A stretch of DNA of 32,000 nt from an uncultured Candidatus Saccharibacteria bacterium (GCA_964543385.1 CAZIYE010000001.1:270001-302000); one strand, 5' to 3'. Counted from the first letter of the stretch, positions 1 through 32,000 are shown. The notes: generated by a model not told the origin, from the sequence alone. A program made the numbers and translations.

Positions 1-28
1 ATAGCAAAAAATTATTATAAAACGAAAG

Positions 29-59
29 GGCGAAACACCTATTTTAAAGGTGTTTCGCC
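29..59 (-). terminator. intrinsic terminator-like hairpin after ORF 66..371
   Basis: 12-bp stem GGCGAAACACCT/AGGTGTTTCGCC with a 7-nt loop, 6 nt past the stop. A T-rich run follows on the minus strand. Confidence 0.65.
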
Positions 60-65
60 GGCCAT

Positions 66-371
66 TCACCAAGCATAGTGAGCTCGTGTCCCCCTTTTTT
101 TATCTTGTCCCTTGCAAATAGCAAAGAGCTGACGTGCAAACAGGATTTCGATAGTCGAAAAATCTGTAAGCTGTGCGACTAAATCCTCTTGGCAAGTCGC
201 ACCATGATTGATCAAATTGATCACCTGTTGGGCCTTTTCGCCCAATAGAACGATCTGACCAACCGCATGAGGTCTTCTGGATTCTGGTAGCCCCATGATG
301 GAAGCCACAAGATCAGCAGTTGCATTATCAAGCATCGATGCTTCCCCTTCTCTGCTATCTGGTTCGGACAT
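66..371 (-). CDS. hypothetical protein, 101 aa, GC-rich orphan
   Basis: ORF in the GC-rich island. G-rich SD (GGGGGG) lies 7 nt before the ATG at 371 and a hairpin terminator lies downstream. No family recognised. Confidence 0.5.
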   Translation of the reverse strand: MSEPDSREGEASMLDNATADLVASIMGLPESRRPHAVGQIVLLGEKAQQVINLINHGATCQEDLVAQLTDFSTIEILFARQLFAICKGQDKKRGTRAHYAW

Positions 372-439
372 AAAATGTCCCCCCTTTTGTTTGATATACT
401 GAGATCCGATAGCTACCTATCCGATCTCTCCAGACAAAC

Positions 440-459
440 AAAAAACTGGCCCAAGCCAG
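440..459 (-). terminator. CTGGC-CCAA-GCCAG hairpin followed by T6 (minus strand)
   Basis: 5-bp GC stem. The A6 run at 440-445 on plus is the U-tract on minus. One of three related hairpins (see 972-994 and 1035-1057). Confidence 0.45.
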
Positions 460-600
460 CTATTTATTCACTATTATTAATTTATAATTCGACTACACAA
501 AAAATGCCGGCTTTACCAGATAATCAGATTGCCACCACCAATTTTGTGAATGATTAATCATTTCTAATATATTAACATAAGCGATAATAATTTAAAAAGT

Positions 601-629
601 GGGTGGGGCCGCTTATTAGGCGGCCACCC
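601..629 (-). terminator. GC-rich hairpin terminator after ORF 645..908
   Basis: GGGTGGGGCCGC / GCGGCCACCC stem with one bulge and loop TTATTA. TTTTT follows on the minus strand. Confidence 0.6.
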
Positions 630-644
630 GGTCGAAAGAATGTC

Positions 645-908
645 TTAATTGCATAATGCAATCCTCTGACATTCAAGATGATGGATTGGATAGTCCTTCA
701 TCAGAAAATAATAACGAGTTATCGCCTTGAGGCGCTCATTCAAGATGATGCCACACCGAGCAAATGCGTCAAAAGCATCACTTTCGCTTGATGCAGCAAG
801 AACAACTGGGGGTAAGAATTCTTTGGCTAATGCCATTAACTCTTTGCCGCTAATAACCGACCTATCCTTGGAAGAACGATCAGGACGGCAGAAATAGCTA
901 CTCATCAC
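645..908 (-). CDS. hypothetical protein, ~86-87 aa, GC-rich orphan
   Basis: CAAAGGAG SD lies 7 nt before the ATG at 903-905; the ORF track starts at GTG 906-908. Terminator hairpin 601-629 follows. No family recognised. Confidence 0.55.
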   Translation of the reverse strand: MMSSYFCRPDRSSKDRSVISGKELMALAKEFLPPVVLAASSESDAFDAFARCGIILNERLKAITRYYFLMKDYPIHHLECQRIALCN

Positions 909-971
909 ACAGCTCCTTTGGGGTTTTTGGTATTATACAGCGACTTGCATAAGCAAATCGCCATAAATAAC

Positions 972-994
972 AAAAAATCTGGCCTTTTGGCCAG
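972..994 (-). terminator. CTGGCC-TTTT-GGCCAG hairpin + T-run (minus)
   Basis: Perfect 6-bp GC stem. The A6 run at 972-977 on plus gives the U-tract on minus. Confidence 0.5.
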
Positions 995-1034
995 CTTTGT
1001 TAAATTTTTTTTATAACTTTATGAACTTTTAATT

Positions 1035-1057
1035 AAAAATTGCTGGCCTTTGGTCAG
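1035..1057 (-). terminator. CTGGCC-TTT-GGTCAG hairpin + T-run (minus)
   Basis: Third copy of the hairpin motif, with one G.U pair. The A5 run at 1035-1039 lies on plus. Confidence 0.4.
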
Positions 1058-1113
1058 ATGTAAAGTAAAAGTAAAACCAGTTTTTAGTAGTAATAATATT
1101 CATCGATATAATC

Positions 1114-1142
1114 AATCTAGCAAATCATCATTTTGATGTCAA
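1114..1142 (-). promoter_or_regulatory. candidate promoter TTGACA-17-TAGATT
   Basis: Minus-strand TTGACA (1142..1137), 17-nt spacer, TAGATT (1119..1114). It would drive a ~70-nt transcript ending at hairpin 1035-1057. Confidence 0.3.
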
Positions 1143-1159
1143 TTAAACAGCTTGGGTGA

Positions 1160-1197
1160 CGGGAGAGTGCTGTATACATGTTGCCAGCACTCTCCCC
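1160..1197 (-). terminator. 13-bp GC-rich stem-loop 4 nt after the stop of ORF 1202..1360
   Basis: CGGGAGAGTGCTG / CAGCACTCTCCCG with a 12-nt loop. There is no clear U-tract, so it may be a stabiliser or Rho-related rather than a classical terminator. Confidence 0.4.
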
Positions 1198-1201
1198 GAC
1201 C

Positions 1202-1360
1202 TTACATTTGAATTGTCGCCGGATCCTTTAGGCACTTGCCCTTAGGATGATGGCGACGGCACTTGGGACACCACACGGGGATGTCCACGCCATCAGATGG
1301 CGTTGAGGGGGGAATCCATGGTTGCCGCTTTCGCGGCATCTCAGAGGGGGTTGTCGGCAT
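1202..1360 (-). CDS. hypothetical Pro-rich, Cys-containing small protein, 52 aa (CPKCRRHHPKGKC)
   Basis: The ATG at 1358-1360 is preceded by GGAG at 7 nt, and that SD straddles the TGA stop of the upstream ORF (ttGGAGTGAaatcATG). The ORF ends right at hairpin 1160-1197. Confidence 0.4.
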   Translation of the reverse strand: MPTTPSEMPRKRQPWIPPSTPSDGVDIPVWCPKCRRHHPKGKCLKDPATIQM

Positions 1361-1364
1361 GATT

Positions 1365-1796
1365 TCACTCCAACTGATAAGAGGTGTAGCCCACCTCGGC
1401 GATACGGCGGGGAACGACGTCCCACGAGTTGGGACAGACAGTGCACTGGTAATGACCATTGCTGGTCATGATACCATTGTTCGCGCGACACTCAGTGCAG
1501 TACCTGTCGGTCAATCGGAACTTCTCACCATTTCCGATAGCATAGGCCGGGAAACGATGCCCGAAGATGTTGGGGAATACCGTTCCTCCGAAGAGACGGA
1601 CGTTGATGTGACCGTCACTGGTTTCTACGAAGGCGTCAGGGATGACCAGCATCCTGAGATGGCGATTGTGCATCCATGCATTAGTCATTACCAATTCCGG
1701 TATGTTAGGAAGACAGTCATTGAAACGCTCCCCAGAGCGAACGATGATCGAGCCGATCGGTTTGATACGGCTCTTAGGGCGGTGACGATTCGGCAT
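1365..1796 (-). CDS. hypothetical protein with C-terminal zinc-ribbon-like CxxC-x14-CxxC, 143 aa
   Basis: CAAAGGAG SD lies 7 nt before the ATG. Motif is CTEC...(14)...CTVC. GC-rich (line 1261-1320 counts 36/60 G+C). The overlapping plus-strand ORF 1263..1862 lacks SD and context. Confidence 0.55.
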   Translation of the reverse strand: MPNRHRPKSRIKPIGSIIVRSGERFNDCLPNIPELVMTNAWMHNRHLRMLVIPDAFVETSDGHINVRLFGGTVFPNIFGHRFPAYAIGNGEKFRLTDRYCTECRANNGIMTSNGHYQCTVCPNSWDVVPRRIAEVGYTSYQLE

Positions 1797-1893
1797 AACA
1801 GGACTCCTTTGTCAGGGGATTTGACGAACAAATTCGTCTATATGAGGTATATAGCAAAATAAGCAATAAATCAAGTTATGAGATAATTATTGC

Positions 1894-2324
1894 TTATGAC
1901 AATTCTTTATCGAGTTCACTAAATTTATTACCTGCCAAAAATTGGTTTGAGATTATCTGTGTTACTTCCTTGCCAAATCATTTAGGAATCTCAAAATTTC
2001 TCTTAGTATCCTCATTGTCAAAGACAACCTCAGCCAAGACAAGACCTTCTAATTTGCCATGAAATATATCGACACGAATCTCCGTAACTAGAGATGAGAT
2101 ATAATACCGAGTCTTCTCAAGTCTCTTTTTTGTCAAAGGCCAGATAAGATCGAATTCTTCTTTTGATATATTGATATTTTCATATTCACGAATCCCTTTA
2201 TCAAAAGGAATTGGCATTGATTTCTTTGTAATTGAATATAGATTACCTTTTTGCAAATTCTTGTGGCTTCGCCACCAACACCAAAATAGCCCTATTCTAT
2301 TTCTTCATGAGCACATTGATCCAT
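1894..2324 (-). pseudogene. decayed CYTH-domain (triphosphate tunnel metalloenzyme-like) gene
   Basis: The core RYYI...DIFHGKLEGLVLAEVVF matches CYTH from memory. Lesions: an in-frame TGA (1978-1980) between IPK and FGKEVT where family members have Trp; an N-terminal EIE followed by TAG; and a frameshift before QKGNLYSITKK. Confidence 0.55.
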
Positions 2325-2420
2325 GTTTTTTGGAGATTTTTTACTAAATAGGTTGCTTCAATTCTAATCGTCTTCACTCCTTGTTCATATTCCGGTCATT
2401 AAATAAATTTGAAAATAAAA

Positions 2421-3287
2421 TTAACGCTGACAAACAGGACAGTAATGAGTACCTCGACCACCGACTGTTATCCTTTTTATGACATCATTGCATCCCCTTG
2501 GACAAAGCTCGCCAGTTCTATGGTAAACATTCAGATAATTTTGCATTCCGCCCTTTTTTCCATCTGCGTCGACATAATCACTATCAGTCGTGCCGCCATA
2601 TTTAATCGCTTTTTCCAGAATCATTATAGTTGATTTTATAATCTTTTCCCATTCATCCCGAACGATATCTTTGACTTTTCGCAGAGGAGAGATCATAGAA
2701 TCGAAGAGAATTTCATCAGCATAAATATTGCCTATTCCAGCAACAATAGCCTGATCCATCAAAAATTGTTTGATATTTTTGTTCGGCATCCTACCAGCTT
2801 TTCGAAAGAGATATTCTGCTGTAAATCCTTCAGAAAAAGGTTCTGGTCCATAACTTTCCGTAAAGATTCTATCTATTTCTTCTTTTGGCAAAAGCTTACA
2901 CCAACCAAACTTTCGCATATCATTAAAAAATAATTTTGACCCATCATTAAAATAAAATATCATTGCCGTCGTCGAATTTGGGAGTTTTGCATGCCAATTA
3001 TGATCGGGGTGGCCACCCGCGAACCGATCATCTGCAGCTTTCAACTCTTGCCTGTATATCAGCTGTCCTGTCATTTTGAGATGAAAAAGCAAATATTTAT
3101 TGTTTGATAATCCAAAAGCAATTATTTTTGCCCGACGTTCTATGCTGAAGATTTCACAACCAACCGCTTCTATCGCGCTGCCAAAAAAAGACTTGGGGAA
3201 TAAAATATCAATATCGACTATCTTCTTGCCGACAATTCTTTGGCTTAGTCCCCTTCTGATTGTCTCTACCTCTGGTAATTCTGGCAT
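2421..3287 (-). CDS. mutM: formamidopyrimidine-DNA glycosylase (Fpg/MutM)
   Basis: N-terminal MPELPEVET catalytic motif, H2TH region and C-terminal zinc finger CPRC...CPVCQ. Confidence 0.95.
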   Translation of the reverse strand: MPELPEVETIRRGLSQRIVGKKIVDIDILFPKSFFGSAIEAVGCEIFSIERRAKIIAFGLSNNKYLLFHLKMTGQLIYRQELKAADDRFAGGHPDHNWHAKLPNSTTAMIFYFNDGSKLFFNDMRKFGWCKLLPKEEIDRIFTESYGPEPFSEGFTAEYLFRKAGRMPNKNIKQFLMDQAIVAGIGNIYADEILFDSMISPLRKVKDIVRDEWEKIIKSTIMILEKAIKYGGTTDSDYVDADGKKGGMQNYLNVYHRTGELCPRGCNDVIKRITVGGRGTHYCPVCQR

Positions 3288-3300
3288 ATTAAAAAATATT

Positions 3301-3948
3301 TTAAAGATAAGTTATCGCCTGGCTCAAACTCTTGATTTTCAAATTATCATCATCTTTTGATGCCCCCGCGATAACTGATGTCCTCATAGGATCATCCTTG
3401 TCAGCATCTTTTCGCTGTATTTCAATTGAGATACAATTTGGAAATGATTTTTTAACGTTTCGAATCGTATCTGCTCGATCGTCAATAATAGCAAATCTAT
3501 CTCCGTCTGTCACCAGTTTATCAAGATATTTCCATTTTTGGATATCAGTAATGTAAATGTTGTCAAAATATAAATCAACACCGGCATTAACTATTTTTTT
3601 CCTCTGGAAGCCAATATCACCAAGGGAAAGCAGATCTAATATGTAAAGATCACGGTCGAGAGATTTTAAAAAGTCAAAAGTATCGGTATAAATAAATTTT
3701 GATACTTGAGAATAAGATTCCTCAATCGCCGTTGATATACTTTTCTGGTCAAAAACCCTCACCTCTCTAAGTCTTTTAGCAAGACCCTCAGGTGAAAACT
3801 TATAGTCTAAGCACTCCTCCCTATATTTTTCCAGAATTTCTTCTGCCGAGAATCCAGCGCCTTCAAAGATCTTGAACAAAATCTCTCGATACAGACTTGT
3901 ATCAAAAATCGTCCCATCAAAATCCAAGAAAATTCTTGTTTTAGCCAT
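3301..3948 (-). CDS. HAD-superfamily hydrolase
   Basis: DxDxT motif in FLDFDGTIFDT, and a later IIDDR motif. The ORF is open to 3990, but the Met at 3948 gives the usual N-terminal spacing. Confidence 0.8.
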   Translation of the reverse strand: MAKTRIFLDFDGTIFDTSLYREILFKIFEGAGFSAEEILEKYREECLDYKFSPEGLAKRLREVRVFDQKSISTAIEESYSQVSKFIYTDTFDFLKSLDRDLYILDLLSLGDIGFQRKKIVNAGVDLYFDNIYITDIQKWKYLDKLVTDGDRFAIIDDRADTIRNVKKSFPNCISIEIQRKDADKDDPMRTSVIAGASKDDDNLKIKSLSQAITYL

Positions 3949-4013
3949 TTTTTGATCAATCATTAATAATTTTCTATATAATAATAGCAACTTCCGTATG
4001 GCTTATAAAGCGG

Positions 4014-4042
4014 TTGACAAAATTATCACACTTATATAGTAT
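4014..4042 (+). promoter_or_regulatory. candidate promoter TTGACA-17-TAGTAT upstream of padR
   Basis: TTGACA at 4014-4019, 17-nt spacer, TAGTAT at 4037-4042. The same -10 hexamer recurs at the 16S and tRNA-Ile promoters. Confidence 0.45.
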
Positions 4043-4166
4043 AAAGATACTAAGACGAGCGAGGGAATGCTCATTTTTTAATTTATATATTTTGAAATTT
4101 ATTCATTTATTGATAAATTGCCAAATAATAAAATGGATGAATGGATAAATAACACGGAGTGTCGCT

Positions 4167-4511
4167 ATGGATTTGACAAGAGAAGGATACTGGCGAAAAT
4201 TGATAAATCAGGGTTTGATCAAATTCTTTTTGCTCAAAGTTTTATATAAAGATAAAGAGAGCTACGGTTATAGAATTGTCAAAAGAATAGAAGAATTATC
4301 AGACGGAACATGCCGACCGACCGAATCAACAATTTATCCTGCTCTAGAACAGCTAAGAAAAGACGGCTATGCGATTACCAGAGAGGTCTCTGCTGGCGCT
4401 AGAAAAAGAATAATTTATTCACTTACAGAATCTGGCAGAGCTGCATACAGAGCTGCTGCGAAATCCTATGGTGAAATAATACCATTACTGAGAGAATCTA
4501 TACTTCTCTAA
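4167..4511 (+). CDS. PadR-family transcriptional regulator
   Basis: Winged-helix signature YGYRIVKRIEE...STIYPALEQLRKDGYI...Y.LTE.G. Confidence 0.9.
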   Translation: MDLTREGYWRKLINQGLIKFFLLKVLYKDKESYGYRIVKRIEELSDGTCRPTESTIYPALEQLRKDGYAITREVSAGARKRIIYSLTESGRAAYRAAAKSYGEIIPLLRESILL

Positions 4512-4586
4512 GCTATATCCATTTAAAAAACTTGACATATTTGCTATACTTAAGTAGGTTAGATAATTAAAAAAATCAGGAGAAAT

Positions 4587-4634
4587 ATGACAATTGATCC
4601 ATGTGGTGGCTGCTGCGGCGGCTGCGGTAAATAA
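4587..4634 (+). CDS. 15-aa Cys/Gly-rich micro-ORF MTIDPCGGCCGGCGK
   Basis: AGGAGA SD lies 5 nt upstream of the ATG. A TAA stop is followed within 3 nt by a perfect terminator. The stretch is locally GC-rich in an AT-rich spacer. Confidence 0.45.
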   Translation: MTIDPCGGCCGGCGK

Positions 4635-4636
4635 AT

Positions 4637-4668
4637 AAAAAAACCTCTGAGAAATCAGAGGTTTTTTT
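4637..4668. terminator. bidirectional intrinsic terminator
   Basis: A7 - CCTCTGA gaaa TCAGAGG - T7. It serves the padR/micro-ORF unit (+) and the convergent HD gene (-). Confidence 0.85.
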
Positions 4669-5236
4669 ATTCCAAACAATTTACTATAGATTCGTATTTA
4701 TTTTTCATCATTTTTTTTGCTTGCAAACTCATTTTTGACCAACTTCTTTGGACTTTCTTCAAAACCCAATCTGAACCTTCCTCTATGCTAAGTCCCTTTT
4801 CAACATATGCAAGATAAAGCAGTGATTTAAAGTTTTCGATATGTGCCATTGCATCAGCATCAGCTACAACTTGTTCTTCCAAAATTGTTTTTTCAACATT
4901 TACACTGCCTCGATGAGACAATATGCACTTTTTTACTAATTCAATTTTTTCTCTAGGATAATTATACTGACTCAACAGTTCATCGGCCATTCTAGCACCT
5001 TCTATGTGGTGGGTATCGGCGAATTTTCCGTTTGAAATTGCAGCATAATCATGCAAAAGACAAGCAATCTCTATCAACTCAACGTCCAATGAAAGCTCTT
5101 TTGCTAGTTTTTTACCAAAAAAGACTACCGTCTTAACATGATAATCCCAATCTGCTGGTCCGTAGATATTATTTGGCGATTGACAAGCTTCCCATACAAT
5201 CTTTTCAATCGATTTTGAAAGATTTTTGTTCTTCAT
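4667..5236 (-). CDS. HD-domain phosphohydrolase
   Basis: LLHDYA (the HD dyad), followed by HH..GA and SHRG motifs typical of the HD superfamily. Confidence 0.8.
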   Translation of the reverse strand: MKNKNLSKSIEKIVWEACQSPNNIYGPADWDYHVKTVVFFGKKLAKELSLDVELIEIACLLHDYAAISNGKFADTHHIEGARMADELLSQYNYPREKIELVKKCILSHRGSVNVEKTILEEQVVADADAMAHIENFKSLLYLAYVEKGLSIEEGSDWVLKKVQRSWSKMSLQAKKMMKNKYESIVNCLE

Positions 5237-5279
5237 AGGGGAATTTTACCATACAAAAAAGCCAATTTATACTCTAAGT

Positions 5280-5395
<116 letters not shown>

Positions 5396-5595
5396 ACTTA
5401 ACTTACAAATTGGCTTTGTTTTGAAAGAATGCCTTTCAAATGGAGTAAGATTAAAGAGAATCTTACCCCCATTTGAAAATCAACATGAGCTCGATCCAGC
5501 ATGCCAGCATCGCCCCTCATCCTTTCGCAAAGAAAGGATGAGCGAGTCGTGCCAACACAAAGGTATCTTAAACGCTCGACAATTACTGGAATAAT

Positions 5596-5614
5596 CCAGA
5601 AATTACTAGTCAAG

Positions 5615-5629
<15 letters not shown>
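5596..5629 (-). promoter_or_regulatory. 23S trailer half of the processing stem
   Basis: 5596-5614 is the exact reverse complement (19/19) of 8525-8543. 5614-5629 pairs with 8434-8450 in a helix-1-like stem. Confidence 0.75.
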
Positions 5630-8433
<2,804 letters not shown>

Positions 8434-8445
<12 letters not shown>

Positions 8446-8543
8446 TTTTCTTTAGAGGTCGAATAATTGGAGACAAGATTTCTTATTGCTAAGAAGTTCT
8501 GTCCCCACTACCCGACATAAATATCTTGACTAGTAATTTCTGG
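8434..8543 (-). promoter_or_regulatory. 23S leader half of the processing stem (two pairing blocks separated by 74 nt)
   Basis: 8525-8543 pairs 19/19 with 5596-5614, and 8434-8450 pairs with 5614-5629. Confidence 0.7.
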
Positions 8544-8896
8544 ATTCGTATAAATACGAATGAAATTACTATTTGAGAAATTTTTATTATCGGAAGATAA
8601 CTCTTAAATGAAATTACATTATTATAATTACTCGTTATAATTATCTTTTGTGTGCTTGCATAGAGATCAATAAATGATCTTGCAGGTATATACAAACACT
8701 ATGAAATTGTTAAGGTTCAGGGCAAAAAATGCAATTTATGAAACTTTTGCCTCATAGTTACATTTTTGTCAAATATAATGGATATTTTGACCAAAAAATC
8801 AATAAGCAGATATTTGTCCCGCGTATGCTGGGATAGTTTACCCGCAACCCCCCTGTGTAGTGTGAAATAAGTTCTAACTTTTACTTACTAAAAGAG

Positions 8897-8926
8897 AATG
8901 TATCATATTTAAATTACTATTGTCAA
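8897..8926 (-). promoter_or_regulatory. candidate 23S-5S promoter TTGACA-18-TACATT
   Basis: This is the only minus-strand TTGACA with a usable -10 between the 23S leader and the divergent plus-strand gene. The -10 is weak. Confidence 0.3.
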
Positions 8927-8953
8927 CACTTTTTACATGACCACTTTCTAAGA

Positions 8954-8982
8954 TTGACAATTTAGCGTTTTTTACTTAAAAT
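8954..8982 (+). promoter_or_regulatory. promoter TTGACA-17-TAAAAT for gene 9015..9479
   Basis: Consensus -35, 17-nt spacer, good -10. GGAGG SD at 8998-9002. Confidence 0.6.
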
Positions 8983-9014
8983 ATCCCCAGTTCGAGTGGA
9001 GGTTTATCCAGAAA

Positions 9015-9479
9015 ATGCGCAACGAGATCGTCATCGACATCGATGGAACACTCACCCTACCACGAATCGGAGATTTTGAGAGATTCCTTACTCCATTTCA
9101 GTCACCTCTTGTGGCAGCCGGTCTTGCTCCGGAAATTGGGTTGTATTTTTACAACTTGAAGCCAAACATGAAGATGATCGAATGGATAAAAAATATTCCA
9201 GCAGACTATAGCATAACTATGTTGACCGGACGCTACAATGCGTTTGATTACATAACGCGCAGATGGCTGTTGAAATATGGTATTCTCTTCAATTCTCTGG
9301 TCTTTACGCCTTTTGGCGAAAAAGATATCCAGTTCAAGATCGAATATGCGCGCGCCCACGAAAGTCGGATAGCGCTCATGATCGATAATATGAGACACAT
9401 CAGAGACGGTGTTGCCGAGATAATCGGCGATCGTTCCGTCCTCTGGACTGATCTCACCCTTTCCCCCGCTGCTCTGTAA
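9015..9479 (+). CDS. HAD-like hydrolase/phosphatase, 154 aa
   Basis: DxDGT motif in IDIDGTLT, then MLTGR and MIDN motifs. One of only two plus-strand units. GC-richer than neighbours (9361-9420 counts 28/60). Confidence 0.7.
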   Translation: MRNEIVIDIDGTLTLPRIGDFERFLTPFQSPLVAAGLAPEIGLYFYNLKPNMKMIEWIKNIPADYSITMLTGRYNAFDYITRRWLLKYGILFNSLVFTPFGEKDIQFKIEYARAHESRIALMIDNMRHIRDGVAEIIGDRSVLWTDLTLSPAAL

Positions 9480-9498
9480 AGACCAGCGGGATTTCTTT
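9465..9498 (+). terminator. hairpin CCCGCTG/CAGCGGG + T-rich tail overlapping the stop codon
   Basis: 7-bp GC stem (9465-9471 / 9484-9490) followed by ATTTCTTT. Confidence 0.5.
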
Positions 9499-9524
9499 AT
9501 CCAAGAGAAATCTATTCGATAAGA

Positions 9525-9968
9525 TTATCGAACTAAAAAATAAACAAATATTAAAGTAACTAATTGAGTAGCGATGCCCCATATGAGGTTAGGCTTGACT
9601 GTTGAATGTATTTTTTCATGAAACATAAAAAGCTTACTTCCGAGATAGCTTTTTCGAAACTTTTTGCTCCAAAAAGGCACATTATCGAAGATATCTGGCA
9701 GCAATCCGCCAAAAGCACCCCACAGAAAAGTACTGGATAAGGATATTTCTGGTTTCAAAAGTAATATTAACAAAATAGTAAGAATTAAATCAGAACCAGT
9801 GAATACCCACTGCTTCCATGTCCATTTTCCATCCTCTAACACATTATCGAAGTGAGGGATTGCATCGAGGATATAATGAAGAATAATTCCGGAAGCAAAT
9901 GCTAGATAGGGATCACCTATGCTTTCGCCGATCAGGCCACCAGATATTATATGAGCAGTAGTAATCAT
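9525..9968 (-). CDS. small polytopic membrane protein (possibly YdjM/DUF457-like metal-dependent hydrolase)
   Basis: Several hydrophobic segments. The HYILDAIPH motif recalls DUF457 from memory only. Confidence 0.55.
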   Translation of the reverse strand: MITTAHIISGGLIGESIGDPYLAFASGIILHYILDAIPHFDNVLEDGKWTWKQWVFTGSDLILTILLILLLKPEISLSSTFLWGAFGGLLPDIFDNVPFWSKKFRKSYLGSKLFMFHEKIHSTVKPNLIWGIATQLVTLIFVYFLVR

Positions 9969-9973
9969 ATAGT

Positions 9974-10657
9974 TTAATTTCCGCCAAAGCGCCTTTGCCG
10001 CTTACCAAATTCCTCGACCGCCTTATCAAACTCTTTGGGAGAGAAGTCAGGCCAATGTACCTCTGGAAAATAGAATTCCGAATAAGCTGATTGCCAAAGT
10101 AGAAAACCAGAGAGGCGTTGCTCCCCAGAAGTACGAACAATCAAGTCCGGATCAGAAATGCCAGAACTATCTAGATTATCAGATATATTCTCTATTGTTA
10201 TCGGCATTTTATTTTCGACTATTTTCTCAACTGCCCTTTTAATCTCGTCTTTTCCCGTATAGTTAAGAGCAAGTTGAACCACCATACCAGTATTGTTTTT
10301 GGTCTTTTCTACTGCCCTGACTATTGTCTCGGCCAACTTCTTTGGCAAACCAGTAATATCTCCAAGATGACTCAATTTCATATTTTTGCCGTGCAGATCG
10401 TCGAGATATTCTTTTACAAAGTTTGTAAATATATCCATCAAATAATCGACTTCTTCCTTTGCTCTATTCCAATTCTCCTTAGAAAAACAATACATAGTCA
10501 CCGCCTCTAGTCCTTGGCTAGCAGCATAGTCTATGATCTCTTTGGCTCTTTTGAAACCAGCATTGTGACCCTGAAGAGTAGTGACTCCATTCACTTTAGC
10601 CCAACGTCTATTACCATCCAATATAAAACCAATATGTTTTGGAACTAAATTGCTCAT
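9974..10657 (-). CDS. uppS: undecaprenyl-diphosphate synthase (cis-prenyltransferase)
   Basis: HIGFILDGNRRWA and RTSGEQRLSGFLLWQSAYSEFYF motifs. Confidence 0.95.
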   Translation of the reverse strand: MSNLVPKHIGFILDGNRRWAKVNGVTTLQGHNAGFKRAKEIIDYAASQGLEAVTMYCFSKENWNRAKEEVDYLMDIFTNFVKEYLDDLHGKNMKLSHLGDITGLPKKLAETIVRAVEKTKNNTGMVVQLALNYTGKDEIKRAVEKIVENKMPITIENISDNLDSSGISDPDLIVRTSGEQRLSGFLLWQSAYSEFYFPEVHWPDFSPKEFDKAVEEFGKRQRRFGGN

Positions 10658-10692
10658 AATTCTAATTTATTTATTTTCATTAAACGGTAGTT

Positions 10693-10721
10693 ATAATACG
10701 TCATTTATAATAAATATTCAA
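10693..10721 (-). promoter_or_regulatory. candidate uppS promoter TTGAAT-17-TATTAT
   Basis: Hexamers at 10721..10716 and 10698..10693 on the minus strand, about 35 nt upstream of the ATG. Confidence 0.45.
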
Positions 10722-10952
10722 CCAATGACGAATTCTTGAATATATTATTAGAGAACAATGTGACCTGATTATTTTGTCGAAGCGTATGTTGAAAGAGTCA
10801 GAAATATTATTTTGAAGAACAATAAGTTTATTTATATACCAACTTTATTCAATGAACTCAAATCAGACAATTCAAAATATTGATTACTGAAGCAACCGGA
10901 CAAAACCCTAGTCCCAAGTGATTTTTTAATTGAGAGTATTTTTTCTATAATC

Positions 10953-12452
10953 TCAATTTTTACTCTTTAAAATAAATTCAACATTTGGCACGACAGTACC
11001 TTGATAATTAATAGTAACCACTTTTTGTGTGCTATCTGCTGGCATGTAAACCGGGTTCTGTGGCTCGACAGCTGATGATGTCCATGTGTATCCATTTCTT
11101 TGCCAATTAACTAAATTCATTGTAAGAAATTTAGGTAATACTGATAATAATTCCTGTGCAACTTGATTTTTGATCGTCTTGGCATATTCCTGGGCAAAAA
11201 ATTTCGAAGCACTATTTATTTGATCCTGAATCGCAACTAACTCGCTCTGTCCAAGAAGAAGTTGCTGCTTAGCATCAACAATCGCTTGATTGACAGAAGT
11301 TAAATTTAGATCACTTAAGCTTACAGCTCTCCTTGTCCCGGTGATATTTGTCGGGAGTTTATTTGTAATCTCGTCGATGGAGCTCCCGCTTGCATTGATC
11401 GCCTTGATCAAATCATTTTTACTTGTTGCAACAGCTGATGCTGATCTCGAAACAGGTTGACTGGCTAAAATCTTCGATAGCAAAGTTTCCTTAAACAATC
11501 CCAGTTTAATATCATCAGAGCCGATACTATTGGCATTTGTATTATCATTAATTAACTTGGACAAATAGATATTCGTGTTATCGTTTTGAACAATATTACC
11601 AAAGACTTGAGTATTCGCTAAAATTGTTGATGCATAATCATTTATAAGGGAGTTTTTGACCTCATCAATCGTTGTGTTATTTTTACTAAGCAATGTAGAG
11701 AAATTAACAATATCGGCCTTTGTTAACTTTATAGGAATCTGATTTGCGCTATTTAAAGTCGCTAAAGTATAGTTAGCAAACCCATCAGCCATCGACGTTC
11801 CGCCTAATTCACTAACTAAATCGATCAAATGTTTTTTCTTATCTGGATCAATTTCACAATTATGAAGAGTATTTGTTGTTACAGAACCAACCGTAAAATC
11901 ATCTTTGATCTTGGATTGACAATTTTTAAACCTAGTAATTTCTTCTCGAATAGGGCTATCACTCACACCACCTAGTGCGCTAACACTGTAATAATCCGAC
12001 GCAAACTTCAACAATTTAGTAGTCAGATTATTGAACTTAACTTCTCTTGGAGACATCAAAAATATCGCGTTTTTGTCTGTACTGTCATAATATGAATACG
12101 TCTGGTCTTTATTTTGGCATTTTGAAACTTTAAATATAAGCTTTACAGTCCAACAATCTCTAGAATAACCGTAGTTGGTCACTTTTACTGGGATGTAACC
12201 GCTAATAGCTGTCCCCCTAAGCGTATTAGTGGCGCCACGATTATCCGATGCCGTTCTTCTATTAGCGGCTGGTAACTTATTAGGCAAACCCGTAATCGGT
12301 TTTTGTAATGTAAATTGGATTTTGGTTGAATTTTGAGAACCATTTGTATCTGCCGAAACACCTCTTTTCAACATTGATCTCATCGCTAAAGTACCAACAG
12401 TACCAGAAAACAATAGCCAAGCTACTGCTATAATAACCATTCTTTTCGGCAT
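10953..12452 (-). CDS. signal-anchored secreted hypothetical protein, 499 aa, Asn/Ser/Thr-rich
   Basis: N-terminal MPKRMVIIAVAWLLFSGTVGTLA hydrophobic segment. GAGG SD. No recognisable domain. Confidence 0.8.
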   Translation of the reverse strand: MPKRMVIIAVAWLLFSGTVGTLAMRSMLKRGVSADTNGSQNSTKIQFTLQKPITGLPNKLPAANRRTASDNRGATNTLRGTAISGYIPVKVTNYGYSRDCWTVKLIFKVSKCQNKDQTYSYYDSTDKNAIFLMSPREVKFNNLTTKLLKFASDYYSVSALGGVSDSPIREEITRFKNCQSKIKDDFTVGSVTTNTLHNCEIDPDKKKHLIDLVSELGGTSMADGFANYTLATLNSANQIPIKLTKADIVNFSTLLSKNNTTIDEVKNSLINDYASTILANTQVFGNIVQNDNTNIYLSKLINDNTNANSIGSDDIKLGLFKETLLSKILASQPVSRSASAVATSKNDLIKAINASGSSIDEITNKLPTNITGTRRAVSLSDLNLTSVNQAIVDAKQQLLLGQSELVAIQDQINSASKFFAQEYAKTIKNQVAQELLSVLPKFLTMNLVNWQRNGYTWTSSAVEPQNPVYMPADSTQKVVTINYQGTVVPNVEFILKSKN

Positions 12453-12518
12453 CTCAACCTCATTTATAATTAATTAGTTTTATCATATTATAAACCAATA
12501 CACAAAACATGAAAATAC

Positions 12519-12625
12519 TTAGGGGGCGTGTGCGTTTCGGATATTAGAGGAACTCAAAAAACCACGATCACTCCCCTTTTCCCAACCACTTCCCTGTTCA
12601 AATACCCTCTGAAATTCCCCAAGAA
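12519..12625 (-). other. GC-rich strand-asymmetric segment with five G-tracts on the minus strand
   Basis: G3-4 tracts on minus at 12617-20, 12605-07, 12592-94, 12581-83 and 12573-76. CTTAGGGGG (12519-27) can pair with TTCCCCAAG (12616-24). It lies between a terminator and the 499-aa gene. Confidence 0.25.
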
Positions 12626-12658
12626 AAAAGCACCACTTTCGTGATGCTTTTTTCTTGG
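12619..12658. terminator. long bidirectional terminator hairpin
   Basis: CCAAGAAAAAAGCACCAC tttc GTGATGCTTTTTTCTTGG. Core is AGCACCAC/GTGATGCT, flanked by A6 and T6. Confidence 0.75.
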
Positions 12659-12732
12659 TGGAACACGCTCCAACAAGTCGGTAATATAATACTAAATGAC
12701 AAAGCAATGATCTATATTCCGAAGATGAGAAT
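12655..12732 (-). repeat. 78-nt repeat copy E1 (3' UTR of ORF 12777..13034)
   Basis: 57/78 ungapped identity with 13146-13223. Invariant blocks are TTGGTGGAAC, TATAATACTA and ATGAGAAT (plus-strand reading). Confidence 0.7.
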
Positions 12733-12776
12733 AAGAGAGTTCTTGTAAAGAACATACTACTTATTGAAGTATACGG

Positions 12777-13034
12777 TTAAAGCTTTAAGTTGCCAACAAT
12801 CAGAGCAAGGATAAATAGAATCTCGGCTATGAACCCTATCACTGAAAAAACAATACCAAATATCGCCATTGTCTTCTTTGCGGTCTTCATTCCGCGAATA
12901 GAATAAACCAACCCTGTAACAGATAACAGGATACCAACCGGGCCCAACAAAAAAGAGACTAACCCCATCAGACCAAAGAGTAATCCCCACTCAGAATCGT
13001 ATTGACCACCCTTATTTTTTGTTTTGTTTACCAT
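12777..13034 (-). CDS. small two-TM membrane protein, 85 aa (DUF4190-like pattern)
   Basis: GLLFGLMGLVSFLLGPVGILLSVTGLVYSIRG...AIFGIVFSVIGFI. Chosen over the overlapping frame 12757..12990. Confidence 0.6.
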   Translation of the reverse strand: MVNKTKNKGGQYDSEWGLLFGLMGLVSFLLGPVGILLSVTGLVYSIRGMKTAKKTMAIFGIVFSVIGFIAEILFILALIVGNLKL

Positions 13035-13115
13035 AACTACTCTTTTTTACTTATATTTTAATAGTATCAAACCAAACAATTTTATTAAAGTCCTAACACT
13101 ATCTTCGGGTATAAT

Positions 13116-13136
13116 AAAAAAACTAGTCTGGGACTA
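13116..13136 (-). terminator. weak hairpin TAGTC-tgg-GACTA with A7/T-rich flanks
   Basis: 5-bp stem only. It occupies the same position relative to E2 as the strong terminators do behind E1 and tRNA-Ala. Confidence 0.3.
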
Positions 13137-13145
13137 ATCTTCTTA

Positions 13146-13223
13146 TTGGTGGAACGCACTATTGCGAGTCAGAAATATAATACTAAACAGTGAAGAACAG
13201 ATTTATACTCCAAAAATGAGAAT
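13146..13223 (-). repeat. 78-nt repeat copy E2 (3' UTR of ORF 13228..13503)
   Basis: See E1. It begins 4 nt after the TAA stop at 13228-13230. Confidence 0.7.
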
Positions 13224-13227
13224 TAAA

Positions 13228-13503
13228 TTATTTAGTTGATCTTCTCTTTTCGAATAGTAGGCTAACCAGAACTACGATTCCAACACCGATCACCCACCAG
13301 ATTAGAATATCGGTCATCAAGTATAAATAATTTACTGATATTTGCCTTCCATCCATCGGAGTGTCCGGGATGAATTTTATTGGATAACCGCTACCGTTAC
13401 CTCTTCCAATAACGATCCCTTCTTTATTCGATGCAGAGCCAGACGTTACAATAAAAATAATTAGTCCAACAAAAAAGCCATAAATTATCTTGTTCAGCTT
13501 TAT
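13228..13503 (-). CDS. small membrane protein, ~91 aa, no canonical start codon (putative ATA start)
   Basis: A 94-codon open frame runs from TAG to TAA. AAGGAGG (13515..13509) is followed by tcatt then ATA (13503..13501). There are N-terminal and C-terminal hydrophobic helices. The ORF is absent from the ATG/GTG/TTG ORF track. Confidence 0.45.
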   Translation of the reverse strand: MKLNKIIYGFFVGLIIFIVTSGSASNKEGIVIGRGNGSGYPIKFIPDTPMDGRQISVNYLYLMTDILIWWVIGVGIVVLVSLLFEKRRSTK

Positions 13504-13585
13504 AATGACCTCCTTTTTTAACTATTATACTATTCATAGTCCAAGCCAACAATAGCACCACATAAAGGCGATTTAGTTGAGTAAA

Positions 13586-13620
13586 TTAAAAATTATCTAG
13601 TATTAAACTAGATAATTTTT
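13586..13620 (-). terminator. terminator after tRNA-Ala
   Basis: AATTATCTAGT attaa ACTAGATAATT (11 bp), flanked by A5 and T5. Confidence 0.8.
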
Positions 13621-13622
13621 AT

Positions 13623-13698
13623 TGGTGGACCCTAGGGGATTCGAACTCCTGACCTCCTCAGTGCAAATGAGGCGCTCTACCAACTAAGCTAAGGGCCC
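13623..13698 (-). tRNA. tRNA-Ala (anticodon UGC), CCA encoded
   Basis: Cloverleaf read by hand: acceptor GGGCCCT/AGGGTCC with the G3:U70 Ala identity pair, anticodon loop TTTGCAC, T-loop TTCGAAT. Confidence 0.9.
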
Positions 13699-13723
13699 AT
13701 AAACTGTAAAATGGACTATAAGT

Positions 13724-13752
13724 ATAGTACTACAAATCACAGTTTTTTTCAA
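13724..13752 (-). promoter_or_regulatory. tRNA-Ala promoter TTGAAA-17-TACTAT
   Basis: Hexamers at 13752..13747 and 13729..13724. The tRNA 5' end lies 25 nt downstream of the -10. Confidence 0.55.
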
Positions 13753-13759
13753 GATATGT

Positions 13760-14200
13760 TTAATTCGGACTATAAAGACTTGGTTCTCTCGGTTCTGTCT
13801 CTTCGCCCCCTTTGTTTGTTTTTGCGATCAGTTCGTCAGAGATAGCCCGCTCCTCCGGTGTCATGTTTTTTGCCCTCTCTCTTAACTCGCCGACATCAAC
13901 TGGCGGAAATTGAGGTGTATTCTCTCTATATTCTTTCAGCGCTTCTTCCATGCCATCCATAGCCAAAAAATCCACTTCCGATAAGCCGTCTTCTCCGTCG
14001 CTGCCCCGTTTTAAACCACGACCAGCGATCTCTTTCATCACCGAATCTGTGAAGTCTGAGGGTAGTGGCGGGACTAGCAAGTCTGGTATCATTGCTTTTG
14101 CTACTTCAACGACTCGATCATCCTCATCAACCTCTGGAAGAGATTTTAATCCGTGAAAATCCCCATTATCGTCAGATATTTGTTCTTCGTCCTGATCCAT
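13760..14200 (-). CDS. highly acidic hypothetical protein, 146 aa, GC-richer than its surroundings
   Basis: GGGAG SD 5 nt before the ATG. D/E-rich throughout. Line 13981-14040 counts 31/60 G+C. Confidence 0.7.
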   Translation of the reverse strand: MDQDEEQISDDNGDFHGLKSLPEVDEDDRVVEVAKAMIPDLLVPPLPSDFTDSVMKEIAGRGLKRGSDGEDGLSEVDFLAMDGMEEALKEYRENTPQFPPVDVGELRERAKNMTPEERAISDELIAKTNKGGEETEPREPSLYSPN

Positions 14201-14208
14201 AATTCTCC

Positions 14209-14403
14209 CTAGAAATTAAATAATGCGTAGAAACCAAAAATAATAAAGCCGACACCAGCGATCTTCCAAAATATATATGTACCTGTCGGTCCCCATAGCT
14301 TATCAGCAAAATCAATACGGGTAACGTTGTCCGCCAACCACTTACTATAACGAATACTAACAAATCCCCCTATTATTCCTCCGACAAACCATAACCAATT
14401 CAT
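14209..14403 (-). CDS. small two-TM membrane protein, 64 aa
   Basis: WFVGGIIGGFV and IAGVGFIIFGFYALF hydrophobic segments. Tightly packed between the pilin-like operon and the acidic protein gene. Confidence 0.6.
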   Translation of the reverse strand: MNWLWFVGGIIGGFVSIRYSKWLADNVTRIDFADKLWGPTGTYIFWKIAGVGFIIFGFYALFNF

Positions 14404-14434
14404 AAAAATCCATTCATTTAATTAATTACTTATT

Positions 14435-15778
14435 TTATTCTTGTCGCCAATTTAAAACAGTATAATTTCCAGTAGTAGGAAACTGAGGTGGCGGTGAAAG
14501 TGTCAGATAGGGATCATAGGTCTGATTTGTTGACCTATATCCGCTAGTCACCGTCGTTCCACTTACCCAGCTCCAAGTCCACGTCAAATTTGATGCGATA
14601 GAGCCATAAACCGAGATACTGTCTTTAACATAACCATTCGCCTGCGGAAACCACACGTGACCTTTTTGTGCAAGCAATGCAGCATTTATTTCAAGATCAT
14701 TAGCAGCATAAGATGGAACGACAATATCTCCTTGAGATATAAGTCCGATACTGGCAGTACCGTCTTTAGCAGAATAAAGCAGATTATCTTTTATGGCAAT
14801 TTTAGCCGTCTGATTACCATGAGAAGACTCTGCTGCAATTGTTATTTTCCCATTATAAGTTCCATCTACCCATACATTATCGCTAACATATACGATACCA
14901 TTTTCTGGCAGATCATGAGTCGAGAGAAGACTCGTTGTTATACCTGTGTTTCTCTCTCTGGTTACCTTGTGGACCTCAATATTTGAATTATTCAATTTCA
15001 GATAATACCCCAGACTATTAGAAGGATCTAAATAAATACCATCCTGCTGAGCTTCAATCTTAATATTATTCAGATCAACAGAGACTCGGTTAAAATCTAC
15101 TGGCGGTACAGGAAAAACCCAAAACCCTATTGGTCCCCCATTACCCCAAACTCCATCATGATATTGCCCGTCTCCGCCAAAGTTATTTGACGGCTTATAA
15201 GTTTTCGAAGAGGAAGAGATAATTCCGTTACCCACACCATCAAAATGAACTCCGATATTAGAATGAACAGGACCGTTCGTCGCTTCGTCTGACCCAAACC
15301 AACATTCAGTATTTGTGACAAAAGAATATCGAGCAAATGATGGCATTCCGATATCTGCAACTACCACACTTTCTGATTTGGCATTTTGAAGCTTACCAAT
15401 TGATTTTACTTTTACAACCGCTTCCCCTTGGAGCGGTGGCGTAATATAAAGACTGTAAGTGCCGATAACCTCACCCTTGAAATTCTTATATTCATGAGTA
15501 AAAGGGCCAAATGATGGGCCGCTACCGCATGAACCACCATCACAGTAATCAGTATTGTCATGAGAAAGATGCCACATATAATAATTCACACCAGCCTCGG
15601 CAACTTCAAGCGATGAAATCACTTTTTCATGATATGCTGCCCTCTTTACATTGGCCATTGCTATTCCCACCAAAGCAGATGCGAATGCAATAAACAAAAC
15701 AGACGCAAGAAGTATCCCAGGCAGATAGGAACCTTTTCTATATTTACAAAATCTAATTTTTTTAAAGATAGTCATCAT
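14435..15778 (-). CDS. PilX-N-like type IV pilus minor component, 447 aa
   Basis: N-terminal KGSYLPGILLASVLFIAFASALVG anchor followed by EVAEAGVNYYMWHL, a PilX_N-like pattern. ATGA overlap with the upstream pilin gene. Confidence 0.7.
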   Translation of the reverse strand: MMTIFKKIRFCKYRKGSYLPGILLASVLFIAFASALVGIAMANVKRAAYHEKVISSLEVAEAGVNYYMWHLSHDNTDYCDGGSCGSGPSFGPFTHEYKNFKGEVIGTYSLYITPPLQGEAVVKVKSIGKLQNAKSESVVVADIGMPSFARYSFVTNTECWFGSDEATNGPVHSNIGVHFDGVGNGIISSSSKTYKPSNNFGGDGQYHDGVWGNGGPIGFWVFPVPPVDFNRVSVDLNNIKIEAQQDGIYLDPSNSLGYYLKLNNSNIEVHKVTRERNTGITTSLLSTHDLPENGIVYVSDNVWVDGTYNGKITIAAESSHGNQTAKIAIKDNLLYSAKDGTASIGLISQGDIVVPSYAANDLEINAALLAQKGHVWFPQANGYVKDSISVYGSIASNLTWTWSWVSGTTVTSGYRSTNQTYDPYLTLSPPPQFPTTGNYTVLNWRQE

Positions 15779-16359
15779 AAATTATTTTTTAGGTTTCTCA
15801 ATTGTACAGCTGTCGATTGCTCTGCAGACTCAGGGGATGCATTAATATCATTATCAATTTCTATCGACATCTTTATTAATCTTACAACATCATTTTGAAT
15901 TGGAAACTCTAGTTCGCTATTAGCATCATTATAATACTTGAACAAATTTACAGAAATCACATTTTCGGCAATCTTTTTGATTTCTTTTTGAGAATCCGGA
16001 TAAATAAAAGTATTTTCTGCAATTATAGGAGAAATGCTATAACGATATAGACTGTTGCCATCTAAATAATAGCTAATTTTACTCGGCGCGGGATTAGTAT
16101 CCCCTTTCAAATACGAATAAAAAGTTAAATTATTGGAATTAGCCGATATAATTGCTGTTGTGCCCCTAGACATCTTTTCAAAATCCCTAGCAGCTATCGC
16201 CGCTTGTTCATTTAAAGCAATGCGCTTTGTTCCGAGACGATATTGCTTGTTTCCACTGGTATAAAGGGATGCTATTATTAAGCCCAAGATACCGACTAAC
16301 ACTACAGTTACTATCATCTCCATAAGAGAAAAACCATTTTTTTTATCTGTCATTGTCAT
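15775..16359 (-). CDS. prepilin-type N-terminal cleavage/methylation domain protein (minor pilin/pseudopilin)
   Basis: Class III signal KKNG|FSLMEMIVTVVLVGILGLI, with Glu at +5. Confidence 0.85.
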   Translation of the reverse strand: MTMTDKKNGFSLMEMIVTVVLVGILGLIIASLYTSGNKQYRLGTKRIALNEQAAIAARDFEKMSRGTTAIISANSNNLTFYSYLKGDTNPAPSKISYYLDGNSLYRYSISPIIAENTFIYPDSQKEIKKIAENVISVNLFKYYNDANSELEFPIQNDVVRLIKMSIEIDNDINASPESAEQSTAVQLRNLKNNL

Positions 16360-16361
16360 AT

Positions 16362-17738
16362 TTAAGGATTTATTATATTGAAACCGTTTGCTTGGGATAC
16401 AAATTCGCCATTAATATTAGTAACAACGATGTGATAAAGTCCAGCTTCTGTACCAACAAGATTGAAATCTGCCACTATCTGATTATGTTGAGAAACCTCA
16501 ATATTTGTACCGATTATTTCAGCGCCCGTACTACTGTTCACAATCTTTATGTTTGCGCCATTATCAAAATTATTTCCATCAACCGTTATTGAAATATTAT
16601 CGCCAACTGTTCCATTAGAAGGTAATGAATTATAAATAACAGGATTAGAACCAGAAGAAGAAAGCGTAGCCAAGACAACTAAATTTACCTCCGGAGTCAG
16701 TCTTATTGGTTGAGCAGGTGAGGTAGATATTAGATTCATTTCTGAAACATTCTTTATTTTATAGTCATCAAACTCAAGATTTGGAATTCTAATATATCCC
16801 TGAGCGTCAGTTGTGAATATTTGTGAATATTTGAAAGTGTCTGGATTATTGTAAATCATCTTACTGCCCTCTAACGTAAAGCCAATGTTTGGGACGGGAC
16901 TTCCAGATTGATCCCTAAATGTTATTTCCATAACTGAAAGTTTATCTATTACTAAAGTAACGCCAGTAACCTGTTGTACGATAATATCCACATCCGGCTC
17001 TAGAGCATTAGGATTTTGTGATGTCCTAGGATAAGTCTGCGAAGTTGAATACCCATTCTTAGTAACAACAATATGATAATTATTATGTTGATCTGGCGGT
17101 AACTTTGGAATTAAAAGACAGCCATCATCTCCCGTAGTCATTGAAATATCAATCTGCGGAACCAAAACAAGGTTTTCTACACGCACATCAGCACCAGATA
17201 CAGGATTACCCAAATTATCAATTACACAAAAGTTTAATATTCCCGTATCGCTTGGGGTTTCAGCAGCCTTTGCAGAAACGTTTGTCACAAGTTTTGCAAG
17301 CTGACTATTCCTGCCTTTCTTGCCGACCGTTATCTCTACTTTTTTATAATCATATGGATAAAGGTCTTGTGGTTTCCCGGCAATATTGCCAGCTGCGTTA
17401 CCATCAAAAGGATCATCAACATAGCTAATTACTGTATGCACGTTAAAAGCAGTGCCGTTTCTATTTACGGACTCGTCATCAAGAATGTTACCCTGTGGGT
17501 ATATCGATCCATGTTGTGTTGATAGATCATCATAGGGCATATTGCGAATCATTTCCATTCGCTCATTTGACAAGGTCACCGCCACCATCTTTGCTTTTGC
17601 CAAGTTTATCGATTTAAAGGCAGCTGCATATCCAGAGACTATAGCGACTGCCACCATCGAAACAATCATAAAATCGATCAACACTTCGATGAGCGTAAAT
17701 CCCTGTTTCGTTTTTAGATCTTTACTGGAAAATATTAT
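16362..17738 (-). CDS. large PilV-like prepilin with beta-sandwich (carboxypeptidase-regulatory-like) repeats, ~458 aa. True start lies upstream of the ORF-track GTG.
   Basis: In-frame KTKQG|FTLIEVLI lies at 17702-17671, upstream of GTG 17684. No ATG/GTG/TTG occurs between the TAA at 17778-17780 and the motif. AGGAGGGG (17749..17742) is followed by ATA ATA (17738..17733). Confidence 0.75.
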   Translation of the reverse strand: MIFSSKDLKTKQGFTLIEVLIDFMIVSMVAVAIVSGYAAAFKSINLAKAKMVAVTLSNERMEMIRNMPYDDLSTQHGSIYPQGNILDDESVNRNGTAFNVHTVISYVDDPFDGNAAGNIAGKPQDLYPYDYKKVEITVGKKGRNSQLAKLVTNVSAKAAETPSDTGILNFCVIDNLGNPVSGADVRVENLVLVPQIDISMTTGDDGCLLIPKLPPDQHNNYHIVVTKNGYSTSQTYPRTSQNPNALEPDVDIIVQQVTGVTLVIDKLSVMEITFRDQSGSPVPNIGFTLEGSKMIYNNPDTFKYSQIFTTDAQGYIRIPNLEFDDYKIKNVSEMNLISTSPAQPIRLTPEVNLVVLATLSSSGSNPVIYNSLPSNGTVGDNISITVDGNNFDNGANIKIVNSSTGAEIIGTNIEVSQHNQIVADFNLVGTEAGLYHIVVTNINGEFVSQANGFNIINP

Positions 17739-17791
17739 TAGCCCCTCCTGACTAATATTAAAGTATTCAAGGTTATTTTATCACGAATGAA

Positions 17792-17801
17792 TAGCACATA
17801 G
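17792..17801. repeat. 10-bp direct repeat TAGCACATAG, left copy
   Basis: The identical 10-mer recurs at 18413-18422. Together they bracket the GC-rich ORF and its hairpin. Confidence 0.5.
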
Positions 17802-17830
17802 AAGCACTAATATATAGAAAATAATTTTGG

Positions 17831-17860
17831 TCCGGCCGCTACTAGTAAGCAGAGGCCGGG
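17831..17860 (-). terminator. GC hairpin TCCGGCC...GGCCGGG after ORF 17886..18401
   Basis: 6 GC pairs plus one G.U, 16-nt loop. The downstream tract is only moderately T-rich. Confidence 0.45.
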
Positions 17861-17885
17861 ATATGACGCGAGAAAGCTCAAATAT

Positions 17886-18401
17886 CTATGGGGTCTGTTC
17901 CCCCATGAAATATTGGAGTCCACTCTCGTCGAGGGGAACGGCCACCTCCATCTTGCACAGTACCGTTGTGTTGCCAGAGTCAGACCGGCTGGTAAAGGCC
18001 GGCATCAGGTCAATGACATGGTAGGCTGCTCGTGATACCGGAATGGCTTTCGCCATCTCGATAGCACGATCGAGGTTGGCATGGGCCTGCGGACAACGCA
18101 GACACAAGGATTCGAGGTACCCCTCAGGAAATGGCTCATCACGTCGAGCGTGATAGAGAATCACCTCCAGAAAGGGTGTCCACGGGCCGCTGGACGGCTC
18201 ATGTTTTGTTGTGCGCTGAACCGTACGAAGGGCAATACCACCGTCATCTCGGTCACGGTCATTGTCGGAAACAACAATGAAGGTTTCAGCCTTCTTTGTT
18301 TTTCGCAATACCGGACAATTGATGCAGTTAATGTTTCCTTCATCACGGCGAGTCAGACATATGGATTCTACCCCAGGTAGATCCAACGCCGATGTAGACA
18401 T
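17886..18401 (-). CDS. hypothetical protein, 171 aa, GC-rich orphan with CINCP...CLRCP Cys pairs
   Basis: A 171-codon ORF in a segment where line 18061-18120 counts 34/60 G+C, against 21/60 in the neighbouring gene. AAGGGGG SD lies 5 nt before the ATG. Confidence 0.6.
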   Translation of the reverse strand: MSTSALDLPGVESICLTRRDEGNINCINCPVLRKTKKAETFIVVSDNDRDRDDGGIALRTVQRTTKHEPSSGPWTPFLEVILYHARRDEPFPEGYLESLCLRCPQAHANLDRAIEMAKAIPVSRAAYHVIDLMPAFTSRSDSGNTTVLCKMEVAVPLDESGLQYFMGEQTP

Positions 18402-18412
18402 AACTACCCCCT

Positions 18413-18422
18413 TAGCACATAG
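18413..18422. repeat. 10-bp direct repeat TAGCACATAG, right copy
   Basis: See 17792-17801. It lies immediately upstream of the SD of ORF 17886..18401. Confidence 0.5.
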
Positions 18423-18483
18423 TTCTGCGGCAATACTACCAAATTAATATTGATAAGAAAAGCTTTGGAGATAGCTGCTGTTT

Positions 18484-19506
18484 CTATTTTATCTTATGAT
18501 TTGCAAAAGGATCACGGATCTTAATCACCCCAGCCTTCACATCTCCAATTCCGACATATAGATCAGCAGTACCATCTTTATTCCTGTGCAATCCCCCACT
18601 AAAAATAATTTTTCCTAGATCGTTTTTCTTTGGTGCTACGGGTGGAAATTCATCTGCAGTTGTTAATATTTCCATATGAGTATGATTTTTTGTTTTTGGA
18701 TCAAAAATAAAAGCCATAGCATAATAATGTCGTACATCTCCATCAAAATGTGCGATATGGCCCAAAACACCTATTCTGCCACCATCTAGCAAATGCAGCT
18801 CATTTACTCCTCCCCACTCATCATCATGAAATTGATTTTCTATGATTCTCGCCTTCGGAATAGCATCTTCAAGTTGGTCAAGATTTTCTATCTCTATGTA
18901 TCCAATTTTTCCAAGACCAGCATTGTTGCCTTGTGGACGGGTAAATACACCTATCTTGCCACTATTCAGACCTATAAGCCTTATATCCTTCATACCCTTT
19001 GAACCTTTTGCGAAAGGTTCAATGACAAAACCATCCTTGTTAAATAACTCCAATAAAGTTTTTTTATATCTATAAAAATAAGTTTGATAGTAAGCTATTT
19101 TCCCGTCTTCTTGATGGATATGTACTCCACCAACTATATTGTATCCCTGAATATCTTCATTATAAAAAGGATCTTGGAGACCTAATACAGGAGCCTCATC
19201 AACTAGTCTCCAAACATTACCGCTCTCTTCAAAAAACATTATTTTTGAATCTTCCGAGTTTAAAGGCTCTACTCTCCCGAACAAATACCTTTTTGAGTCA
19301 GATATAATAGGTTTTGTAATATTATAAATTGATATGTTGGTTGCTTCCAAATGTGTGTCAAAATGTTTCTTTAATATTTGTGGACTCTCCTCAATATCAA
19401 AAGATAGCAACTCTCCCTTGTCTAATTTACGGTTTCTATTGGCATCATAATAAATTGCTAGAAGTTCATTTGCGCTCTTTGCTTTTGCCTGATCATATTT
19501 TTTCAT
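18484..19506 (-). CDS. cytoplasmic beta-propeller-like protein (DUF1861/GH43-like; tentative), 340 aa
   Basis: No signal peptide. Repeated beta-strand/Gly-turn pattern (GGVHIH, GKIGYIE, GGRIGVLGH, GGLHRNKDGTADLYVGIGD). Family assignment is from memory and unverified. Confidence 0.7.
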   Translation of the reverse strand: MKKYDQAKAKSANELLAIYYDANRNRKLDKGELLSFDIEESPQILKKHFDTHLEATNISIYNITKPIISDSKRYLFGRVEPLNSEDSKIMFFEESGNVWRLVDEAPVLGLQDPFYNEDIQGYNIVGGVHIHQEDGKIAYYQTYFYRYKKTLLELFNKDGFVIEPFAKGSKGMKDIRLIGLNSGKIGVFTRPQGNNAGLGKIGYIEIENLDQLEDAIPKARIIENQFHDDEWGGVNELHLLDGGRIGVLGHIAHFDGDVRHYYAMAFIFDPKTKNHTHMEILTTADEFPPVAPKKNDLGKIIFSGGLHRNKDGTADLYVGIGDVKAGVIKIRDPFANHKIK

Positions 19507-19515
19507 ACTAAGTGT

Positions 19516-19543
19516 AGTATAGAAAAAATACTCCCCTTTTCAA
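19516..19543 (-). promoter_or_regulatory. TTGAAA-16-TATACT promoter only 9 nt from the ATG (leaderless mRNA candidate)
   Basis: -35 at 19543..19538, -10 at 19521..19516, ATG at 19506..19504. No SD fits between them. Confidence 0.4.
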
Positions 19544-19562
19544 GCAAAATAGCTTTTTTGCA

Positions 19563-21269
19563 TTATCTGTAAATTTCCGGAAGAGGAAACGTTTTGCCAA
19601 TTTCCCTCTTCTGCTCGAGATCCTTAATATGCTTTTCTTTTTCAGATATAAATTTCGAAAGATCAAATCCAAACTTTGATATTAGCATTGAAGCATATTT
19701 CCCACCAAGAAAATGGGGAGTTATTACATAGGTAGCGCCAGCCTCATAGAGGCCTATTGCCTCATCGACATCATGCGAGATAACAATTACTACCGTTTCT
19801 GAATTTTCAGCTTTTATTTTGGCTATAAGAAACTGATTTGTCTCAAAATCTGGAATTGTCGATATGACCATTTTGGTTTTTCCAAGATTCAACTCTTCTA
19901 AAAATTCATTATCATCCGCATCACCATATCGACAGGATACTTTGGCCTCCTCGAGCTCCTTGATCTTCTCTGGATCAAAATCAACGACTAAGAACTTTTT
20001 GCCCAACTCTCCAAAAAGTTCAAGAAAGTCTGTGCCCATACGATTGCAGCCAAAGAGGATCACATCATGATTTTCACTCAAAACTTTTCCGCTTTTGACA
20101 GTATTACGTTCATAAATAAACTTTTGGAAAAAAGGATAAATTTTTCCACTGTAGAGAACAATGTAGGAAGATATTGCAATAGTGATAAGACTGACTAAAG
20201 TAATTAAGGATATAATGTCTGGCGATATACCACTTACTTTTTCAGCTAATATAAGGAGAATTAGAGAAAATTCACTCACTTGAGTAAAATTAACAGCTGT
20301 AAAGAAATTTATCTTCTTCCTGTAACCAGTTATTCCAGTCAAAAATAAAACTATCAACGGCTTGATGATTATTACAAATAGGGATAGGAAAATTGCTGGG
20401 TAAATAATAGTAGGCAATGATCCAACTTTTATCTTTGATCCCAACAAAATAAAGAAGAGAATTATAAAAAAATCACGAAGAGGTCTAAGCCTCGAGCTTA
20501 TCTCAAAATGATAAGTTGATGTTGACAATGTGACACCCGCGATTAGAGCACCAATCTCCATCGAGAACCCTAGATAGTGGAATAAGGTAGCCAATCCCAA
20601 ACCCCAGCCGATTGAGAATAAAAATAAAAATTCCTGAGATTTGGCAAATGAGGCTGACAGCATTGGAACAATATAAATTGTAAATAATATGATTAGGTCG
20701 AAAACTACGATACCCTTTATCAGCATGAGAGAAATAGACGAAATATCAGCGCTTCCACCGCTAAAAGCGGAAATTCCGATCAAGATAATTGCGACAACAA
20801 GATCCTGCACAAGCAATAGTCCTATCGATATTTTACTATAGAATTTTGATAGCTCTCTTTTATCTGAGAGTAATTTCATTATGATAATCGTACTCGAAAA
20901 AGTTAATGCCATCCCAACATAGATAGAGGTAATCAAATTAAAATGTAATAAGAAGTAACAGACCAAAAAACCGGCGGTAGTAGTAAGAATGATTTGCCCG
21001 AGTCCAGCAAGTAGCGAGACCTTTCCTACCTCTTTAATAACTTTTGGAGTCAAATTTAGACCAATGATAAAAAGTAGCAACGCGATGCCGAATTGAGAAA
21101 GCGAATCAACCACCTCTTGAAACTGAAGGCTTTTAAAAAGAAACGGCCCCACTATTAGACCGGTAATAATATGTCCAATGATCAAGGGTTGTTTTAATTT
21201 TTGTAAAATACCCGCTACTAATGCAGCAATTACAATTGTGAGACTAAGCCCTACAAAAATGTCCATCAA
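19563..21269 (-). CDS. CPA2-family cation:proton antiporter with C-terminal RCK/TrkA-N domain (Kef-like)
   Basis: About 12 TM helices, then the Rossmann motif ILFGCNRMG. Confidence 0.9.
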   Translation of the reverse strand: MMDIFVGLSLTIVIAALVAGILQKLKQPLIIGHIITGLIVGPFLFKSLQFQEVVDSLSQFGIALLLFIIGLNLTPKVIKEVGKVSLLAGLGQIILTTTAGFLVCYFLLHFNLITSIYVGMALTFSSTIIIMKLLSDKRELSKFYSKISIGLLLVQDLVVAIILIGISAFSGGSADISSISLMLIKGIVVFDLIILFTIYIVPMLSASFAKSQEFLFLFSIGWGLGLATLFHYLGFSMEIGALIAGVTLSTSTYHFEISSRLRPLRDFFIILFFILLGSKIKVGSLPTIIYPAIFLSLFVIIIKPLIVLFLTGITGYRKKINFFTAVNFTQVSEFSLILLILAEKVSGISPDIISLITLVSLITIAISSYIVLYSGKIYPFFQKFIYERNTVKSGKVLSENHDVILFGCNRMGTDFLELFGELGKKFLVVDFDPEKIKELEEAKVSCRYGDADDNEFLEELNLGKTKMVISTIPDFETNQFLIAKIKAENSETVVIVISHDVDEAIGLYEAGATYVITPHFLGGKYASMLISKFGFDLSKFISEKEKHIKDLEQKREIGKTFPLPEIYR

Positions 21270-21361
21270 AACCCCTCATTTATTTCTTACTATATTATAA
21301 CTAACTCCCACACAAAAAAACAATGATGGCAAACTTAACCATAAAAAAATAGACATTATTT

Positions 21362-21438
21362 TGGTGGGCGCGGGAGAACTCGAATCTCCGACCCCGTCAT
21401 TATCAGTGACGTGCTCTAACCAACTGAGCTACGCGCCC
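21362..21438 (-). tRNA. tRNA-Ile (anticodon GAU), CCA encoded
   Basis: GGGCGCGTAGCTCAGTTGGTTAGAGCACGTCACTGATAATGACGGGGTCGGAGATTCGAGTTCTCCCGCGCCCACCA. Anticodon loop is CTGATAA. Confidence 0.92.
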
Positions 21439-21470
21439 AAAATAGAATGTCTATTTTTATGAACGATCAA

Positions 21471-21499
21471 ATACTAACAAAAAACCAAGTTTATTTCAA
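21471..21499 (-). promoter_or_regulatory. tRNA-Ile promoter TTGAAA-17-TAGTAT
   Basis: Hexamers at 21499..21494 and 21476..21471. The tRNA begins 32 nt downstream of the -10. Confidence 0.55.
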
Positions 21500-21521
21500 C
21501 TCTCAAAGAACTTTTTTTCAA

Positions 21522-22760
21522 TTAAACAGAGGTTCCCTCTGTTTCCGCTAAAGAATTACGGTTGGCTTTAACATAGAAAAATATCAAAGAAAACAAAATT
21601 ATTCCTGAAACCAACCATGAAAATTGGATTGATTGATTCTTCCCGACCCAACCGAGTATCAATAAACCAAAGGCTCCTCCCAATTTTCCCATTGCTGAGT
21701 CAAAAGACAAAATAGTGGCTCTTTTATCATTTGGAATAAATTTATTCAGGTATGCCTTTTGAACTGGTCGTTGCATCCCCCTGCCGAATTCATGGATTAA
21801 AAATCCCATTAAAACAGCTACAAAAGTACCGCTATAAGAGATTGCGACTATCGGTAAAGCCAAAATTATAGCCATCAATATAAGAATATAAGAATAGCTT
21901 TTCTGTTTTTTTAATAAATAGTTGATTGCATAGCCGCCAGCCATCATTAACAATGAAAAACCGACCCAAACCCATCCGAGCAACCAAACTTGATTACCGG
22001 CAAGATCATTTAGTCTTGGCGTCCAAAACATGTTTAAAGGCATAAAGGCGAACATCGAGACTACCGAGGACAAGATAAGCCACAAAATAACAGGATGCTT
22101 CATACCATAAGAAATGCTATCTTTGGCAATTGTCATCATTTGGGAAAAGCCAAAACCAATAGTTTTCTTCTTTGCGCCAAAATCATTTTTTACAAACATA
22201 ATTCCGACCGCCAAAGCAATCAAGGAAATCATCGCGCCAAAAGCAAAAGGCAATCCCAAACTAACATTTGCAATGTAGGCACCAATTAAACCGCCGATAA
22301 CCGTAGCAAAACGACCAATAATATTAGCTTGAGAAAAAACAAAATCTACTTTTCCGGTATATTTATTTTCTTCAAGTTTATCGATTATCCAAGCATCGAG
22401 AGCGCCCGAGGCAAAGGTAGTAGCAAGAGCAGCGAATAGCTCAGCAATAACAAAAAAGATAAAGCTAGAAGAAAAAAAATAAATTGTAAACATGCAGACC
22501 ATCAGGGCACTACTGATAATAATTGATTTTTTACGACCAAAATAGTCAGCATAAGCTCCAGTAGGAATTTCAAAAATAAAACTACCAAACATAAAGGCAA
22601 AGTTTACTAAGTTGACCTGAAATAGATCCAGGCCTTTGTCTAACAGAAACAATATATAGGTTACAAAAATAAGACTCATCGCAAAATCAGTCAAAAAAGT
22701 CAGTAAATAATAAACCGACTTAGGATCTCTATTTTTGATATTCTGATGAAAATTATTCAT
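21522..22760 (-). CDS. MFS transporter, 412 aa
   Basis: 12 hydrophobic segments. The loop 2-3 motif GAYADYFGRKK matches the MFS signature. Confidence 0.85.
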   Translation of the reverse strand: MNNFHQNIKNRDPKSVYYLLTFLTDFAMSLIFVTYILFLLDKGLDLFQVNLVNFAFMFGSFIFEIPTGAYADYFGRKKSIIISSALMVCMFTIYFFSSSFIFFVIAELFAALATTFASGALDAWIIDKLEENKYTGKVDFVFSQANIIGRFATVIGGLIGAYIANVSLGLPFAFGAMISLIALAVGIMFVKNDFGAKKKTIGFGFSQMMTIAKDSISYGMKHPVILWLILSSVVSMFAFMPLNMFWTPRLNDLAGNQVWLLGWVWVGFSLLMMAGGYAINYLLKKQKSYSYILILMAIILALPIVAISYSGTFVAVLMGFLIHEFGRGMQRPVQKAYLNKFIPNDKRATILSFDSAMGKLGGAFGLLILGWVGKNQSIQFSWLVSGIILFSLIFFYVKANRNSLAETEGTSV

Positions 22761-22790
22761 TTGTAGAAATATTATATTGCTTATCTTAAC

Positions 22791-22811
22791 AAAAAAATCG
22801 CCTTTCGGCGA
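22791..22811 (-). terminator. terminator closing the 16S transcription unit
   Basis: TCGCC gaaa GGCGA followed by T7 on the minus strand, located between the 16S trailer stem and the MFS gene. Confidence 0.7.
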
Positions 22812-22820
22812 CTTTTCATC

Positions 22821-22848
22821 TTTTGCAACTAAATAGTGATAGAGTACG
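22821..22848 (-). promoter_or_regulatory. 16S trailer half of the processing stem
   Basis: Its reverse complement matches 24558-24584 at 26 of 27 positions with one single-nt bulge. Confidence 0.75.
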
Positions 22849-22961
22849 CACCTACATGCAGAGGTTCTGCTGTAGGATTTTCTGCCTCTTGATTCGAAGA
22901 ACGAATCGAGAGTGATCGACCATCTCTCAAGACCAATTGCTTGGCCAGAGATGCTCCTTAG

Positions 22962-24408
<1,447 letters not shown>

Positions 24409-24557
24409 GTAAACAATGCACCAAAGTGCATCGTTTTTATTGAGTTTGATTAGCTCTATAAAAATACTAATCAAAAATTATTCTCTCAAAAGAATTGCCT
24501 ACTAGACCCTTCAGCTCCGCCAATAAATTGGCTTTGCTTCTAGGTTTTTCAGACAAA

Positions 24558-24584
24558 CGTACTTATCACTATTTAGTTGTAAAA
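24558..24584 (-). promoter_or_regulatory. 16S leader half of the processing stem
   Basis: Pairs with 22821-22848. A boxA-like TTCTTTTGAGAG (24494..24483) lies between this stem and the 16S gene; that call is tentative. Confidence 0.7.
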
Positions 24585-24683
24585 GAACGTTGTCCCGCCT
24601 CAAAAACAAACGAGACAAAAATACTAGCAAAAATAAACAATCCCCTTATAGAAATTTCTATTTAATTTTTGCAGCTAAAGTGA

Positions 24684-24712
24684 ATACTATCGAAAAAAAC
24701 CCATCTTGTCAA
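24684..24712 (-). promoter_or_regulatory. 16S promoter TTGACA-17-TAGTAT
   Basis: -35 at 24712..24707 and -10 at 24689..24684. It sits just downstream of terminator 24743-24772 and about 275 nt upstream of 16S. Confidence 0.55.
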
Positions 24713-24742
24713 CACCAATTTAATTTTTTCAAAAATGGAAAT

Positions 24743-24772
24743 AATAAAGCCCAGAATTTTCTGGGCTTTATT
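24743..24772. terminator. terminator AATAAAGCCCAG aatttt CTGGGCTTTATT
   Basis: 12-bp stem, 28 nt after the stop of ORF 24800..25474. It insulates the 16S unit from upstream genes. Confidence 0.8.
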
Positions 24773-24799
24773 ATTTCACCGAGCAATTGAATGAAGTTC

Positions 24800-25474
24800 T
24801 TACTTAAGAAGTGATTTGGTGTTTATATCTATGTAATAAGTTTTTCCATTCAGTTTATTTAAAGAATTTATAGCTTTGGCTTCATTTGTAGCATATGAGA
24901 ATGGAGCAGAGACTTTTACCTTGCCAATGGATTTATTATTGAATTTAACCTCATAAACTGCATTCTTCCACATACTGCTCACTACCATGCCACCCTTATC
25001 AGTCATAGAAACATTATAGCCAGTGAAAAATATGCTCTTGGTTTTGTAAACTTTACCATTATTGTAATATTTAGTATCTAATCTATAAAGCCTAGTCATA
25101 AAATTAGGTCCATTGAATTCATGACTATTGCGCTCTACAACACAACCGCCATTGGGATGACCAGGAGCTCCTTTTTTATAGCAATTCTTCGCAGTGACAA
25201 CGCTGGATGTCTTATAAGGACCATCATATTCCTTTTTTGTTGCTTTGTCCCTTATTACAATCTTAAAACCAGCTGTTGGACCGACAGCAACAGGATAGCC
25301 TTCTTCAACACACTTCCCCTTTTTTTCGCTACATGACGCTGACATAGTATCAGCACCAATCTTGTCTTTTAGAAAGAAACTTGCTGCCCCAAGAATTACA
25401 ACAATTGCTGTTATAATTGCAATTGTCACTTTGCTAGTTAACTTTAGTCTTTTTAAGACACTCTTCTTTTTCAT
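24800..25474 (-). CDS. signal-anchored secreted hypothetical protein, 224 aa (paralogue-like to 25493..26710)
   Basis: N-terminal TM segment VTIAIITAIVVILGAASFF. Motif KNCYKKGAPGHPNGGC is shared in form with the neighbouring gene. Confidence 0.8.
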   Translation of the reverse strand: MKKKSVLKRLKLTSKVTIAIITAIVVILGAASFFLKDKIGADTMSASCSEKKGKCVEEGYPVAVGPTAGFKIVIRDKATKKEYDGPYKTSSVVTAKNCYKKGAPGHPNGGCVVERNSHEFNGPNFMTRLYRLDTKYYNNGKVYKTKSIFFTGYNVSMTDKGGMVVSSMWKNAVYEVKFNNKSIGKVKVSAPFSYATNEAKAINSLNKLNGKTYYIDINTKSLLK

Positions 25475-25492
25475 TAGCCTCTCCTTTTTATT

Positions 25493-26710
25493 CTATTTAA
25501 CTTTAATTAAGTACTGTTTTTCAATAAAACTATTATATTTATCCAGCATCTTTTCTTTATTATTATTTCTCTCAGTTGCATCCATAGATTTTATAATTAT
25601 CAGATTAAATTTCGGTCGATAAAATGGGGATTGGATGGTTCTTGCAGCTATTTTTTTGCCTTCCATATTCGTCGCGACAACTTCTGATTTGCTCCAGATT
25701 CTGAATCTATTGCCAGAAATTGTCTGACCAATAAAATAATCATTCCCTACATTGATCAGCTCTGTTTTAAATCTAGCAACTCCATCATTACCAGCAAGGC
25801 CTTTCTCACCATAATATTTCTTAGTCTTTGTGCAATCCTTTTCCTTTTCTGCAGTAATAGTACATTCATAATACCAATTATAGACTTCGTAAACCTGGCC
25901 CGAGATAGCCTCACCACCCTTTGATCTTATAAAGTTAACAACTGTGGACCCAGTAGCAATTGCATTGGCCGACAATACAGGCTGACTAGGGGTTGCAGGA
26001 GCAGGGGTCGCAGAGGCAGCCGGGGTTCCAGCATCTGGACCAACGCTACTGGTTATTTTATCAGTAGGGATCTTTATAGTCTTGACGGCCCCATTCAAAT
26101 TAGCTATATCGCTCTTTGCTTTGTCCAATTTCTTTTGAAAATAAACATTTGAATTTATGGGAAATCGTGCAATTTCCTCCTTCTTGTCAACCGACTTGAT
26201 GACTATGGTATTCGTCTTCCAAGCAACAAAATTTGTGCCACTACCAATACCTGAAAAATAGTAATCATATTTCTTCTGTTTCTTATTACTATATTCGAAA
26301 GTCTGGTTTACGTGGAACAATTTACTTTGAAAAGAAGCTGTTCCATCAGATGCGACCGAGACCGGAACTTCACTGGGCTTATCCACAGAAAAACAGCCAC
26401 CCTTTGGATGTGTTACAGTAGAACCTTTTGGCCCGCAGTCCTTACCCGTTATTAGGCTTGCCACGGATATTTTGTTAATTAATTCTTGCTTAAGAGGAGT
26501 ACCTGTTTCATCAACAAGCTGTATTTTGTAAGTGTTGGGCGAGACAGAAATCTCATCGAAAACTTCTGAGACTTTGGCAGCATCATTAGTGCTGGCGGAA
26601 TAATTGTTATTAAAATAATAAATAACACCAACGACCAAAGCTATTATTATCAATAATAAAAAACGAGAATTCTTTTTACCTTTCCCTTTTAGAGACTTCT
26701 TTTTTGCCAC
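25493..26710 (-). CDS. signal-anchored secreted hypothetical protein, 405 aa
   Basis: GTG start after AGGAGGGG. TM segment FLLLIIIALVVGVIYYF. Motif KDCGPKGSTVTHPKGGC. Pro/Ala/Thr linker between two halves. Confidence 0.8.
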   Translation of the reverse strand: MAKKKSLKGKGKKNSRFLLLIIIALVVGVIYYFNNNYSASTNDAAKVSEVFDEISVSPNTYKIQLVDETGTPLKQELINKISVASLITGKDCGPKGSTVTHPKGGCFSVDKPSEVPVSVASDGTASFQSKLFHVNQTFEYSNKKQKKYDYYFSGIGSGTNFVAWKTNTIVIKSVDKKEEIARFPINSNVYFQKKLDKAKSDIANLNGAVKTIKIPTDKITSSVGPDAGTPAASATPAPATPSQPVLSANAIATGSTVVNFIRSKGGEAISGQVYEVYNWYYECTITAEKEKDCTKTKKYYGEKGLAGNDGVARFKTELINVGNDYFIGQTISGNRFRIWSKSEVVATNMEGKKIAARTIQSPFYRPKFNLIIIKSMDATERNNNKEKMLDKYNSFIEKQYLIKVK

Positions 26711-26749
26711 TTCCCCTCCTGATATAAAAAATAGACGTATTTGTAGTTA

Positions 26750-26777
26750 ATTATACCACCAAGCAATTGCGTGTCAA
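26750..26777 (-). promoter_or_regulatory. strong promoter TTGACA-16-TATAAT
   Basis: Both hexamers are consensus (26777..26772 and 26755..26750), about 40 nt upstream of the GTG at 26710. Confidence 0.65.
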
Positions 26778-26796
26778 ATTATTTCCAAGGTTGATT

Positions 26797-27762
26797 TTAA
26801 TTGACTCTCGAATATCTAATATGACCAGAGCAGGAGATAATTTCAATCCCCTGCTTTTCCAGTTCATCAAGAATAATATTGAGGCCCAGAGAGTCAGAAG
26901 CGATATGGCCAGCAATTACAATATTTAAGTAGTGTTTTACTGCTTCTTCACGATGTTTTTCAGGGATATGCATACCTATCTCAGTGCCAATACCATATTG
27001 GCTCATTTTCTCATACATTTTTTCCGATCCAGTTGTGCCACCAGTCATACCAGAGACAACAATCTTTCCGGCTCTCGACTTGTCACTACCGGCAAAGATA
27101 ACAGGGCCTGCATTTCTAGCAATACCTTCAGCATATTCTGGAATTTCTTTGAGAGCTTCAATAATCTCTCCAACCGTTTCTGGATTTTTCTTGCTAATAT
27201 AACTGTTAACAAATTTCCAAACTGAATTATCAGCAGGAGTATGAATATTCATCAACGGGATATCCAATAGTTTGGCTACATCTACCGCCTGATAATGATT
27301 TATAGGAGCAATACTTTGTGAAACTTGACGAAGCCTATCTTCTAGGACTTTCTCGGCAACATTAGCCGGAACCCCTGCCATTTCCAAGACTTCGGTTTGA
27401 ATATCCATAACTTCATGCAAATTTGTCAGAGCTTTTCCTTCAGGATGATGCGCAATAATAAGGTCAATTTTTTTGCCCTGCCTTTCCAACTCTTTTGCTA
27501 AAAGCACTTCTGCAGGGCTTATATCAATGCCCACTAAGACTCTTTTTATCTCTTTGCCAGGGTTACCATATTGAATACCACTATCAGAATAGGGGTTTTG
27601 CAACTTATCGACATCAAAATCTTTTTTCTTTTTAGCAGTCAATTCATCATATTCTTCTTTCCGTTTTTTTAAGATCTTATCGACTTTTGACCGACCCCTC
27701 GGGTCGTTATCGATACCAGTTTGAATTGCCAAATGGAAAATTTCCTTAATTTTCATAATCAC
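26797..27762 (-). CDS. NIF3-family (dinuclear metal centre) protein
   Basis: DLIIAHHP and C-terminal AGHIASD motifs resemble the NIF3/YbgI family, from memory. Confidence 0.65.
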   Translation of the reverse strand: MIMKIKEIFHLAIQTGIDNDPRGRSKVDKILKKRKEEYDELTAKKKKDFDVDKLQNPYSDSGIQYGNPGKEIKRVLVGIDISPAEVLLAKELERQGKKIDLIIAHHPEGKALTNLHEVMDIQTEVLEMAGVPANVAEKVLEDRLRQVSQSIAPINHYQAVDVAKLLDIPLMNIHTPADNSVWKFVNSYISKKNPETVGEIIEALKEIPEYAEGIARNAGPVIFAGSDKSRAGKIVVSGMTGGTTGSEKMYEKMSQYGIGTEIGMHIPEKHREEAVKHYLNIVIAGHIASDSLGLNIILDELEKQGIEIISCSGHIRYSRVN

Positions 27763-27820
27763 TCCAGTTACTAACTTTCTTTAAACATAACAATAATTAC
27801 AAGGGAGAACAATATATTAT

Positions 27821-28933
27821 TTACTTTAATAAATTCAATATTTCTTTTTTGATAGCAGAAGCAGCAAATGGACGAGCCAACTTTTTAATATTTTTACGAA
27901 TTGTATTTAAATCAATTATCTTATTAAATGCAAGACCAACGAATGTATTTAGTTCAGAGAGACTTGCAGCCATAATCGCAGCATTGTTTTCTATCAAAAA
28001 TCGTGAATTTGCTTCCTCTTGACCTGGTGTCGGCTCAAATATGACAAGTGGAGTACCAATTGCAAGTGATTCCGAAACTGTCAATCCGCCTGCCTTGGAA
28101 ATAATAATGTCTGAAGCGGCCATCAATTCTGATACTTGATCAGTAAAGCCGAATACCTTTATGTTTTTATTTGATTTACCAGCAACCCTCTCTAAACTGT
28201 TTTTAAGACGGTTATTATGGCCCGCCATAACTAGGATTTGAAAATCTTCCTTTAATCCACAGATCATTTTCAAAATTTCTTTTGATTTGCCAACCCCGAA
28301 ACCACCATTCATGATCAGTATAGTAAAACGATCATCTATTCCGAATTGAGAACGAAGTCTTGGTCTAAAAGACTTCTTACTAAACTTTTTGCCAACAGGT
28401 ATTCCTGTTACGCAGATCTTGCCATCTGCACCCAAAGATTTAATCTGTGAAGAAACCTTGTCAGATGGCACTGTGTAAACATCAATCCTTTTATCAATCA
28501 AAAGAGGATGACCATCATAATCAGTCATTGAAAAAAGAAGTTTGAAATTATTATTAAGGCTATCCCTCCAATGTGAAATAAGACCAGAAACGATAAAATG
28601 AGTGCTTACAACAACATCAGGCTGGAAATCTTCCACCAGTTTCTTAAACTTCGTTGCGTTGACAGAATCGAAGAAAACCCTCAGTTTTATTCCAGGAGAA
28701 ATAGTGTGTTTATAAAAGAAAGCATAAAGAGTTGGCAAACTATCTACCATGCGAAGATAGCCCTTTTGGTAAATCCCTTTAGAAACAAAAGAGCAATAAT
28801 CAGAAAGATCTATAGTTTTTACCTCAATATATTTCTCGGAAAATTGCTCAGCAATAGCAGCGGCAGCCTTTGCGTGTCCCATCCCGATTTTAAAAGATAC
28901 TATCAGAACACGCTTTTTCTTCGCTAAAATCAT
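27821..28933 (-). CDS. GT28-family glycosyltransferase (MGDG synthase/UgtP-like diacylglycerol glycosyltransferase)
   Basis: N-terminal GMGHAKAA, then GGFGVG and [31 protein letters not shown]. Confidence 0.78.
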
Positions 28934-29508
28934 TTGATAACTTTATCAATAATACCGTATTTTAGCGCCTCATCAGCACGCATGTAAAAGTCTCTGTCTG
29001 TATCCTTGGAAACTTTTTCCAGAGGTTGGCTGGTATTTTTAGCTAGAATTTTATTCATCTCATCTCGAACCTTTAAAATTTCCTCGGCTTGAATTTTGAT
29101 ATCAGAAGCCTGTCCCTGTGTTCCGCCCATTGGTTGATGGATCAATATACGGGAATTTGGCAAAGAAAATCTCTTGCCCTTCTCACCGCCGGCAAGCAAA
29201 AATGCTGCCATAGAAGCTGCCATGCCGACACAAATTGTCGACACATTAGACTTAATATATTTCATAGTGTCATAGATTGCCATCCCAGAATACACTGACC
29301 CACCAGGAGAATTTATGTACATCTGAATATCTTTTTTATTATCCTCTGCCTCTAGAAACAAAAGTTGTGCAATCACAAGATTTGCTACATCGTCGTCTAT
29401 GGAACCACCCAAAAATACTATTCTGTCCTTTAAAAGCCTAGAATAAATATCGTAGGCGCGCTCGCCCTGCATAGTCTTTTCTATCACTGTTGGAATTAAA
29501 TAACTCAT
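28930..29508 (-). CDS. clpP: ATP-dependent Clp protease proteolytic subunit
   Basis: [28 protein letters not shown] and MAASMAA (catalytic Ser). Ends on TGA within the ATGA overlap. Confidence 0.96.
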
Positions 29509-29613
29509 ATGCTCCTTGTTACCATAACTAATTGATCATTTATATATCTATTATAACACTAGCTTCAAGTTATCGACGATTCTCGCTTCACCATCCCGTG
29601 TTATTCAAGAAAA

Positions 29614-29647
29614 GAAAATTAGCTGACTACTTAGCCAGCTAATTTTC
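29614..29647 (-). terminator. terminator after tig
   Basis: GAAAATTAGCTG / CAGCTAATTTTC 12-bp stem, with a T-rich tail on the minus strand. Confidence 0.7.
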
Positions 29648-29677
29648 TTATACAATAATTTGTCTATGAAGTCAAAG

Positions 29678-30877
29678 CTATTTGACCATTGTATCAACTA
29701 AATGACTGATCGCTTTTTTAGCAGACTCTGGATTATCTCTATCAAGTTTTAGTTCGTCAACAATCTTACCGAGCATCAGCCCTATCTTGATATTTTTCTC
29801 AGCAGTCGGTCTCATTTCTTTCTGAAGTTCCTCTGCAGTTTTCTTAACACTACTTAGATAGGTCTCAAAATTCATTCCCATTCCCTTGAGCTGTTCCTGA
29901 TAACCAGTGAAAATCCTATTGACTTCCTGATTAACCATTTCATCAGCAATGTCTGCCTTAACAAGTGGAAGCATTTTATCTAGAACTTTATTTTCCAGAT
30001 CATCTTGGTATTTCTTATCAAGCTCGAGAGATAAATTCTTTTTGATAGCCTCTATTAGTTCATCAGCATTCTTTTGGCCAAAATCAGCAGCAAATGTATC
30101 ATCAATAGGTGGTAATTTTACTTCCTTTAGATTGATAATATCAACTGAAAATTCAGCCTCTTTGCCAGCGTACTCCTTAGCATGATAATCTTTTGGAAAC
30201 TTTATTTTAAATGTCTTTTTCTCACCCTTTTTCATTCCAACTATTTGCTCCTCAAAGCCAGGGATAAGGGATTTTTCACCGAGTATCAAGGGATGATTTT
30301 TTGAACACATGGAATCAATCTTGACTCCCTTTAGACTTCCTTCAAAGGACACTTCTACCCAATCACCGTCTTTGGCCTCACGATCTATTTCGACGAAAGA
30401 AGCTTTTTGTTTTTGAAGATTATCTAATATCTTCTTTATGTCTTCCTCTTTTACCTCTTCTTTTTTTGGTTTTTCGATTTTGATTTTTGAATAATCAGCA
30501 AGAGTTACTTCGGGAAAAACCATAATCTCCATCTCAAACTCAAGTGGATTAGCTATTTCTTCCTCTGTTTCGCCATAATTTGGATACTTATTGATTTTTA
30601 TAGAAGGAGAAGACATCGAGCTCAAATTATTTTCTTTGAGCGCCTTAAGATAACCTTCACTTATCGCCTGATCCAATCCTTCACCTAAAATCCGAGATAC
30701 ACCAATAGTGCTTTCAATAAGTTTTCTAGGAGCTTTGCCAGGACGAAATCCAGGAAGTTTTGCTGTAGGTGCGACATGTTCATAAGCATGGTTAAAATGC
30801 TTAATCATTTCCTTTGGCTCGAGAGTTATAACAAGCTTTACTTTGCTCTGTTTCAATCTTTCAACTTTTATTTCCAT
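29678..30877 (-). CDS. tig: trigger factor
   Basis: MEIKVERL... start, GFRPGKAP ribosome-binding signature and an FKBP-like middle. The ORF is open to 30931, but the Met at 30877 fits the family N-terminus. Confidence 0.92.
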   Translation of the reverse strand: MEIKVERLKQSKVKLVITLEPKEMIKHFNHAYEHVAPTAKLPGFRPGKAPRKLIESTIGVSRILGEGLDQAISEGYLKALKENNLSSMSSPSIKINKYPNYGETEEEIANPLEFEMEIMVFPEVTLADYSKIKIEKPKKEEVKEEDIKKILDNLQKQKASFVEIDREAKDGDWVEVSFEGSLKGVKIDSMCSKNHPLILGEKSLIPGFEEQIVGMKKGEKKTFKIKFPKDYHAKEYAGKEAEFSVDIINLKEVKLPPIDDTFAADFGQKNADELIEAIKKNLSLELDKKYQDDLENKVLDKMLPLVKADIADEMVNQEVNRIFTGYQEQLKGMGMNFETYLSSVKKTAEELQKEMRPTAEKNIKIGLMLGKIVDELKLDRDNPESAKKAISHLVDTMVK

Positions 30878-31011
30878 AAAACCTTTCAACTTATTATTCC
30901 GGAATCTTGTCTTAACCCAAGCCAAGACCAATAATCAGGAATCTATTTGATATATTTAATATTAGATAAATCTAGGGTGACACTTTATTATCGAAGTAAC
31001 CATAACATATT

Positions 31012-31070
31012 GTTTTCACCTTTTAAAGGTGAAAACAACTGTTGCCGCCTCCGAGGTGGGAGCGGCAACA
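31012..31070 (-). terminator. tandem hairpins after ORF 31085..31354
   Basis: TGTTGCCGC...GCGGCAACA (31040-31070) is followed on minus by GTTGTTTT. A second hairpin GTTTTCACC/GGTGAAAAC lies at 31012-31036. Confidence 0.55.
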
Positions 31071-31084
31071 GGTACAAGTGGCAA

Positions 31085-31354
31085 CTATTTTTCCTCCTTG
31101 AGAGGACATTTAGATTTGCCACAAGGATAGACTAATAGCCCATCCTGTTCAGACTCTTCGATGGACTGCTGAAAATCATGTTCCGCGCTGGAATCATCAG
31201 TCAACAGACCATGCCCATCACAGGGACATTGACGGCATTGCTGCTTACGTCGTCGATCTACTCTCACCGCTAGCCTCCTGACACCCAAGCGCAGTTGAAT
31301 TGCGTTGATAGTGCTGAAAACACAGTACAACAAAAGCACTAGATTGTCCATCAA
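31085..31354 (-). CDS. hypothetical protein, 89 aa, GC-rich orphan (N-terminal hydrophobic segment, CRQCPC and CGKSKC motifs)
   Basis: ORF in a segment where line 31201-31260 counts 31/60 G+C. No clear SD. Coding status is less certain than for the other orphans. Confidence 0.45.
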   Translation of the reverse strand: MMDNLVLLLYCVFSTINAIQLRLGVRRLAVRVDRRRKQQCRQCPCDGHGLLTDDSSAEHDFQQSIEESEQDGLLVYPCGKSKCPLKEEK

Positions 31355-31382
31355 TTAAAAGAAAAAGCCAACTAAATATTAA

Positions 31383-32000
31383 TTAGAACGAAATCGTAAT
31401 ATTGTAGTAGTAAAACAAAAACACGATAATAACAACTACTGCAAGTATAATTGATACAACCCATGGCCAAGTTTTACCCTTTGGCTTTTCTTCCTCGCCC
31501 GCAAAGGAAACTTGCTGATCAGTCTCGGCTACAGCAAGCTTAGACGGATCCGATTGAGGCAAAGACGAAACATTTATATTTCCATTATTTGGCAAGCTAA
31601 ATGGCGCACTATTATTCATAGAAGCATCAATTTCTTCAATATTCGGTGGTATAGGAGCACTAGCTTGATCGAAGGAAGGGGACTGCGACACTGCTGAAGC
31701 GGCGACTGAGGCAGCATTTTTGCTCAAATCAACGAGCTCTTTATTATCGATCAGGGGAGTCCCTTGCTCAACGTTTACCGGCGTTGGATTACTAGAAATC
31801 ATAGGAGCAGGTGGCTGAACTTCACTAGCAACAGGGGCAACTTGATCCGCTGTTCCAGGGACCTGGCTTTCCGGCATAAATTCATTGAGTCCGCCAACGA
31901 CTTGCTGAGTATTCGGCAAGACTTCTGGAATAGGAGGCTCGACGATCTGATTTGGCAAATTAGTTTGAGGATTCTGTGGATTTTGAGTATTTTGATCCAT
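31383..32000 (-). CDS. Pro/Gln/Asn-rich tail-anchored hypothetical protein (at least 205 aa)
   Basis: Low-complexity N-terminal region and a C-terminal TM segment WPWVVSIILAVVVIIVFLFYYY. The ATG occupies the last 3 bases of the window, so the true start may lie beyond it. Confidence 0.65.
   Translation of the reverse strand: MDQNTQNPQNPQTNLPNQIVEPPIPEVLPNTQQVVGGLNEFMPESQVPGTADQVAPVASEVQPPAPMISSNPTPVNVEQGTPLIDNKELVDLSKNAASVAASAVSQSPSFDQASAPIPPNIEEIDASMNNSAPFSLPNNGNINVSSLPQSDPSKLAVAETDQQVSFAGEEEKPKGKTWPWVVSIILAVVVIIVFLFYYYNITISF

Follow-up and report, generated by a model that had tools for sequence, protein, structure and literature searches.

A conserved chromosomal slot in a Berkelbacteria-like bacterium holds a GC-rich zinc-protein operon and two small genes that appear to lie behind leaderless attenuators

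Introduction

Are four small orphan genes that stand side by side in the chromosome of a tiny-genome Berkelbacteria-like bacterium, a member of the candidate phyla radiation (CPR), one imported set or several different things? The genes occupy the first 1.9 kb of the 32,000-nt stretch of DNA that was analysed (hereafter the window), as minus-strand ORFs of 101, 87, 52 and 143 aa at 66-371, 645-908, 1202-1360 and 1365-1796. The original prediction, which placed all four correctly, took them for a GC-rich island of autonomous cassettes, each made up of a Shine-Dalgarno (SD) sequence, an ORF and a hairpin, and likened them to phage morons or other horizontally acquired units. In this study, we found that the island is a composite of a GC-rich two-gene zinc-protein operon and two small genes which appear to be controlled by attenuators. 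It is probable that the 1.9-kb stretch contains three minus-strand transcription units in all, namely the GC-rich operon and two units each consisting of an attenuator and an orphan gene.

Results

The four-ORF stretch has fpg, a HAD gene, a CYTH remnant, a GlmU-like gene, recO and glyS as its neighbours. On the left flank, the GlmU-like nucleotidyltransferase gene begins 40 nt left of the window and is followed by recO and glyS, so the island does not continue beyond the window as had been suspected. The right-hand neighbour of the GC-rich operon is, as predicted, a decayed CYTH gene (1900-2368, minus strand), which was traced by tblastn with the intact 158-aa CYTH protein of the relative L005. 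This pseudogene has two frameshifts and two in-frame stops: one piece is 90% identical to the L005 protein over 118 aa and contains one in-frame stop, and two further pieces lie in other frames, one of them with the second stop. The slot between fpg (or fpg-CYTH) and the GlmU-like gene is syntenic across the Berkelbacteria-like order, and the order Fpg, leader, small ORF or ORFs, GlmU-like gene recurs in many genera. In the Fpg-to-GlmU-like interval, the slot is conserved while its cargo changes fast.

The composition of the stretch is not uniform. A shift from the window start to about 1870 had been claimed, but positions 1-1000 have just 41.9% GC, about 1 sd over the genome mean, and windowed GC limits the outlier to 1202-1796. 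These positions, the only compositional outlier in the stretch, have 54.1% GC as compared to 38.3 +/- 3.7% for the genome, and a GC3 of 0.60-0.65 as compared to 0.34 +/- 0.06. The 87-aa and 101-aa genes, with 43-47% GC, are not compositional outliers. The line 1261-1320, singled out earlier for its 36/60 G+C, is indeed exceptional, as only 3 of the 452 non-rRNA 60-nt lines of the window reach this value.

If the four genes were independent promoter-gene-terminator cassettes of phage origin, as morons or a prophage remnant would be, one would point to the start signal and hairpin that each unit possesses, to the foreign composition of 1202-1796, and to the orphan proteins. The resemblance to phage morons and small genomic islets is real in that the units are small and have start and stop signals of their own, and that one unit has deviant composition and a patchy distribution. 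However, there is no prophage context here. Housekeeping genes flank the stretch, the 15 kb upstream contain neither an integrase nor a phage gene, and neither a tRNA nor flanking direct repeats were found at the locus. None of the four proteins matched a Pfam, PHROG, NCBIfam or PADLOC family, in line with their predicted orphan status, and the phage and metagenome searches returned no match in INPHARED phages, IMG/VR or plasmids. Furthermore, unlike morons, two of the units are members of a leader family which is conserved at the same locus in chromosomes across the order. With housekeeping flanks, no mobility genes and no phage or plasmid matches, the moron or prophage reading is largely refuted, and we regard it as extremely improbable. 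Conserved synteny lacking any compositional contrast had been named as the pattern at odds with an imported island; the locus shows part of it, since the slot is syntenic and the leader recurs in 20 of the order's 44 genomes, whereas the operon keeps its GC contrast in the relative L005.

The compositional outlier corresponds to the two-gene operon. Its first gene (1365-1796, minus strand; GC 53%, GC3 0.65) encodes a 143-aa protein with a basic N-terminus, a predicted beta-rich middle and a C-terminal zinc ribbon, CxxC-x14-CxxC. Among 1.84 billion representatives, it has a single homologue, 49% identical, which lies on a related metagenomic contig where the synteny is the same. Comparison with this homologue supports the reading frame: the differences by codon position are 0.39/0.30/0.66, with the third position most variable, the alignment score is 318 in this frame as compared to 84 for the antisense ORF, and pN is 0.35 as compared to a pS of 0.80. 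The protein resembles the small zinc-ribbon proteins of PF08792 (A2L_zn_ribbon; CxxC-x(n)-CxxC), albeit with a weak match below threshold (E 0.14), and differs from them in its 95-residue N-terminal domain, which matches nothing, and in its 52-aa CxxC-HH-C partner. Its structure model has a pLDDT of 40.

The second gene (1202-1360, minus strand) encodes a Pro-rich micro-protein of 52 aa with the Cys/His zinc-knuckle-like CPKCRRHHPKGKC, and was recognised by its ORF, its GGAG SD and its homologue on L005. Because this SD sits within the last codons of the upstream 143-aa ORF, the 52-aa gene is translationally coupled to the 143-aa gene and both form one operon. The signal GGAG, 7 nt, ATG reported for three of the ORFs is present ahead of the 87-aa (ATG at 905), 52-aa and 143-aa ORFs. 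Of the autonomous cassettes that were proposed, the start signals and hairpins per unit stand, but the 143-aa and 52-aa ORFs are not separate cassettes. In the L005 homologue of the 52-aa protein the C-terminal motif is identical and CxxC-HH-C is conserved, and the gene is more strongly constrained than Fpg (pN 0.10, pS 0.72). These substitution patterns indicate that the operon is under purifying selection and is kept by selection. We found no description of a counterpart of the coupled CxxC-HH-C partner. Cys pairs had been noted in three of the four products: the four zinc-ribbon cysteines of the 143-aa protein, in two CxxC pairs, are invariant in the one homologous sequence, as is the CxxC-HH-C of the 52-aa protein, whereas only Cys6 of the four cysteines in the 87-aa protein aligns with a Cys in the G007 relative. 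At a guess, the two operon products may be a nucleic-acid- or protein-binding zinc pair.

A perfect 12-bp hairpin (1160-1197, minus strand; -24.9 kcal/mol) lies 3' of the 52-aa gene. On L005 its stem is identical and two loop bases differ, although the synonymous sites of neighbouring genes are saturated. All three hairpins of the original prediction fold (-20.1, -16.3 and -24.9 kcal/mol), but this one has no U-tract and is therefore no canonical terminator; it may mark the end of the operon transcript, stabilise that transcript, or be a protein-binding site. In our reading, the operon has an upstream region of its own and ends with this conserved hairpin.

The operon looks foreign in composition and is very patchily distributed, which fits horizontal acquisition, and it is this part of the earlier horizontal reading that survives the loss of the moron. 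The acquisition would have occurred in an ancestor that this genome shares with one related lineage. The 143-aa protein was absent from searches of 60 relatives, including a genome of the same genus in which fpg directly adjoins the leader, and the 52-aa protein was not found in the other 161 genomes of the class, barring one borderline match (E 0.008). Likewise, JGI metagenome contigs, GTDB species genomes, IMG/VR, INPHARED phages and plasmids yielded no relatives of the operon. Alternatively, the operon may be native, an old pair lost elsewhere, with its GC content resulting from amino-acid content or mRNA selection. Synteny is conserved in the sole relative carrying it despite saturated synonymous sites, the L005 copy has a GC3 of just 0.44 while GC1 and GC2 are still high, no donor lineage, mobility gene or insertion scar was found, and GC-enriched small ORFs occupy the same Fpg/GlmU-like slot in several other genera. 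Against these observations stand the GC3 of 0.65, about 5 sd over the genome background, the lack of the operon in the same-genus genome, where fpg adjoins the leader, and about 17 other GC-rich patches in the genome, some with ordinary enzyme families, which look like repeated import. On balance, we regard a native origin as unlikely, although it deserves consideration beside horizontal acquisition.

The 87-aa and 101-aa genes appear to lie each behind a leaderless leader-peptide transcription attenuator. Each unit would consist of a sigma-70-type promoter, a leaderless leader ORF, four RNA segments, a third hairpin, an SD, the orphan gene and its own terminator. The spacers ahead of the two ORFs contain four more hairpins and two conserved micro-ORFs which the earlier cassette inventory did not list. 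Both leader ORFs have 22-24 codons, with an ATG 7-10 nt past the -10 box.

In unit 1, the promoter of leader 1 (1114-1142, minus strand) reads TTGACA, 17 nt, TAGATT with TG ahead of the -10 box; it is the best match in the region (10/12) and is kept in relatives, where the ATG stands 6-10 nt past the -10 box. Leader peptide 1, MNIITTKNWFYFYFTSDQRPAIFN (1029-1103, minus strand), has no SD, is leaderless or nearly so, and contains the aromatic codon run W-F-Y-F-Y-F at 1079-1062. Its frame is conserved, surviving indels and a 54-nt in-frame insertion in relatives. Segment 1 (CTGACC, 1057-1052) and segment 2 (AGGCCAGCA, 1049-1041), assigned by duplex energy and covariation, together occupy 1041-1057 (minus strand), and segment 2 has two alternative pairing partners, segment 3 on the one hand and segment 1 (or the AACTGGTTT codons) on the other. 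The fold places segment 3 (AAGCTGGCC, 997-989) and intrinsic terminator 1 (stem 994-979, U-run 978-971) at 971-997 (minus strand); the terminator has -10 to -11 kcal/mol and is followed by ATTTTTTG, and the duplex 2:3 has -15.2 kcal/mol, equalled by 0/200 shuffles. A third hairpin of 10 bp lies at 939-962 (minus strand; -14.7 kcal/mol), where relatives have a hairpin of different sequence; between it and the 87-aa gene come an A-rich stretch and the gene's SD. This ORF (645-908, minus strand; 86 aa from the ATG at 905), the presumed cargo of attenuator 1, is followed by a terminator hairpin at 601-629 (minus strand; -16.3 kcal/mol) with the tail ACTTTTTAAATT. Its product matches no family or structure, and genus g7 has an 83-aa relative (E 4.5e-11, 32% identity) that lies behind the same leader and occupies the same position.

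Unit 2 begins with a weak promoter-like site identified by its hexamers (569-596, minus strand), TTTAAA, 16 nt, TAATAT, with the ATG 7 nt on. Leader peptide 2, MINHSQNWWWQSDYLVKPAFFV (493-561, minus strand), has no SD and three consecutive Trp codons (W-W-W) at 540-532. It is the second match in this genome to the covariance model R1 built for the leader 1 family, with an E-value of 0.009 genome-wide and 0.00065 among loci. The fold at 438-512 (minus strand) comprises segment 2 (AGCCGGCA, 512-505), segment 3 (ATAGCTGGC, 463-455) and terminator 2 (stem 461-444, U-run 443-438; -8.6 kcal/mol), with a fold z-score of -3.7; the duplex 2:3 has -11.2 kcal/mol and is equalled by 1% of shuffles. The stems of terminators 1 and 2 both run into T5-6. 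A third hairpin (401-430, minus strand; -15.5 kcal/mol) is followed by the SD GGGGGG (384-379) and the 101-aa ORF (66-371, minus strand), the presumed cargo of attenuator 2, which encodes a predicted four-helix protein (AF2 pLDDT 62.8). At its 3' end lies a 12-bp terminator hairpin with a T-rich tail (29-59, minus strand; -20.1 kcal/mol).

One could take the 101-aa ORF, and with less likelihood the 87-aa ORF, for a frame that is open by chance, in a spacer of moderately high GC content. The only relatives of the 101-aa protein are copies of 99-100% identity in other assemblies, and it has no family and no fold match. On the other side, the ORF has a strong SD at the right distance, a terminator 3' of its stop, and GC values of 0.58/0.42/0.40 in the order GC1 > GC2 > GC3, and directly upstream lies an attenuator of the same design as those ahead of ORFs in more than 20 genomes; the 87-aa ORF has its homologue in genus g7. 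A chance frame is therefore very improbable.

The leader family is widely conserved. Searches with model R1 located one copy each in 20 of the order's 44 genomes and in 7 genomes belonging to other families, and the second copy in this genome is the one ahead of the 101-aa gene. In this genome, a generic scan for such leaders returned the two described here and only one further candidate. No SD precedes the leader ORF in any of 24 instances, and promoter-like hexamers with an ATG 5-10 nt past the -10 box are present in 21 of them, the distance being exactly 7 nt in 16. The codon runs of the copies include WFFFYF, WWW, WW, LALLLLLL, LLALALL and IITIIISIII, and the Leu-run leader of G003 stands ahead of a stand-alone LeuA allosteric-domain protein (PF08502, E 6e-15). 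In all 24 instances, segment 2 falls between +46 and +73 relative to the ATG, adjoining or overlapping the leader stop codon, and is complementary to the 5' arm of the terminator (duplex -9 to -17 kcal/mol, reached by <=5% of shuffles), although segments 2 and 4 are near-identical and part of the 2:3 complementarity therefore follows from two similar hairpins.

Both alternative pairings, the antiterminator and the protector/terminator, covary. An alignment of 22 sequences shows 92% pairing in the antiterminator and 17 double-change cells, as compared to 0/500 shuffles, and slid controls are 11-51% paired; one covarying pair, with five pair types, lies outside the terminator stem. In the terminator, 96% of cells are paired in the 22 sequences, and protector plus terminator are 95% paired with double changes at 7 pairs. 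In 3 sequences, a G to A change in segment 2 is accompanied by C to U in segment 3 while the segment 4 G is unchanged.

In E-value mode, the top Rfam match is Phe_leader (RF01859), which aligns over its full model length at 969-1092 (minus strand) with 22.1 bits and E = 1; as the gathering threshold is 55 bits, the leader is no member of the Phe_leader sequence family.

Discussion

The attenuator reading rests on architecture, conservation, covariation and codon-run variants, from which we infer leader translation, stalling and read-through. When charged Phe/Tyr/Trp-tRNA is plentiful, the ribosome would reach the leader stop codon and cover segment 2; with segment 2 covered, the 3:4 terminator would form and transcription would end ahead of the orphan gene. 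A ribosome stalled in the codon run would instead cover segment 1 and leave segment 2 free, allowing the 2:3 antiterminator to form and the orphan gene to be transcribed. Without translation, 1:2 would pair, then 3:4, and transcription would terminate.

Aromatic leader-peptide attenuators have been described in E. coli (trpL-trpEDCBA, pheL-pheA and the pheST leader) and in Corynebacterium glutamicum (aroR-aroF, with a Phe-Tyr-Phe leader) (PMC11802643). Like the trpL/pheL/aroR class, the units described here have a short leader ORF that contains a codon run for the sensed amino acid, four RNA segments forming protector, antiterminator and terminator, and a U-tract terminator ahead of the regulated gene; as in trpL and pheL, the promoter lies directly upstream of the leader ORF. 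The E. coli pheST leader peptide closely resembles MNIITTKNWFFFYFTSD. Unlike this class, the leader mRNA here is predicted to be leaderless, with no SD and an ATG about 7 nt past the -10 box, a third hairpin stands between terminator and SD, the host is a tiny-genome CPR bacterium, and the regulated genes are small fast-evolving orphans rather than biosynthetic enzymes or aminoacyl-tRNA synthetases. Family and fold searches found no visible link of the 87-aa and 101-aa cargo to aromatic amino acids; to our knowledge, all textbook attenuators differ in this respect. We found no paper describing classical leader-peptide amino-acid attenuation in this bacterial group.

Since conservation is far stronger in the leader peptide core and the RNA than in the cargo, each module might be a stand-alone gene whose product is a small aromatic peptide or a trans-acting sRNA of about 130 nt, with the downstream ORFs expressed separately. 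The core N-W-F-x-F-Y-F is conserved beyond the need of a mere codon run, both terminators are strong, and there is precedent in peTrpL and rnTrpL of Sinorhizobium, a leader peptide and an attenuator RNA with functions in trans (PMC7298713, PMC7968998). Separate expression of the ORFs is, however, hard to reconcile with the gap of about 60-90 nt between terminator and cargo SD, which contains no separate promoter match. Moreover, the antiterminator covaries even outside the terminator stem, which would be needless for a simple terminator, and the codon runs of paralogues change amino-acid class, and the Leu-run leader of G003 is paired with the LeuA allosteric-domain protein. We therefore regard purely stand-alone modules as quite improbable, while noting that the stand-alone and attenuator readings are not mutually exclusive.

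A further possibility is that the leaders are ribosome-arrest sensors of a drug or metabolite, comparable to the erm, cat and ABC-F leaders, with ligand-dependent stalling by NWFFFYF. Ribosome-mediated attenuation of resistance genes is known from Term-seq studies. This precedent, the conservation of the peptide past the codon run and the non-biosynthetic cargo would suit such sensors, but the WWW, Leu-run and Ile-run variants retain the RNA design and lose the peptide, which fits codon sensing rather than one arrest motif. The link between the Leu leader and the LeuA domain also fits codon sensing, and the cargo resembles no resistance family. We regard arrest sensing as very improbable, and codon-sensing attenuators remain our preferred reading.

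It is tempting to speculate that auxotrophic CPR bacteria of this class keep a fast-changing locus in which leaderless attenuators, each sensing a single amino acid, gate GC-rich micro-proteins as a starvation-triggered set of effectors or sensors; we offer this as a tentative and rather doubtful extension. If true, the sensed amino acids would be the aromatic ones, Trp, Leu and Ile, and attenuation would report host-supplied amino acids rather than control biosynthesis. The cargo would be low in Phe/Tyr/Ile/Asn/Lys and would target the host or the metabolism of the cell itself; stand-alone domains that bind amino acids, like the LeuA allosteric domain, would be one example. The GC-richness of the cargo would then be selected because such proteins can be made when AT-codon amino acids are scarce.

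Extent and composition of the locus

Housekeeping genes bound the stretch on both sides. A GlmU-like nucleotidyltransferase gene starts 40 nt to the left of window position 1 and is followed, leftward, by recO, a large deacetylase gene, a glycosyltransferase gene, and glyS. On the right lie a CYTH remnant on the minus strand (1900-2368) carrying two frameshifts and two in-frame stops, then fpg (2421-3287) and a HAD gene. The stretch is therefore ~1.9 kb long and does not reach past the window edge, and the suggestion that the island might be larger can be dropped. All four minus-strand ORFs of the original prediction (101, 87, 52, and 143 aa) are present, as is the GGAG-7-ATG signal before the 143-, 52-, and 87-aa ORFs, with the ATG of the 87-aa ORF at 905, which makes it 86 aa. 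The three hairpins named with them, 29-59, 601-629, and 1160-1197, fold with -20.1, -16.3, and -24.9 kcal/mol, respectively.

The shift in composition is real but narrower than claimed. In a genome of 0.90 Mb (four contigs, 38.4% GC), positions 1202-1796 have 54% GC and a GC3 of 0.60-0.65, versus a GC3 of 0.34 +/- 0.06 in the long ORFs of the genome, whereas positions 1-1000 have 41.9% GC, ~1 standard deviation above the mean. Line 1261-1320 does count 36/60 G+C, a value reached in only 3 of the 452 non-rRNA lines of the window. The modular look of the proposed four-cassette island is genuine, but two of the genes are ordinary in composition and lie in a conserved, presumably regulated locus.

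A conserved leader family

When the window was compared with L005, a 3.8-kb assembly contig with the same gene order, the best-conserved stretch was not a gene but the spacer that starts where the 52-aa gene ends and takes in 1197-965, with 81-84% identity; identity was 70-75% in Fpg and 52-62% in the 143-aa gene, and close to random in the 87-aa region. A DNA search found the part from ~1113 to 961 again in many genomes of the family. In every case a sigma-70-type promoter comes first, and its -10 box is followed within a few bases by the ATG of an ORF of 21-24 codons. A weak hairpin lies at the 3' end of this ORF, and beyond an AT-rich spacer stands a strong hairpin with a U-tract; a third hairpin and an A-rich stretch then lead up to an SD with its small ORF. 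In the window this candidate attenuator (leader 1) has its micro-ORF at 1103-1029 on the minus strand, before the 87-aa ORF; the core of such micro-ORFs reads (K/Q)-N-W-F-(F/Y)-F-Y-F, and their reading frame is kept across indels and across a 54-nt in-frame insertion in one genome (G022).

A covariance model of the leader family, R1, finds one copy in 20 of the 44 genomes of the order, and further copies in seven genomes from three other families of the class. A second, weaker copy in the genome under study, at 386-566, lies directly before the 101-aa ORF; this leader 2 has the same design, and its micro-ORF (561-493, minus strand) encodes MINHSQNWWWQSDYLVKPAFFV. The single copy in a distant genome, G003, encodes a Leu-run peptide, MINKYLQNLALLLLLLHSSGGDFVLR. 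That the amino-acid class of the run varies among copies while the RNA design is constant is the signature of leader-peptide attenuators. Two other genomes carry a second, tandem leader upstream of the aromatic one, encoding an Ile-rich peptide, MNLNLTSIITIIISIIIPLLAVAF, in G026 (L031, 1040-1208) and a Leu-rich peptide, MKYKNLLALALLTSHKGGSF, in G040 (L026, 921-1098), each before a GC-rich ORF of ~90 aa without family.

In 16 of the 24 instances exactly 7 nt separate the -10 hexamer from the leader ATG, and none of the 24 has an SD before it, so that leaderless mRNAs are to be expected. In the window the distance from the -10 box to the ATG is 10 nt for leader 1 and 7 nt for leader 2. When the genome was scanned generically for a short ORF with promoter, terminator, and antiterminator, only these two leaders and one more candidate of like design came up. 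The latter, at C1:223292 of the same genome (within C1:223243-223800), 47 kb to the left of the window, has a promoter TTGACA-17-TAATAT, a leaderless micro-ORF MKNYRNTINININHPSAANY with an Ile/Asn run, a terminator CACCGCC...GGCGG with U-tract, a third hairpin, and an SD AAGGAG followed by a 110-aa orphan ORF (GC 0.45).

With two attenuators of three to four hairpins each, together with terminators at gene ends, the density of hairpins in the locus is explained, and annotators should bear in mind that spacers rich in "terminators" may be regulatory leaders. Integron cassettes or REP-like repeats were considered for the CTGGCC...GGCCAG hairpins and rejected, given their fixed order in a conserved leader, their U-tracts, and the lack of an integrase. 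The best Rfam match in E-value mode was Phe_leader, over its full length but with 22 bits against a threshold of 55, and is a resemblance rather than membership. A DNA pattern search of genome contigs with AAAAMYTGGTTTTWCTTTT followed a low-complexity motif and gave chance matches across many phyla; run on 80 of these loci as a specificity control, R1 matched two weakly (~34.5 bits, E 0.007), on Bacteroidales and Chitinophaga contigs (L060 721-885 and L107 6188-6283). These two Bacteroidota matches may be unrelated aromatic leaders or chance.

Predicted switch between antiterminator and terminator

The leader RNA can be described as four segments, of which 1 and 2 form a protector, 2 and 3 an antiterminator, and 3 and 4 the terminator. 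In all 24 instances, a segment between +46 and +73 from the ATG, at or beside the leader stop codon, is complementary to the terminator's 5' arm together with a few bases that precede this arm. The antiterminator duplex has -9 to -17 kcal/mol and is usually stabler than the terminator, and at most 5% of shuffled controls equal it. In a model-based alignment of 22 sequences, the antiterminator was paired in 92% of cells with 17 double-changed cells (0 of 500 shuffles), versus 11-51% in slid controls, and for the protector hairpin and terminator the paired share was 95% of cells, and 7 of the 11 pairs showed double changes. For one antiterminator pair that lies outside the terminator stem, CG, UA, AU, GC, and GU are all seen. 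Furthermore, in three sequences segment 2 has changed from G to A jointly with a C to U change in segment 3, with the G of segment 4 retained as a wobble partner, which points to selection acting on the 2:3 pairing as such. The distant members in G003, G023, G024, G026, and G038 have quite different segment sequences and keep the mutual complementarity.

In leader 1, the aromatic codons occupy +24 to +41, segment 1 +46 to +51, segment 2 +54 to +62, the stop codon +72, and segment 3 +106 to +114, and the U-tract begins at +126. With this geometry, a ribosome stalled in the codon run would cover segment 1 and leave segment 2 free, and one arriving at the end of the ORF would cover segment 2.

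Textbooks describe leader-peptide attenuation for free-living bacteria, in which it is linked to genes of amino-acid biosynthesis or tRNA charging. From the leader sequences we infer attenuation of the kind of trpL, pheL, the pheST leader, or aroR of C. glutamicum, which carries Phe-Tyr-Phe (PMC11802643). Unlike these, the window leaders have a leaderless start and belong to a different phylum, and in contrast to the targets of those systems, the ORFs behind them (the cargo) are fast-evolving orphan micro-proteins in a hypervariable chromosomal slot between fpg(-CYTH) and the GlmU-like gene. A full-text literature search found no paper on leader peptides or attenuation in Patescibacteria or the candidate phyla radiation (CPR). 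What emerges is a leaderless switch that has been conserved in an order of CPR bacteria, ultra-small and presumably auxotrophic, with tiny orphan proteins as its predicted targets. If read-through does answer the supply of Phe, Tyr, and Trp, the cargo would be the cell's answer to a shortage of amino acids, and hence to the condition of its host or community, and this reading would give a concrete handle on opaque CPR "dark matter" genes.

Proteins encoded behind the leaders

The cargo ORFs differ widely from one another; they are 55-142 aa long, with one of 444 aa, and mostly GC-enriched (0.39-0.59). For the 87-aa protein, a clear relative was found behind the same leader in one genus, g7 (E 4.5e-11), besides a weak one in another, g8. 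A second group, made up of the cargo of G002, G019, and, weakly, G015, shows no demonstrable kinship with this protein. A single family uniting the cargo behind aromatic leaders, with a shared N-terminal Y-F-V/C, was rejected, as hhalign between subfamilies gave a probability of 0.1. Beyond copies of 99-100% identity in two other assemblies, no relative of the 101-aa protein was found; because of these near-identical copies, the order 87-aa ORF, leader 2, 101-aa ORF, nucleotidyltransferase is not an assembly artefact. A single-sequence model of modest confidence (pLDDT 63) predicts four helices for the 101-aa protein, and Foldseek found nothing like it in the PDB (best E 1.2). None of the four proteins had a significant match in Pfam, PHROGs, PADLOC, or NCBIfam, a PDB sequence search gave nothing below E = 0.3, and a word-index search for homologues returned self copies only.

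The sole informative cargo case is that of G003, where the Leu-run leader, which has a 12-bp antiterminator (L032, on contig C5, 1501-2050 in element orientation), is followed by a stand-alone LeuA allosteric (dimerisation) domain of 115 aa (PF08502, 55.8 bits, E 6e-15). The content of F/Y/W/I/N/K is 20% in cargo versus 32% in the proteome, which may be a cause of the GC enrichment seen in cargo genes across the class or a mere consequence that restates GC content.

The 143+52 operon

The 143-aa zinc-ribbon gene and the 52-aa Cys/His micro-protein gene lie together at 1202-1796 on the minus strand. At their junction, GGAG TGA AATC ATG, the stop codon of the 143-aa ORF falls within the SD-ATG spacer of the 52-aa ORF, and the two genes are therefore translationally coupled. 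When 1.84 billion representative proteins were searched exhaustively with a profile, the 143-aa protein proved to have a single relative, P0001 (141 aa, 49% identical). It is encoded on L005, where HAD, fpg, an intact CYTH gene, the 141-aa gene, a 49-aa gene, hairpin, promoter, and leader follow one another in the synteny of the window, again with a local GC rise, to 52-53%. Synonymous sites are saturated between the two genomes (pS ~0.8); for pN the values are 0.35 (143-aa gene), 0.10 (52-aa gene), and 0.18 (fpg). Differences per codon position in the 143-aa sense frame are 0.39/0.30/0.66, and this frame aligns with a score of 318 versus 84 for an overlapping antisense ORF. The 143- and 52-aa ORFs are therefore real genes under purifying selection. 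In the homologue pair the C-terminal CxxC-x14-CxxC ribbon keeps all four Cys, and the motif CPKCRRHHPKGKC is likewise invariant between the 52-aa protein and its L005 counterpart; the hairpin at 1160-1197 after the 52-aa gene, which has no U-tract, is strongly conserved. The 143+52-aa pair is a clean, selected two-member family without known relatives and a candidate for structural and biochemical work. The AlphaFold2 model of the 143-aa protein with its one homologue was unusable (pLDDT 40).

A search of 60 relatives did not turn up the 143-aa protein; among them was a same-genus genome in which fpg directly adjoins the leader promoter. Nor did the 52-aa protein come up in the class's other 161 genomes, bar one borderline match (E 0.008). 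A toxin-antitoxin role for the operon found no support in PADLOC or Pfam. The 143-aa alignment had no relative in JGI metagenome contigs, GTDB species genomes, or IMG/VR, and tblastn gave no match in INPHARED phages or PLSDB plasmids. With nothing phage-like in PHROGs, the flanks, IMG/VR, INPHARED, or plasmids, the proposed moron or phage origin is not upheld, and GC-rich orphan patches in such genomes should not automatically be annotated as phage debris.

The simplest reading is horizontal acquisition of the operon by a common ancestor of the two lineages, and no donor or mobility trace was found to back it. The L005 copy has a GC3 of only 0.44, which fits slow amelioration and also a native, lineage-restricted gene pair. 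Of the units originally proposed as horizontally acquired, one may well be so, but the locus is not a GC-rich island of four moron-like orphan cassettes. In G010 (L019, 1109-1390 in element orientation), the position held by the operon in the window, just upstream of the leader promoter, is taken by a different 93-aa ORF (GC 56%) with CPVC and CFCC motifs and a strong hairpin.

Other GC-rich patches and the wider locus

Apart from the rRNA genes, this 38% GC genome has ~17 further short GC-rich patches (49-61% GC), for example at C1:156301-157600, 168201-170800, 242601-243800, 369101-371600, 420401-423200, 441501-442900, and 543801-544900. Some contain known families (nitronate monooxygenase, OMP decarboxylase), one has a weak amidase_3 match below the Pfam cut-off, and several code for secreted or membrane orphans. 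These patches look like repeated import of GC-rich DNA.

The CYTH pseudogene DNA is 80-84% identical to the intact L005 gene, closer than the adjoining fpg (70-75%). In the same comparison the HAD gene drops to ~50% identity, and the PadR region at 4014-4192 reaches 90-94%. The locus is a mosaic. Elsewhere in the window, the order 16S, tRNA-Ile, tRNA-Ala, 23S, 5S is intact but dispersed over 19 kb (5279-24411) with protein genes interspersed, and among those between the 16S and 23S rRNA genes is a 171-aa orphan ORF on the minus strand (17886-18401) with 53% GC.

Follow-up and report, generated by a model that had tools for sequence, protein, structure and literature searches.

The locus described here raises the question of which codon begins translation when a complete prepilin signal lies upstream of every ATG, GTG and TTG of its reading frame. 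It is encoded on the minus strand of a 32,000-nt stretch of DNA (CAZIYE010000001.1:270001-302000 of assembly GCA_964543385.1, hereafter the window) from an uncultured Candidatus Saccharibacteria bacterium, whose genome comprises 0.9 Mb in 4 contigs and is 98.7% complete. The reading favored here, which sequence comparison makes likely, is that a 458-residue modular minor pilin gene (17738..16362, minus strand) starts at an AUA codon behind a strong Shine-Dalgarno (SD) sequence. In the following, ATH denotes ATA, ATT or ATC, and AUH the same codons in mRNA.

Reading frame, leader and ribosome-binding site

The minus-strand frame of the large open reading frame that ends at 16362 is open back to a TAA at 17780-17778, as the initial annotation had described. 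Downstream of this stop the frame reads NNLEYFNISQEGLIIFSSKDLKTKQG and then FTLIEVLIDFMIV..., such that 26 sense codons ending in SSKDLKTKQG are followed by FTLIEVLID. This stretch matches a class III (prepilin) signal (KDLKTKQG/FTLIE), with a basic leader, glycine at position -1, phenylalanine at +1, glutamate at +5 and a hydrophobic helix. The number of ATG, GTG and TTG codons between the TAA and the GTG at 17684-17682 is zero, and both the ORF list and the sequence place this GTG, which had been flagged as a start inside the pilin helix, exactly there; the description of a prepilin signal devoid of canonical start codons was thus correct. A start-free run of this length (about 31 codons) is in itself no anomaly (chance of about 0.2 at a background of 4.8% per codon). 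What is non-random is the position of a whole class III signal ahead of all canonical starts, together with its conservation in orthologues.

On the minus strand, the SD sequence AGGAGGGG (17749-17742) is followed by cta and by two consecutive ATA codons at 17738-17736 and 17735-17733. These codons lie 5 and 8 nt downstream of GGAGG, which is how the spacing had originally been counted, or 3 and 6 nt downstream of the full AGGAGGGG. The 3' end of the 16S rRNA, which is encoded within the window, reads ...GATCACCTCCTTTCT and is a normal anti-SD. The features of the locus are as follows.

17775..17783, minus strand: putative extended -10 promoter-like element TG-n-TAAAAT; overlaps the in-frame TAA
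17742..17749, minus strand: SD sequence AGGAGGGG; GGAGG(GG) is found here in 38 distinct family members and the four closest relatives
17736..17738, minus strand: proposed start codon ATA (AUA), 5 nt after GGAGG; ATH in orthologues
17700..17738, minus strand: predicted leader peptide of 13 codons, (M)IFSSKDLKTKQG, with Gly at -1; basic, like nine other prepilins of the genome
17682..17684, minus strand: GTG of the mechanical ORF call, judged not to be the real start; inside the FTLIE-V-LID helix, with no SD before it, and replaced in orthologues by Ile or Val codons of other spelling
17667..17669, minus strand: ATG of the public gene call, inside the pilin helix; 435-aa product without a signal, beginning MIVSMVAV
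16365..17699, minus strand: predicted mature minor pilin of 445 aa, with FTLIE motif, alpha-1 helix, beta head and three beta-sandwich domains
16362..16364, minus strand: TAA stop of the pilin gene
15775..16359, minus strand: operon gene 2, encoding a 194-aa prepilin that starts at a normal ATG; an internal control whose orthologues likewise start with ATG
14435..15778, minus strand: operon gene 3, encoding 447 aa, hydrophobic at the N-terminus; overlaps the second gene by 4 nt

The pilin gene is the first of a three-gene operon and is followed by the 194-aa prepilin and the 447-aa protein, for which searches of Pfam and NCBIfam gave no match. Upstream, a hairpin at 17859-17832 (-20 kcal/mol, z = -3.8) has a U-rich tract after it and resembles a terminator for the preceding open reading frame. 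The element TGnTAAAAT is also present at the equivalent place in one orthologue (L093), and TATAAT or TAAAAT precedes the SD by 10-15 nt in other subclades; a consensus promoter scan, which requires a -35 hexamer, did not list TG-n-TAAAAT. As judged from these elements, the operon is probably transcribed from a promoter of its own, with a very short 5' leader. Such a short 5' untranslated region (UTR) would limit the candidate start codons to those after the SD.

A GC-rich cassette about 45 nt upstream of the SD occurs in this genome only. No RNA family was found by Rfam at the start or close to it, either with the window or with 17600-18600 as query. The SD can be folded into the loop of a hairpin at 17757-17736 with the start codon in its stem (-7 kcal/mol), which is kept only in the five closest sequences. 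As a family feature this hairpin was rejected, since such a fold is seen in 47% of the family versus 48% of control genes.

Start codons of the orthologous family and of the genome

Orthologous loci were gathered from 40 related genomes, a species-level genome collection and metagenomes, together with four close relatives obtained by exact-protein look-up. Family membership was defined by an invariant aspartate at mature position 9 (FTLIEVLID), which is independent of the start codon. In an alignment of 13 orthologues, residues F9, E13 and D17, corresponding to F+1, E+5 and D+9, are invariant. Alignment of orthologous minor pilins and their start regions had been proposed as a check in the initial annotation; the orthologues were found to keep the signal, and many of them have no canonical start.

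In 38 distinct family members, all with a GGAGG-type SD, the codon was read in frame 4-6 nt after GGAGG, with the following result.

ATC: 9
ATT: 7
ATA: 3
ACG: 3
GTG: 2
TTG: 2
ATG: 0
other codons, not start-like: 12

With the four closest relatives included, ATA, ATT or ATC occupies this place in 23 of 42 distinct orthologues (19/38 plus 4). The ATH share of 19/38 compares with 6.7% of 481 other leader codons (binomial p = 4e-13, a figure that is uncorrected for phylogeny and whose significance is overstated by the relatedness of the sequences). The four closest relatives read as follows from the SD onwards.

82% identity: GGAGGGG-CTA-ATA-AGA
76% identity: GGAGGGG-CTA-ATC-AGA
64% identity: GGAGGGG-CTG-ATA-ATT
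62% identity: GGAGGGG-CTG-ATA-ACT

Since all four have ATH at the first codon, and the second varies across the window and these relatives (ATA, AGA, AGA, ACT, ATT), the first ATA (17738) is the conserved position. The proposal of non-canonical initiation at an ATA behind the SD is supported, and the comparison singles out this codon. In one of the four relatives a TAG adjoins the SD. In-frame stops just upstream of the SD, abutting it or between SD and start are found in orthologues L003, L099, L109, L110, L168 and L009, and upstream initiation is therefore excluded in these six. Two further orthologues (L007 and L150) read ACG-AAA-AAA-GGT, that is, the common 'MKKG' leader with ACG in place of ATG.

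In a maximum-likelihood tree of the mature proteins of the family, ATH starts occur in every major subclade, and the tree requires no fewer than 10 changes of start class as well as 10 or more interchanges among ATA, ATT and ATC. These interchanges and the presence in every major subclade indicate that ATH as a class has been kept over long divergence; the leader sequence around the start codon is barely alignable across the family. An SD match of at least 5 nt was found in 1/6 of the ATG-starting orthologues versus 22/24 of those with ATH or ACG, a comparison that is partly circular on the ATH side: the SD was used in assigning ATH starts, so that only the weak SD of the ATG-starting orthologues, from about four independent lineages, is independent. 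The pattern is suggestive of a strong SD going with the weak start codon class, the ATG starters being mostly without a strong SD. Distant homologues without Asp9 have an ATG in 39/42 cases.

The ATH pattern is not universal in the family. Orthologue L093 (77% identity) has AAC at 5 nt after GGAGG and its nearest ATT at 11 nt, and in-frame ATGs stand just before or overlap its SD. An in-frame ATG, TTG or GTG directly before GAGGGG is present in L093, L112, L113, L004, L169 and L160, and an alternative start at this NTG is possible in these six. As judged from the alignments, the ATA start is nonetheless not peculiar to this genome but belongs to a conserved family trait, in which the codon is mostly ATT or ATC.

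The genome as a whole shows no relaxation of start codon usage. Across its 0.9 Mb, ATH is not enriched 4-6 nt after GGAGG before long open frames; ATG is enriched there. A strict filter (no upstream in-frame canonical start, an SD at 3-8 nt, a long ORF and a first canonical start far downstream) leaves only this pilin, infC and one orphan small ORF, and lineage-wide relaxed start usage was rejected on these grounds. The infC gene, identified by its IF3_N domain, has GGAG-N5-ATA. The orphan, at window position 13503, is a 91-codon membrane ORF with a candidate ATA start and no orthologue found in 40 relatives; infC is the only other convincing ATH start in the genome. The start codon of the remaining nine proteins with a class III signal is ATG or TTG and lies 6-12 codons ahead of the cleavage site. 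A prepilin peptidase (Peptidase_A24, 50.3 bits, over the cut-off) is encoded in the main pilin cluster (G000:C1:192375-192692).

Alternative explanations

The initial annotation had required either non-canonical initiation or a sequence error. The former stands, and the latter is effectively excluded, because an independent assembly is identical and the orthologues of dozens of assemblies lack a canonical start. In a MAG-type genome one A/G miscall, for example ATG read as ATA, would be enough to conceal a canonical start. Against this, an independent Logan assembly matches the window without a single difference (0 mismatches in 3308 nt), the start region with its ATA included; the contig is a single-run assembly (SRR12261224), is seen in 3 samples and carries the identical 435-aa gene call. 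The four closest relatives come from other samples and read ATA, ATC, ATA and ATA, and about 20 more orthologues also lack a canonical start, so that an error of this kind has a negligible probability. The frame has its first canonical codons in the GTG at 17684 and the ATG at 17669, the latter of which is the public gene call; a start at either would yield a protein without a prepilin signal. This is very improbable: neither codon is preceded by an SD, the GTG is unconserved, initiation in mid-helix would deprive the product of its cleavage site and Glu5, and the family conserves, at the protein level, the upstream basic leader, the glycine, F+1 and E+5. A gene that has lost its start and is decaying into a pseudogene would account for the missing canonical codon and might be suspected from the GC-rich cassette confined to this genome. 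It is no more credible than a start within the helix, as the 458-codon frame is intact, the SD, the ATH codon, the leader and the protein with its many invariant residues are conserved over deep branches, and relatives without the cassette have the same type of start.

A non-canonical start at another codon is unlikely, the candidates being the second ATA at 17735, an ATT at 17756 upstream of the SD, and the codon abutting GAGGGG (CAG here). The second ATA is at a usable spacing, 8 nt after GGAGG, and the six orthologues with NTG abutting the SD lend the last candidate some weight; the second codon varies in the closest relatives, all of which have ATH at the first, and no further SD stands before the candidates that precede or adjoin the SD, which are also cut off by stops in L168, L110, L109, L099 and L009. 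Finally, a 10-codon upstream ORF runs from TTG 17771 to TAA 17741-17739 and thus stops right at the ATA; frameshift stimulation by SD-like sequences is known from prfB and dnaX. The pilin could in principle be reached from this ORF by a -1 shift at the SD-like G-run or by termination and reinitiation. The upstream ORF, however, has no SD and its TTG is unconserved, the corresponding frame of L166 lacks any canonical start, and other subclades show stops or different frames there; such recoding was rejected as unconserved and is extremely improbable. From the comparison as a whole we infer that the AUA at 17738 is the codon actually used.

The minor pilin, its precedents and its significance

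The predicted product is a modular minor type IV pilin in which a pilin module is followed by further folded domains. Pfam matches were obtained to CarboxypepD_reg (37.7 bits, residues 172-235), a SpaA/prealbumin-like domain (276-330) and TIG (366-451). The N_methyl domain PF07963 scores 17.7 bits against a gathering cut-off of 21.2 and TIGR02532 is not listed; the neighbouring 194-aa prepilin passes both. An AlphaFold (AF2) model built on 13 orthologues (pLDDT 74.6) consists of a 50-residue N-terminal helix (residues 11-60), a small beta head and three beta-sandwich domains. Foldseek searches with this model returned tandem Ig-like adhesins and Gram-positive pilins at a TM of about 0.2, matches too generic to point to a specific function. 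The first ~55 residues, which cover the leader and the alpha-1 helix, resemble those of the PilV and GspI minor (pseudo)pilins weakly, with 19.9 bits against a cut-off of 52.2 for TIGR02523 (PilV) and 30.0 bits against 44.35 for TIGR01707 (GspI). The earlier label 'PilV-like' holds for this N-terminal helix; the protein is not a PilV equivalog, as it scores far under the equivalog cut-offs, is three times larger and has unrelated C-terminal domains.

Similar architectures, in which a pilin module carries extra folded and likely adhesive domains, have been described for PilB of Streptococcus sanguinis (PMC8179133) and for PilX1 and PilX2 of TM7x (PMC11623550). The TM7x proteins share the Patescibacteria context and, as minor pilins, are candidate tip proteins (PMC11623550). 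The added domains are of other types in these proteins, whereas here they are CarboxypepD_reg, prealbumin-like and TIG beta-sandwiches, and the likeness is one of architecture. The TM7x paper (PMC11623550) mentions no start-codon peculiarity, and the start-codon feature of the Asp9 pilin family is not mentioned in the literature searched.

Gene finders restricted to ATG, GTG and TTG cut the pilin inside its transmembrane helix. Among the best 120 database homologues, 52 lack the signal pattern and about 48 of these (some 40% of the 120), including the 435-aa call of the window, begin inside the helix; the Pfam N_methyl domain is found in only about 12 of the 120. As a result of such signal-less gene calls, the pilin is widely filed as 'hypothetical' or 'carboxypeptidase regulatory-like'.

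Starts of this kind have precedents. [quoted passage not shown] Where measured in model organisms, non-canonical initiation reaches roughly 1-10% of the AUG equivalent. The pilin gene resembles infC and pcnB in having an AUH start behind an SD, and infC of this very genome has ATA as well. Unlike infC, which is autoregulatory because its product is the discriminator itself, the pilin would depend on IF3 as a passive read-out.

Staphylococcus aureus offers further examples, with AUA at infC, ccpN and citZ and AUU at cvfC1 (PMC13009471). Extended SD motifs precede infC, cvfC1 and ccpN, and the authors attribute the modulation of these starts to IF3 (PMC13009471). Reporters of cvfC1, ccpN and citZ reach about 10% of the AUG level, and that of ccpN up to 30% in rich medium (PMC13009471); in E. 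coli, AUA, AUU and AUC initiate at 1-2% of AUG (bioRxiv 10.1101/063800). The cvfC1 (AUU) and ccpN (AUA) genes are similar to the pilin gene in combining a strong or extended SD with an AUU or AUA that is conserved among relatives. They differ in that they encode regulators in another phylum and that their starts were mapped by Ribo-RET, whereas the present start is proposed from sequence comparison.

Another precedent is EbpA, the pilus-tip protein of Enterococcus faecalis, whose ATT start attenuates tip display and downstream phenotypes (Montealegre et al. 2015, PMC4447247). Both proteins are pilus tip or minor subunits with a mis-annotated N-terminus, the annotated ATG lying downstream of the real, rare ATH start. 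The pili themselves differ: EbpA, which has a Sec signal, belongs to a sortase-assembled Gram-positive pilus, and the present protein is a type IV pilin bearing a class III signal. Mutagenesis has proven the start of EbpA; that proposed for the pilin comes from sequence comparison, and the trait is conserved across a deep Patescibacteria clade. The rare codon of EbpA lowers translation and surface display, and the same is predicted for the pilin by analogy. The class of mechanism is thus already known from infC, pcnB, EbpA and ccpN/cvfC1, and what is new is a deeply conserved case in Patescibacteria type IV minor pilins.

If the favored reading is correct, initiation would take place at the AUA at 17738, 5 nt downstream of the GGAGG of AGGAGGGG, and the transcript would have a short 5' UTR. 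The encoded protein would carry a 13-residue basic leader ending in glycine, which prepilin peptidase could cleave before Phe+1. The strong SD combined with a poor start codon would keep initiation low, and the family would use AUU, AUC or AUA at that spacing, occasionally ACG, GUG or UUG, and in no case AUG. Low output would suit a low-stoichiometry (tip or priming) minor pilin, and by analogy we infer that attenuation of such a subunit is the purpose of the arrangement. [quoted passage not shown] Within the family, ATG never occurs at optimal spacing behind a strong SD, though ATA to ATG is a single transition; this absence is consistent with selection against high output.

[quoted passage not shown] It would be, in parallel to enterococcal EbpA, a surface-organelle subunit plausibly required at low stoichiometry, which offers a concrete hypothesis for expression tuning in genome-reduced bacteria with few regulators. 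A further idea, which is doubtful at present, is that AUH with a strong SD on the first gene of the operon forms an IF3-gated translational valve and that a strong SD with ATG is actively selected against, which would account for its absence at that spacing. If this were true, the adhesive tip or priming pilin, and hence pilus assembly or host attachment, would be coupled to the translational state of the cell through the level of IF3.

Genomic setting of the pilin operon

The rRNA genes of the window are dispersed yet retain rrn order (5279-24411, minus strand), and the pilin operon sits between the tRNA-Ile and tRNA-Ala genes.

Features surrounding the pilin operon (window coordinates)
22962-24411, minus: 16S rRNA
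21362-21438, minus: tRNA-Ile
17886-18401, minus: 171-aa ORF, inside the GC-rich patch 17792-18422
13623-13698, minus: tRNA-Ala
5620-8441, minus: 23S rRNA
5279-5395, minus: 5S rRNA

The pilin promoter region is adjoined on its upstream side by a patch (17792-18422) with a G+C content of 50-56%, versus about 36%. The patch is present in one copy in the genome, and its 171-aa ORF has no match in Pfam or NCBIfam. It is missing in three close relatives (L166, L167 and L168), where the pilin gene is preceded by a gene for a Na/H exchanger, by an unrelated 119-aa ORF or by the DUF1861 gene, and is also found in an independent Logan assembly (L172, SRR12261224). The patch looks like a recent insertion. 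Transcription of the 171-aa ORF probably terminates at a strong hairpin (17832-17859, minus strand; -20.2 kcal/mol, z = -3.8) with a U-rich tract behind it; such a terminator would insulate the pilin operon.

Start codon, cleavage site and helix of the pilin

In a small hairpin (17736-17757, minus strand; -7 kcal/mol), AGGAGG is exposed in the loop, and the proposed ATA start codon is paired. The five closest sequences (the window copy L001 and L166-L169) share this hairpin; as a feature of the family it was rejected, its frequency being no higher than in control genes. Position -1 of the cleavage site is Ala or Ser, rather than Gly, in several pilin orthologues. Besides Glu5, the alignment of 13 orthologues (A1) displays an invariant Asp at mature position 9 (GAT codon, 17673-17675), within the membrane-embedded α1 helix.

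Other proposed non-canonical starts in the genome and family

In this genome, infC also starts at ATA (or ATT), and one further ORF is a second candidate for an ATA start; N5 and N8 denote the nucleotides between the Shine-Dalgarno core and the putative start codon.

Start regions of infC and of the candidate ORF
Window 13231-13503, minus: TATAAT, then AAGGAGG-N5-ATA and a 91-codon ORF
Contig C2 near 74524, outside the window, minus: infC (IF3_N domain), GGAG-N5-ATA (or N8-ATT)

The first canonical start lies 49 codons into the 91-codon ORF, which is membrane-protein-like, and 37 codons downstream in infC. No homologue of the 91-codon ORF was found in the 40 related genomes searched, and its ATA start is therefore without comparative support.

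In the pilin orthologue L004/L031 (contig G021:C1 of another genome, near 591.7 kb), the leader and N-terminus are partly tandem-duplicated (…RKSSRKFG-FTLYKSNKVG-MPKAYLTG|FTLIE). This duplication gave rise to an additional in-frame ATG, which lies downstream of GGAGGGG-ATT-ATT, the ancestral start. The start region of L007 and L150, GGAGGGG-AC/AT-ACG-AAA-AAA-GGT|TTT, encodes the common MKKG leader with ACG replacing ATG; translation of these two pilins therefore probably starts at ACG.
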